A stretch of DNA of 44,407 nucleotides from positions 1 to 44,407 of the forward strand of contig JAGHSE010000299.1 in the NCBI GenBank assembly GCA_018066015.1, in the 5' to 3' direction. The first letter of the stretch is position 1. Each line of letters opens with the position of its first letter. The stretch is from Candidatus Colivivens equi (GTDB lineage: Bacteria > Bacteroidota > Bacteroidia > Bacteroidales > Bacteroidaceae). The notes under the pieces were generated by a model. The model worked only from the letters and a program-made list of their open reading frames with translations. It made no database searches and was not told the origin of the DNA. A program made the translations under genes and the position numbers. Below, piece after piece: positions 1-44,407 of the stretch.

Positions 1-871
1 CTACATACTCATTACTACTAATAAACTTTCTATTTACAAACAACTGATTTCCGTTCCTTTTAAAATTATAAATGCCATCCAACATTAGAACTAATGCCAT
101 AGCTGTCAAAGCGCCAATAAAAGGTGGAAGATTTGTCAGCCTGCTAAATGACGGCACAAACCATATTGAAGCCAAACCGATAATTAACAACAATATTTTC
201 TGCCAGCCAGGCAAATATACATCATCATCACCTATCCCTAATGTTGAGGAAACTTCAACACGACCTATCATAAATTTGCCTATTAGTAGATTAAATACCA
301 CCAAACTTGTCAATGCAGGAATGATAAGACCTGCAAAAAAGTCTGTTGGAGTGATAACGTTATGGGCCCACATCATTAAGCTTGTCATTCCACCAATTAC
401 AGAAACTGATCCTCCTAGATTAGCGGCCACCAATATGACACATGAATAAACTATTCTTTGAGAATGAGAACGAACTATTCTAGTCATAATCATCATCATA
501 AGTACAACTGTTGTTAAATTTTCCACATTTGCAGATATAACGAATGTAAGCAATGAAAGATACCATAACAATGCTCTGCTGTTACGAGTTCTTAGTAAAG
601 TCTTTAATGAGTCAAACACACCATTGTTATTCATTATTTTGATGATAGTATTAGTAGCTATCAAAAATAAAATTACCTCCAATGCCTTTTGAATGTAATG
701 GTTCCATTGTGTATTATGAATATTATCGCCTCCAAGTAATAATACCACCCAAACTGCTACACCTGTGAACATTGCAAGAGCTGCTCGATTGATGTGATTA
801 AGACGATCTGTACTCATTAATAAATAACTCGCCAAAAGTACAGCTGCTATTGTTAATTCTATTAAAAACAT
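1..871 (-). CDS. ArsB/NhaD-superfamily ion transporter (NhaD-like antiporter / citrate-transporter-domain permease); C-terminus lies beyond the window edge
   Basis: Absent from the ORF track because it runs off the edge. My reverse-complement translation from ATG 871-869 reads MFLIELTIAAVLLASYLLMSTDRLNHINRAALAMFTGVAVWVV...VAANLGGSVSVIGGMTSLMMWAHN... and stays open to position 2. It is multi-pass hydrophobic. A TAAGTTTG -7 box lies 18 nt upstream. Confidence 0.6.
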   Translation of the reverse strand, partial: MFLIELTIAAVLLASYLLMSTDRLNHINRAALAMFTGVAVWVVLLLGGDNIHNTQWNHYIQKALEVILFLIATNTIIKIMNNNGVFDSLKTLLRTRNSRALLWYLSLLTFVISANVENLTTVVLMMMIMTRIVRSHSQRIVYSCVILVAANLGGSVSVIGGMTSLMMWAHNVITPTDFFAGLIIPALTSLVVFNLLIGKFMIGRVEVSSTLGIGDDDVYLPGWQKILLLIIGLASIWFVPSFSRLTNLPPFIGALTAMALVLMLDGIYNFKRNGNQLFVNRKFISSNEYV

Positions 872-888
872 ATTCTTGAAATTTTCTG

Positions 889-896
889 CAAACTTA
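889..896 (-). promoter_or_regulatory. Bacteroidota -7 promoter box (TAAGTTTG = TAnnTTTG) for the transporter gene
   Basis: Reverse complement of caaactta, 18 nt upstream of ATG 871. Confidence 0.45.
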
Positions 897-971
897 CACA
901 AAAAAAATGACATATAAGCTTTTTATTTAATAAAAGATAACATCTATTACACCTAATTCATTTTTATTTAG

Positions 972-979
972 TATATTTG
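972..979 (+). promoter_or_regulatory. Bacteroidota -7 promoter box (TATATTTG) for the NlpC/P60 gene
   Basis: TAnnTTTG match 23 nt upstream of ATG 1002. It is divergent from the 889-896 box. Confidence 0.45.
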
Positions 980-1001
980 CAAAAAGTATGTGCATATTTA
1001 C

Positions 1002-2309
1002 ATGAAGTTTAAATTTTCAACTCTAATTCTGTTGTGGATACTATCAATGAACTTTTGTATGTCACAGGAGAACAAAACTACAAAACTTATTTTTGCAGGA
1101 GATATTGATTTACTTCATTCAGAATCGTCAAAGTCCAATGAAGCTGATATTGTATTTGCCACATTGAAAGCCAATGTCAGTTCAAATACAGAAAGTAATC
1201 TAAACAAATATAAGGACATTAATTTAGTTTTGTCATTATCATCCAGCCATGTTACAAAAGGAAGCCAGACAGAAATTTCCCATACCATAGCAGAACTTCA
1301 AAAAGCCAATATCAACTATGCAGGCCTTAGGTTATTCCAAGACTTTACCACTTTTTCAAGTAAAGGCCTGAAATATGGATTTGCCTCATTTGGATCCACT
1401 CCATCCTCTCTCACGAAAAAAGACTCAGTCATTATAAAGACCATCATTTCAAGATTAAAATTTAAAACTGATATTGTTGTCATAGGCTATTCATTTGACT
1501 CACCAAGGGCATTAAAGCATAAAGAGAAAGATTATCTTGAAGAATTAAAATATTTCACCCATCTTTGCGTAGATGCTGGTGCTGATATAGTTTTTGTATC
1601 AGGATATCCTTCTGCTCTTCCCCTAGAACTGTATTGTGACCGTCTTATTATTTATGGTCAGGCCAAAAATCTTATACAAATAGAAACCAGCTATGATGGG
1701 GCCTTTCAAGATGGAAAGTTTCTCATGGGAGGAAATGATATAAAAGAACTTACACATGAATACTTTCCTCTCAGTTCCTTACAAATGGACAAAAAGGGCA
1801 TTTTAAAGTCCAATTCAACTCAACCACAAGGAATTGCACAAAAATTACTGACTGAAGCAGCAAAATATAGAGGTCGTCCATATAAATCAGGAGGTTCTGG
1901 ACCCAAACAATTTGATTGTTCTGGTTTCACAAGTTTTGTATATCGTCTATTCGGTTTTTCACTTCCTCATTCCTCTGGAGCTCAGTTTCAAATGGGAACA
2001 AATGTAAAACGTAACGAATTACAACCTGGAGATCTTGTATTCTTTAGCCGACCTGCAACAGGACGAGGAGTTGGGCATGTAGGCATCGTATATAGTGTTG
2101 ATAAAACAAATGGCAATTTTACATTTATTCACGCTAGTACGTCAAGAGGGATAATGATTGACAATTTTTCCTCCTCTGGTTATTTCATTAAAAGATATAT
2201 AGGAGCAAAGAGAATTTTCCCTGAAAAAAGGCCCGAAATGGTACCTATTTCTAATGACATTGATGGTTTTATAAGTATTTCTAAGAAGTCTAACTTACAA
2301 ACAAAATAA
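1002..2309 (+). CDS. Secreted NlpC/P60-family cell-wall peptidase with an uncharacterised N-terminal domain
   Basis: The track ORF begins at GTG 990; ATG 1002 (MKFKFSTLILLWILSMNFC, signal-like) is the likelier start. The C-terminus carries the NlpC/P60 core FDCSGFTSFVYRLFGFSLPHSS...GDLVFFS...GHVGIVYS...FIHAS (Cys/His catalytic pattern). Confidence 0.85.
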   Translation: MKFKFSTLILLWILSMNFCMSQENKTTKLIFAGDIDLLHSESSKSNEADIVFATLKANVSSNTESNLNKYKDINLVLSLSSSHVTKGSQTEISHTIAELQKANINYAGLRLFQDFTTFSSKGLKYGFASFGSTPSSLTKKDSVIIKTIISRLKFKTDIVVIGYSFDSPRALKHKEKDYLEELKYFTHLCVDAGADIVFVSGYPSALPLELYCDRLIIYGQAKNLIQIETSYDGAFQDGKFLMGGNDIKELTHEYFPLSSLQMDKKGILKSNSTQPQGIAQKLLTEAAKYRGRPYKSGGSGPKQFDCSGFTSFVYRLFGFSLPHSSGAQFQMGTNVKRNELQPGDLVFFSRPATGRGVGHVGIVYSVDKTNGNFTFIHASTSRGIMIDNFSSSGYFIKRYIGAKRIFPEKRPEMVPISNDIDGFISISKKSNLQTK

Positions 2310-2312
2310 ATT

Positions 2313-5246
2313 ATGAAAAAGCAATACCTTTTTGCAATTATTTGTGGACTTTTGTTCGCTAACGGCATTAAATCAGTAGCTGAAGAAAGTAGTAATGTCA
2401 TTATCAATGAGATTATGCCTTCTAATATTGATTTATTTGTGGATCCATCATGGAACTTTGGAAGTTTCATTGAACTCTATAACCCAACAGACAAACCGAT
2501 TTCATTGGCATATTATTGTTTGAGTGATGATCCTAGTGATACTCGTAAATGGCGCATGCCTGCGACTATTGGTTCTATTCCTGCTCATGGATTTAAAGCA
2601 ATTTGGTTTGATCACAATGACCAATATTGTCAGACTCAGTGTCAGTTTAAGCTCAATGTAGAAGAAGGTGGTAACATTTCATTGTATGACAATAATGGAC
2701 ATTTACTTGACTCACAAGATTACCCTGTAACTATACATCGTTGTTCTTATGCGCGCAAAACTGATGGAAGCGATGAATGGGGATGGACTAGCGAGGCAAC
2801 TCCTGAAAAAACGAACAATACATCCAAATTTGCAGATGAGCAACTTGCTAAACCTAAGGTCAACGAACCAGGACAGGTATTCAACTCATCACTAAAAATA
2901 GAAGTATCAATACCCGAAGGCGCCACACTACGTTATACCACTAATGGTACTACCCCTACCCTCACGAATGGTTATACATCTACAAATGGTCAATTCACTA
3001 TTACTCAAACTAAAGTATATCGTTTTCGCTTATTCCAGGATGGTAAGTTACCAAGCGACATAACAACCTGTTCTTACATATTAAAAGGTAGCAAGACTTT
3101 CAACGCGCCAATTATTTCAGTTGTTACTGACGATAAGAATATCAATGGCAAAGACTATGGTATCTTTGTAAAAGGAAATGGTCATGGACGTGCTGGAAGA
3201 GGACAAGGAGAACGATGCAACTGGAATATGGACTGGGATCGTCCTGTTTCGTTTGAGTATATACCAGATGGGGGCAAAGCGGTTTTATCACAAGAAGTTA
3301 ATATGAGCGCAGTAGGAGGATGGAGCCGTGCTAACACACCTCATTCATTCAAATTAAAAGCAAATAAAATTTATGGAGAAAAATTCATGAGCTATCCACT
3401 ATTTGAAGACAAGCCTTATAACAAAAATAAAACCCTTCAAATTCGAAATGGAGGTAATGACAATTATTGCCGTATAAAAGATGCTGCATTACAGATGATA
3501 GTTGCTCGCTCTGGAATCGACGTTGACTGGCAAGACTACAAACCTATTTTTGTTTATATTAATGGAACTCTCTACGAAGTTCTGAATATGCGTGAACCAA
3601 ACAACAAGCACTGGGCTTACGCAAATAAAGGCATTGATGACGATTATATGGATCAGTTTGAATATGACCCAGACTCTGGATATGTTCAGCAAGAAGGCAC
3701 AAAGGCTAAATTCAAGGAGTGGTATGACCTATCAAAGAATGCTTCCAACAATACTACATACGAAAAAATCAAACAAATTGTTGACATTGACGAATTCATA
3801 AATTACTTTGCCATCGAGATGTTTCTTGGAGGTAATGATTGGATTGGTAATAGTAATAATGTTAAAGGATACCGTTCTAATCAAGATGATATAAATAGTA
3901 AGTTCCGTTTTACTTTATTTGACCTTGATGCAGCATTCCAAATCACTACTGGAGATGGATGGTGGACTCAACCTCAAAATATGTTCACATATATAGAAAA
4001 TAACCAAACACACCAAAACCAATATCCTCTATACGAACCTGATGGTAGGCAAAAATCAGCAAAACAATACGAGATTGAGCTCATAACAATCTGGTTGAAT
4101 ATGTTGAATAATGCGTATTTCCGAAAACAATTTATTGATACATTCTGTCTTGTTAGTGGAAGTGTATTTGATCCTACATTTGCAAAAAATATAATTACTG
4201 AAGTTACAAAACATGCCAATGAGGTAATGAAACAGGGGAAAGGTGGTTCTGCTGATAACTCTGCGAATGAACTCAAGAATAAATTGACGGCTTCATATCA
4301 AAATACTATGATTGGATATCTTAAGAGCTATTCACGTATGAAGTTATCAAGTACAACAAAGTTCACAGCTAAATTCTCAACAGATACTGAAACTGCAAAA
4401 ATTTATCTTAATGGAATTCCAGTCCCTACAAATAAATTTAACGGAGCATTGTTTGCTCCTGCCAAACTACTAGCTGTTGCTCCAGCTGGATATAAGTTTG
4501 CTGGGTGGAAAGATGTAAGCAAATCTAAAATTATCAGTACAGAAGAAGAATATACATTGCCCACAAATAGCACAGTCAATATTATTGCCACATTCCAAAA
4601 ATTATCTGAAGAGGAATTGAAAGAGCAATTCATCACTCCTATTCGTATCAATGAGGTGAGTGCTGAAAATGATAGTTATATCAATGATTTAGGTAAGAAA
4701 GGTGCTTGGGTTGAACTCTATAATACAACAGACCAAGCCATTGATATTGCTGGGATGTATCTTTCTGATAACAAGAGTAAACCTCACAAATATCAATTTA
4801 TGAAAAACGAAAATATCAACACTATCATACGGCCTCATGGGTTCTTAATTGTTTGGTGTGATAAGAAAGATGCTATCAACCAAATCCATACATCGTTTAA
4901 ATTAAACAATGACGATGGAAGTATTTTGATGTTGACGGCAGAAGATGATAGTTGGACTGACATTTTTGAATATAATGAACAATACACCAATCAAACTTAT
5001 GGTCGCTACCCTGATGGTGCAAATCAAATGATGGTAATGGGTGTTTCTACAATTGGCAGAACCAATATTAAGAGCACATACGATGAGCCATTTATTACAG
5101 ATATCGAAAATATTTCCACTGGAGAAATTGCAGATATTAATAATGGCATATATGACCTTCAAGGAAGAAAAATATCAACCCGCATGAATCTGCCTGCTGG
5201 AATTTATATCCAAAATGGAAAGAAAGTTTTAATAATGACAAAATAA
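2313..5246 (+). CDS. CotH-kinase-family protein flanked by two lamin-tail domains (LTD), with a T9SS C-terminal sorting domain
   Basis: N- and C-terminal LTD signatures (INEIMPSN...FIELYNPTD; RINEVSAEND...WVELYNTTD). A CHB_HEX_C-like GATLRYTTNGTTPT motif. A central CotH-like core (LQIRNGGND...KDAALQ...MREPNNKHW...FTLFDLDAAF). C-terminal GIYDLQGRKIS...LPAGIYIQNGKKVLI resembles a type A T9SS CTD. N-terminal signal peptide. Confidence 0.8.
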   Translation: MKKQYLFAIICGLLFANGIKSVAEESSNVIINEIMPSNIDLFVDPSWNFGSFIELYNPTDKPISLAYYCLSDDPSDTRKWRMPATIGSIPAHGFKAIWFDHNDQYCQTQCQFKLNVEEGGNISLYDNNGHLLDSQDYPVTIHRCSYARKTDGSDEWGWTSEATPEKTNNTSKFADEQLAKPKVNEPGQVFNSSLKIEVSIPEGATLRYTTNGTTPTLTNGYTSTNGQFTITQTKVYRFRLFQDGKLPSDITTCSYILKGSKTFNAPIISVVTDDKNINGKDYGIFVKGNGHGRAGRGQGERCNWNMDWDRPVSFEYIPDGGKAVLSQEVNMSAVGGWSRANTPHSFKLKANKIYGEKFMSYPLFEDKPYNKNKTLQIRNGGNDNYCRIKDAALQMIVARSGIDVDWQDYKPIFVYINGTLYEVLNMREPNNKHWAYANKGIDDDYMDQFEYDPDSGYVQQEGTKAKFKEWYDLSKNASNNTTYEKIKQIVDIDEFINYFAIEMFLGGNDWIGNSNNVKGYRSNQDDINSKFRFTLFDLDAAFQITTGDGWWTQPQNMFTYIENNQTHQNQYPLYEPDGRQKSAKQYEIELITIWLNMLNNAYFRKQFIDTFCLVSGSVFDPTFAKNIITEVTKHANEVMKQGKGGSADNSANELKNKLTASYQNTMIGYLKSYSRMKLSSTTKFTAKFSTDTETAKIYLNGIPVPTNKFNGALFAPAKLLAVAPAGYKFAGWKDVSKSKIISTEEEYTLPTNSTVNIIATFQKLSEEELKEQFITPIRINEVSAENDSYINDLGKKGAWVELYNTTDQAIDIAGMYLSDNKSKPHKYQFMKNENINTIIRPHGFLIVWCDKKDAINQIHTSFKLNNDDGSILMLTAEDDSWTDIFEYNEQYTNQTYGRYPDGANQMMVMGVSTIGRTNIKSTYDEPFITDIENISTGEIADINNGIYDLQGRKISTRMNLPAGIYIQNGKKVLIMTK

Positions 5247-8200
5247 TGAACAAATTTAACCTATTTACATTCTGCTGCGCATTATGGTTATGTGCAACAT
5301 TACAAACTTTAGCCAAGGATGGTGACAAGGAAAAAATGATTATCAACGAAATCATGCCTGCCAATCTTGATATGTTTATGGATCCATCATGGAATTATGG
5401 TGGTTTCATTGAGTTGTATAACACTACTGATGTTTCAGTATCAATCAAGTTGTATTATCTCAGTGATGATGCTAACAATTTAAAAAAATGGAGAATTCCT
5501 AGCTCTATGGCCAATATTCCATCTCATGGATTCAAAACTATATGGTTTGACCACAATGATGAGTATTGCAGAACTCAATGCTCATTCAAGCTAAATGTAG
5601 AAGAAGGTGGAACAATATATCTATCTGATACTAATGGAAACTTAGTCGCAAAACAAGATTATCCAATAGCTATACGTCGTTGTTCATATGCAAGAAAACA
5701 AGATGGAGGTGATGAATGGGGGTGGACTGGTAATGCTACACCAGACAAAACCAATTCTACCTCTAAATTTGCTGAAGAACAATTATCTTTACCTGTAGTA
5801 AATAAACCTGGGCAAGTTTTTACAGGAACATTGCAAGTGACAGTCAACATACCACAAGGTGCCACATTGAGATATACGACCAATGGCTCAACTCCTACGT
5901 TGGAAAACGGAAGTACTTCTACTACAGGCATATTTACTGTAACTAAATCAACCCCATATCGCTTTCGCCTTTTCAAAGACGGATATCTGCCAAGTGATGT
6001 AAAGACTTGTTCATATATATATAAGGACAAAAATTTCAATGCTCCAATAATATCTATTGTGTCAGATGACAACAATATTAATGGAGCAGAATATGGAATT
6101 TTCAATCAAGGCAAAGGTAATGGTCGTGCAGGTCGAGGACAAAGTGCAAGATGTAATTGGAATATGGATTGGGATCGTCCTGTTTCATTTGAGTATATTC
6201 CCGATAGTAAAGAAGTTGCTTTTGCTCAAGAAGTCAACATGGCTGCAGTTGGCGGTTGGAGCCGCGCATGGACTCCGCACTCTTTCAAACTGAAAGCTAA
6301 TAAAGTGTACGGCATAAAGTATATGCCATATGCTTTTTTTGAAGATAAACCTTACAACAAAAACAAAACTCTACAAATTCGTAATGGAGGAAACGATTGT
6401 TATACTGGATGCCGTATTAAAGATGCTGCCTTGCAGTCAATAATCGCACGTTCTGGAATTGACGTTGACTGGCAAGACTATAAACCTGTCTTTGTATATA
6501 TTAATGGCAAGCTATACAATGTACTTAATATGCGCGAACCAAATAATAAAGATTGGGTATATGCAAATAGGGGAATAAGCGATGAAGATCTAGATCAATT
6601 TGAATATGACCCAGACTCTGGATATGTACAAAAAGAGGGTACAAAAGAAAAGTTCCTTGAGTGGTATAATCTTACAAAACAACCTAACACACCTGAAAAC
6701 TACGAAAAAATCAAGCAATTGGTTGACATTGACGAGTTTATTAACTACTTTGCATTGGAAATGTATCTTTGTAGTGATGACTGGCTTGCTAACAGCAACA
6801 ACATAAAGGGATATTGCCCTAGACTTGAAGGTGGTAAATTCCGTTTCACTTTGTTTGACCTTGATGCTTCATTCAACATCACTGGAAATATGTTTAATGT
6901 TGTACAAAATACTCAATACAAAAAACTTGCAAATTTATATACCCCTAGTGGGACTATTACAGAAAATAAGACCGTTGAATTAGAATTGGCTACGATTTGG
7001 CTAAATATGCTTAATTATCAAGAGTTTCGCAAACAATTTATTGATGCTTTTTGTCTTGTAGTTGGCAGTGTTTTTGACCCTGTTAATTCTGCATCTATCA
7101 TTAAGGAAATTGCAACAAGAGCCGCCTCTGTAATGTCCGTTGCAGGTCATGACTCTCCTTGGAATACAGCTAATGAAGTCATTAACATGCTTTCTGCTGA
7201 TAGGCAAAATCAACAAATCAACAACTTAAAGAATTATACTAAGATGCAAATGAATGGAGTAAAATCAATTCAGGCAACTCTTGTTAGTAATTTGAATAGC
7301 AGTAAGATTCTCCTTAATAATCAAGCCATTCCATTCAATAAATTCAGTGGCACACTATTTCTACCTGCTACTATAACCGCAGAAGCACCTGCTGGATATA
7401 AATTCAAAGGATGGCAAAAATATAGCTCTACGGGGCTTTATCCTTTATTTGACAACGACGATTCATGGTCTTATTATGACAAAGGTAGTCTTGATGGCAA
7501 AAATTGGAAAGCAACATCCTACTCTACATCAGGATGGAGTACTGGAAATGCCCCACTTGGATATATTAATGGCGACACATGGCCTGATATTCACATAAAG
7601 ACAAAAACTACTGAAAAACATCCTACATACTATTTTCGCAAGACATTCAACTTGGATGTAGTTCCTACTGCCGATGATCAATTTGAGCTGTCATTCATGG
7701 CTGATGATGGTTGTGTCGTGTACATTAATGGTAAAGAAGTTGGCAGATGGAATATGCCAAGCGGAACTATTACATACAGCACATTTGCGACAACTTATTG
7801 TGACCAATATTCATTTCCACAGGTAATGACTATACCTGCATCATATTTCACTAGTGGGAATAACGTCATCGCTGTAGAAGTCCACAATAATAACGACACG
7901 TCATCTGATGCTGTATGGTTTGCAACACTCTCTACCACTGCAAGAAAAGTGTCTGATGAGGAACTTATATCTACTGATTCACAAATCAAACTGACTGATA
8001 ACGCTCAATTAATAGCTATTTTTGAGAAAGAAAATGACGAAGAAATATTTGCTCTTAATCACGTACCAGTCCGCATCAACGAAGTTAGTGCAGACAACGA
8101 TGTGTTTATCAACGACTTATATAAGAAAGCCCCATGGGTAGAATTGTATAATACAACAGACAAAGCTATTGACATTGCAGGAATGTCATTATCAGATAAT

Positions 8201-8806
8201 CTTAATAAACCACGTAAATACACGTTTAAGTCAGGAAGCATTTCTACTGTCATTGAGCCTCATGGTTTCTTGGTAGTTTGGTGCGACAAGAAGAATGCAG
8301 AGAGTCAACTACATACATCATTTGAAATTGAAAATGATAATGATTGCTATCTTACCCTTACCGCTGAAAATAGCGCATGGGCTGACACACTACAATATAA
8401 CGAACACCTTTATTGTATGTCATATGGACGCTATCCTGATGGTAGCAATAAAATTATGGCTATGAATCATCCAACTATAGGTGGTAGCAACATCATAACT
8501 TCCTACGACACTATTCATACCGAAACACGTCCACAGCCCACTGATATTGAAGTAATTAATACTTATGCCAGCAATAGCGAACTCAGTATTAAATATTCAC
8601 ACGGATATATTCTTGCAAAAAGTGAACAATGTCGTACAATCGAGCTCAATATCTCTACTATCTCTGGTCAGACAATTCGTACGACGACATTAAACATGAA
8701 TAATGGCATTAATTCTTACCAAGTACATTTGCCAGCAGGTACATATATTGCAAATATAATTGACAACTACGGTAATCAGTGTGCAACAAAATTTATTATT
8801 CCATAA
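5246..8806 (+). CDS. CotH-kinase-family protein, larger paralog of the upstream gene: LTD-CotH-beta-sandwich insert-LTD-T9SS CTD
   Basis: Collinear with 2313-5246 over most of its length with many identical peptide blocks. It has an extra roughly 170-aa insert (TYYFRKTFNLD...FMADDGCVVYINGKEVGRWNMP...NNVIAVEVHNNND), which looks like a galactose-binding-like/GH2-N-type beta-sandwich. C-terminal LPAGTYIANIID...KFIIP is T9SS-CTD-like. Its ATG overlaps the upstream TAA (TAATG). Confidence 0.8.
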   Translation: MNKFNLFTFCCALWLCATLQTLAKDGDKEKMIINEIMPANLDMFMDPSWNYGGFIELYNTTDVSVSIKLYYLSDDANNLKKWRIPSSMANIPSHGFKTIWFDHNDEYCRTQCSFKLNVEEGGTIYLSDTNGNLVAKQDYPIAIRRCSYARKQDGGDEWGWTGNATPDKTNSTSKFAEEQLSLPVVNKPGQVFTGTLQVTVNIPQGATLRYTTNGSTPTLENGSTSTTGIFTVTKSTPYRFRLFKDGYLPSDVKTCSYIYKDKNFNAPIISIVSDDNNINGAEYGIFNQGKGNGRAGRGQSARCNWNMDWDRPVSFEYIPDSKEVAFAQEVNMAAVGGWSRAWTPHSFKLKANKVYGIKYMPYAFFEDKPYNKNKTLQIRNGGNDCYTGCRIKDAALQSIIARSGIDVDWQDYKPVFVYINGKLYNVLNMREPNNKDWVYANRGISDEDLDQFEYDPDSGYVQKEGTKEKFLEWYNLTKQPNTPENYEKIKQLVDIDEFINYFALEMYLCSDDWLANSNNIKGYCPRLEGGKFRFTLFDLDASFNITGNMFNVVQNTQYKKLANLYTPSGTITENKTVELELATIWLNMLNYQEFRKQFIDAFCLVVGSVFDPVNSASIIKEIATRAASVMSVAGHDSPWNTANEVINMLSADRQNQQINNLKNYTKMQMNGVKSIQATLVSNLNSSKILLNNQAIPFNKFSGTLFLPATITAEAPAGYKFKGWQKYSSTGLYPLFDNDDSWSYYDKGSLDGKNWKATSYSTSGWSTGNAPLGYINGDTWPDIHIKTKTTEKHPTYYFRKTFNLDVVPTADDQFELSFMADDGCVVYINGKEVGRWNMPSGTITYSTFATTYCDQYSFPQVMTIPASYFTSGNNVIAVEVHNNNDTSSDAVWFATLSTTARKVSDEELISTDSQIKLTDNAQLIAIFEKENDEEIFALNHVPVRINEVSADNDVFINDLYKKAPWVELYNTTDKAIDIAGMSLSDNLNKPRKYTFKSGSISTVIEPHGFLVVWCDKKNAESQLHTSFEIENDNDCYLTLTAENSAWADTLQYNEHLYCMSYGRYPDGSNKIMAMNHPTIGGSNIITSYDTIHTETRPQPTDIEVINTYASNSELSIKYSHGYILAKSEQCRTIELNISTISGQTIRTTTLNMNNGINSYQVHLPAGTYIANIIDNYGNQCATKFIIP

Positions 8807-8815
8807 GATATTATT

Positions 8816-11233
8816 ATGAAAAAGACTAATCTATTTACCTTATTATTCTTTTGTGCGTTCACATACATGAGCGCACAAGAGATAACATTTTTCACTCCTA
8901 ATACAGTAAGAGTGGTAAAAAATGCTCCTGATACTAGCAAAGAAACGAACCTATCATTCGTTGTAACAGCAAAACCTGAATTAGTAAAAATTAAGATCAA
9001 GACTGTGGGGGACATCACTACATACTCTTCTTCGGTACTCACTGTTGCTGTAAATAATTCTTCAAGACAGGTTACATTTTTTGACTCTAAAGGTAATAAA
9101 CTTATGAGTGAAGCGAGTATGAAATTTACTCCTATTACCCAAGGCCCAGACAAAGGACGTTTTAAGATTCAACAATCATTTGCTCTAGACAAGGATGAGC
9201 CTATTTATGGCATTGGAATGCTCCAAAATGAAAAAATGAACCAACGTGGCGAACATCGGCTTATGATGCAGTCTAATCTTGAAGATTATTCAAACTTTTT
9301 TCAAAGTATAAAAGGCTATGGAATTTACTGGGATAACTACTCCCCTACCCGTATTGATGATGATGCTGAGTTATCGTTAGAAAGTCAGGTCGGTTGCAAA
9401 ATAGATTATTATTTTATGTTTGGCGGAAATGCAGATGGGGTAATCAAAGAAATGCGCAAACTTTCTGGCAAAGTGCCTATGTTACCACTTTGGACGTATG
9501 GGTTTCATCAAAGCAGAGAAAGATACAAATCTTCACAAGAACTTTTAGAGGTTGTGGATACTTATGTGAAAAATGAAGTTCCTTTTGATGGTATCATACA
9601 AGATTGGCAATATTGGGGCAACAATTATTTATGGAATGCTATGGAATTTCTTAGTGATGACTTCAGTAATTACAAGCGTATGATTGACCACATCCATAAT
9701 CTCAGCAAACACATAAGCATTAGTATTTGGGCCAGTTTCGGTCCTGAAACAAAAGCTTTTCGTGAACTAAGCAAAAAAGGTTTATTGTACAGTTTTGAAA
9801 CATGGCCTCAGAGCGGTCTTTCTGCATGGCCTCCTAATATGGACTATCCTAGCCATGTCGTTTGCTACGACGTTTATAGCAAGGAAGCACGTGATATTTA
9901 TTGGAAAAACCTTAGTCGCCTTCATAATGCTGGAATAGACGCTTGGTGGATGGACTCTACTGATCCTGACCATCATTCTTTTAAAGACAGTGATTTAGAT
10001 GAAGAACGTCCTATCACAGACCCTAATACAGGAAAAGATATTATGGGAACATGGAGAAGTGTAAGAAATGCCTTCCCGCTTAAATCAGTAGAAGGTGTCT
10101 ATGAAAATCAACGTGCTATTGACAGTACAAAGCGAGTTTTCATTCTTACTCGTAGTTATTTTGCAGGACAACAACGTACTGGGGCAAACACATGGAGTGG
10201 TGATGTTAGTTCTTCATGGGACAGTTTCCGCAAACAAGTGCCACTTTGTCTCAATTATACACTTACAGCCAATCCAAACGTAAATTCAGATATAGGTGGA
10301 TTCTTTGCTAATGCATACAATAAAGGCTATGCAGATAACACAGCTACAAAAAACCCACTATATCAAGAGTTATATGTGAGATGGATGCAATTTGGACTAT
10401 TTTGTCCTATGATGCGCAGCCATGGCACGGAAGTATTTCGCGAAATTTATCATTTTGGTGAACCTGGCGAACCTATATATGATGCGCTACTTTCTACAAT
10501 TAAGATGAGATATGAAATTATGCCTTATATATATAGTTTGAGTTGGCAAGTAAGTAAAAATGATGATTCTTTTATGAGAGCACTCGTTATGGACTTCAAG
10601 GATGATAAAAAAGTATGGAACAACAATCATGAATACATGTTCGGACATTCATTCCTTGTGGCACCTGTTGTCAATGCGCTTTATACACCTGAAACTACCA
10701 ATATCACAAATGAAATTTCGGGTTGGAACCGCAATAACAAATCATTATATCAAGAAGGATTTACAGCAAATTGGGACAATGTAAAGACTTACGATGTTTA
10801 CCTTCCACAAGGTGCAAAATGGTATGATTATTGGACTAATAAACAATACATAGGAGGACAAACAATTCATGCTGAAGCCCCTATTAGTCATTCTCCACTA
10901 TTTGTTCGCGCAGGTAGCATCATTCCTCTTTGTAAAGCTGACGTACGTAATGCCAATGTTTTAGATTGGAACAATCTGGATATCATGATTTATCCTGGTG
11001 CTAATGCAGAATTTACCCTTTATGAAGATGAAGGGGATAATTACAATTATGAGAAAGGACATTATTCCACTATCACATTCAAATGGAATGACAAACTAAG
11101 AATGCTCACAATAGATAAACGTCTGGGGTCATTCAAAGGAATGCATACATCTCGTAAATTCATGATTCGTGTTGCAAATGCCAATTTCTTCCCTGTTAAA
11201 TATGATGGTAATGCTAAAAGTATTAAATTATGA
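8816..11233 (+). CDS. Glycoside hydrolase family 31 (alpha-xylosidase/alpha-glucosidase type)
   Basis: GIDAWWMDSTDPD (nucleophile region) and LTRSYFAGQQRTGANTWSGDVSSSW (acid/base region) are GH31 hallmarks. Signal peptide present. Confidence 0.85.
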   Translation: MKKTNLFTLLFFCAFTYMSAQEITFFTPNTVRVVKNAPDTSKETNLSFVVTAKPELVKIKIKTVGDITTYSSSVLTVAVNNSSRQVTFFDSKGNKLMSEASMKFTPITQGPDKGRFKIQQSFALDKDEPIYGIGMLQNEKMNQRGEHRLMMQSNLEDYSNFFQSIKGYGIYWDNYSPTRIDDDAELSLESQVGCKIDYYFMFGGNADGVIKEMRKLSGKVPMLPLWTYGFHQSRERYKSSQELLEVVDTYVKNEVPFDGIIQDWQYWGNNYLWNAMEFLSDDFSNYKRMIDHIHNLSKHISISIWASFGPETKAFRELSKKGLLYSFETWPQSGLSAWPPNMDYPSHVVCYDVYSKEARDIYWKNLSRLHNAGIDAWWMDSTDPDHHSFKDSDLDEERPITDPNTGKDIMGTWRSVRNAFPLKSVEGVYENQRAIDSTKRVFILTRSYFAGQQRTGANTWSGDVSSSWDSFRKQVPLCLNYTLTANPNVNSDIGGFFANAYNKGYADNTATKNPLYQELYVRWMQFGLFCPMMRSHGTEVFREIYHFGEPGEPIYDALLSTIKMRYEIMPYIYSLSWQVSKNDDSFMRALVMDFKDDKKVWNNNHEYMFGHSFLVAPVVNALYTPETTNITNEISGWNRNNKSLYQEGFTANWDNVKTYDVYLPQGAKWYDYWTNKQYIGGQTIHAEAPISHSPLFVRAGSIIPLCKADVRNANVLDWNNLDIMIYPGANAEFTLYEDEGDNYNYEKGHYSTITFKWNDKLRMLTIDKRLGSFKGMHTSRKFMIRVANANFFPVKYDGNAKSIKL

Positions 11234-11712
11234 AATTTCTAATTTCTTTTGTCTTATGCGTAGTAATTTGTGTTAATATTAATGCACAACATACAAAAAT
11301 ATACAACGAGGATATTGACAGAACTACTCAAATTAAAGAGGCCTTATCCAAGGCTAAATCTGAAAACAAATATGTCATTTGCCAAGTTGGAGGTAATTGG
11401 TGTGTTTGGTGCTTAAGATTTGCTAAATTTATCTCCGAAGATGCAGAGATCAATAAAGTCGTTCAAGACAATTTTATATACATTCATGTTAATTATCCCA
11501 GCAAAGACAAGGAACAAGATAAACTTTTAATGATTCGATTCAATAACGCTGGTCGTTTTGGCTACCCTGTACCTGTTGTCCTTGATGCTGACGGAAATGT
11601 AATGCATCTACAGGATAGTGGATATCTGGAAAATGGACAAAGTTATGACAAAGAAAAAGTTCTGCGTTTCTTTAATAACTGGTCTCCAAAGTCTGTAAAA
11701 ACAATCAAATAA
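11230..11712 (+). CDS. Thioredoxin-fold protein (WCxxC, thioredoxin_7/DUF255-like), secreted
   Basis: GGNWCVWCLRF redox motif and a signal peptide. ATGA overlap with the GH31 stop. Confidence 0.7.
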   Translation: MKFLISFVLCVVICVNINAQHTKIYNEDIDRTTQIKEALSKAKSENKYVICQVGGNWCVWCLRFAKFISEDAEINKVVQDNFIYIHVNYPSKDKEQDKLLMIRFNNAGRFGYPVPVVLDADGNVMHLQDSGYLENGQSYDKEKVLRFFNNWSPKSVKTIK

Positions 11713-11731
11713 CAACAAAAAAATCACTCAA

Positions 11732-14122
11732 ATGAAAAAGAATAATCTACTTCTATTATGTTTAATCTGTATTTCTCTTACCATAGAGGCTCAAGATAAA
11801 TTGTACAAAAACGAATTTCCATTATCTGACGTCACTCTGCTTGACGGACCTCTTAAGCGGGCAAGAGATTTGAATATCCAAACTCTGCTTAAATACGATT
11901 GCGATCGTCTCCTTGCACCTTATCGCAAGGAAGCTGGTCTTACTCCTAAAGCTAAAGCTTACCCTAATTGGGATGGTTTAGATGGTCACGTCGGTGGACA
12001 TTATTTGTCAGCAATGGCAATGAATGCCGCTACAGGAAATAAAGAATGTGAAGAACGTATGTTGTACATGATTAATGAACTAAAGGAATGTGTGGAAGCC
12101 AATGGTAAAAATAATCCTGAATGGGGCATTAACTATGTTGGAGGTATGCCAAATAGCGCAAATATATGGAGTCGATTCCAGAAAGGTGATTTCAGCGTTT
12201 TCAATGGGGCCTGGGCTCCTTTCTATAATCTTCATAAAATGTATGCTGGTCTTAGAGATGCTTGGCTATATTGCGGTAATGAAGAGGCAAAGACTCTATT
12301 CGTCCATTTCTGTGATTGGGCGATTTCGCTTACTGCCAATCTATCCAACGAACAAATGGAGCGCATGCTCGGGATGGAACATGGTGGTATGAACGAAGTA
12401 CTTGCTGATGCTTATGCAATTACTGGACAGAAAAAATATATGGATTGTGCTATACGTTTCTCTCATAAATGGTTATTAAATGCAATGGAGAGCCACACAG
12501 ATAATCTTGATAATGTCCATGCTAACACTCAGGTTCCAAAGGCTGTAGGATTCCAACGTATTGCTGAACTCATCAATAATGCTGACTATCATTATGCTAG
12601 CCAATTTTTTTGGGATGTAGTTACTCGTGACCGTACGATTGCAATTGGTGGAAATAGCCGCAGAGAGCATTTTCCTAGTAAGGAATCAAGCATTGACCTT
12701 ATCAATGACATTGATGGCCCTGAATCATGTAATACTAATAATATGTTGAAACTTACTGAAGAATTACATCGTGCAAATCCAGATAATGCTGAATATGCGG
12801 ATTATTATGAGTTGGCCACATTCAATCATATTCTCTCCACTCAGCATCCTGAACATGGGGGATACGTATATTTCACACCTGCACGCCCACGACATTATCG
12901 CAATTACTCTGCCCCCAATGAAGCTATGTGGTGCTGCGTGGGTACTGGTATGGAAAATCATGCAAAGTACGGACAATTTATATATACTACCGATCTTGAA
13001 CGCGACAACGATTTATATGTAAATTTATTTGTTGCTTCTGAATTAAAATGGAAAGAAAAGGGTATAATAATAAGACAAGAGACTAATTTTCCTTATTCAG
13101 AATCTTCACATATTACCATTCAGAAGGGAAAGGGGCTCTTCGTTATGAATATTCGCTATCCTTCATGGGTACAAGATGGTGCACTTAAGATTTTAGTAAA
13201 CGGGCAAGCCGTTTCATACAATAAAAAACCAGGTTCATATATTAGAATTCTTCGTAACTGGAAAAAGGGTGATGTTATTGAAGTTCAATTTCCTATGCAC
13301 ACTTATCTCAAACATCTGCCAAATGTTCCTCAATATGTTGCAATTATGCATGGTCCGATTCTTCTTGGCATGAAGACTGGCACGGAAGATATGGCTCACC
13401 TTATTGCTGATGATAGTCGTTTCGGTCAGTATGCTAGTGGGAAAAAACTACCTATTGACCAAGCTCCATACCTTATTGCACATAATGTTGAGGACATAGC
13501 AAACGATCTCGTGCCTATTCAAGGAAAGCCATTGCATTTCACTTTGAAAACACGTATGAATAATCCAATAAAAGGTGAACTTCAGCCATTCTTTGAGATT
13601 CATGACTCTCGCTACATGATGTATTGGCTTGCACTTAGTGACGAGGATTATAAGTCATATATGGAAGCCCTTGCAAAGGCAGAACGTGAACGACAAGCTC
13701 TTGACGCACGCACTACTGACAAGGTTCAGCCAGGCGAGCAACAACCTGAGACCGACCATCAGATGCAAACAGATCAATCTAACAAGGGTTATACTAATGA
13801 TATTCCATTCCGTGATGCACGCAATGGACACTATTTCAGTTATATGATGAATACTAATGGTAAAACTAACCTCAGTATTCGTCTGAAATTTTGGGGACAA
13901 GATGAATGGAAGAGTTGTGAATTTGACATCTATGTTGATGAGCAACTCATAAAGTCTGTCAACAACACTCGTAAATGGCGTACTTCTCAATTCAAGTACG
14001 AAGAATACCCTATTCCTGCAAACCTACTTGAAAATAAGAAACAAGTACGCATCAAATTTCAGGCACATTCTCGTACTCAAGTTGGTGAACTCTACGAAAT
14101 TCGTTTAGTGCAACCTAAATAA
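11732..14122 (+). CDS. Glycoside hydrolase family 127-like (DUF1680, beta-L-arabinofuranosidase family)
   Basis: LDGHVGGHYLSAMA and EAMWCCVGTGMENHAKYG (Cys-Cys catalytic/zinc region) are typical of the HypBA1 family. Signal peptide present. Confidence 0.75.
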   Translation: MKKNNLLLLCLICISLTIEAQDKLYKNEFPLSDVTLLDGPLKRARDLNIQTLLKYDCDRLLAPYRKEAGLTPKAKAYPNWDGLDGHVGGHYLSAMAMNAATGNKECEERMLYMINELKECVEANGKNNPEWGINYVGGMPNSANIWSRFQKGDFSVFNGAWAPFYNLHKMYAGLRDAWLYCGNEEAKTLFVHFCDWAISLTANLSNEQMERMLGMEHGGMNEVLADAYAITGQKKYMDCAIRFSHKWLLNAMESHTDNLDNVHANTQVPKAVGFQRIAELINNADYHYASQFFWDVVTRDRTIAIGGNSRREHFPSKESSIDLINDIDGPESCNTNNMLKLTEELHRANPDNAEYADYYELATFNHILSTQHPEHGGYVYFTPARPRHYRNYSAPNEAMWCCVGTGMENHAKYGQFIYTTDLERDNDLYVNLFVASELKWKEKGIIIRQETNFPYSESSHITIQKGKGLFVMNIRYPSWVQDGALKILVNGQAVSYNKKPGSYIRILRNWKKGDVIEVQFPMHTYLKHLPNVPQYVAIMHGPILLGMKTGTEDMAHLIADDSRFGQYASGKKLPIDQAPYLIAHNVEDIANDLVPIQGKPLHFTLKTRMNNPIKGELQPFFEIHDSRYMMYWLALSDEDYKSYMEALAKAERERQALDARTTDKVQPGEQQPETDHQMQTDQSNKGYTNDIPFRDARNGHYFSYMMNTNGKTNLSIRLKFWGQDEWKSCEFDIYVDEQLIKSVNNTRKWRTSQFKYEEYPIPANLLENKKQVRIKFQAHSRTQVGELYEIRLVQPK

Positions 14123-14147
14123 TTCCCACTTCTGGGGGAGGCATTTT

Positions 14148-15452
14148 CTATGCAGAATACTTCCGCGGTAATCTAAAAATGATGGCAATGATAGCTGATA
14201 GTCCTACCAACATTGGGTAGTACAAATATGGTATCATTGCCATTGTTGTAATTCCAGCAAGTGATGATGCTGCAAGTAATTGAGCGCCATAAGGCAGCAA
14301 CCCCTGGGTTACGCAGGCAAAAATGTCCAATATACTTGCTACCTTTCTATTGTCTAATCCATACTTATCGCTGATTTTCTTTGCAATATTGCTGACTGAT
14401 AGGATTGCTACAGTATTTACTGCAGTGCATATATTCGCAACTATAACTAACAGACTGATACCAAACTCTGCACTCCTTTTGCCTTTCATAATCCTTGCCA
14501 TCTGACTTAACAAATAATCTAGTCCTCTATTATCTTCTATCAATGCCATCAAACCTGCTGCCAAAATAGTTACCACACATACCTCTTGCATACTGAACAG
14601 ACCTTCACTCATAGCAGTCAACAAGCCATAGAAATCATATTGACCATATACTATGCCCAAAGTCGCAGCCAAAACTATACCTATTGACAACACAATTAAG
14701 ACATCAAAGCCACATACTGCGAGAACTATCACAACTGCATAAGGCAGTATTTTTAAGAAGTTTACATCATATTCTGTTGAAATACCTTCCTGTCCAACTC
14801 CTATGTATATATAATATACTATCAATAATATAGCTGCGGGGAATACTATCTGGAAATTTACCCTAAACTTATCCTTCATTTCACATCCCTGAGTAGACGT
14901 TGCTACAATAGTGGTGTCAGAAACAAACGATAAATTGTCTCCAAAGAAAGAACCGCCTACTATGATTGCCATCACCAACGATATATCTGCATTTATGCTT
15001 TCTGCCAATCCAACACCTATTGGTACTAAGGTAAGAACTGTTCCCAATGATGTTCCAGTAGCCATAGAAACCAAGCATGACGAGACAAACAATGCTACAT
15101 ATATATAACTTGGAGGAAAGATATTAAGAGTAAGCTTTACTGTCTCATCAAAACACCCTGTCACTTTTGCTACATTAGCAAAAATACCTGCAAGAAAAAA
15201 TAGCCATATTATGAACATCACATTAGCCTTTCCTGCTCCACGTCCAAATATCAGCACTTTATCAGACAATGATTTATTACGAATAATACACACCCCATAC
15301 ACTGAAGATAACAAAAAGGCAATAGCTAACGGTACTTTACCAAAGTCGTTTGCCAACAATGATGTTAATAAATAAAATACAATAAAAAAAATCATTGGAC
15401 TTATTGCCAACAATCCCTTTAGATGTTTATTTGTTTTAATTTGATTTTTCAT
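14148..15452 (-). CDS. nhaC: NhaC-family Na+/H+ antiporter
   Basis: Polytopic membrane protein with GGSFFGDNLSFVSDTTIVATSTQG, an NhaC-type motif. I prefer ATG 15452 (MKNQIKTNKHL) over the track start at 15494, because a TAATTTTG box sits at 15471-15478. Confidence 0.75.
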   Translation of the reverse strand: MKNQIKTNKHLKGLLAISPMIFFIVFYLLTSLLANDFGKVPLAIAFLLSSVYGVCIIRNKSLSDKVLIFGRGAGKANVMFIIWLFFLAGIFANVAKVTGCFDETVKLTLNIFPPSYIYVALFVSSCLVSMATGTSLGTVLTLVPIGVGLAESINADISLVMAIIVGGSFFGDNLSFVSDTTIVATSTQGCEMKDKFRVNFQIVFPAAILLIVYYIYIGVGQEGISTEYDVNFLKILPYAVVIVLAVCGFDVLIVLSIGIVLAATLGIVYGQYDFYGLLTAMSEGLFSMQEVCVVTILAAGLMALIEDNRGLDYLLSQMARIMKGKRSAEFGISLLVIVANICTAVNTVAILSVSNIAKKISDKYGLDNRKVASILDIFACVTQGLLPYGAQLLAASSLAGITTMAMIPYLYYPMLVGLSAIIAIIFRLPRKYSA

Positions 15453-15470
15453 ACATATCACAAATTGTTG

Positions 15471-15478
15471 CAAAATTA
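15471..15478 (-). promoter_or_regulatory. Bacteroidota -7 box (TAATTTTG) for nhaC
   Basis: Reverse complement of caaaatta, 19 nt upstream of ATG 15452. Confidence 0.4.
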
Positions 15479-15637
15479 CTAAAAAGTTACGCAAAACTTC
15501 ACAAACTTTCTAAAAGTTTATGAATTATTATGTAAATTCCCCAATTTTATTACGAATTATAGTTAAGATATTATTGTGCAATCAAAACCTTTTCTTCGTT
15601 TTTTATCTACGTTGTTTTATTAATCATTTTTTTTATC

Positions 15638-15645
15638 TAAATTTG
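15638..15645 (+). promoter_or_regulatory. Bacteroidota -7 box (TAAATTTG) for riboflavin synthase
   Basis: TAnnTTTG match 58 nt upstream of ATG 15704. Confidence 0.4.
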
Positions 15646-15703
15646 TCAGCAAAATAAGTATAGGTAATTCATCACAAGACAAAAACTAAAAAATTAAATT
15701 AAC

Positions 15704-16315
15704 ATGTTTTCTGGAATAGTTGAAGAGACAGCAACAGTAATTGCCATTGAACACGAGTTAGACAATATTCATTTTACCCTTAAATGCTCATTTGTGGACG
15801 AGCTGAAGATTGATCAAAGTGTTAGTCATAATGGGGTGTGTCTTACTGTAGTAAAGATTTCAAACGGAACTTATACTGTCACTGCGATGAAAGAAACGCT
15901 TGATCGCTCAAATCTTGGACTTTTGAATGTGGGCGATGAAGTGAATATAGAACGTAGCATGAAGATGGAAGGCCTTCTTGACGGTCATATTGTGCAGGGG
16001 CATATTGATTGTACGGCTCATTGCACCAACGTAGAGGACGCTAATGGAAGTTGGATATACACATTTATGTATGAGTTCGACAAAGAAATGGCGAAAAAGG
16101 GATATTTCTGTGTTGATAAGGGTTCGGTTTCAGTAAATGGAGTATCATTGACTGTTTGCAATCCCACCCATAACTCTTTCCAGGTATGCATAATACCATA
16201 CACTCATTCAATAACTAATTTCCACAATATCAGTCCAGGAACAATAGTCAATCTTGAATTTGACATTCTCGGAAAATATATCGCAAAATATTCTTCACTA
16301 ATTAATAATAATTAA
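15704..16315 (+). CDS. ribE: Riboflavin synthase alpha subunit
   Basis: MFSGIVEE start, an internal duplication of the lumazine-binding repeat (SHNGVCLTV / SVNGVSLTV), and about 200 aa length. Confidence 0.9.
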   Translation: MFSGIVEETATVIAIEHELDNIHFTLKCSFVDELKIDQSVSHNGVCLTVVKISNGTYTVTAMKETLDRSNLGLLNVGDEVNIERSMKMEGLLDGHIVQGHIDCTAHCTNVEDANGSWIYTFMYEFDKEMAKKGYFCVDKGSVSVNGVSLTVCNPTHNSFQVCIIPYTHSITNFHNISPGTIVNLEFDILGKYIAKYSSLINNN

Positions 16316-16317
16316 AC

Positions 16318-16716
16318 ATGAAATATCTTTCTTTTATTTTAGCTTTTTGTTGTGTTGTATTTGTATCGTGTGATAATGACGACAAGACATCTGTTCCACC
16401 AACACTTGCTTCAATGGTTTTACCTGAAGAATGTACTGGTGGAGATACCCTAAATGTAGTAGTTAAAGTAGCTGATCACGGTAAATATTGTTCTTGGTAT
16501 AAGGGTACTGTGCAGTATAATGGCACATCAAAAACATTCAGTATTACCCCTGATGAATATGGTGACTTACGTTTCATAATGGTTGCTCCTGAAGCAAATA
16601 CGCTCATGAATGTATCATTTTTTGCTACTGTGTCATGCCATGCTGGCAATACGTTATACATGACAACTAACACAGTTTCAGCCAAGACTTACGTAAACTA
16701 CGAAGATGGTGAGTAG
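16318..16716 (+). CDS. Hypothetical lipoprotein
   Basis: Signal peptide with a lipobox-like VFVSC-DND. No recognisable domain. Confidence 0.55.
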   Translation: MKYLSFILAFCCVVFVSCDNDDKTSVPPTLASMVLPEECTGGDTLNVVVKVADHGKYCSWYKGTVQYNGTSKTFSITPDEYGDLRFIMVAPEANTLMNVSFFATVSCHAGNTLYMTTNTVSAKTYVNYEDGE

Positions 16717-16718
16717 TA

Positions 16719-18137
16719 GTGGTTCATTCACTAACTTCTAATATTACCCCTCCGGAACATTTTACATTTCCGTTTGATTACACACCTCATCCGCTAGTTC
16801 TTCATGCTGGCAATGAAGTGCAGGAACATTTGAAAAGAAGGTGCATAGACTCTAAGTCTCAAGGTAAGATGTACGGAGTACTTGTTGCCTTCACTAGTGA
16901 AGGCACATTATCATTCATTGCGGCCTCATCTGGTAGTAGCACTTCAGATAAATATTTCGTACCTTCAATATACGAATTACCAAAGAACTCTATCCCTACC
17001 AATGCCAACAAATCAAGAGAACTGCAACTAAACTTGTTTCGACAATACCATCTTCTCAATGCTCATCAGCAATCAAAAGATATAATTGAAATTTTTCAGG
17101 ATTTTCATTCCGATACCCCAACTCGACGTTTTTTCGGAATGCCTCGGGATTTAGTTTCTCCTACTAGTAACACAGAGCACATACCTCCTGCAGCCACGGG
17201 AGAATGTTGTGCGCCCAAATTGCTTCAATATGCATATCTGCACAATCTACGACCTCTGTGTATGGGCGAATTTTGGTGGGGTCAATCACCTAAAGGTGAA
17301 ATAAAACATCACGGACAATGGTATCCTGCTTGCAATAGTAAATGTAAACCTCTACTAAGTTGGATGCTACAAGGTATTGATGTTGAGCCCAATCCTTTAT
17401 TGATAAGGATACAAAAGACAGTGCATCAACTACAGATAATATATGAAGACAACGATATCGTAGTTGTAAATAAACCTTCAGGTTTACTCAGTGTTCCTGG
17501 CAATTTTATTGCTCCTAATGTAGAAGAAATTATACGGCATAGATATCATATTGACAATGATACTCCTACAATAGTGCATCGTCTTGATATGGATACTTCT
17601 GGAATCATGATATTGGCACGCACAAAAGATGCGCACGAAACATTGCAACGTCAATTCTTCCGACACGAAATACATAAAAAATATATTGCACTACTTGTAC
17701 ATGACTCAACTCACGATGCTAATAAGAATGTGCACTATTCATCTCTATCATCAAATGGCCTCATGATTTCACTTCCTATCTCACGAGATGCCAAGAATCC
17801 TCCATGTCAAAAAATTAATCACATACAAGGCAAAGAAGCCCTGACACGTTATGACATTATTGGCAATGAAATCTTTAATGGTCTTGAGGTAACTCGAGTA
17901 GCATTCTATCCACTCACTGGGCGTACGCACCAATTACGTCTTCATGCCGCCTCACAAGAAGGACTCAATGCTCCAATTTTGGGTGATAGTCTCTATGGAC
18001 TAAAGTCATACAATTTGGTTGATTCTTCTCAATCTTCATTTTCCCCAACTCGACTATATCTACAAGCTATAGCTATTGATTTTTTCCATCCCACTACTCA
18101 TAAGTCAATACACTTAGAGGTGAAAGAAGAATTTTAA
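16719..18137 (+). CDS. RluA-family pseudouridine synthase with a roughly 240-aa Cys-containing N-terminal extension
   Basis: GTG start. The C-terminal half has VVNKPSGLLSVPG, the catalytic HRLDMDTSGIMILART, and GRTHQLRLH. The N-terminal half is not a standard S4 domain. Confidence 0.85.
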   Translation: MVHSLTSNITPPEHFTFPFDYTPHPLVLHAGNEVQEHLKRRCIDSKSQGKMYGVLVAFTSEGTLSFIAASSGSSTSDKYFVPSIYELPKNSIPTNANKSRELQLNLFRQYHLLNAHQQSKDIIEIFQDFHSDTPTRRFFGMPRDLVSPTSNTEHIPPAATGECCAPKLLQYAYLHNLRPLCMGEFWWGQSPKGEIKHHGQWYPACNSKCKPLLSWMLQGIDVEPNPLLIRIQKTVHQLQIIYEDNDIVVVNKPSGLLSVPGNFIAPNVEEIIRHRYHIDNDTPTIVHRLDMDTSGIMILARTKDAHETLQRQFFRHEIHKKYIALLVHDSTHDANKNVHYSSLSSNGLMISLPISRDAKNPPCQKINHIQGKEALTRYDIIGNEIFNGLEVTRVAFYPLTGRTHQLRLHAASQEGLNAPILGDSLYGLKSYNLVDSSQSSFSPTRLYLQAIAIDFFHPTTHKSIHLEVKEEF

Positions 18138-18178
18138 AAACACTTCTCTTTTATTACTTCTAATTCGTAATTATTTAT

Positions 18179-18186
18179 TATATTTG
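18179..18186 (+). promoter_or_regulatory. Bacteroidota -7 box (TATATTTG) for the flippase/GT2 pair
   Basis: TAnnTTTG match 38 nt upstream of ATG 18224. Confidence 0.4.
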
Positions 18187-18223
18187 CACTCAAAATAACC
18201 AATATTTATTCCTCATTTCAGAA

Positions 18224-19789
18224 ATGCACACTAACGAATCAAAGCAATTAGACCATGTCATTAAATGTACAGGATTATTTGGTGGTGTACAAGGACTGAA
18301 TCTGCTCATTAATATTGTACGTAACAGAATCACAGCATCACTATTGGGCCCTGTTGGAACTGGCATTATTAGTCTGCTAGCCAATTTTATTGAACTCGTC
18401 CATCACTCTACTGATTTTGGTATCTGTTTTTCTGCAATCAAACATGTAGCCGAACTATTTGAGTCAAACGACCAAGAACGTATCACTAAGTTTATTCGCA
18501 CTGTACGTATCTGGTGTCTTCTTGCAGGATTGCTAGGTATTACTGTGGCTTTGATTGCTGCTATTTTCATTAAATGGACAGACCCTGTCAATATCATTAT
18601 GGTTGCTCCCATTATTGGAATCAGCACTATAATTGCAGGTGAGCAAGCTATTCTAAAGGGCGCCAAACAACTAAAGCGCATTGCCGTAGTATCCGTATTC
18701 TCAACCATTGCCGCGCTAATTGTTACAATACCTATTTACTTTCTATTTTCATTCAAAGGAATAGCTATTGCACTTCTTCTCAATCACATTGCCATTCTCA
18801 TTATAACGACCTATCATTCCAACAAAGTGTCGCCCTATATTATATTCTCACACAATCACCTCACTCCACATTATCGCTCAAGTTGGTATGACACTATACG
18901 TGCTGGATATCCTATGATTACTCTTGGCATCGGCTATGTCATTGCAGGTGTGTTTGGCAAAGGTTCTGAATTTATCATACGTCATTTCATACTAGATCAG
19001 AGCACCTCAATTGCAGACGGAAATGCTGCAGTGGGACTTTACACTGCTGGATATAGTATAGTCATCACTTATGCATCATACGTTTTTACAGCATTAGAGG
19101 TAGACTTCTTTCCTCGACTCTCAGCTGCTTGCACATTTTGTATTAACAGCCCTACATCAGGGGGCGCTAATATCTACTCTCAACATGATTCTCCTAATAC
19201 TATTATAAATCAGCAAATTGAGATTTGTGCCTTACTTATGGCTCCACTTCTCTGCGCATTAGTTCTTTTTATGCCACACATGGTACATTTTCTTTATACC
19301 AACAACTATCATGCTGCTATTCCTATGGCTGTTTGTGCTTCTGTTTTCATGTTCTTAAAAGCTTTTTTTGGACCTTTAGAGTATCTTGCACTTGCCAAAG
19401 GCAATTCTAAGATGTATATGTTTGTGGAATTAGTTTACGACATACTTGTTGCCATTGCCATTCCTGTTGCATATAGTAGATTTGGACTTATCGGATGTGG
19501 AATTGCATTGTCCATATGTGGCATCATCAATCTCGTATTTGTATTCTCGCTTTATAGTAAGAGGTTCAACTTTAGATTCGACTTTCGTCTCATACACATC
19601 TATGTCATCCAGTTCATCTTACTTCTTATTGCAATTATTGTACTAATGTATGATATTAACTCAGCTCATAGACTTTTGAAATGGACTATATGTCCTATGT
19701 GTCTAATCATATCTAGTATCATATCCATTAACATTCTTTACAGAGAGACCACAATCATTCATCAAATAATTCACAAAATACGTCATTGA
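18224..19789 (+). CDS. Oligosaccharide/polysaccharide flippase (Wzx-like, MOP superfamily)
   Basis: About 14 predicted TM segments. The N-terminus GLFGGVQGLNLLINIVRNRITASLLGPVGTG is typical of polysaccharide-biosynthesis flippases. Confidence 0.7.
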   Translation: MHTNESKQLDHVIKCTGLFGGVQGLNLLINIVRNRITASLLGPVGTGIISLLANFIELVHHSTDFGICFSAIKHVAELFESNDQERITKFIRTVRIWCLLAGLLGITVALIAAIFIKWTDPVNIIMVAPIIGISTIIAGEQAILKGAKQLKRIAVVSVFSTIAALIVTIPIYFLFSFKGIAIALLLNHIAILIITTYHSNKVSPYIIFSHNHLTPHYRSSWYDTIRAGYPMITLGIGYVIAGVFGKGSEFIIRHFILDQSTSIADGNAAVGLYTAGYSIVITYASYVFTALEVDFFPRLSAACTFCINSPTSGGANIYSQHDSPNTIINQQIEICALLMAPLLCALVLFMPHMVHFLYTNNYHAAIPMAVCASVFMFLKAFFGPLEYLALAKGNSKMYMFVELVYDILVAIAIPVAYSRFGLIGCGIALSICGIINLVFVFSLYSKRFNFRFDFRLIHIYVIQFILLLIAIIVLMYDINSAHRLLKWTICPMCLIISSIISINILYRETTIIHQIIHKIRH

Positions 19790-19791
19790 TT

Positions 19792-20796
19792 ATGCTATCT
19801 GTTCTCGTTGCTGTATATAACTCAAGACCGTACCTTTGTCAGTGCCTAGATTCGCTTCTTGCCCAGACATTCAAAGACATTGAAATCATCTGCATTGACG
19901 ATGCCAGTACAGATGGCTCTTGGGATATTCTACAGCAATACCAAACTAAGGACAGACGTATCACACTACTTCGCAACGACACAAATCAAGGAGCATCATA
20001 CTCTCGCAACAAGGGCATTTCTGTATCAAAAGGTGAATATATCTGCTATCTTGACAGTGATGATTGGTTTGACAATGATTCATTAGAAAATGTGATGAAG
20101 GTATTCAATCAAGACCCTAATATTGATTGTGTGTTATTTAGATTATTAAAACATTTTCCTGATGGAACTATTACCGAACATACTAATCTTTTTCCACCAC
20201 ATGTCAACATCATTTCTGGAAAGGAGGCATGTCAATTAGCCATTGACTGGAGCATACATGGAGTCTTTGCTGCAAAGGCACATCTCTTTAAAGAATTTCC
20301 ATACGATACCTCTACGCATTATTATAGTGATGACAACACAACTCGTATTCTCTATTTACATGCCAAAGCCATATCATTGTCACATGGTAACTATAATTAT
20401 AGGCGCTATCCAGAGTCAGCAACAATGAAACTTTCTCTTCATACTTTTGACCATATCCTTGCTAATATAAACCTTAAGCAACAACTCATCTCAGAAGGTG
20501 CTACTAGGGATATGTTGATTATTCTTGAAGTTCATCGTCTATATAATCTGCTGGGGGCTTACAAAAAATATTTTTTCGGCAAATCGCATTTTACTGCTAA
20601 CGAAAGGGATATAATCAGAACCCGCATTTCAGAAGCACTACATAGTATTGACAGGAATCTTTTGCCCAAGAAAGTAAAAAATAAATTCGGATACTATCCT
20701 TTCAAATATTATACACTATTCCGCATTGAGATGAATCTATTTTGGACACTACGATCTATCATGCAAAGGATTAGAAGAGTAAGAACAGAGTCATAG
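19792..20796 (+). CDS. Family 2 glycosyltransferase
   Basis: LSVLVAVYNSRPYLCQCLDSLLAQTFKDIEIICIDDASTDGS plus a DSDD motif. The track start at 19786 is TTG; ATG is at 19792. Confidence 0.85.
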   Translation: MLSVLVAVYNSRPYLCQCLDSLLAQTFKDIEIICIDDASTDGSWDILQQYQTKDRRITLLRNDTNQGASYSRNKGISVSKGEYICYLDSDDWFDNDSLENVMKVFNQDPNIDCVLFRLLKHFPDGTITEHTNLFPPHVNIISGKEACQLAIDWSIHGVFAAKAHLFKEFPYDTSTHYYSDDNTTRILYLHAKAISLSHGNYNYRRYPESATMKLSLHTFDHILANINLKQQLISEGATRDMLIILEVHRLYNLLGAYKKYFFGKSHFTANERDIIRTRISEALHSIDRNLLPKKVKNKFGYYPFKYYTLFRIEMNLFWTLRSIMQRIRRVRTES

Positions 20797-20851
20797 TCTA
20801 TAATTAAAATTTCGTATATAATCATATTAATAATAACTCATATTTAAATTT

Positions 20852-21328
20852 ATGCTTACAAATAATTGGTTTGAATGTAAGGTAGCTACAGAGAAGTCTA
20901 TCGGTGAAGGAAAAATTAAGTTATTTAAAGAATCTTATCTTGTTGATGCATTGACATTTACTGATGCCGAAAATCGCATTATTGAAGAAGTTTCACCATT
21001 TTGCAGTGGAGAATTTAATGTAACTGACATCAAGAGAGCTAAATACTCAGAATTATTTATGTCAGATAATGAAAACGATGACAAATGGTATAAGGTAAAA
21101 GTCATGTTCATCACACTTGATGAAAAGACAGAAACTGAAAAAAAGACTGCAGTATTAATGCTTGTTCAAGCTGCAAATATCGAAGGTGCACTTCATCGAT
21201 TCAAGGAGGGCATGCAAGGTTCTATGAGCGACTACGAAGTATCTTTAATTCAAGAAACTAATCTTCTAGATGTATTTCCTTTCAAGGTCAACATTGATAA
21301 TGACACCCCAGAAACTAGCCAAGAATAA
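20852..21328 (+). CDS. DUF4494-like conserved Bacteroidota protein
   Basis: NWFECKV...ESYLVDALTFTDAENRIIEE matches my recollection of DUF4494. The family assignment is from memory only. Confidence 0.55.
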   Translation: MLTNNWFECKVATEKSIGEGKIKLFKESYLVDALTFTDAENRIIEEVSPFCSGEFNVTDIKRAKYSELFMSDNENDDKWYKVKVMFITLDEKTETEKKTAVLMLVQAANIEGALHRFKEGMQGSMSDYEVSLIQETNLLDVFPFKVNIDNDTPETSQE

Positions 21329-21329
21329 T

Positions 21330-21498
21330 GGGGTGTTCTATTAATTACATTTTAGTATCAAAATAGCAATAACGCCCATAGTTCGTTAATTATTTATTTT
21401 TGCGGGGAATTTTCAACGAACCGAATGCAGAGTCAAACTTGTTTGAACTATGCTGAGGTGAGGCAGAAAATGCGGGAACCGAATTAATAGAACACCCC
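21330..21498 (+). repeat. Perfect 17-bp inverted repeat pair (GGGGTGTTCTATTAATT / AATTAATAGAACACCCC) enclosing 135 nt; candidate structured ncRNA or MITE-like element
   Basis: Arms at 21330-21346 and 21482-21498. A nested 8-bp pairing (catagttc / gaactatg) lies inside. An intrinsic terminator follows immediately. Confidence 0.5.
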
Positions 21499-21510
21499 TT
21501 AATACTTTTT

Positions 21511-21547
21511 TCTGCCACTGACAGACAGGGTGGCAGAATTTTTTTTG
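21511..21547 (+). terminator. Rho-independent terminator
   Basis: tctgccac-(loop)-gtggcaga stem followed by a T8 run. Confidence 0.7.
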
Positions 21548-21555
21548 CGCTTTTT

Positions 21556-21563
21556 TAAATTTG
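21556..21563 (+). promoter_or_regulatory. Bacteroidota -7 box (TAAATTTG) upstream of dnaK
   Basis: TAnnTTTG match 85 nt upstream of ATG 21648. Confidence 0.4.
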
Positions 21564-21647
21564 GCACATAGTTTGTTACTATTGAAGGTAGAGAGTCATA
21601 TTCTGACTTAGAAAGATTAATTATAAACAAACTAAAAAATAAGTATT

Positions 21648-23561
21648 ATGGGAAAAATTATCGGTATTGATTTGGGTACAACAAACTCTTGTGTATCAGT
21701 TTTTGAAGGCAACGAACCTGTTGTTATAACTAATAGTGAAGGTAAACGCACAACTCCTTCTGTGATAGGTTTCATGGATGGTGGCGAGCGCAAGATTGGT
21801 GATCCGGCAAAACGTCAGGCTATTACTAACCCACAGCGTACTGTCTTTTCTATCAAACGCTTTATGGGTGAAAACTATGATCAAGTGCAGACCGAGACAT
21901 CTCGCGTTCCTTATAAAGTAGTTAGGGGAGACAACAATACTCCTCGTGTTGATATTGACGGACGTCTTCATACTCCTCAAGAAATATCAGCTATGGTACT
22001 TCAGAAAATGAAGAAAACTGCAGAGGATTACCTCGGACAAGAAGTCAAGGAGGCTGTCATCACTGTTCCTGCTTATTTCTCCGACTCACAACGTCAAGCA
22101 ACTAAGGAGGCAGGACAGATTGCAGGTCTTGATGTAAAGCGCATTGTCAATGAACCTACCGCAGCTGCTCTTGCATATGGTATTGACAAAGCTAACAAAG
22201 ATATGAAGATTGCAGTGTTTGACCTTGGTGGTGGAACTTTTGATATCTCAATTCTTGAATTTGGAGGAGGTGTGTTTGAAGTTCTCTCTACTAATGGAAA
22301 TACTCATCTTGGAGGTGACGATTTTGACCAGAAAATTATTGATTGGATGGTTCAGGATTTTAAAGACCAAGAAGGCATTGACCTCGCTCTTGATCCTATG
22401 GCTATGCAACGTCTAAAAGAGGCTGCAGAAAAAGCTAAAATTGAACTCTCAAGTACAAGTCAGACTGAAATAAATCTTCCTTACATTACTGTAGCATCAG
22501 GAATGCCTAAGCATCTTGTAAAAACTCTTACTCGTGCTAAATTTGAACAACTAACTCACGACCTTATTCAGGCATGTCTTGAACCATGCAAGAAAGCCAT
22601 TAGCGATGCTGGAATCAGTACATCTGAAATTGACGAAGTAATTCTCGTCGGTGGTTCAAGTCGTATTCCTGCTGTTCAGCAAGTAGTAGAACAATTCTTT
22701 GGAAAAGCTCCTTCTAAGGGGGTTAATCCTGATGAAGTTGTAGCAATCGGAGCTGCAATTCAAGGTGCTATTCTTAACAAAGAAGAAGGTGTAGGTGATA
22801 TCGTCCTACTTGATGTGACTCCTCTTTCTATGGGTATTGAAACTCTTGGAGGTGTAATGACAAAACTAATTGATGCCAATACTACAATTCCATGCAAAAA
22901 GAGCGAAACATTCTCTACTGCTGCTGATAACCAAACAGAAGTTACTATTCGAGTGCTTCAGGGTGAACGTCCAATGGCCAATCAGAACAAGCAAATTGGT
23001 ATTTTTAATCTCACAGGCATTGCTCCAGCACGTCGTGGTATTCCTCAGATTGAAGTGTCATTCGATATTGATGCAAACGGAATCCTTAAAGTAACTGCAA
23101 AAGACAAGGCTACGGGTAAGGAACAGGCAATTCGTATTGAAGCATCATCTGGACTTTCTGAAGAAGAAATCAATCGTATGAAGGCTGAGGCAGAAGCTAA
23201 TGCTGACGCAGATAAGAAAGAACGCGAACGTGTTGACAAGATGAACCAAGCTGATTCTATTATATTCTCAGCTGAAACTTTCCTTCAGGAAAATGGCGAC
23301 AAACTGCCTGCAGATCAAAAAGGTAATGTGGAGACGGCACTTGGCAAACTTAAAGATGCACACAAGAGTGGAGACTTGACTGCTATTGATGCTGCTATCA
23401 ATGAATTTAACTCTGTAATGCAAGCTGCAAGCCAGCAAATGTATCAAGGTGCACAACAACCAGGAGCAGATCAAGGCTTCCAAGGTAATCAGCAGTCTCA
23501 ATCAGACAATCAATCATCAACAGATGATGTCCAAGATGCAGATTTCGAGGAGGTAAAGTAG
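21648..23561 (+). CDS. dnaK: Molecular chaperone DnaK (Hsp70)
   Basis: [45 protein letters not shown] and a C-terminal EEVK-type tail. Confidence 0.98.
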
Positions 23562-23593
23562 GTCAAGAAAACCAACAATAATTATCGGTAATC

Positions 23594-23635
23594 AAATCCG
23601 TGTAACTCAACGAGTTGCACGGATTTGCCATTTTA
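23594..23635 (+). terminator. dnaK intrinsic terminator (15-bp stem, 3-nt loop, T-run)
   Basis: aaatccgtgtaactc-aac-gagttgcacggattt, then gccatttt. Confidence 0.75.
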
Positions 23636-23828
23636 AGGGGTTTGGTCTTCGTTATCGATTTCTATCGTTTCCTATCTCATATATGTTCCTTATTTGTACC
23701 GCAACAAAAAAGTCGATAAAGTGCAACAAAAATATTTGAGTAATAACGTTGAATGGCTCTCAATACAATGTTAAAATACAGCCTTATTATTATATTTTTT
23801 GACCATGGAAATGCAGTTCATACATTAA

Positions 23829-23861
23829 AAAAGTGTCAATATTGACAGAAATTTAATGTAG
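23829..23861. repeat. Direct repeat copy A (33 nt) containing the perfect palindrome TGTCAATATTGACA (23834-23847)
   Basis: 30/33 identical to 24187-24219. A second shared module (caataYgagtaata ... atacgctcttaaa) follows both copies. Confidence 0.7.
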
Positions 23862-24186
23862 GAGAGATCTTATATCATGATGATACGAGCAATATATTGG
23901 GTATAATTCATGTTTTATAGACTTATAGCTCAGATTATATCAATATGAGTAATACAAATAATATGGGGAATACGCTCTTAAAAAGGTAAATGACCAAAAA
24001 GGTGTCGGAAACAACAGTAAAAGTACGGGCATATCAATAAAACGGGAATAGGCAAAAAGCATAAAAACATCGATTTAAGTGCGTATTTTGCGAGAAGGTA
24101 GCAAAAATCGAACTTAAAACATGGTTAGAACTCGATTTGAACATTTTCTCCTCGGTCAACAATAGAAAATAAAAGCATGGATTATA

Positions 24187-24219
24187 AAAGTGTCAACATT
24201 GGCAAAAATTTAATGTAGA
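24187..24219. repeat. Direct repeat copy B (33 nt), degenerate palindrome TGTCAACATTGGCA
   Basis: See copy A. It lies about 150 nt upstream of the XRE gene. Confidence 0.7.
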
Positions 24220-24333
24220 GTGATATTACTTGTCAATACGAGTAATATGAGTTATACGCTCTTAAATTTGCTTAAAACGCAAATAAAGATATAGAAAACC
24301 ATAAGAATATGTGATTATTTCAGAGAAAAGCTG

Positions 24334-24341
24334 TACCTTTG
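24334..24341 (+). promoter_or_regulatory. Bacteroidota -7 box (TACCTTTG) for the XRE/AlbA_2 operon
   Basis: TAnnTTTG match 29 nt upstream of ATG 24370. Confidence 0.5.
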
Positions 24342-24369
24342 CATCATAAACAACGATAGAAAGAAATAA

Positions 24370-24579
24370 ATGGCACAGGACATCAATCGGCTGAAGGTTG
24401 TTTTAGCCGAACAAAAGAGAACGAATAAGTGGCTGGCTGAGCAGTTGGGAAAAGACCCAGCTTCGGTGAGCAAGTGGTGCACCAATGCTTCACAACCCAG
24501 CATAGAGACTTTGGTAGAAATCGCCAGAAGCCTCAATGTGGATGTGAAGGATTTGCTTTGGTCAACAAAAGAGCGATAA
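24370..24579 (+). CDS. XRE-family helix-turn-helix transcriptional regulator
   Basis: RLKVVLAEQKRTNKWLAEQLGKDPASVSKWCTNASQPSIETLVEIARSLNVDVKDLL is a canonical HTH_3 layout. Confidence 0.9.
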   Translation: MAQDINRLKVVLAEQKRTNKWLAEQLGKDPASVSKWCTNASQPSIETLVEIARSLNVDVKDLLWSTKER

Positions 24580-24594
24580 ATAAACAACAGAATC

Positions 24595-26127
24595 ATGAGA
24601 CTACCAATCAACATAGAAGAACTTCTTAGCGGACGAGCTGTAGAAGGTGACCGCATAGAGTATAAGACAGGCTGGAACCCTGATGCTATATACCGCACCA
24701 TTTGCGCATTCGCCAATGATTTCGACGAAACTGGCGGTGGCTATATCGTGGTGGGAGTTCAAGAAGAGAATGGCCATGCAATAAGACCCGTTACAGGCAT
24801 TGACCCTAACCTGATAGAACCTATCGAGAAGGATATGGTGGGTTATAACAACCTGATGCGTCCGTACTATCAGCCCCGACTGTATATTGAAGAAGCAGAC
24901 GGAAAGACGATTCTTGTCATCAAGGTTTCTCCAGGTGAACGCAGGCCATACAAGGTGCCTGACCAAATAACGGCGAAACAGAAGACATTCAACTACTACA
25001 TCCGCTACAATAGTAGCAGTATCGTTCCGAGAGACGAATACGAGCGTGAATTGATAAACCTTGCAAATCGTATGCCCTTTGATGACCGTGGAAACGACGA
25101 CATCAAACTGACGGATATATCGCCATTGCTCCTACATGACTATCTTGTTAAGGTAAAGAGTAGTTTGGCTGACATCTCACTGACTGACCACATGGAGGAT
25201 GTGCTGGAGCAGATGGATCTATTGGAGGCTGTGCCGGAAGGATGGCGCATTAAGAATGTGGCAGCGATGATGTTCTCGGAACGCCCAGACCGCTTTTTCC
25301 ATCAAGCTCAGATTGAAATAGTTCTTTTCCCTGAAGGTAGAGAGAAGAATCCCAATAACCTGATTGAGGTAGAACCCATCAGGGGCAGTGTGCCACAGAT
25401 GATAGAGAAGACGTTAAGCTATCTGAACACCAACATCATCAAGAAACAGATTATTAAGCCCAAGGACAGGGCGCAATCCATATCATTCTTCAACTATCCC
25501 TATCAGGCTCTGGAAGAAGCTGTTGTCAATAGCTTGTATCATAGAGACTGGACGATTCGGGAACCTGTTGAAATCACCATAGAACCTGAACGCATATCCA
25601 TTCTCAGTTTCTCTGGCCCCAACCATACCATACCGATGGAAGCTGTCCATAAAGGTATATCGTTACGTTCACGTCGCTATCGTAACCGCAGGTTGGGAGA
25701 ATTCCTGAAAGAATTAGATCTAACAGAAGGCCGAGCTACTGGCATTCCTACTATTCAGGATGAACTAAAAGACAATGGATCCCCACAGGCAACCATTGAG
25801 ACGGATGAAGAACGTACTTACTTTCTGATTGACATTCCGTGCCACCCAGATTTCGTAAAAGAACAGTTCGTTCTGAACAAGGATGTCGGAAAAGATGTCG
25901 TAAGAGAATTGTCTGAGCGTCAGAAGATTATATTAGATTTCATTGCAGAGAATCCTGCTCTTACCGCCAAGGAAATGTCGGAAAAGATGTCGGAAAAGAT
26001 GTCGGAAAAGGACGGTGTCAATGAAAGGACAATCGAAAGGGATCTGGCAAAACTAAAGAAACTAGGTGTTCTCTCTCGTGAAGGCGGTCGTAAGGAAGGC
26101 AAATGGGTAATCATTAACAAAGAATAA
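24595..26127 (+). CDS. AlbA_2 (Schlafen-like) DNA/RNA-binding domain + HATPase_c_4-like domain + C-terminal wHTH protein
   Basis: The N-terminus EELLSGRAVEGDRIEYKTGWNPDAIYRTICAFANDFDETGGGYIVVGV is the AlbA_2 signature. The middle has EEAVVNSLYHRDW. The C-terminus has ERTIERDLAKLKKLGVLSREGGRKEGKWV (wHTH). It contains an MSEK x3 tandem repeat. Confidence 0.8.
   Translation: MRLPINIEELLSGRAVEGDRIEYKTGWNPDAIYRTICAFANDFDETGGGYIVVGVQEENGHAIRPVTGIDPNLIEPIEKDMVGYNNLMRPYYQPRLYIEEADGKTILVIKVSPGERRPYKVPDQITAKQKTFNYYIRYNSSSIVPRDEYERELINLANRMPFDDRGNDDIKLTDISPLLLHDYLVKVKSSLADISLTDHMEDVLEQMDLLEAVPEGWRIKNVAAMMFSERPDRFFHQAQIEIVLFPEGREKNPNNLIEVEPIRGSVPQMIEKTLSYLNTNIIKKQIIKPKDRAQSISFFNYPYQALEEAVVNSLYHRDWTIREPVEITIEPERISILSFSGPNHTIPMEAVHKGISLRSRRYRNRRLGEFLKELDLTEGRATGIPTIQDELKDNGSPQATIETDEERTYFLIDIPCHPDFVKEQFVLNKDVGKDVVRELSERQKIILDFIAENPALTAKEMSEKMSEKMSEKDGVNERTIERDLAKLKKLGVLSREGGRKEGKWVIINKE
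25975..26010 (+). repeat. Perfect 3 x 12-nt in-frame tandem repeat (ATGTCGGAAAAG = MSEK)
   Basis: Units at 25975-25986, 25987-25998 and 25999-26010. A further copy plus a degenerate copy lie at 25883-25906 and are read in a different frame (DVGKDVV). Confidence 0.9.
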
Positions 26128-26128
26128 T

Positions 26129-26926
26129 ATGCCAAAGTGGTTTCATATAACGATTTCCGTATTGCTTGCGTTATTGGCGATCGGATTTTCCATTCTGATA
26201 TGCGGTAAGCATCACTGGGGATATATCCCATGTGCCGCCATCGCAATTGTTCTGTTTGCTTGCTTCTATGGATTCCTTCGTTTATGCTTTTGGGCGGGAG
26301 CAAAGATAGCTTTTGTTTACGCAGATGCCTTTCAAAAGCATGTCCGTCCTCGTATAGAGGTGGAGGCGATACAGAAATACATCGCTGAGCATCCGGTTGA
26401 AAAGCCGGTTCAACAATCTCCCATTGAAGAAATGTCAGAGCATAACCAAATCCTCAATCAAGAGGAACGCCTACGCAGATTCATGGAGACTTGCAAAAGA
26501 GAACGTGAACAGTTCGTTGCTATAAAAGAAAAGGCAGATGAAGAAAAGTTAGCAAAGGTTCAGGCGTATGTGCGACAAACCTTGATGCCTTTCGATTTCA
26601 CGGACGAAGAACTGTTCCAAGTGAGCGAGTGTGTTGTTTCATTGGTCGTTCATGGTGTTGTTGTACCCACCCTTCCCATCAAGATTGAGAAGACTGGCAA
26701 GAAGGAACAACTCACTCAGCATGACTTGGCAAATCTCAGTTGGAACATTGCCAACCAGTACAACATACCAAACAAACTGGCGGCTCAGTTCGCACAGTAC
26801 ACCTTCCCTGCCTGGTTCTGGAACACCACAACAGATACCCTGGCAAAGAAACTGAAGAACAGGTCCAATGATCTCCACATCATGATAGATGAGAGAATAA
26901 TAGATTCTTCTTGTGATACTAAATAA
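26129..26926 (+). CDS. Hypothetical membrane protein (two N-terminal TM helices, coiled-coil-like middle)
   Basis: The start is 1 nt after the upstream stop. No recognisable domain. Confidence 0.55.
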   Translation: MPKWFHITISVLLALLAIGFSILICGKHHWGYIPCAAIAIVLFACFYGFLRLCFWAGAKIAFVYADAFQKHVRPRIEVEAIQKYIAEHPVEKPVQQSPIEEMSEHNQILNQEERLRRFMETCKREREQFVAIKEKADEEKLAKVQAYVRQTLMPFDFTDEELFQVSECVVSLVVHGVVVPTLPIKIEKTGKKEQLTQHDLANLSWNIANQYNIPNKLAAQFAQYTFPAWFWNTTTDTLAKKLKNRSNDLHIMIDERIIDSSCDTK

Positions 26927-26961
26927 ATAGGAGTCGATCATTATACGTAATTTGAATAATA

Positions 26962-27687
26962 ATGAGCAAAATTGTTCTAATCGTCGATTACAATAATATA
27001 TTCATAGCAGACAATTGCACTGCAAAAGAGATAGAATTGACCTTGAAAGATGTCGTTGAACAAGCTCTTCAAGTCTCAGATACAGTTAATGAAATTCTCA
27101 TTAGAATTTACGAGGGGTGGTATCAAGATGAAAAACTAACAGATAGGGGCTCTTCTATAATGTCTAAGTTTGCACAGATAGAACCATTCCCTAATGTATA
27201 CAAAGGGAAATCTATTGTTGGTAATATTGACTTTGTTGAACAAATTTATGGAATTGATTTTCCATGGAGAAATACATATAGAGAAAAACCTGGACCAAGA
27301 CTTATCATAAAAAAAGATGTTCATCGTCCACATTGTCCTAACAATAAGGACAAATGTCCAGTTGAATTATTAGCTAAATTTACGAAGAAGAAAGAAAAAG
27401 TATGCCATGTGGATGGGTGCAATGTGAATAACATGAGTGTTTTCTCTCAATATGGACAGAAGATGGTCGATACTATGGCATGCGACATATTAACGTATGG
27501 CGAAGAAGAAGATACTGCGGCTATTTATGTTTTAACAGACGATGTCGATTTGTTTCCATCAATAGCCCTTTGTAGTAGGAAAAATCCTAATGTAAAATTA
27601 TATATTGGAACAAAAAATAATAAACATGTCCAAGAATGTGATGTGTTAAATAATAATTTCGGAATTACAACATTTTTATTAGTATGA
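26962..27687 (+). CDS. NYN-domain (LabA-like/PIN-like) predicted nuclease with a Cys/His-rich insert
   Basis: IVLIVDYNNIF (N-terminal Asp strand) and QKMVDTMACDILTYGEEEDTAAIYVLTDDVDLFPSIA match the NYN pattern QKGVD...D...vSgDsDf.P. The insert is HRPHCPNNKDKCP...CHVDGC. The stop overlaps the next ATG (ATGA). Confidence 0.7.
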   Translation: MSKIVLIVDYNNIFIADNCTAKEIELTLKDVVEQALQVSDTVNEILIRIYEGWYQDEKLTDRGSSIMSKFAQIEPFPNVYKGKSIVGNIDFVEQIYGIDFPWRNTYREKPGPRLIIKKDVHRPHCPNNKDKCPVELLAKFTKKKEKVCHVDGCNVNNMSVFSQYGQKMVDTMACDILTYGEEEDTAAIYVLTDDVDLFPSIALCSRKNPNVKLYIGTKNNKHVQECDVLNNNFGITTFLLV

Positions 27688-29985
27688 CACCAGAAGCATT
27701 TGAAAACATTAAACGTGATCTGGCTTCATTTGCCGATGACGAACATGAGATGGTCTGTGACGAACGTGGCAATGTTATTTTCGAACGCCATGGACAATTG
27801 CTAAGTATTCAATTACGAGAGGATGAAGACGGTCGAAAATATGTAAAGTATAACGGTGTGGAGATACCATACCGTCTTTTCCTAGCTAAAGAACTCTCTC
27901 ATCTGGATATATTGGCATCTAAAATACTTCAAAGAAAATATTCTGAGGAACAATGCTATGTGGATTCAAATGTTATGTTAATGAGCATTGACCAGCAAAA
28001 ACAAGGTAAGGCCATGTCTATACTATATGAGGAAAGCAATAATCCTGCATTAATTGGTACAAAAATCAGTTTTGTAACAGCAGATGCAGGACACGGCAAA
28101 TCTATGCTTTTAAGGCATTTTCAGTATTGTCAAGCACAGCATTATCTTGACAACTCTACTAACTTTTTGTTTTGGCACATTGATTTACACGGACGAGATT
28201 TAGTGCGCCTAAATGAAGCCATCATGTATGAACTAGGAGAATTGAGAATGTCTGGGTTGTACTTTTCTTCAATATTAACATTAATGCGCCACCATCTTAT
28301 TGTTCTTGGAATAGATGGTTTTGATGAGTTGGCAGCAGAGAAGGGTGGTGAAACAGCACTTAACTCTTTGTCAAATCTGGTATCACAGATGCGAGGTAAA
28401 GGTGTCCTTATCGCTGCATCAAGAAGAGCTTTTTTTAACTCACAAGATTATTTGCGAAGAACAGGGATTTTAAATCGTAATATTGGTGGGGGATGTCTTT
28501 TTAACGAAATTAAAATAAGCAATTGGCAAAAAGAACAATGTGTTGAATATCTTAACAAATACACGTTTGACACAAACGAATATGACAACTTGCTTATGGC
28601 TTTAAAGAGTGACAAGCATCCGCTTCTTGAACGTCCGTATTTATTTACGAAATTAGTTCACTATTCATTTGAAGACAATATAAATCCATCAGAATTCATC
28701 AACAAGAAAGGACATAATAATCTTGAAAACATCAACGATGTTATTGAGGCGTTTATCTATAGAGAAGTTGATAAATGGACACAACGAGACAAAGAAACGG
28801 GTAAACCATATCTTAGTTTTGAACAGCATATTCGTCTTTTATCTGAAGTTGCTGCTGACATGTGGAACCGACAAAAAAAACACAATCTCTGTAGAAAACC
28901 TTCAGCTGATATTAACAATACTCTTTGATGAATGGAAGACAGACCTCCAATTGCAACCTATTATTTTGCGAATGGTGGAATCGCATGCCATGCTTATTAA
29001 TGTTGAGAACAGGGATTCTTACAGAAAATTTGATCACGAAGAGTTTAAAAATTTTTTCTTAGCAAGAGCTTTAGAGGATATTATAAGACATTCTTTGAAC
29101 GACAATAACAATAGAGAATTATATAAGTTCTTATATGTTGCACAATTACCAGATACTGTGGCTCAATATATATCTACACGATTCATTCCAGAAGAAATCA
29201 TGCCTGTAATCAAGATTTTGAAGGATATCCGTAAAAAGGAGTGGAAACCAACATATATTCAAAGTAATATTGGTACTGTATTGCCTTTCTTGCTTAATGG
29301 TTTCTTTCCTACAGAAACTATAATAATTGATGGAAAAATTAGTTTTTCTAGTTTGGTTTTTGAAAATAAGAGGATAGAAAACGTATTATTTCGTGATTGC
29401 ACATTTGTTAATATCAGTTTTAACAAGACATATTTTAAAAATGTGCATTTTGATAATTGCACTTTTACAGGTATTGTAATCACGAGTGAAAGCAACAATT
29501 TCAAAGAATCAAGTATTCATGATAATTGTATTATTAATATGGTATCAGTCGCTCACCCCAAAGACGAGAACTTGGAAACTGAATACTCTCCTCATGCTAT
29601 ATTTAATATTTTACAAAATTTAGGTATTCAAATTGAATATGTTCAATCTAATAAGCCAGAAGAGAACTCTGTATGTACGACGGAGTTTTACAAGAATGTT
29701 AAAAGGCTTCTAAATCGGTATTCCAAAACGACATGCCTTCTTGAATCAAACATAAAGCAGTCACCATTATTTAATTTTAAAAATCCTGACATGATTATAA
29801 ACGATATTATACCATTGTTAGAAGAATATGATATCATTGAAATAAGAGAGAACAGAAAAACTCGTCAAGCAGGAACACGGGCATGGGCTTTAAAACAATA
29901 CGACATATCTGAGGTTTTCAAAGCAGAGGAAGAAAAAGGTTCTAAACTTTGGTATTTTTGGGAGAAAGTGAAACAACATGAATAA
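27684..29985 (+). pseudogene. NACHT-family STAND NTPase with C-terminal pentapeptide repeats, interrupted by a frameshift in an A8 tract (track ORFs 27684-28928 and 28723-29985)
   Basis: Walker A is FVTADAGHGKSML, Walker B is LIVLGIDGFDEL, and the sensor region is VLIAASRRAF. The NACHT wHTH motif RKFDHEEFKNFFLARAL lies in the second ORF. Phe occurs at every fifth residue in FRDCT FVNIS FNKTY FKNVH FDNCT FTGIV. Removing one A from 28873-28880 joins ...DMWNRQK to NTISVENLQL... in frame. Confidence 0.8.
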
Positions 29986-30141
29986 ACAATTGACTGTTGG
30001 CGATAACATTCAAGATGGTTCTTTATCGGAATTTATACAACATATTTGTACCATGCATATATAACTAATTGATACTCATGTATAATTACATTCGAGGAGG
30101 TCAAATGAGACCGATAGGTAAAGACATAACAAAACACTATC

Positions 30142-30177
30142 AAATAGCGTGTAGCTCAATGAGTTACACGCTATTTG
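30142..30177. terminator. Hairpin between convergent genes (16-bp stem, 3-nt loop); likely bidirectional terminator
   Basis: aaatagcgtgtagctc-aat-gagttacacgctattt. The core is nearly identical to the dnaK terminator core. Confidence 0.6.
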
Positions 30178-30260
30178 TATTATAGGCTCATGTTTATTAT
30201 GTGCTTATTATTCCTTTTTTTACGGCGTTTTTGCGACATGTGTGTCACAAGACAAAAATG

Positions 30261-30788
30261 CTATATATCTTCTGGGAAGTATTCATAATAAATATCTGCA
30301 ATGGTATCAGCAAATCCCCATCCACAAGGAGATGCCCATTCTACGCACATCTGCAGACGAGATTTGAAGTGCTCCAACAGATTGTTCTTGGCAAGGAAAG
30401 CCATTGTTTTGTCGAAGTTATTCTCAACAGAGGTATAGTACTGCTCCCACATATCTCCATAGTCGTAGGTGAATTGGCAAGCATTCTCAACGTAGCAGAG
30501 CATCAAATCTGCCAGTTTGTCGGGTGATGGCTTCAACTTCTTATAGTCCGAAACCGCCTTTCGACATACAGCAAAACGAGTCTTTGGTTCCTGACGTCCT
30601 TTCGAAGGATAGAATTCTTCTGTAATAATCTTCTTGTACTCTTCCAACTTACCGTCTTCATCAGGATTGGCATAGAACTCCAGATACTCCTTTGCTTCCT
30701 TGCGAGCATCATACATTTCCAGAACCATGCCAATGATTTCTTCCTTTGGCATAGATTGGAGTAATTTCTTTAGTGTAGCTTTTGACAT
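30261..30788 (-). CDS. Conserved hypothetical protein (DUF6155-like from memory)
   Basis: MSKATLKKLLQSMPKEEIIGMVLEMYDARKEAKEYLEFYANPDE. The last gene of the minus-strand array. Confidence 0.5.
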   Translation of the reverse strand: MSKATLKKLLQSMPKEEIIGMVLEMYDARKEAKEYLEFYANPDEDGKLEEYKKIITEEFYPSKGRQEPKTRFAVCRKAVSDYKKLKPSPDKLADLMLCYVENACQFTYDYGDMWEQYYTSVENNFDKTMAFLAKNNLLEHFKSRLQMCVEWASPCGWGFADTIADIYYEYFPEDI

Positions 30789-30816
30789 ATCTGTTATTGA
30801 TTTTAGAATTGAACTA

Positions 30817-31116
30817 TCACTTATTGTTCAACAACATCATTCCTTTTATCGTCAGCAAATATCGTTGGCGTGGATGATGTGGGTTCTCTGGGTACTTCAT
30901 GCGCACAAATCCTTCATTAATGGCAGGTGTGAGTGAATAATCGAGGAAGTTAGGACGGTTCTTCAAACCTACGGCTTCCATCATACTCTTCACGTTCATT
31001 TCTTCTTTGCCGATTGCTAATACCAAGTGTCTTACATTATCTGATGAAGGCTGTATATCGTTTTGAACTTGTATGGGTGGTTGTATGGGTATCGTCCTAA
31101 TCTTCTTTATATTCAA
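30817..31116 (-). CDS. Small winged-helix DNA-binding protein, resembling the C-terminal wHTH of Fic / AlbA_2-ATPase proteins
   Basis: ...MMEAVGLKNRPNFLDYSLTPAINEGFVRMKYPENPHHPRQRYLLTIKG. Its start overlaps the Fic stop by 20 nt. Confidence 0.55.
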   Translation of the reverse strand: MNIKKIRTIPIQPPIQVQNDIQPSSDNVRHLVLAIGKEEMNVKSMMEAVGLKNRPNFLDYSLTPAINEGFVRMKYPENPHHPRQRYLLTIKGMMLLNNK

Positions 31117-31936
31117 TCAGCATATAGCGATTCTTCAGTTCATTATTCTCACCGAGCAACAGATTACGGAAGAACTTCACGAGGAAAGATTTGTCTGGTT
31201 GTATGCCTTTCTGTGGATTACGATAATTGGCGCGTACCAGGGCGTTACGGAAGTACCAGGAGTTGTCGGCAAAAAGTTCATTGTTTACCTTGAAACCGCA
31301 AGAACGCAGATACTTTATTATGAATACCGCTGTTGTTCGAGTATTACCTTCGCGGAACGGATGATTCTGCCAAAGCAAAGTCACAAAGTCCACAACATGC
31401 GAGATAATCTCATCTGATGTCAAGCCTTTGTAACTGAAATCACGCTCCGTCTGTATGTCATATTTCAATGCGGCATGAATGTCTGCAGCACGTCCATACA
31501 CAACCGTATCTCCTTGCAATACCCACTCCTTTTTACTGATGTCAAAAGGTCGGATTTCGCCAGCGTGCTTAAAGATGCCCTCAAACAGATGGCGATGGAT
31601 ATTCAGAAATTCTAAAGGAGTAAATGAGAATGACTGCTCATTCAGCAATTTCGTAATATTTGCAGCAACACGATCTGCCTCTTCCTTTTCTGCATCATCA
31701 GCATCGTGCGTTGTCTTGTTTACATAGTATGAGCGAAGTTGTTCTCTCACCTCATCAATGGTGATGTCACCCTCAATGTGCCTTACCGCTGTCTCTTTTA
31801 GATATTCGGACACACGAAGTCCATCTACGTCTTGAAGTCCTATCGCAGTACGCCAAGCCGAGATTCTCTCACGCTTATGTGGTTCTGCCACACGTTCGTA
31901 AGCTTCGAAGTCAATATATTTCTGCTTTTCGCTCAT
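31097..31936 (-). CDS. Fic/DOC-family protein with a variant active-site motif
   Basis: HPFREGNTRTTA, against canonical HPFx(D/E)GNGRxxR. The N-terminal helical region (AWRTAIGLQDVDGL...EGDITIDE) resembles VbhA-type antitoxin modules. Confidence 0.8.
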   Translation of the reverse strand: MSEKQKYIDFEAYERVAEPHKRERISAWRTAIGLQDVDGLRVSEYLKETAVRHIEGDITIDEVREQLRSYYVNKTTHDADDAEKEEADRVAANITKLLNEQSFSFTPLEFLNIHRHLFEGIFKHAGEIRPFDISKKEWVLQGDTVVYGRAADIHAALKYDIQTERDFSYKGLTSDEIISHVVDFVTLLWQNHPFREGNTRTTAVFIIKYLRSCGFKVNNELFADNSWYFRNALVRANYRNPQKGIQPDKSFLVKFFRNLLLGENNELKNRYMLIEYKED

Positions 31937-31955
31937 ATCTCGTCTTACTTTATTC

Positions 31956-32504
31956 TTATAACGTTTTATCTGTTACTTTATTCTCATATACTGTAGGAAT
32001 CTCCTCTGCAGCTATCAGTGGCTCTTCCTCTGGTATCTCATAGTGCCTGATGCTATGGTCTTGCAGGAATATCTTGTTGAGCGTAAAGCCCAGCGATTCC
32101 AGCGTTTTCTCACGTACCTTCGTTTTCAACTCACATTCCCAGATGGTGATGGAGTGCCACCCCATCGCAGCCAGTTCATGCTGCACTTTCAAGTCCCGCT
32201 CCTGGTTCCTCTGTATCTTTGCCACCCAAAATTCACGATTCGTTTTCGGTATCTTGCAGCATTCAGAACTTTCAAGTGCTTGCATATCAACGTGATGGCC
32301 ATGCCAGAAGCAACCATTTACAAAGATGCAAGTGCGGTACTTACGAAGAACCAAATCAGGATGGCCAGGTAACCGCTTATGGTTAAGCCTGTATCTGAAT
32401 CCTCGTTTCCACAACCCACGACGCACAATCATTTCCGGTTTCGTGTCCTTCGACCGAATGGCAGCCATATTCTTATGGCGTTGCTGTGTGGTGAGTCTGT
32501 CCAT
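31956..32504 (-). CDS. vsr: Very-short-patch repair endonuclease
   Basis: RSKDTKPEMIVRRGLWKRGFRYRLN...PGHPDLVLRKYRTCIFVNGCFWHGH is the canonical Vsr core. Confidence 0.9.
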   Translation of the reverse strand: MDRLTTQQRHKNMAAIRSKDTKPEMIVRRGLWKRGFRYRLNHKRLPGHPDLVLRKYRTCIFVNGCFWHGHHVDMQALESSECCKIPKTNREFWVAKIQRNQERDLKVQHELAAMGWHSITIWECELKTKVREKTLESLGFTLNKIFLQDHSIRHYEIPEEEPLIAAEEIPTVYENKVTDKTL

Positions 32505-32505
32505 A

Positions 32506-32940
32506 TTATTTCAAGGTTTCAATCAGTTCATCTATTGAACAGCATACGCCACTGAACAACTTGTACATCAGTTCCGGCTCCAGACATTCAGGTATATAGG
32601 CGATAGTGGTACGTCCTTTGCCAGCAAAACAGCCAGCCTCAGTGTGAGCGCTCCTGCCGCAGGGCAATACCAATACACACGTATCGCAAGCCTCCATTGC
32701 CTTGATATCGTTCTTGAACTGCCACATAGCATAAGGATGCTGCAACATATCACGATACTTCTGTGGCGACCATTCCATATAGTCCTCGCTGACGCTACTC
32801 CACTTAAATCCAGGGTCACCCGATGGCGGATTACGGAAGTCATACACTTCGTGTCCGACCTCCCTCAACCTGGCCAGTACCTCAGAGTAATACCCATTGC
32901 GCCAACTGCTAGCTACATATATCTTTCTTTGAGTCATCAT
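32506..32940 (-). CDS. Nucleoside 2-deoxyribosyltransferase-like (N-glycosidase fold) protein
   Basis: KIYVASSW... and ACDTCVLVLPCGRSAHTEAGCFAGKGRTTIAY fit the Nuc_deoxyrib_tr pattern cD..v.l....S.G...E.G.a.g.GK. ATGA-coupled to the helicase gene. Confidence 0.5.
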   Translation of the reverse strand: MMTQRKIYVASSWRNGYYSEVLARLREVGHEVYDFRNPPSGDPGFKWSSVSEDYMEWSPQKYRDMLQHPYAMWQFKNDIKAMEACDTCVLVLPCGRSAHTEAGCFAGKGRTTIAYIPECLEPELMYKLFSGVCCSIDELIETLK

Positions 32941-34685
32941 TTTATTATTGTAGCTATAAGGATATTTGAGTTCACATCTCGTTTTTCCTTCACATTTTTC
33001 ACGAAAAGCTCAAATCCCCAGCACTCATTTTCTTCTGCATCTTTTGTTCTTTTAGTCTTTATTTGTCCAGCAATTTCAGCTTCTAGGAAGAAAGGATAAT
33101 CGTAAACATCAAATATCACCTTTTTATATTGTCTGACTACGAATGGACAATGACCATTATATTCGTCGCGATAGTTCCAATCGCAGTCAATATCTTTAAA
33201 TGCTTTTTGTACTATCCACCTGCCTCTTTTATTCATAAAGATCTTTTCAGCAAGGCTTCTGTCTGCAATTGCCCTATGACACTTCTTCTTAGTGCCGTTT
33301 TTATAACTTAGATAGGTTCTGTATGATATTCTAATTTTTAAGGGAGAACGTTCCACATCATTGGGCTCCAACTCTTCTGGCAGGTTTATATTACCTTTCC
33401 TGTCGAAACTTTTTAAATATAGTTCCACCTTTGGATCTGCATTAATCTTTTGGATAGGAATCTGGGATAGTAAGTGTATTCCATTCAGATTGGTACACCT
33501 GCTTAAGGCGACATATACTTGCCCATACGTAAATGCATCTGATGCTTCAATGGCCAGCTCGTCAAATGTAAGGCCTTGACTCTTGTGAATGCTGACAGCC
33601 CAAGCCAGTTTAATTGGGTATTGCTTAAACCAACCTTTAACTCGAGTCTTTATCTCCTTCGTTTTTTCATCGACATAATATTCATTCTGTTCCCATTTTG
33701 CTTCTTTTACGTCAACAAGCACCCCTTTGTCAGTACTAACTTTTATTATCTGATAGTTAATCTCTTCAACCCATCCTAAAGTTCCATTCTTATATTCGCC
33801 GAAATCATTATCATTTCTTTGAAACATTACTCTGGCTCCTCTTTTTAAAAAGAGTTCTTCAGGAACAGGAGTTTTTTCTCCATACCATCCTTTTTTCTCT
33901 CCTTTATAATAATAGCATTTTGTGCGTAATTTGTTAAACAGGAAGTTATCGTTCCAATCATCTGCTGTTTTATTATGAGTCATTAATGTTACGATATTCT
34001 CTTTTACCTTCGGCCTATAATTCGACTCTATGCGTTCATCTAGCAAATTAATATCATCTTTGGTCACCTTTCCTTTCCTTATATGGTTGAGCATTGATAT
34101 GAAGATTGGATCATCTTGTCTGTATATAACCTTTAGTTCTACCATCTTGTAACTCAACTTTTGTAGTGCTTTACAAGAAAAGAAATAAAGAGAATCGTTG
34201 TAATACTTACTCAGCTTCTCCTCCTCTTCTCTTTTAGCTACAGGACTGAGTTGGTACAGGTCGCCAAACATTACCAGTTGAATACCGCCAAATGGCTTCT
34301 TAGATTTCCTATAATAGCGCAGTACTTCATCAATAGCATCCAGCATGTCACATCTTACCATGCTTATTTCGTCGATAATCAGCAACTCTAATTTTTTAAC
34401 GACTGCTATGCCACCAGAATCTAATTGATATATATCCTTATTTATATGACCAGGCAGATACAAAAACGGCTTAAAGCCGAAAAAATGATGAATAGTGGAA
34501 GCCTTCACATTTTCAGCAGCTACCCCTGTCGGTGCAAGAACTGCAAGTGCTTTTTTACTTTGAAGTTCATCAACGATTTTTCTGAGCAGGGTGGATTTTC
34601 CAGTTCCTGCTTCACCTGTAATAAAAAGGTTTTCCCCCTTTTTTACAAGATTGAAAGCTCGCTTGTTATATCTGTCTATCTCCAT
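32937..34685 (-). CDS. Pif1/RecD-like SF1B helicase with a roughly 150-aa uncharacterised C-terminal extension
   Basis: FITGEAGTGKSTLL (Walker A), LLIIDEISMV (Walker B), HKSQGLTFD, YVALSRC. The tail from about residue 430 has no motif I recognise. Confidence 0.85.
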   Translation of the reverse strand: MEIDRYNKRAFNLVKKGENLFITGEAGTGKSTLLRKIVDELQSKKALAVLAPTGVAAENVKASTIHHFFGFKPFLYLPGHINKDIYQLDSGGIAVVKKLELLIIDEISMVRCDMLDAIDEVLRYYRKSKKPFGGIQLVMFGDLYQLSPVAKREEEEKLSKYYNDSLYFFSCKALQKLSYKMVELKVIYRQDDPIFISMLNHIRKGKVTKDDINLLDERIESNYRPKVKENIVTLMTHNKTADDWNDNFLFNKLRTKCYYYKGEKKGWYGEKTPVPEELFLKRGARVMFQRNDNDFGEYKNGTLGWVEEINYQIIKVSTDKGVLVDVKEAKWEQNEYYVDEKTKEIKTRVKGWFKQYPIKLAWAVSIHKSQGLTFDELAIEASDAFTYGQVYVALSRCTNLNGIHLLSQIPIQKINADPKVELYLKSFDRKGNINLPEELEPNDVERSPLKIRISYRTYLSYKNGTKKKCHRAIADRSLAEKIFMNKRGRWIVQKAFKDIDCDWNYRDEYNGHCPFVVRQYKKVIFDVYDYPFFLEAEIAGQIKTKRTKDAEENECWGFELFVKNVKEKRDVNSNILIATIIK

Positions 34686-34706
34686 ATGAATTCAAAACTT
34701 AGACTT

Positions 34707-35033
34707 TCAGGTAGCATTATCTTGTTTTAGGATACCAATTGTTGAATACTGAGAATCATATCGTTCCGTATGGGTATCATAGGGGACATTCTTTATTGAA
34801 GGATCTAATTGGCTGCTATCTAATTCCCTATTTATATCAATCTCAACACATACATATCGTTTGGCTGTTGACTGGACCAAATAATATCCCTCTTGAAGAG
34901 CCATTTCTTTCAGCAAGAGTGTAAGTTCCTTTACCAAGAGTTTGTTCAACTCCAGTTCATCACCTTTAACATGCTGAAAAGCGGCACGATCAGGACGCAT
35001 TGCAAGCACGCACTCTACATAAAGTCCGTTCAT
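34707..35033 (-). CDS. Hypothetical small protein (108 aa from the preferred start)
   Basis: The preferred ATG at 35033 (MNGLYVECV) forms an ATGA overlap with the DUF5131 stop; the track start is 35069. No recognisable domain. Confidence 0.5.
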   Translation of the reverse strand: MNGLYVECVLAMRPDRAAFQHVKGDELELNKLLVKELTLLLKEMALQEGYYLVQSTAKRYVCVEIDINRELDSSQLDPSIKNVPYDTHTERYDSQYSTIGILKQDNAT

Positions 35034-35773
35034 TGTTTGCCTCCTTTCTCCTTCGGCAGTTCCTGACAAACCTTACCTTCAAGCAATTTGCCGTTTACGT
35101 GCTTGTTGCTCTTTACTCCGTCCTTGCTCCACGTTCCCCATTGCTTAAAGAAGAAAGGCACCTTGGCAGCATTCGCCTGGCGCTTGATGTTCAGCACCCA
35201 CGCCTCCTGCATAGGACGAGCCTTCACGCCACTCTCGCCACCAACAATCACCCATTCAATGCCTTCAAGATTCATTTCTCCAAGGTCGCTGAGCAGTGGT
35301 TCGCACGAAAGGAAATGTACGGTTGCAGGAATCTGACGCAGATAATCCATGCGGAACTTTGTGCGCTCTTCCTCAACCGTCACACCGAGCCAAGCATTAG
35401 CAGGAGCCTTGCGAGTGGCAAAGTATTCAGCCATACGTTCGGCTCGTTTGGTCAGTATTTGGTAACGATGCTGAGGCGTTTCAGCTATCGTCTGCATCAC
35501 TTTGTCCACGAACTCAAAAGGAACATCCTTATGGAAAAGGTCGCCCATTGAACAAACAAATACCATCGACTTCGCACGCCACTTCTTTGGCTCGTCAAGG
35601 TCTTCGGGGTGGAGCGTCAAAGCAAAACCATTCTGATACTTTGGCTTGTGCATACCCTTCAATCTACAAGCCATCACCTCCGCGTAACAGTTACGACAAC
35701 CCTCTGATTGCTTCGTACAACCAGTAACAGGGTTCCATGTCTTATCTGTCCATTCTATCTTCGATGTAGCCAT
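35030..35773 (-). CDS. Phage Gp37/Gp68-family (DUF5131, COG4422) three-Cys-motif protein
   Basis: KIEWTDKTWNPVTGCTKQSEGCRNCYAE, FVCSMGDLFH, YQILTKR, FLSCEPLL, WVIVGGESG and FFFKQWG all match the family consensus as I know it. Confidence 0.85.
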   Translation of the reverse strand: MATSKIEWTDKTWNPVTGCTKQSEGCRNCYAEVMACRLKGMHKPKYQNGFALTLHPEDLDEPKKWRAKSMVFVCSMGDLFHKDVPFEFVDKVMQTIAETPQHRYQILTKRAERMAEYFATRKAPANAWLGVTVEEERTKFRMDYLRQIPATVHFLSCEPLLSDLGEMNLEGIEWVIVGGESGVKARPMQEAWVLNIKRQANAAKVPFFFKQWGTWSKDGVKSNKHVNGKLLEGKVCQELPKEKGGKQ

Positions 35774-35775
35774 AC

Positions 35776-36957
35776 TTAATCGTGATTTACAAAAGTGAGT
35801 ATGCAGTTGTCGTTGATGAGAACGCTTACCACGTGTTTCTTGTCATCGGTAAATCGTGACTGCAAAGCTCCCTTGCTGTAGAGTGAGCGCAAAGCCATTG
35901 CATAATGCATACGGCAGAACTTGGTTTCCTTCTGCTCATCGTCAAACAGCTTCTGAGCACTTATCGTTTGATTAGCGTACTTCTTCCACAACTCCTCTGC
36001 AAGCTTGTCGATTGGTGCCTGCCGCAACTCCTCTTCAAACATGCTCGGTGGACGGTTATCCATCTTCGCATCGAAGGTGTAAGTGTTGCTTTCCGCATCA
36101 AAGGCTGCACCTACATTGTCGAAGTCGTTGTAAATCTGCTTAATCAGTTCGTAACCTTTAGGACCTTTCGTGATGTGCAGAATGAAGTGACTTGTAGTGT
36201 TGATGTCTTCCTCCTGGAACTTAAAGGCTGTATAGAATACGTGTCCTAACTTACGTTTGAACTCTTCGCCTATACCATTGATGATAACCTGAAGCCTTTC
36301 GCCAAGTGTCCTCTTTGTGCGTATGTCTGCCTTAACTTGATCAAATGTAGTGGGGAGAAGGTTGCGAAGGTCTTCCTCAAATTTGGAGTTATCAAGTGCA
36401 GGATTGATACGCTTCGAATTGATAAAGATGAACACCTCGTTGCCCCAACTCTTCATGAAGTCGGTGAGCACGTCTGTATGTATTGCCTTGTAACCAAAAG
36501 GGTCGATGAACAAAACAGAAGGGCATTCGTTGAACACTCTGCCACTTTGATTCTGCTTCATCCAACTTCTGCGCAGGAACTTGTCTATCTTTGGCTCTTT
36601 GCCCACCTCGCTGTGACCGAAATGAGGACGGAACCCAAAGTCAGAGTCATTGAAACGCTGATAGAAGTTTTCTCTCAGCTTTTCCGACCAATTCACATCG
36701 TTGAACACCATCCACAAGCGTTGGCGCAGAAATTCCATACGATGACAGTTGCGAGCCAACAAAATAGGTGTTGACTCCTGACCGTCCTCATACACACCAG
36801 GGCCAGAGAAAAGGTCAAAGTGCCCAAACCGCTCAGGCATGTGCTTCGAGGCAATAATCTGACAGTAGTGTGGGAAATACTCCGACACTATCATTGCCTT
36901 AATCCTCGAATTGGCCTTCTGCTGGTCAAAGAAATGTATATTGTCGTTTGATGCCAT
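35776..36957 (-). CDS. Three-Cys-motif partner protein (TcmP-like), methyltransferase-fold-like
   Basis: It sits directly upstream of DUF5131 with a 2-nt gap. The N-terminal pattern K...IVSEYFPHYCQI...FGHFDLFSGPGVY parallels the TcmP consensus (...YL..Y..I...Y.DaFAGtG). SVLFIDPFGYK resembles an MTase motif IV. Confidence 0.6.
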   Translation of the reverse strand: MASNDNIHFFDQQKANSRIKAMIVSEYFPHYCQIIASKHMPERFGHFDLFSGPGVYEDGQESTPILLARNCHRMEFLRQRLWMVFNDVNWSEKLRENFYQRFNDSDFGFRPHFGHSEVGKEPKIDKFLRRSWMKQNQSGRVFNECPSVLFIDPFGYKAIHTDVLTDFMKSWGNEVFIFINSKRINPALDNSKFEEDLRNLLPTTFDQVKADIRTKRTLGERLQVIINGIGEEFKRKLGHVFYTAFKFQEEDINTTSHFILHITKGPKGYELIKQIYNDFDNVGAAFDAESNTYTFDAKMDNRPPSMFEEELRQAPIDKLAEELWKKYANQTISAQKLFDDEQKETKFCRMHYAMALRSLYSKGALQSRFTDDKKHVVSVLINDNCILTFVNHD

Positions 36958-37383
36958 TTAATTCCTTTCTTGATTGGGAATGAATCTTAATCTTGTAAAC
37001 TGTTCATTGTCTTTATCCTTAACAACGTCAACCATCGTTAAACCGTGTTGCATGATGTCTTGCCCGATAAGCACGTGTTCATTCAAATTTGTACTTAAAT
37101 TCACCAGCACTTGACTCAGTTCAAAACACCCACTATCCGGCATTATGATGACGCAATGTGCTGTAGATAAAGACGCATCGCCGTTAGCTGTTGTTGCGTA
37201 GCCCCTACCGTGCATTTGCAATTCGAGAGCTTCCGCAACATCTTTTGATATGCAAGTTTGAGTAGCTCCTGTATCCCAGATGGCATCCTGCACATCTAAA
37301 AACTTCCCGTTGCTCTCATTTCCAATGCGTACTTTCAGAAACGGGCGTTTGTCTTTTGTATGTGGGGTTAATGATTCAAACAT
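36958..37383 (-). CDS. Retropepsin-like (clan AA) aspartic protease
   Basis: AIWDTGATQTCIS (DTGA active site) and HVLIGQDIM (flap/ILG-like motif) in a 141-aa protein. It abuts the TcmP-like start with no gap. Confidence 0.65.
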   Translation of the reverse strand: MFESLTPHTKDKRPFLKVRIGNESNGKFLDVQDAIWDTGATQTCISKDVAEALELQMHGRGYATTANGDASLSTAHCVIIMPDSGCFELSQVLVNLSTNLNEHVLIGQDIMQHGLTMVDVVKDKDNEQFTRLRFIPNQERN

Positions 37384-37411
37384 CTAATACAATGATAATT
37401 TTGAGTATCAA

Positions 37412-39979
37412 CTATTTTTCTCTATCGGCAACAAGAATCGGAATCAGCGATGCTGCTTCTTCGAGGTAGTCTTCTGCATTCTCGCCAAAGAGAATCTCTG
37501 CCCACACCTTATCAACATTACGAACTTCTGGTGAACGGAGGTTGATAAAGTCTGAAATAGGAGTGCTAATGATTCGTTGAATCTGCTCCTCGGTGAAGCG
37601 TCCTGTCAAAGGAACGTGAAGAGGTTCGTAGTCACGCTGCTCCAATTTTCGAAGTCCTTTGCGGTTATTGCCGTAGGCTTCGCATTCTAATTGATAGAAC
37701 ACAGTAGAGAACCAAGATGCAAGAAGCTTTGATCGCTGTTCGTCTGCCTCTATCACGAAGAAGTTCGTGGATACGTATGTTGTCTTATCGCTTATGAATA
37801 CACGTCCTGTACTTCTAAGCATTCGAGGAAGCATTACGCAATGTGCAGGAGAAAAATGGTCGCTTTCCATTTTCAGAATCTCTACATACTCATCTGCTGA
37901 TTTTTTATCTTGACGTTGTTTCTTGTTGTTGGTAACGTCAGCTTCAAGGAATGCCTTGGCAACTCTCTTGATTTGTCGGTCAGACATACCTTGAACATTG
38001 AAGAAGTACGATTCGCCTTTACCTATGTAAACTTTTTCACCTTTTGCATTGTTTAAGCCTACTGCAAGATGCCCTCTGAGCATGTTCTTCCCTGTTTTCA
38101 GGAATGGATCATTTTCTTTCAAATACAAAAGATATGTGCAACCTTTATTTCCTACTTTACCACGAAGATAATTTTTGTACTCACTATCTTTCAGTGGAAT
38201 CAAATAGGGTGAAGTTGCAATGTTTGCCTTAACGAAGTTCTGAGCGTCTTGCCTGCTCATATTTCCAATCTGCCATCCTGATTCAAGCGTAGATTCGAGT
38301 TCTCCTTTGCTTAACAAGCTGCCTTCAAAGTGATTGTCTATGTTGGCTATCCCTTCCGAACAAAACTCCTGTGCAAGAACAGATGCAATATCAGTTGGAT
38401 CGATGAGAGAAACCACTTCGTTGCAATACAAGTAGCGCACATTTTTAGATGGTTGCCCTTTAATGCCAATTACGATTGAAGTGTTTTGAGCGACACCCTC
38501 AAAGAGTTTCTCCTGTGGATAGTTGAAGATTAATTGTAATCCGAAATCATTGAGGAGCATTCTACGAATAGCTACTGATGCCTCGCCTTTGGTTGTAAAA
38601 TGAGTATTAGGAAGAATTGCCGCAATAACAGTTCCTTCTTTGGCAAGAGCAGAAACAAGTTCTACGAAGGCTCCTTCAAGCGGCATTTGACCAACGTTAG
38701 TAGTCGGTGCTTCACCTTTCAACTGACGTATTCTTCGGTATAATTCTGCCTTACGCTGAGTACAATTGACGCCAACAGCAGAAAGATAAGGAGGATTCAT
38801 AACAACACACTTTACATTGTCAAAATCTCCAGAGGGAACATCGGCGATATTGAGGGTAGTTATCGTTGCTGTGTTATGCTTGTCTATCGTCTTTGCAAAC
38901 TTCAATCCAATTCGTAGTGACAAAAGCTGAAGGAGCTTCACATTTATATCATTCGCTACCAATTGTTTCGGTTGAATGCCTTCAAACACGTTGGTTGCTG
39001 CACAAAGTAGGCTTCCGCTTCCTGCAGCAGGATCCATTATCTTGTCATTTTCTGTAAGATTTCCGCTGATACACTTGACAAGCCATAGCATGATAGTTGC
39101 GAGTTCGGGATCAGTAGGAACTTCACCTTCGTGCTCATGCCCATTTGAGATTACCTTGTGCATAACGCTGGCCAATTCGTCTGCGTCAACGTAAGTTTTA
39201 CCAAGTTCAAAAAGTTGTTCAAGAAGCTCATTAGGGGTTTCAAGTGCGCGATCATTTGCCGGGAGATTAGGCAAGGTAAAGATATCCTTGAAATTTATCT
39301 TGGAACCTTCGTTGCAGATCAAATCAGCTCTCCTCGAAAGTTGAGCAATTGTTTTCATTCCTGGACGTTCAATCTTTGAGAACGAACCACGAATGTATTC
39401 ATAGAATAAGCCAACAAGAGCTTTCTTCCATTCCGTATCAGTGTCCATCTTGTCTTGAATCTCATCAGCAAATTGCTTGAACGATAGTAAATAGTGTCCA
39501 TCGTTATTGATGATGGTGTTCAAGAATCCCACGTACTGCTCAATGAGGTCAGCCATAAACACTTCCTTGGTTACATCAGCAAAATGATGGTTGATGACGA
39601 TTCCTGGCTCTATGATCTGCTCATAAACATTAGGCCGATTGCGGTCGAACTTGAATAGGCAAGATGCTTCAAGATTGGTGAGAATGTAGTAGTTGCTTTC
39701 CAACTCTGCTTCACGCAATGATTGAACATAACTCATCGCTTGATATTGGTAGCGAGTACTATTTACCGCAGCAACTGTACGCTTTACTTCAACAACACAA
39801 AGAATCTTGTTGTCGATTTTGTTTGCAATCACCAAGTCCATTTCAATGGAACCTACATAGCGATGATGTTGAACCTCGTAACGGTCATCAAGGTTCAATC
39901 TCACAAGTGCAGCATTTAATGCTTCTTCACATACGGGATGGAAGCATTCAACCTCTCTATCTGTATTCTTTAGCCACAT
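37412..39979 (-). CDS. Fused PD-(D/E)xK nuclease-like N-terminal domain + gamma-class N6-adenine (NPPY) methyltransferase; type IIG-like restriction-modification enzyme
   Basis: N-terminal IEMDLVIAN...LCVVEVKR (D...ExK, HSDR_N-like). IMDPAAGSGSLL (motif I). CVVMNPPYL (motif IV). A long C-terminal putative target-recognition region. I prefer ATG 39979 (MWLKNTD) over the track start at 40027, which overlaps dcm by 41 nt. Confidence 0.7.
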   Translation of the reverse strand: MWLKNTDREVECFHPVCEEALNAALVRLNLDDRYEVQHHRYVGSIEMDLVIANKIDNKILCVVEVKRTVAAVNSTRYQYQAMSYVQSLREAELESNYYILTNLEASCLFKFDRNRPNVYEQIIEPGIVINHHFADVTKEVFMADLIEQYVGFLNTIINNDGHYLLSFKQFADEIQDKMDTDTEWKKALVGLFYEYIRGSFSKIERPGMKTIAQLSRRADLICNEGSKINFKDIFTLPNLPANDRALETPNELLEQLFELGKTYVDADELASVMHKVISNGHEHEGEVPTDPELATIMLWLVKCISGNLTENDKIMDPAAGSGSLLCAATNVFEGIQPKQLVANDINVKLLQLLSLRIGLKFAKTIDKHNTATITTLNIADVPSGDFDNVKCVVMNPPYLSAVGVNCTQRKAELYRRIRQLKGEAPTTNVGQMPLEGAFVELVSALAKEGTVIAAILPNTHFTTKGEASVAIRRMLLNDFGLQLIFNYPQEKLFEGVAQNTSIVIGIKGQPSKNVRYLYCNEVVSLIDPTDIASVLAQEFCSEGIANIDNHFEGSLLSKGELESTLESGWQIGNMSRQDAQNFVKANIATSPYLIPLKDSEYKNYLRGKVGNKGCTYLLYLKENDPFLKTGKNMLRGHLAVGLNNAKGEKVYIGKGESYFFNVQGMSDRQIKRVAKAFLEADVTNNKKQRQDKKSADEYVEILKMESDHFSPAHCVMLPRMLRSTGRVFISDKTTYVSTNFFVIEADEQRSKLLASWFSTVFYQLECEAYGNNRKGLRKLEQRDYEPLHVPLTGRFTEEQIQRIISTPISDFINLRSPEVRNVDKVWAEILFGENAEDYLEEAASLIPILVADREK

Positions 39980-39986
39980 GGTCGTG

Positions 39987-41012
39987 TTACGCATTAAGTT
40001 GTTCATTAAGTTGTGTTGCAAGGACAAATGCTAATTGTGGAGGAACGGCATTGCCAACAATCAGATTCTTGTCTTGCTTAGATTTGCAGACAAATTCGTA
40101 ATCATCAGGAAACGTCTGCAAACGCATTGCCTCACGTAAAGTAATTAATCGATCGTACTTGTAATGGATATTGCATCCGACATTTGGACGATTGAAATAA
40201 GTATTGATAGTGTAAGACGGCTTCTCGGGTAGCATTCTTCCGTAGCAGGTTGTATGACCTCCATCTCGTTTTAATCTTTTGATTCGTACTGAGTCAACTT
40301 CATCGGGAATATCCATATAATTACCGCCAGGTTTTACGTGATGACAAATGTATTGGTCAAGTTTGCTCATCGTTGGGAAACCATGTTCTGTAATGACCTC
40401 CGACTCGCCAGCAAGAGGAAGATCACCAATTGCTTGTTCTACACTTACATATTTCTGCTTACCATCTGTGCCATCTGCATTGTGCGTCGTTTCTGGAAAT
40501 ACGAAATCCTTACCTTTCATGCCAACAATGATTACTCGTTTGCGTACTTGTGGCACTCCATAATCTGCGGCATTTACCAATTTCCACTGCACATTATAAC
40601 CTAATTCGGCAAATGATTTCAGCAGGTTGTCAAGAATCTTGTTACCTTCTTTGTCTTTTGCAGACATCAAACCAACCACATTCTCAAACAAAAAGGCTTT
40701 GGGTGCAACATGCTTGATAATTTCCATGTAACGCCAAACCAATTGCCCTCTGGCATCATCACAATGACGATTACCGGCAAGTGAAAAAGATTGGCATGGA
40801 GGTCCACCGATGACAACGTCAGCTTGCGGAATCTCATTCAAGTTAATGGCTGTAATGTCACCGCATACTATATGATTGCCAACATTCTTACTGTAGGAGT
40901 TTGCGGCATCCTTGTTGTTATCGATTGCCCAGAGGATGTTGTAACCAGCTTTCTTGAAACCAAGATCAAGACCGCCTCCACCGGAAAATAAGCTTATCGT
41001 TGTATTAGTCAT
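39987..41012 (-). CDS. dcm: DNA (cytosine-5)-methyltransferase
   Basis: ISLFSGGGGLDLGF (motif I), GGPPCQSFS (IV), FLFENV (VI), GNAVPPQLA (X). Confidence 0.95.
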   Translation of the reverse strand: MTNTTISLFSGGGGLDLGFKKAGYNILWAIDNNKDAANSYSKNVGNHIVCGDITAINLNEIPQADVVIGGPPCQSFSLAGNRHCDDARGQLVWRYMEIIKHVAPKAFLFENVVGLMSAKDKEGNKILDNLLKSFAELGYNVQWKLVNAADYGVPQVRKRVIIVGMKGKDFVFPETTHNADGTDGKQKYVSVEQAIGDLPLAGESEVITEHGFPTMSKLDQYICHHVKPGGNYMDIPDEVDSVRIKRLKRDGGHTTCYGRMLPEKPSYTINTYFNRPNVGCNIHYKYDRLITLREAMRLQTFPDDYEFVCKSKQDKNLIVGNAVPPQLAFVLATQLNEQLNA

Positions 41013-42468
41013 GATTACTTAACCTTTCTTGTTTTGAGTTTTCAAATTCTTGTTGAGCATTCTCTGTACCGTAGTATTTGTTCAGCACATTTGTGATATT
41101 TGTGACAATCTCCTCGTCTGTCGTGGCTATCAAATTTTCAGCAAACCGTATCAAGTCTTGTTTGTCTTCATCGGTAATGAGACTTGGATGGGGAATCTCG
41201 ATAGCATCAATGTCGTACTTTTGAAGTTTTAACAACCCTTTTCCGTAAGTTTTGCCACATTTTTCAAGTTGCAAAAACACATGGTAATTGTTTAAAAGTG
41301 CCATCAAGAGAAGGGGATTCTCTGTCTTTGCACTTATCATATAGAAATTGTCACGAACATTTCTTCCCCCCTCATTTAGAACAAACTTAATGTTGTTGCG
41401 TATAATGTAGGAGAAAATTATTTGTGCACTTGGGGGCATAGTGATGGAGTACCAGTTCTGACCGTTCTCTATTAGCGTCTTCAGCGTTTGAGGTTTTCCT
41501 TCTTTTAAGATAACCATTGCACAGTTTTCCAAGTAGGTGAGTTCCTCATCGTTTGCCTCTTTTTCAGAAACGATTACCAACAACTTGTCTTGTTTGCATT
41601 TCTTGGTTGTGTAGCCGTAGAAATCTTTAGGTGAAGAAAGAATGTCAATTAGGTGATCCTGTGTGAACAAAGACGGATTAACAAAAAACTTATTGGCACC
41701 AGTTGTAACTCCTCTTCTGATATTTGCGATAGTATGTAGTTTCACCAAACCATCCTGTTTCCTAGTTTGTTCATTAGAAGATTCCACTACGGTGTAAGTT
41801 TCCCCTTTAACGAGCATTTTCTGGTAATTTGTTCCACTAATAGTGTTGCGTTTGAATTTGAGGATGCACACATCAACCATAGGCGAACCTACGAACGGGT
41901 CTCCTGTTACATTTATGAAATCAGTTATGCATCCATAATGGCCGATTTGTTCTCTGAATTGTTTGCCTACTGGGGTATTCGTCCATGAGTTCGGGAAAAT
42001 CGCTATCAACTCACCACCATCTTTCAGCAACAGAATTGCCCTCAAGATGAAATACATGTATAGATTAGCTTTTGTCGAGATAGTCATTAAGCCACATGCA
42101 GATTGAAGTTTCTGCTTAGTAACACCCAATTCTGCCATAGCGTCAATTTCCTCTTGTCGAACGTAAGGAGGATTCATGATAATTCCATCAAATTCTTCCT
42201 CAATATCAAAGAAATCACAATTAAGCAACTGACATCTTGCAGAATTGGGATTCGTAAACTTATCAAAAGAATCCTTATCAATTTCAACGCCCTGCACCTT
42301 ATGGTTTGTGTTTGCCAACAGACTTTCAATAAACACACCTCCTCCGAAGCATGGGTCAAGCACCCTTGCTCCGTCAACAATGGTAAACAGATTAACCATG
42401 TAATCTGCGATGGTACGTTTTGTATAAACTTGTCCGAGGTTCATTTGATGATGTGCGGATTTATCCAA
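41005..42468 (-). CDS. N6-adenine DNA methyltransferase (Eco57I/TaqI-like gamma class) with a C-terminal target-recognition domain
   Basis: GQVYTKRTIADYM, VLDPCFGGGVF (motif I), GIIMNPPYV (motif IV). 8-nt overlap with dcm. Confidence 0.85.
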   Translation of the reverse strand: MDKSAHHQMNLGQVYTKRTIADYMVNLFTIVDGARVLDPCFGGGVFIESLLANTNHKVQGVEIDKDSFDKFTNPNSARCQLLNCDFFDIEEEFDGIIMNPPYVRQEEIDAMAELGVTKQKLQSACGLMTISTKANLYMYFILRAILLLKDGGELIAIFPNSWTNTPVGKQFREQIGHYGCITDFINVTGDPFVGSPMVDVCILKFKRNTISGTNYQKMLVKGETYTVVESSNEQTRKQDGLVKLHTIANIRRGVTTGANKFFVNPSLFTQDHLIDILSSPKDFYGYTTKKCKQDKLLVIVSEKEANDEELTYLENCAMVILKEGKPQTLKTLIENGQNWYSITMPPSAQIIFSYIIRNNIKFVLNEGGRNVRDNFYMISAKTENPLLLMALLNNYHVFLQLEKCGKTYGKGLLKLQKYDIDAIEIPHPSLITDEDKQDLIRFAENLIATTDEEIVTNITNVLNKYYGTENAQQEFENSKQERLSNHD

Positions 42469-42573
42469 TTTAAGGTGTAAAGATAATAAGAATTTCTCAA
42501 ATAATCAATGATTATTAAGATTTTAACACTCCGAACGCCCAAAATAGCACAATATGGTACTCTAATCTAGCAC

Positions 42574-44274
42574 TTATTCTACATTTATGGCACTTACTTT
42601 TAGAAGACAATGCAATACAGACAGAGCTGTTTGAATGTTATAATCGCCCGACGAGGTGAAACCGTGAGCTATGTTATTACGAAGATTCCACCCCTGCTTG
42701 GTGAGTATTGCCAACAGCATCTTTTGAGTTCGTGGCGATATTAGAGCACTTCCTTCTGGGCACTTCCGTTTTGCCATTTTGTCAAGCAATTCTTCCAACA
42801 GGATCTCATTGTGCGATGGTGTTACAGTTGCGATGTTAACCCTTCTGCAAGCATCACGAATGCAGCCTTCAATCTTCATCGTCAGCGAATCAATGGCACA
42901 GACGTAGTCACCTTTGTATTTTCCTTCACTTTCCACTTCCGCTTGAATTTCCGTAAGTAGTAATTTAAGAGCTGGTGAAATGGTTGTCATCCAAGATTCA
43001 TGAGTTTCCTGAAGGCTTGCATTTACTGGTATTCGAGGTTCCCCGAACCACGTTTGATTGAAGTAATCAACAATGGTATCGTAGGAAAACTTTTTCATTT
43101 CGATAAGTGAACGGAGGGTAATCATAATTGTGGTGATTGTCAGTATTGTATAATTTTGTGAATAAGATTGTAGTTGCCTATGTTTCTTCTCATACTCCAT
43201 CCAATCATGCGGATTGCCATTATTGTCAAATTTGTACATAGAAATGCCAAGGCGTTTGAGTTCCGCGAATGGGTCAAATGCATCGCCATCTGTTGCCGGG
43301 ATCAATCGGTCATCTGTAGCTAATGCGTAAAAGGGTGATTCTGCTGACAACAAGATGTTCTTGAATGGTTGAAATGCTTCGTTAGATATTGATACTTGAT
43401 GTGTGAAATGCTGCAATCCTCTACCACTTGACTTAGCGTCCATGAAGAGTTTATAACATTCCTGTGCCTCGTCCTCACGCTCAGCAGCAAGAAGATACTC
43501 GTATTTGGCGTATAACCATTTTGCATCAAATACAGAATAGGGCTTTCGCACAAGCTTTTTGTCTTGGTTCTTTGCCAAAGCTACATATAATGGTTTGAGA
43601 ACTGCTTTTTCGGATGTTCCATAGCAATGAATGAGGGTTTCATAGAACTCTTGGTTGGTAAAATAGTTATCTGTCAGATTACCAACAATATTGGACTCAA
43701 CTGATAGAGAAATTGTTTCCTGCGCTGACAAGTATCCATATTTTCTTAGCATCGTCAGAGTGCAAATCTTGTCATCCAAATCCGACGATTGAATAAACCC
43801 AAGTACAGCATCGTAGGTTTCTTCTTTCAAAACTCTGTACTTCTCGCTGTTGTAAATCAAAGAGCGCAGAACATTCAGATAATCAAAACGGTGGTATTGT
43901 TTGTGATTCTTCAGTACGCAGATGTAATCTTGCACCAACATCCTTGCGTACTTGCCGTTAGGTTTCGCCTGAGCATTACTAATAACGTCAGCATAAAACC
44001 CACGAATGAGCGGATTTGTGAGCACACCAAGTCGATGCTTCTCCAGGAAACTCATTTCTTCCTTGCTTAAAGGCTCGTTCATCTTGACAGAGAAGGGTTT
44101 ATAATCTTTTGATAATGATCTGTGTTCCCAATTACAACAAAGCACCTTGATGTCTGCGGTAGTGAGCTGATTGGTGAATTCTTCAGAGACTTCATCAAGC
44201 AATTCCATGTTGGTTAAATCGAGACGATCGATTGAGTATGTAAGCGAATCCAATTTATCGAAGAATGATAGCAT
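42574..44274 (-). CDS. DUF4209-like protein with a C-terminal HEPN-type Rx4H motif
   Basis: WNLRNNIAHGF near the C-terminus matches the DUF4209 hallmark RNxxxHG and the HEPN Rx4-6H pattern. The rest is alpha-helical with no motif I recognise. Confidence 0.6.
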   Translation of the reverse strand: MLSFFDKLDSLTYSIDRLDLTNMELLDEVSEEFTNQLTTADIKVLCCNWEHRSLSKDYKPFSVKMNEPLSKEEMSFLEKHRLGVLTNPLIRGFYADVISNAQAKPNGKYARMLVQDYICVLKNHKQYHRFDYLNVLRSLIYNSEKYRVLKEETYDAVLGFIQSSDLDDKICTLTMLRKYGYLSAQETISLSVESNIVGNLTDNYFTNQEFYETLIHCYGTSEKAVLKPLYVALAKNQDKKLVRKPYSVFDAKWLYAKYEYLLAAEREDEAQECYKLFMDAKSSGRGLQHFTHQVSISNEAFQPFKNILLSAESPFYALATDDRLIPATDGDAFDPFAELKRLGISMYKFDNNGNPHDWMEYEKKHRQLQSYSQNYTILTITTIMITLRSLIEMKKFSYDTIVDYFNQTWFGEPRIPVNASLQETHESWMTTISPALKLLLTEIQAEVESEGKYKGDYVCAIDSLTMKIEGCIRDACRRVNIATVTPSHNEILLEELLDKMAKRKCPEGSALISPRTQKMLLAILTKQGWNLRNNIAHGFTSSGDYNIQTALSVLHCLLKVSAINVE

Positions 44275-44311
44275 AGTGAAAGGCGTTTGAATGATAAGTT
44301 TTTAATAGGTG

Positions 44312-44319
44312 CAAAGTTA
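44312..44319 (-). promoter_or_regulatory. Bacteroidota -7 box (TAACTTTG) heading the minus-strand array
   Basis: Reverse complement of caaagtta, 38 nt upstream of ATG 44274. Confidence 0.45.
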
Positions 44320-44407
44320 CAAAAAAATAACGAAAATCCTGATAACAGTTAGGAACAGATAACAGTTAAACAAAAACGAAAATCAAGATAAATAGTAGGT
44401 TATATAA

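Follow-up and report, generated by a model that had tools for sequence, protein, structure and literature searches.

Why would bacteria encode an NYN-type nuclease in a gene whose stop codon is overlapped by the start of an NLR-like NACHT ATPase, and what has become of that arrangement at this locus? The window, the whole 44,407-nucleotide stretch of DNA analysed here, carries the two genes on its forward strand. An initial annotation had described them as a two-gene module of an NYN nuclease and a NACHT/beta-helix protein, with the nuclease encoded separately, and both genes were indeed found, joined by an ATGA overlap. By analogy with known NLR-like systems, it appears reasonably probable that the window locus carries, in decayed form, an immune module of NLR-like type with two genes, and that intact copies combine a NACHT switch with an NYN effector. 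The features on which this reading draws are the following, in window coordinates.

26962-27687, + strand: gene for an NYN-like (PIN-fold) nuclease, the predicted effector; open reading frame of 241 aa (close homologues have 242 aa).
27334-27420, + strand: Cys4 (plus His) insert CPNNKDKCP...CHVDGC, a predicted zinc ribbon inside the NYN fold, placed by alignment.
27469-27486, + strand: NYN catalytic motif QKMVD-TMAC-D (D170...D175) with a 3-bp in-frame deletion, from DNA alignment to contigs L009 and L010.
27684-27687, + strand: ATGA, the NACHT start lying over the NYN stop, read from the sequence and pointing to translational coupling.
27684-28928, + strand: 5' part of the NACHT gene, an open reading frame with a truncated product of 414 aa that includes the N-terminal domain and the larger share of the NACHT module.
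28089-28103, + strand: Walker A motif GHGKS, residues 136-140; G136, H137, G138 and K139 are invariant in 38 homologues.
28314-28328, + strand: Walker B motif D-G-F-D-E, with the NACHT signature D[GAS]hDE; D211, G212, F213, D214 and E215 are invariant in 38 homologues.
28873-28880, + strand: A8 homopolymer causing a frameshift, A7 in intact relatives; the sole A8 run in the module region.
28881-29985, + strand: 3' part of the NACHT gene in the +1 frame; the repaired translation has 766 aa and is colinear with full-length homologues.
29335-29484, + strand: ten consecutive pentapeptide units, residues 551-600, from a pentad listing.
29584-29982, + strand: C-terminal alpha/beta domain, residues 634-766, delimited by secondary structure in a model and conserved family-wide.

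The identity of the second gene as a NACHT NTPase is firm. The gene spans 27684-29985 and is split by the A8 run, beyond which lie the remaining helical/winged-helix region, the beta-helix and the C-terminal domain. The initial annotation had described a reconstructed NTPase of about 766 aa with four motifs, and all of them were located: GHGKS, DGFDEL (residues 211-216), ASRR (245-248) and FDHEEFKNFF (449-458). Pfam model PF05729 matches the window protein over residues 130-291 at 35.4 bits, above its cut-off of 26.7, and the Walker B motif follows the D[GAS]hDE signature as defined by Kibby et al. (10.1101/2022.07.19.500537). The repaired protein aligns over its whole length with more than 100 homologues (754-781 aa), and among ten distant relatives NACHT is the top-scoring family in nine and second after AAA_22 in the tenth (L068). 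The AF2 model of an 87% identical homologue, P0018 (pLDDT 83.3), displays the succession of NBD, helical and winged-helix domains seen in NLR proteins; with this model as the query, the best Foldseek matches are NLRC4, NOD2 and NLRP3, with E values from 9e-14 (NLRC4) to 1e-9. An alpha/beta domain occupies the N-terminus (residues 1-125; 27684-28058). Scanning for sigma-70 promoters and for terminators, an approach ill-suited to Bacteroidota, gave results at chance level.

Is the product of the first gene a nuclease? The window protein itself has no Pfam match, scoring below reporting thresholds, and searches of PDB sequences with the protein and with its profile returned nothing meaningful. 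The identification comes from its relatives. There are 17 close homologues, and the family as a whole comprises 927 representatives after clustering at 50% identity. A Pfam profile search matched PF01936 (NYN) to 9 of 15 aligned homologues (best E 1.1e-5), the homologue P0017 has a precomputed PF01936 annotation, and the UniRef label on one Bacteroidales member reads 'NYN domain-containing protein'. The AF2 model of the window protein (pLDDT 82.7) has an alternating beta-alpha core, and the NYN domain of MARF1 has the highest target-normalised TM-score among the 50 matches listed (0.59, probability 0.92), a fold match that is statistically weak (E 0.07). D170, D195 and D197 are present in all 67 distinct partner sequences, D176 in 66 and D9 in 59. 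Of the 75 NYN partner ORFs in the related loci, 70 retain the motif [QE]K.[VIL]D-x5-D. With conserved acidic active-site residues on a PIN-like core, intact copies likely encode an active NYN enzyme, and the retention of the catalytic Asp set over very large distances argues for a working one. The four cysteines of the insert (C125, C132, C148 and C153) are invariant within the subfamily of the window protein. Only about half of all NYN partner sequences carry this insert, which is missing from the proteobacterial-type clade and modelled with low confidence (pLDDT 52-65). The NYN motifs and the Cys/His-rich insert of the initial annotation agree with the conserved Asp set and the invariant cysteines.

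Could the NYN-like protein instead be a nucleic-acid sensor or adaptor, with the output residing in the N- or C-terminal domain of the NACHT protein? Cys4 zinc ribbons are typical of nucleic-acid binding, the insert occurs in roughly half of the partners, and no function is assigned to either end domain of the NACHT protein. Conservation of the full catalytic Asp set across such divergent sequences counts against this reading, and neither end domain matches an effector family in Pfam, NCBIfam or PADLOC. We therefore regard this assignment as very unlikely and treat the NYN protein as the candidate effector.

Is the window copy still functional? The A8 run ends the first NACHT reading frame at 28928, and removal of one A restores the 766-aa protein. 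The initial annotation had proposed exactly this A8-to-A7 repair; A7 and an unbroken gene for the 766-aa NACHT protein are found in contigs L010 (99.5% identical) and L009 (98.3% identical). A second lesion, overlooked in the first reading, lies in the NYN gene, where ATGATG is reduced to ATG after 27474 and the Asp-Asp spacer shrinks from five to four residues. Sequencing artefact was considered as the source of the lesions and ruled out. Two Logan short-read contigs that come from different runs, L081 and L082, match the window at 100% identity; both lesions are seen in L081 and the NYN deletion in L082. Another A8 run of the window sits inside an unbroken ORF. The remaining long ORFs of the window show no obvious breaks except a possible split in a Fic gene. 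Because the lesions recur in two independent short-read assemblies, the window copy, inactivated once by the NACHT frameshift and once by the one-residue NYN deletion, is probably dead. Repair of the A8 run alone, once suggested as the way to test the system, would not restore this copy because the NYN catalytic motif is also damaged.

Transcriptional slippage on the A8 run, or phase variation, might allow the frameshifted gene to yield some full-length NACHT protein after all. Runs of eight adenines can slip in transcription or replication, and the lesion is a single-base length difference in a homopolymer. However, the relatives have A7, and the run is apparently unconserved, P0018 reading ...QKST... 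where the window reads ...QKNT.... Moreover, the NYN gene has a lesion of its own, in the motif that is most conserved, so that a restored NACHT frame would not restore the system. Bypass of the frameshift is in our judgement very improbable, the least probable of the alternatives weighed here. As a probably dead copy, the window locus shows how such systems get lost, differing by two slippage mutations from strains that are otherwise 98.3-99.5% identical.

How general is the pairing? In 75 of 80 related loci, a search with an NYN profile identified an NYN-like ORF directly upstream of the NACHT gene and in the same orientation; in two of the five loci without a detected NYN, the upstream DNA is absent. 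The pair occurs in at least six phyla, in lineages that include Bacteroidota, Actinomycetota, Proteobacteria, Acidobacteriota, Spirochaetia and Desulfobacterales, and the paired NACHT relatives diverge down to 19-27% identity. A pattern-limited scan of 185,579 species genomes recovered 68 distinct loci, in which the overlap at the NYN stop reads ATGA in 45, TTGA in 6 and GTGA in 5. The initial annotation was to be abandoned if the pair proved absent elsewhere; its recurrence over several phyla upholds it. No NYN-NACHT fusion was found in the top 150 of the 927 NYN representatives; these 150 are all 78-360 aa long. A 919-aa ORF in one related locus (L031) was considered as a fusion and set aside, as it is without NYN signal. 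Nor is there a conserved third gene, no family being found in more than 5 of 122 neighbour ORFs from 35 diverse loci. When the NACHT protein served as a tblastn query, neither the 72,556 plasmid records nor the 50,697 phage records gave a match. Members with an intact pair include Parabacteroides distasonis NM39_I3 (NACHT WP_135959435.1) and, among proteobacterial versions, Dongia mobilis (WP_133613466.1) and Yoonia sp. R78084 (WP_400087169.1/WP_400087172.1); a Phocaeicola vulgatus member is WP_202769803.1. Clusters at 90% identity include proteins of Bacteroides ovatus, Parabacteroides distasonis and Phocaeicola vulgatus, and one exact NYN sequence is present on at least 1000 contigs.

Tight translational coupling and strict co-occurrence are also what an addiction or toxin-antitoxin-like module would display. 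Under such an arrangement, the NYN protein would be constitutively toxic and restrained by the NACHT protein, whose loss or phage-induced inactivation would free it, and the NYN deletion in the window would have been selected as compensation for the NACHT frameshift. Damage to both genes while contigs of 98.3-99.5% identity are intact fits forced co-inactivation, and guard-type logic is documented for the Hailong system in a review. Yet two neutral slippage events after selection was lost account equally well for the double lesion, and the gene order and the large STAND protein with its sensor-like C-terminus stand closer to activating NLRs than to antitoxins. Restraint of a toxin by the NACHT protein is thus rather unlikely, and activation of the NYN protein by a NACHT switch is the reading that we carry forward.

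With what part of the protein might the NACHT switch sense its cue? The central residues of the ten pentads are F, F, I, F, F, F, F, F, F and I, with six consecutive Phe, and the right-handed short beta-helix reaches to about 29583, short beta-strands extending across residues 546-633 in the P0018 model. All Pfam pentapeptide models (the family comprises PF00805, PF13599 and PF13576) score below their cut-offs; the three scores obtained are 25.5 versus 38, 23.7 versus 27 and 13.3 versus 20.2 bits. The family profile matches solved pentapeptide-repeat proteins (2w7z at E 8e-5; 2w7z and 2xt2 at E about 1e-4), and the window protein matches NCBIfam HalA at E 1.5e-8. Taken together, the pentad periodicity, the profile matches and the sub-cut-off Pfam scores indicate that the repeat is real but comprises only about 2.5-3.5 coils. 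Of the pentapeptide beta-helix first described, with Phe at every fifth residue over six turns, the repeat and its six consecutive Phe stand, in a helix that is short. The accompanying proposal of a DNA-mimic sensor was rejected as unsupported: the helix comprises only some ten pentads, and Qnr- and MfpA-type proteins are matched weakly and over part of their length. Judging from the model, the C-terminal alpha/beta domain that follows the helix is a candidate ligand-binding or docking domain, and a comparable region is visible by eye in proteobacterial-type distant proteins. The beta-helix and the C-terminal domain have similar conservation scores (0.55), and the N-terminal domain about the same; no hypervariability of the sensor region was seen in the homologue alignment. 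Such sequence conservation, like that of the N-terminal domain, would speak only weakly for an arms-race receptor.

What does the company kept by the pair suggest about its role? In the window the neighbours are a Schlafen/AlbA_2 ATPase, Fic/VbhA, Vsr and a PIF1-like helicase, with dnaK adjoining; the Schlafen/AlbA_2 ATPase and a 265-aa protein upstream are syntenic in close relatives only. One related locus carries GmrSD together with HEPN and an AAA_15/21 ATPase, another McrBC and HsdR, and a further one a PLD-SNF2 helicase. A plain listing of the pooled neighbours includes DNA methyltransferases, BrxL, a restriction endonuclease, integrases and resolvases. Phage integrase is the commonest neighbour family (5 of the 122 ORFs), housekeeping genes are numerous, and the flanks differ between close relatives. 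The domain identities, the active-site conservation, the strict pairing and overlap across phyla, and these variable neighbourhoods with integrase, restriction-modification and other defence genes are the observations from which a role has to be judged. At E values up to 1, PADLOC-DB 2.0 yielded no family for the NYN or the NACHT protein; the comparison with defence models proposed at the outset thus finds neither protein recognised by any PADLOC 2.0 model, a set that presumably includes models for bNACHT01 and bNACHT09. Current defence annotation with PADLOC 2.0 accordingly misses the pair, and since no model matches, the defence assignment rests on analogy and context. On that footing, the recurrent, unnamed NYN and NACHT module is probably an anti-phage system.

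The same neighbourhoods also hold many ordinary metabolic genes, and bacterial NYN proteins like Rae1/YacP and LabA act in housekeeping or regulation. The pair could accordingly serve a non-immune regulatory or RNA-processing function, for example as a LabA/YacP-like NYN RNase under an NTP switch, its presence in variable islands being incidental; the lack of hypervariability in the C-terminal region agrees with this. A housekeeping role nevertheless fits poorly with only 68 loci in the pattern-limited scan of 185,579 species genomes, scattered over unrelated phyla. It fits no better with flanks that vary among close relatives and in which integrases, resolvases and restriction-modification genes recur, or with a pair so readily lost or inactivated between strains of 98.3-99.5% identity. 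We judge a non-immune function to be distinctly unlikely and retain the anti-phage reading. Our literature search found no paper on a named NYN and NACHT system or on the RefSeq accessions of its members, the comparison extending to sources other than the 589 clades of the 2026 STAND census (PMC13581612). The supplementary tables examined from the bNACHT census list neither NYN nor PIN, a point in favour of the initial reading.

How, then, might intact copies work? Because the genes overlap at stop and start, their two products, a small NYN/PIN-fold nuclease and a NACHT NTPase of 725-775 aa, would be synthesised at a constant ratio. In the NTPase, an N-terminal domain of 125 residues precedes the NACHT module, which is followed by the short beta-helix of pentapeptide type and, last, by a C-terminal domain of 130 residues. 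If the protein behaves like bNACHT, Avs and eukaryotic NLR proteins, its beta-helix and C-terminal tail would sense an infection cue, whereupon the NACHT module would exchange nucleotide and oligomerise. The N-terminal domains, thus clustered, would bind or release the NYN partner, which would cut RNA, or possibly single-stranded DNA, and halt the infected cell. The trigger, the physical contact between NYN and NACHT, the substrate and the anti-phage role are what we infer from this analogy. A tentative but plausible formulation, to which we give somewhat less credence than to the immune module as such, is that of a previously unnamed, phylum-spanning anti-phage system. Its switch would be a bacterial NLR that senses through a miniature beta-helix and uses its small N-terminal domain to activate an NYN RNase encoded as a separate protein. 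If so, it would be a bacterial counterpart of an NLR-type switch paired with NYN-type antiviral RNases, which in animals include KHNYN, N4BP1 and Regnase-1, and a simple two-protein model of effector activation in trans by NACHT oligomers.

The NLR-like proteins of bacteria serve as models for the NLRs of animals and plants and are investigated as their ancestors, and almost all of the tested examples have the effector in the same polypeptide. If its proposed role is true, the NYN and NACHT family offers a compact system in which to follow the recruitment and activation of a partner in trans by a NACHT oligomer. Its presence in cultured gut Bacteroidales means that it may also shape phage-host dynamics in the human gut.

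How does the module compare with systems already described? Its beta-helix has the central-residue periodicity and quadrilateral signature of Qnr, MfpA, AlbG and HalA of the Hailong system. Each match covers only part of the model and falls well short of the family cut-off (34 versus 250 bits for HalA, 15 versus 240 for Qnr), and unlike Qnr and HalA, the repeat forms only some 2.5-3.5 coils inside a STAND protein. Gyrase mimicry and oligo-dA binding have no support. Avs proteins are single polypeptides with TPR-like sensors and fused Mrr, Cap4, SIR2 or similar effectors. The module would share with them a STAND NTPase, a C-terminal sensor, a nuclease-type output and, by expectation, an abortive-infection logic; it differs in that its best fold matches are the NACHT modules of eukaryotic NLRs and that no PADLOC 2.0 Avs model matches.

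The resemblance to bNACHT proteins, clade 9 in particular, lies in a NACHT module with D[GAS]hDE Walker B, a pentapeptide-type C-terminal repeat, a defence-like context and, presumably, a logic of sensing, oligomerising and activating an effector. The pentapeptide sensor, initially thought uncommon, is a standard sensor class in the bNACHT census of Kibby et al. (10.1101/2022.07.19.500537), Table S1 of which contains 49 occurrences of NACHT+Pentapeptide architecture strings, the entries listed being from clade 9. Those clade 9 entries have NNH3/NNH4 or EAD10 N-termini of at least 200 aa and pentapeptide arrays at about 780-1270. In the family described here, the N-terminal alpha/beta domain has 125 aa, the pentads number about ten, and the protein has an additional C-terminal domain of 130 aa. 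The effectors listed for bNACHT include no NYN, and in place of the fused effector of the bNACHT and Avs tripartite polypeptides, the candidate effector here is a separate, tightly coupled gene, the nuclease standing apart in 75 of 80 loci.

An effector in trans, also first taken as uncommon, has precedents among bacterial NLR-like systems, since in CARD-NLR and LypABC (PMC13236601) an NLR-like STAND ATPase has its partners and effectors separately encoded in one operon. Those systems are described there with CARD-like domains, trypsin-like proteases, gasdermin or lytic outputs and a distinct ATPase clade. Neither protein of the present pair, nor any recurrent neighbour, contains a CARD, a trypsin-like protease or a gasdermin or lytic effector; the pair has an NYN nuclease as the partner instead. 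Among bacterial NLR-like proteins, then, there are precedents both for sensors of pentapeptide type and for effectors acting in trans, and what appears to be new is the NYN-NACHT pairing, with its presumptive role in defence. That NYN domains occur inside defence loci is illustrated by the candidate HEC-09, described (10.1101/2024.01.29.577857) as a single protein with a helix-turn-helix-like N-terminus that gave no protection in the reported tests. Like the LabA-like NYN proteins of PF01936 and the NYN domain of MARF1, the partner described here combines a conserved Asp set with a Rossmann-like PIN fold; unlike known NYN RNases, it carries a Cys4 insert in about half of its members and is obligately paired with a NACHT protein.

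Judged from sequence, two coupled genes in the window belong to a family of bacterial NLR-like systems with a strictly trans-encoded, translationally coupled putative NYN nuclease, and the window copy appears to be a pseudogenised example of it. The pair is laid out as follows.

26962-27687, + strand: NYN-like ORF, 241 aa
27684, + strand: ATG of the NACHT ORF, overlapped by the TGA stop of the NYN ORF (ATGA)
27684-28928, + strand: NACHT gene, first frame, to its stop
Continuing to 29985, + strand: NACHT gene, second frame

The two NACHT frames meet at a run of eight adenines (28873-28880), the sole A8 in the region, and removal of one A gives a 766-aa protein, as the initial annotation had proposed. 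This predicted reconstruction is correct, because it can be aligned over 98-100% of its length with more than 100 homologues of 754-781 aa. It is also borne out by two related contigs, L010 (99.5% identical over 3.3 kb) and L009 (98.3% identical), each with A7 at the frameshift site and an intact, called 766-aa gene.

The repaired protein scores 35.4 bits against Pfam NACHT (gathering score 26.7). All of 38 diverse homologues share its Walker A motif GHGKS and NACHT-specific Walker B motif D-G-F-D-E without change, and the protein fits the Walker B signature D[GAS]hDE quoted in the bNACHT census of Kibby et al. (10.1101/2022.07.19.500537). An AlphaFold2 model of a full-length homologue 87% identical to it (P0018; mean pLDDT 83.3) finds its best PDB fold matches in NLRC4, NOD2 and NLRP3 (E 9e-14 to 1e-9). 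Four parts can be delimited in the NACHT protein.

Residues 1-125: alpha/beta N-terminal domain without family match
Residues about 126-540: NACHT module, including helical and winged-helix parts
Residues about 545-633: beta-helix
Residues 634-766: C-terminal alpha/beta domain

Ten pentads follow one another over residues 551-600, each with a central Phe or Ile; six consecutive Phe are among these central residues. All Pfam pentapeptide models score under their cut-offs on this protein; the family profile matches solved pentapeptide-repeat proteins (E 8e-5), and the window protein itself matches NCBIfam HalA (E 1.5e-8). Because of these pentads, sub-cut-off scores and matches, we consider the repeat real but only some 2.5-3.5 coils long. 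The beta-helix with periodic Phe stands, and the suggestion of a DNA-mimic sensor is speculative, since a helix of this length is too short to support it.

The NYN-like protein of the window has no match in Pfam, NCBIfam, PADLOC or PDB sequences. Across its family, PF01936 (NYN) is matched by 9 of 15 aligned members (best E 1.1e-5), a precomputed annotation assigns PF01936 to one homologue, and a Bacteroidales member is labelled 'NYN domain-containing protein' in UniRef. The alignment contains the expected motifs, with D9 in (I/V)DYNN, QKMVD-x5-D and (T/S)DDxD. In 67 distinct NYN partners, drawn from every phylum sampled, D170, D195 and D197 are never missing; D176 (D175 in the window copy) is found in 66 and D9 in 59. 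In a structure model (pLDDT 82.7) the core is beta-alpha, and of the 50 matches listed the MARF1 NYN domain ranks first by target-normalised TM-score (0.59, probability 0.92, E only 0.07). A four-Cys insert is invariant within the Bacteroidota/Actinomycetota subfamily and missing from the shorter proteobacterial-type partners.

How widely is the pair conserved? Relatives were gathered by a NACHT-motif scan with one genome per species, giving 68 loci. Full-length NACHT relatives (31-56% identity) occur in Bacteroidota, Actinomycetota, Desulfobacterales and Acidobacteriota, and distant ones (19-28% identity), with the same overall layout as judged by eye from the sequences, in Alpha- and Gammaproteobacteria, Spirochaetia, Vicinamibacterales and Holophagales. 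Of 10 distant partners tested, nine score best against Pfam NACHT; in the tenth this family comes second, after AAA_22. In 75 of 80 loci, the same-strand ORF immediately upstream of NACHT is matched by a profile from the NYN alignment; two of the other five have no upstream DNA. Of 68 distinct loci, 45 have the NYN stop in an ATGA overlap, 5 in GTGA and 6 in TTGA. Among 1.84 billion representatives searched, 927 belong to the NYN family at E <=1e-3 (505 at E <=1e-10), and the best 150 of the 927 are all stand-alone proteins of 78-360 aa. The predicted nuclease is kept as a separate but coupled gene, and both the two-gene architecture first described and the conservation of the pair are upheld by these counts. 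At two gammaproteobacterial loci, L047 (4404-5593) and L070 (4413-5602), two shorter + strand ORFs and no recognisable NYN gene lie upstream of NACHT; these may be further decayed copies.

In the window, after 27474, one of the two ATG units in an ATGATG repeat is missing from the NYN gene, which changes QKMVDTMMACD to QKMVDTMACD. The five-residue Asp-Asp spacer is kept in 70 of 75 detected NYN partner ORFs, with four off-pattern and one of eight residues. This loss and the A8 frameshift are both slippage events. Assembly noise as their source is ruled out by two Logan short-read contigs, L081 (run SRR18398357; 100% identical to window 27346-29476), which has both lesions, and L082 (run SRR18398425; 100% identical to 26433-27796), which has the NYN deletion. 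With two lesions so reproduced, the module most likely does not work in this strain, and the A8-to-A7 repair once suggested would not restore it alone, the catalytic motif of the NYN gene also being damaged. Joint damage to both genes would also be accounted for by a restraint or addiction logic of the pair, the main rival to the immune model set out below, and in our view an unlikely one. Other long window ORFs show no obvious breaks except a possible Fic split, and one unbroken ORF contains another A8 run.

The 122 neighbouring ORFs taken from 35 diverse loci include no conserved third gene. The commonest Pfam families are phage integrase (5), N6/N4 DNA methylase (4) and resolvase (2); BrxL, RhuM and BsuBI/PstI endonuclease occur once each, besides many housekeeping genes. 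The pair adjoins McrBC, HsdR or a PLD-SNF2 helicase at individual loci, and GmrSD, HEPN and an AAA_15/21 ATPase at one. A tblastn search of the NACHT protein against plasmid and phage collections gave no match. The surroundings fit mobile, defence-island cargo. In the window the pair is placed just after dnaK, in an island that also holds a DUF6155 gene; other features are listed here.

2313-8806, + strand: tandem pair of large paralogues (977 and 1186 aa), each with CotH kinase-like, lamin-tail and chitobiase C-terminal domains
24370-26926, + strand: HTH gene (69 aa), Schlafen/AlbA_2 + HATPase_c_4 gene (510 aa) and 265-aa protein without family match, in a head-to-tail row immediately before the NYN gene; island
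30817-31116, - strand: Fic-like_C ORF, 99 aa, 20-nt overlap with the Fic/VbhA ORF
31097-31936, - strand: Fic/VbhA ORF, 279 aa; island
31956-34685, - strand: Vsr mismatch endonuclease (182 aa), 144-aa protein without family match and PIF1-like helicase (582 aa), tight cluster right of the pair; island

Because the Bacteroidota-type motif TAnnTTTG lies between dnaK and the NYN gene, on the + strand, only at 24263 and 24334, all five genes from HTH to NACHT may be co-transcribed. The HTH/Schlafen/265-aa block is syntenic in close relatives only (L001, L009), and in L009 an extra DUF3800 gene is inserted in it. The two Fic ORFs may represent another split gene of the island, or their two-ORF arrangement may be genuine, and the Vsr cluster may be another cargo module. 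The CotH paralogues adjoin GH31 and GH127 glycosidases. Over the whole window there are 79 TAnnTTTG motifs (51 expected), a count reached in 0 of 100 shuffles; this excess and the GC content of 38% fit a Bacteroidota (Bacteroidales) chromosome.

What might the intact pair do? The basis in hand is a predicted NYN active site intact in other strains, a putative NTP switch of NLR type, a pairing that is obligatory and joined by stop/start overlap, and surroundings that vary and are in part defence-related. By analogy with bNACHT, Avs and NLR proteins, the beta-helix and C-terminal domain would bind a ligand derived from infection, the NACHT module would then oligomerise, the clustered small N-terminal domains would engage the NYN protein, and this would degrade RNA, or possibly single-stranded DNA, stopping the infected cell. 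We lean towards this model of sensing, oligomerisation and NYN activation. Because distribution is patchy and the catalytic residues are invariant, a non-immune role is less likely, indeed improbable, and the NYN protein as sensor slightly more so.

How does the family compare with known systems? In the available text of Kibby et al. (10.1101/2022.07.19.500537), pentapeptide repeats are already a listed sensor class of bacterial NACHT proteins, and in Table S1 strings of the architecture NACHT+Pentapeptide occur 49 times; the initial view of such a sensor as uncommon does not hold. Those examined fall in clade 9 and carry long N-termini (NNH3/NNH4 or EAD10) and longer arrays; our family, with an N-terminal domain of 125 aa and ten pentads, differs from them in layout. 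The parts of that census available to us report bNACHT genes in operons only rarely, and those poorly conserved; NYN is not among the effectors they list, nor do NYN or PIN occur in the supplementary tables. The PADLOC check proposed at the outset found no PADLOC 2.0 model matching either protein. Full-text searches (NACHT with NYN; RefSeq accessions of members) gave no description of the pair, and public annotation goes no further than 'NACHT domain-containing protein', 'NYN domain-containing protein' or 'hypothetical protein'. One partial entry labelled Escherichia coli (NAA09930.1, 3-kb contig) shares a 90% identity cluster with a Parabacteroides/Phocaeicola NACHT protein (L013:5998-8289, Parabacteroides distasonis) and is probably contaminating Bacteroidales DNA. 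The family is widespread, and the literature searched holds no name or test for it. HEC-09, an NYN-domain protein embedded in defence loci, is described as inactive in the reported tests (10.1101/2024.01.29.577857, as far as available), and the accessible part of PMC13236601 describes trans-acting outputs in CARD-NLR and LypABC systems. Pentapeptide sensors and trans-acting outputs are thus known already; what is new is an apparent NYN nuclease held strictly in trans and coupled to the NACHT gene.

Follow-up and report, generated by a model that had tools for sequence, protein, structure and literature searches.

Mosaic architecture of a six-gene run carrying the TcmP/DUF5131 pair in a Bacteroidaceae restriction-modification island

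Restriction-modification (R-M) systems can carry embedded accessory genes, such as PrrC among the hsd genes of EcoprrI and Vsr alongside Dcm. The TcmP (TIGR04474) and DUF5131 (PF07505, 'phage Gp37/Gp68') families form a recognised gene pair, which is already catalogued by PADLOC as the candidate defence system PDC-M30. A literature search found no papers demonstrating an activity for TcmP or DUF5131, in agreement with the preliminary description of the DNA analysed here. In S. meliloti, a TcmP gene is listed next in line to the Hna defence gene (adjacent locus tags), and the two are up-regulated together (PMC12445080). DUF5131 is placed by RadicalSAM.org in a megacluster neighbouring spore photoproduct lyase (SPL) (PMC9477430). 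Post-replicative modification of DNA bases is carried out by gp53 of phage M6, a radical SAM enzyme that resembles SPL (PMC8989533).

We analysed a 44,407-nucleotide stretch of Candidatus Colivivens equi DNA (the window). Six packed minus-strand reading frames at 32506-37383 encode a retropepsin-like protease, TcmP, DUF5131, a 108-aa product, a Pif1-family helicase and a nucleoside-2-deoxyribosyltransferase-like (Ndt-like) protein. The run lies in a Bacteroidaceae R-M/defence island that starts after dnaK, at ~24 kb in the window, and all genes and blocks located below are on the minus strand. The cassette had been put forward as a candidate uncharacterised module, but its TcmP/DUF5131 pair is no different from the catalogued one: both genes exceed the cut-offs of TIGR04474 and PF07505, match PDC-M30A and PDC-M30B, are adjacent and co-directional, and retain the three-Cys motif.

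Architecture of the six-gene run

The genes are spaced by 0 nt (protease/TcmP), 2 nt (TcmP/DUF5131), -4 nt (DUF5131/108-aa ORF, an ATGA overlap), 21 nt (108-aa ORF/helicase) and -4 nt (helicase/Ndt-like), with a further 1 nt between the Ndt-like gene and Vsr. No intergenic terminator-like sites were found in the run, so its co-transcription is plausible. Upstream are an Eco57I-like N6-adenine DNA methyltransferase (41005-42468; PF07669 E 1e-16; PADLOC MTase_II E 4e-68), which is gene 1 of the BpuSI-like R-M system, a Dcm-type C5-cytosine DNA methyltransferase (39987-41012; PF00145 E 7e-77; TIGR00675) and a BpuSI-like type IIG R-M enzyme (37412-40027; BpuSI_N E 3e-44, BpuSI_TRD E 2e-37, N6_Mtase; PADLOC REase_MTase_IIG E 2e-139). 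Downstream is the very-short-patch repair endonuclease Vsr (31956-32504; PF03852 E 1e-31; TIGR00632 E 4e-40), the need for which is created by the window's Dcm. Reading frames, spacing, quoted motifs and the position between DNA methyltransferases and Vsr are all as first described, and profile and PDB matches bear out the gene identities.

DNA and protein comparisons resolve the run into at least three unrelated modules, brought together by recombination within the R-M island. Two blocks meet at about 34927-34893. Block A (34919-37058), which includes TcmP and DUF5131, has 78-95% identity with relatives in other R-M contexts (blastn against loci L003-L008, L026, L109 and L112-L117), and its homology stops at 34908-34933. 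Block B (32125-34893), which includes the helicase, the Ndt-like gene and Vsr, has 76.5% identity with other loci (L015-L019), and its homology begins at 34893. In these loci block B follows Dcm and an McrBC-like system, in which AAA_5 and DUF2357/PDDEXK_7 were assigned, and TcmP and DUF5131 are absent; the helicase, Ndt-like gene and Vsr are found travelling without the pair.

The blocks join at 34893-34927, and the result is an in-frame chimeric ORF of 108 aa counted from its ATG (34707-35033; tblastn and alignments). It has no family match and had been taken for an unknown gene, but by alignment is a recombination chimera of two shortened genes. Traced residue by residue, positions 1-43 correspond to the N-terminus of a 234-aa gene found behind DUF5131 in relatives, and positions ~45-103 to the C-terminal stretch of a 777-aa DUF2357/PDDEXK_7 (McrC-like) gene that precedes the helicase in other loci.

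The outer genes were likewise compared with their relatives. The retropepsin-like aspartic protease (141 aa, WDTGAT; 36958-37383; PF13975 E 4.6e-10, above the cut-off) occurs upstream of TcmP only occasionally and does not qualify as a core partner: a remnant (last 35 codons, 74-77% identity) lies upstream of TcmP in L005-L008, the gene is absent from the remaining relatives' contexts and from 79 genome loci, and a search of JGI metagenomes returned no relatives. The Pif1-family SF1B helicase (582 aa; 32937-34685; PDB 8bns E 2e-88; BaPif1 5fhd E 2e-78) has its PIF1 core at residues 8-441 and more than 8000 homologues, and the best-scoring among the matches listed are full length. Its conserved C-terminal domain (~aa 442-582, ~140 aa) is unassigned, as first reported, with no Pfam or PDB sequence match to a tail profile. 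The Ndt-like protein (144 aa; 32506-32940) matches phrog_12607 over its full length (E 2.8e-49) and PF05014 weakly (E 3e-3, below the cut-off). Vsr lies directly downstream of this gene in 50 of the 63 related metagenome loci with room for it, while the helicase adjoins it in one of 53. Judged by gene order, the Ndt-like gene is the partner of Vsr and not of the helicase or DUF5131.

One module is TcmP and DUF5131, from a four-gene block that in the window is cut within its third gene. A second is the helicase, brought in with the last ~60 codons of the McrC-like nuclease gene, and a third is the Ndt-like gene with Vsr, a conserved pair that serves the Dcm of the BpuSI-like R-M system.

Distribution and contexts of the pair

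TcmP and DUF5131 are the sole conserved unit in the run. Consistent with their description as a co-occurring pair, they adjoin in 78 of 80 genome loci (gene calls from a crude ORF picker), the other two being contig ends; the loci span Bacteroidota, Cyanobacteria, Firmicutes, Planctomycetota, Chloroflexi, Acidobacteria and Proteobacteria. The pair has no constant third partner there, as its 142 immediate neighbours represent 109 Pfam families, each in at most six loci, and neither the helicase, the Ndt-like gene nor the protease is near it in any of the 79 other loci. In gut Bacteroidales the pair is directly downstream of methyltransferase genes in all six contexts, within or right behind type I, II, IIG and IV R-M gene sets. 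Outside gut Bacteroidales, R-M/defence genes make up only ~15% of its immediate neighbours, and most loci outside Bacteroidales have no adjoining methyltransferase. The pair resembles PrrC and Vsr as an R-M-embedded accessory but differs in that its R-M linkage does not extend to all phyla and in the absence of an anticodon-nuclease or endonuclease domain; no nuclease, sensor or toxin domain was found in TcmP or DUF5131.

The closest relatives (78-98% identity) keep only the pair from the run, with other genes downstream. In them the pair heads a conserved four-gene block of TcmP, DUF5131, the 234-aa gene and a 233-aa gene. Five different R-M gene sets were seen immediately upstream of this block: a D12 methyltransferase; Mrr, MmeI and two Dcm; a PLD nuclease with D12 and N6_N4 methyltransferases; Dcm with a 384-aa protein; and a BpuSI-like set. 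Of the ten pairwise comparisons between five relatives, nine show upstream homology breaking off 0-26 nt ahead of the TcmP start, and in the tenth (L026-L109) the upstream DNA is common to both. In contrast to these loci, the window has the clade-specific downstream genes cut short or lost, with the 234-aa gene not intact and the 233-aa gene absent; its copy may be non-functional if a clade-specific system needs both. In a clade of 55% identity, hsdR and hsdS flank the pair, with AbiH and an AAA_13 (PrrC/RloC-like) gene alongside. In Gordonia phage Fairfaxidum it is found between integrase and immunity repressor, and on a P. aeruginosa megaplasmid it adjoins an integrase.

Predicted folds of TcmP and DUF5131

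TcmP (393 aa; 35776-36957; TIGR04474 101.6 bits, cut-off 53; PADLOC PDC-M30A E 1e-21) contains FDLFSGPG and IDPFGY, corresponding to an intact motif I (DLFSGPG) and an amino-methyltransferase-like motif IV (DPFGY), and has a C-terminal GMT-wHTH (winged HTH) domain (PF22560). Residues K20, G52, G54, D152 and G155 do not vary across 108 diverse homologues. The top Foldseek matches of its AF2 model (pLDDT 79) are Trm1 (3axs) and RlmJ (6qe5), and the predicted fold is a Trm1/RlmJ-like class I SAM methyltransferase with an added wHTH. TcmP has the class I Rossmann fold and G-x-G-loop motif I in common with Trm1 (tRNA m2,2G26) and RlmJ (23S rRNA m6A2030). Its DP[FW]G resembles the DPFG/DPPY of exocyclic-amine methyltransferases, including the motif IV of Trm1. 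Unlike these enzymes, TcmP has an additional helical insertion, the wHTH domain and a strict tie to a radical-SAM-like partner; it has no detectable sequence similarity to them, and TM-scores are just 0.33-0.53. Because its closest structural neighbours are RNA methyltransferases, the target of TcmP could be RNA.

For DUF5131 (247 aa; 35030-35773; PF07505 E 1e-103; PADLOC PDC-M30B E 9e-113), the top PDB fold matched by the AF2 model (pLDDT 86) is SPL (4fhg; Foldseek probability 1.0, TMq 0.49, E 2.9e-3). This lends modest support to a three-Cys radical-SAM-like protein with an SPL-like fold, and M6 gp53 shows that enzymes of this kind can install DNA modifications. The cysteines of its C19-x6-C26-x2-C29 motif, GGESG (178-182) and many basic residues are invariant (cysteines and GGESG across 112 sequences); GGESG is placed late, the radical-SAM GGE motif being usually elsewhere. 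DUF5131 differs from SPL in having CX6CX2C at the extreme N-terminus instead of the canonical CX3CX2C, in being ~100 aa shorter with 12-14% sequence identity, and in having no conserved fourth cysteine equivalent to the H-donor C140. It is also paired with a methyltransferase-fold protein, whereas SPL acts alone. DUF5131 is present without TcmP in phage replication/recombination modules, which fits a DNA-metabolic role over abortive infection.

Possible functions of the pair

The preliminary description read the tight packing as one functional unit, and a single defence system that modifies or excises DNA bases with the help of the helicase would accommodate the overlapping genes, the missing terminator-like sites and the plausible contact of all six proteins with DNA or nucleotides. 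It could also draw on IMG/VR phages, in which DUF5131 and Ndt-like genes are 0.3-2.3 kb apart at 8 of 80 loci, but these are generic replication modules with differing intervening genes and no TcmP. Recurrence of the six-gene order, set beforehand as the test, was confined to one near-identical contig (L001), with a short identical fragment (L002) limited to the 108-aa ORF, the helicase and a portion of the Ndt-like gene. Given also two DNA blocks with different relatives, a fourth 'gene' fused from two truncated ones, modules that travel separately, an Ndt-like gene that pairs with Vsr, and 79 other pair loci free of helicase, Ndt-like and protease homologues, a single system is scarcely credible. 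The tight spacing is operon-style packing of R-M-island cargo and not a shared mechanism. Nucleic-acid-directed action, also proposed at the outset, stays plausible for TcmP and DUF5131 from their predicted folds.

The pair could instead be a self-contained anti-phage effector that guards or backs up R-M systems as PrrC does within type I hsd operons. Upon infection it would damage or modify nucleic acid of the phage or the host, tRNA or rRNA possibly included, and would leave the cell's own DNA unmarked. Its place between hsdR and hsdS near AAA_13 and AbiH, its PADLOC listing, the prophage immunity region, the tRNA/rRNA methyltransferase folds nearest to TcmP and co-regulation with the adjacent Hna (PMC12445080) all suit such an effector. 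We nevertheless give it a real but minor chance, as a sensor or toxin domain is absent and phage replication modules carry DUF5131 without TcmP. Those replication and recombination modules would agree with an accessory role in repair or housekeeping for DNA methyltransferases, comparable to Vsr for Dcm, in which an SPL-like radical lyase reverses aberrant SAM-dependent alkylation or other base lesions. Such a role appears unlikely: the closest solved fold of DUF5131 is a DNA-repair lyase and methyltransferase genes lie upstream in all six gut Bacteroidales contexts, yet most non-Bacteroidales loci lack an adjacent one, no lesion requiring the pair is known, and the complete motif I and DP[FW]GY of TcmP suggest transfer chemistry, not damage recognition. 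Prokaryotic viperins are radical SAM enzymes in defence, and on this precedent the pair might synthesise a modified nucleotide in free form or some other small molecule, with the invariant basic residues of DUF5131 binding nucleotide phosphates. We consider this very unlikely in view of the wHTH domain and base-flipping-type motif IV of TcmP and of top structural matches that work on nucleic-acid polymers.

The best overall explanation, which we rate as likely, combines the mosaic architecture shown here with a putative nucleic-acid-modifying TcmP/DUF5131 pair. This pair may be a two-enzyme SAM/radical-SAM module that moves together with R-M systems and prophages. We tentatively propose, at somewhat less than even confidence, that the wHTH domain of TcmP would bind nucleic acid and that a flipped-out purine or pyrimidine would be held in its Trm1/RlmJ-type amino-methyltransferase pocket (DLFxGPG, DP[FW]GY). 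DUF5131, as a putative [4Fe-4S] radical-SAM-like enzyme (CX6CX2C) with an SPL-like barrel, would then perform radical chemistry on the presented base, and the two proteins would jointly write or process a non-canonical DNA mark. Carried by R-M systems, plasmids and prophage immunity regions, such a module would provide an additional self-mark or anti-restriction mark, or a modification-based anti-phage function.

Composition of the six-gene run

The run at 32506-37383 consists of six minus-strand genes, all of which were recovered together with the motifs ascribed to them in the preliminary description. They encode a retropepsin-like protease (36958-37383; PF13975, E 4.6e-10), TcmP with a C-terminal PF22560 wHTH domain (35776-36957; TIGR04474, 101.6 bits over residues 16-278, above the curated cut-off of 53), DUF5131 (35030-35773; PF07505, E 1e-103, 346.5 bits where 28.9 is the cut-off, spanning positions 2-243 of the 243-position profile), a 108-aa ORF without a family match (34707-35033), a Pif1-family helicase (32937-34685) and a nucleoside-2-deoxyribosyltransferase-like (Ndt-like) protein (32506-32940). 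The identity of the last holds in part: phrog_12607 ('nucleoside deoxyribosyltransferase') is matched over the full length (E 2.8e-49), whereas PF05014 reaches 18.1 bits, below its gathering score of 28.8. Successive junctions measure 0, 2 (the TcmP-DUF5131 gap), -4, 21 and -4 nt, and a further 1 nt separates the run from Vsr.

As originally described, the run lies between DNA methyltransferases and Vsr. A complete BpuSI-like system is located upstream (an Eco57I-like N6-MTase, Dcm and a type IIG R-M enzyme), and Vsr forms the downstream flank. The BpuSI-like type IIG assignment follows from the BpuSI N-terminal nuclease, N6-MTase and TRD domains, accompanied by separate MTases and Vsr. A link to MADS (weak mad2 and mad8 matches) was dropped, since type IIG R-M is the best match and the mad8 match covers the P-loop only. 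The island begins at ~24 kb and takes up the remainder of the window; positions 1-23.5 kb hold housekeeping genes such as glycoside hydrolases and DnaK. Scanning for sigma-70 promoters is uninformative for Bacteroidota.

Other genes of the island were also annotated. Just upstream of the BpuSI-like operon, a 566-aa protein (42574-44274) carries at its C-terminus a DUF4209 domain that appears as EMARD_N among precomputed Pfam matches. A Fic gene is divided into two ORFs (30817-31936) of 279 aa (VbhA and Fic domains) and 99 aa (Fic-like_C) that overlap by 20 nt; its homologues in three comparison loci (L009, L010, L013) are single 387-aa proteins, and the split probably reflects a frameshift in a pseudogene, or else faulty assembly. 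At 27684-29985, a 414-aa NACHT NTPase ORF shares ~200 nt with a 420-aa pentapeptide-repeat ORF of the same strand; the two may represent one frameshifted STAND-type defence gene.

Recombination at the TcmP locus

The tight packing of the six genes had been taken to indicate one functional unit. This interpretation is refuted, as the arrangement does not recur beyond this genome. Proteins identical to those of the window are found on two short contigs only, L001, a near-identical contig with the full arrangement, and L002, a fragment; in independent genomes, the full order is absent. Homologues of the protease, helicase and Ndt-like gene, put forward as partners of TcmP and DUF5131, occur in 0 of 79 other loci containing this pair.

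Two blocks of different ancestry were distinguished. Block A (37058-34919), which holds TcmP and DUF5131, is 78-95% identical by blastn to the loci of the closest TcmP homologues (83-98% identity). In all contigs examined, these homologues are followed by DUF5131, a 233-235-aa gene and a 233-aa gene, and in none by the 108-aa ORF, helicase or Ndt-like gene. Block B (34893-32125) is shared, at 76.5% DNA identity, with the loci of an 87%-identical helicase homologue. In these, Dcm, a 194-aa gene, a McrB-like AAA_5 gene and a 777-aa DUF2357/PDDEXK_7 gene are followed by the helicase, Ndt-like gene and Vsr, and TcmP, DUF5131 and the protease are absent. The join between the blocks falls inside the 108-aa ORF. 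Residues 1-43 of its product match the N-terminus of the 234-aa protein (81-93% identity), and residues 37-103 match the 777-aa McrC-like protein at its C-terminal end (70-72% identity). Since the ORF matches the ends of two different genes, this supposed system component is an in-frame fusion of two truncated genes that belongs to no system.

Upstream of the helicase, the block B donor locus (L015, 486-7977) also has genes resembling PDC-M33B/C, DUF6339 among them, as well as Dcm and a McrBC-like pair made up of a 632-aa AAA_5 gene and the 777-aa DUF2357/PDDEXK_7 gene. These DUF6339 genes are likewise found with a 76%-identical helicase in six further loci (L020-L025).

The intact four-gene block (TcmP, DUF5131 and the 234-aa and 233-aa genes) is present in L026, L003 and L109, among others. 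Neither of the two additional proteins has a Pfam, PADLOC or PHROG match, and they are not paralogues of each other. In gut Bacteroidales, five different R-M sets directly abut this block on its upstream side. Five loci (L003, L005, L026, L109, L112) were compared with one another in pairs, and in nine of the ten pairs homology broke off 0-26 nt short of the TcmP start codon (36957-36983 in the window); the TcmP start region is a sharp recombination hot spot for the exchange of R-M cargo. The protease is linked to TcmP in the window only, with a 35-codon remnant left in L005-L008, and the metagenome scan revealed no relatives. As it lacks the downstream genes specific to its clade, the window copy of the pair is truncated and a poor exemplar. 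More generally, tight gene packing in an R-M island is no evidence of a shared mechanism: the cargo is shuffled at sharp breakpoints, and in-frame chimeric 'unknown proteins' can even result.

Helicase, Ndt-like gene and Vsr

The Pif1-like identity of the helicase was confirmed. Its SF1B core (residues 8-441) matches PDB entries 8bns (E 2e-88) and 5fhd (E 2e-78) as well as PF05970 (E 4e-30). The family numbers more than 8000 homologues, the best-scoring among the matches listed being full length, and is also found in contexts without an Ndt-like gene or Vsr. Its C-terminal domain of ~140 aa (32937-33360, residues ~442-582) is conserved across the family, with E20, L24, G39, F58, D82, G86, P89, F90, Y95, F100 and W131 invariant in the tail alignment, and has no Pfam or PDB sequence match. 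PDB searches with the TcmP, DUF5131 and Ndt-like sequences, a 108-sequence TcmP profile and a helicase-tail profile returned nothing significant.

The Ndt-like gene is abundant, with at least 580 metagenome and at least 190 viral matches. Among the 80 closest rumen and gut metagenome loci (L140-L219), Vsr is the next gene 3' of it in 50 of the 63 that extend far enough to show one; 32 have a Dcm no more than 6 kb away, and the helicase adjoins it in only one of 53. On the basis of these associations, the Ndt-like gene is a partner of Vsr and Dcm. The Ndt-like gene and Vsr, co-directional in the window (31956-32940), make a conserved pair, which suggests that very-short-patch repair has an undescribed helper that processes nucleotides or bases. 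The pairing constitutes a separate small lead on the handling of deamination products in m5C-bearing systems.

Searching IMG/VR with the Ndt-like protein identified eight of 80 viral loci (L270, L281, L282, L289, L295, L297, L252, L257) with a phage-type DUF5131 (30-44% identity) at a distance of 0.3-5.9 kb, which in seven is 0.3-4.3 kb downstream. TcmP is not detectable in the eight loci. The surrounding genes form replication and recombination modules with a beta-clamp, RNase T-like exonuclease, RusA and a DnaA-C HTH protein, and the proximity of the Ndt-like gene to DUF5131 was put down to co-location in generic replication modules, a functional link being rejected.

The TcmP-DUF5131 pair and its predicted function

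TcmP and DUF5131 had been described as a recognised pair, and the wider survey bears this out. A diverse TcmP profile, run against a single genome of each species, identified 80 loci in Bacteroidota, Cyanobacteria, Firmicutes, Planctomycetota, Chloroflexi, Acidobacteria, Actinobacteria and Proteobacteria. DUF5131 adjoins TcmP in 78 of these, and the remaining two are contig ends. Homologues of the 234-aa and 233-aa proteins, like those of the helicase, Ndt-like gene and protease, are found in none of the 80 except the near-identical relative. Among the 142 immediate neighbours, 109 Pfam families are represented, none in more than six loci; given such variety, the pair is autonomous, without a constant third partner. 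The window copy typifies both the TIGR04474/PF07505 pair and PADLOC candidate PDC-M30, so that the cassette, thought possibly unassigned, was in part already catalogued. As the pair was previously flagged by both TIGRFAMs and PADLOC, what is added here is another copy of an uncharacterised kind. In line with the preliminary description, literature searches on both families retrieved no published study assigning the pair a function.

The pair's family, with about 1,089 TcmP clusters at 50% identity, spans bacteria, archaea, plasmids and temperate phages. DUF5131 is present in 178 phage and 434 plasmid records, and TcmP gave no phage and only three plasmid matches by tblastn because the family is too divergent. 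In Gordonia phage Fairfaxidum (L106, 32933-34874), the gp43 'methyltransferase' is a divergent TcmP homologue by profile comparison (hhalign 97.9%). It is convergent with the DUF5131 gene gp42; the two are flanked by the serine integrase on one side and the immunity repressor on the other, in the usual position of prophage-expressed defence genes. An integrase precedes the pair on P. aeruginosa plasmid pBJ86. DUF5131 of other phages resides in replication modules without TcmP, and phiE125 gp38 is not a TcmP homologue. Overall, the pair, conserved across phyla, travels with R-M systems and is associated with integrases and prophage immunity regions as well. In Sinorhizobium meliloti, the TcmP gene SMa2243 is listed next to the Hna phage-defence helicase gene SMa2245, which it follows (adjacent locus tags), and expression of each rises about two-fold in a nolR+ background (PMC12445080, Table 1).

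TcmP has the features of a class I SAM methyltransferase: a Rossmann-like fold, a glycine-rich motif I and an acidic residue. Across 108 diverse members, K20, G52, G54, D152 and G155 are invariant, and Y46, D48, F85-N86-D87, P146, F150, P153, Y156, N180, R183, H257 and K264 are nearly so. Motif I (Y-x-DLF-x-GPG; Y46-x-D48-LF-x-G52-P-G54) is therefore invariant or nearly so, and is accompanied by a motif IV-like F-x-DP-[FW]-GY. The AF2 model (pLDDT 79) resembles class I methyltransferases, with Foldseek probabilities of 0.99-1.0 to Trm1, RlmJ, COMT and CmoA and best matches to Trm1 3axs (E 8e-5), RlmJ 6qe5 (TMt 0.53) and the RlmJ-like DUF519 protein 2oo3. Trm1 and RlmJ-type enzymes methylate exocyclic amines of purines in RNA.

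In 112 DUF5131 sequences (32-96% identity), the sole invariant cysteines are C19, C26 and C29; invariance extends to GGESG (178-182) and six basic residues. The cysteines form a CX6CX2C motif, in contrast to the canonical CX3CX2C of the radical SAM superfamily. No Foldseek match of the AF2 model (pLDDT 86) reaches E <= 1e-3; the best fold is SPL 4fhg (E 2.9e-3, probability 1.0, TMq 0.49), followed by lipoyl synthase. This best match agrees with RadicalSAM.org, where DUF5131 is a subgroup placed beside SPL (PMC9477430).

We tentatively propose, at somewhat less than an even chance, that TcmP and DUF5131 form a two-enzyme SAM/radical-SAM module that would modify a nucleic-acid base, most likely in DNA, and serve in inter-genome conflict. 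A precedent comes from phage M6, whose gp53, an SPL-like radical SAM enzyme, remodels a DNA base after replication (PMC8989533). The folds of the two proteins point to SAM and radical-SAM chemistry on nucleic acids. Alternatively, the pair could be an effector guarding R-M systems, a reading considered unlikely; a repair accessory for methyltransferases is improbable, and small-molecule synthesis is more improbable still. Within gut Bacteroidales, the pair invariably accompanies R-M genes; L009 is an hsd-embedded copy, and in a 55%-identity clade the pair lies between hsdR and hsdS, beside an AAA_13 gene and AbiH. Across the 80 loci, R-M and defence genes (N6_N4, Eco57I and MmeI MTases, HsdR/S, SLFN_AlbA_2, DUF3644/PDC-S19 and ThsA) make up ~15% of the immediate neighbours.

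The base-modification proposal has a more specific and more doubtful form, in which the pair is a widespread mobile system that writes an undescribed DNA mark alongside restriction systems or protects against them. TcmP, with its methyltransferase fold and wHTH domain, would target the DNA base, and the SPL-like radical-SAM protein DUF5131 would modify it. If true, radical-SAM chemistry would gain only its second route to modified DNA, phage M6 gp53 having provided the earlier one, and its first in cellular genomes.
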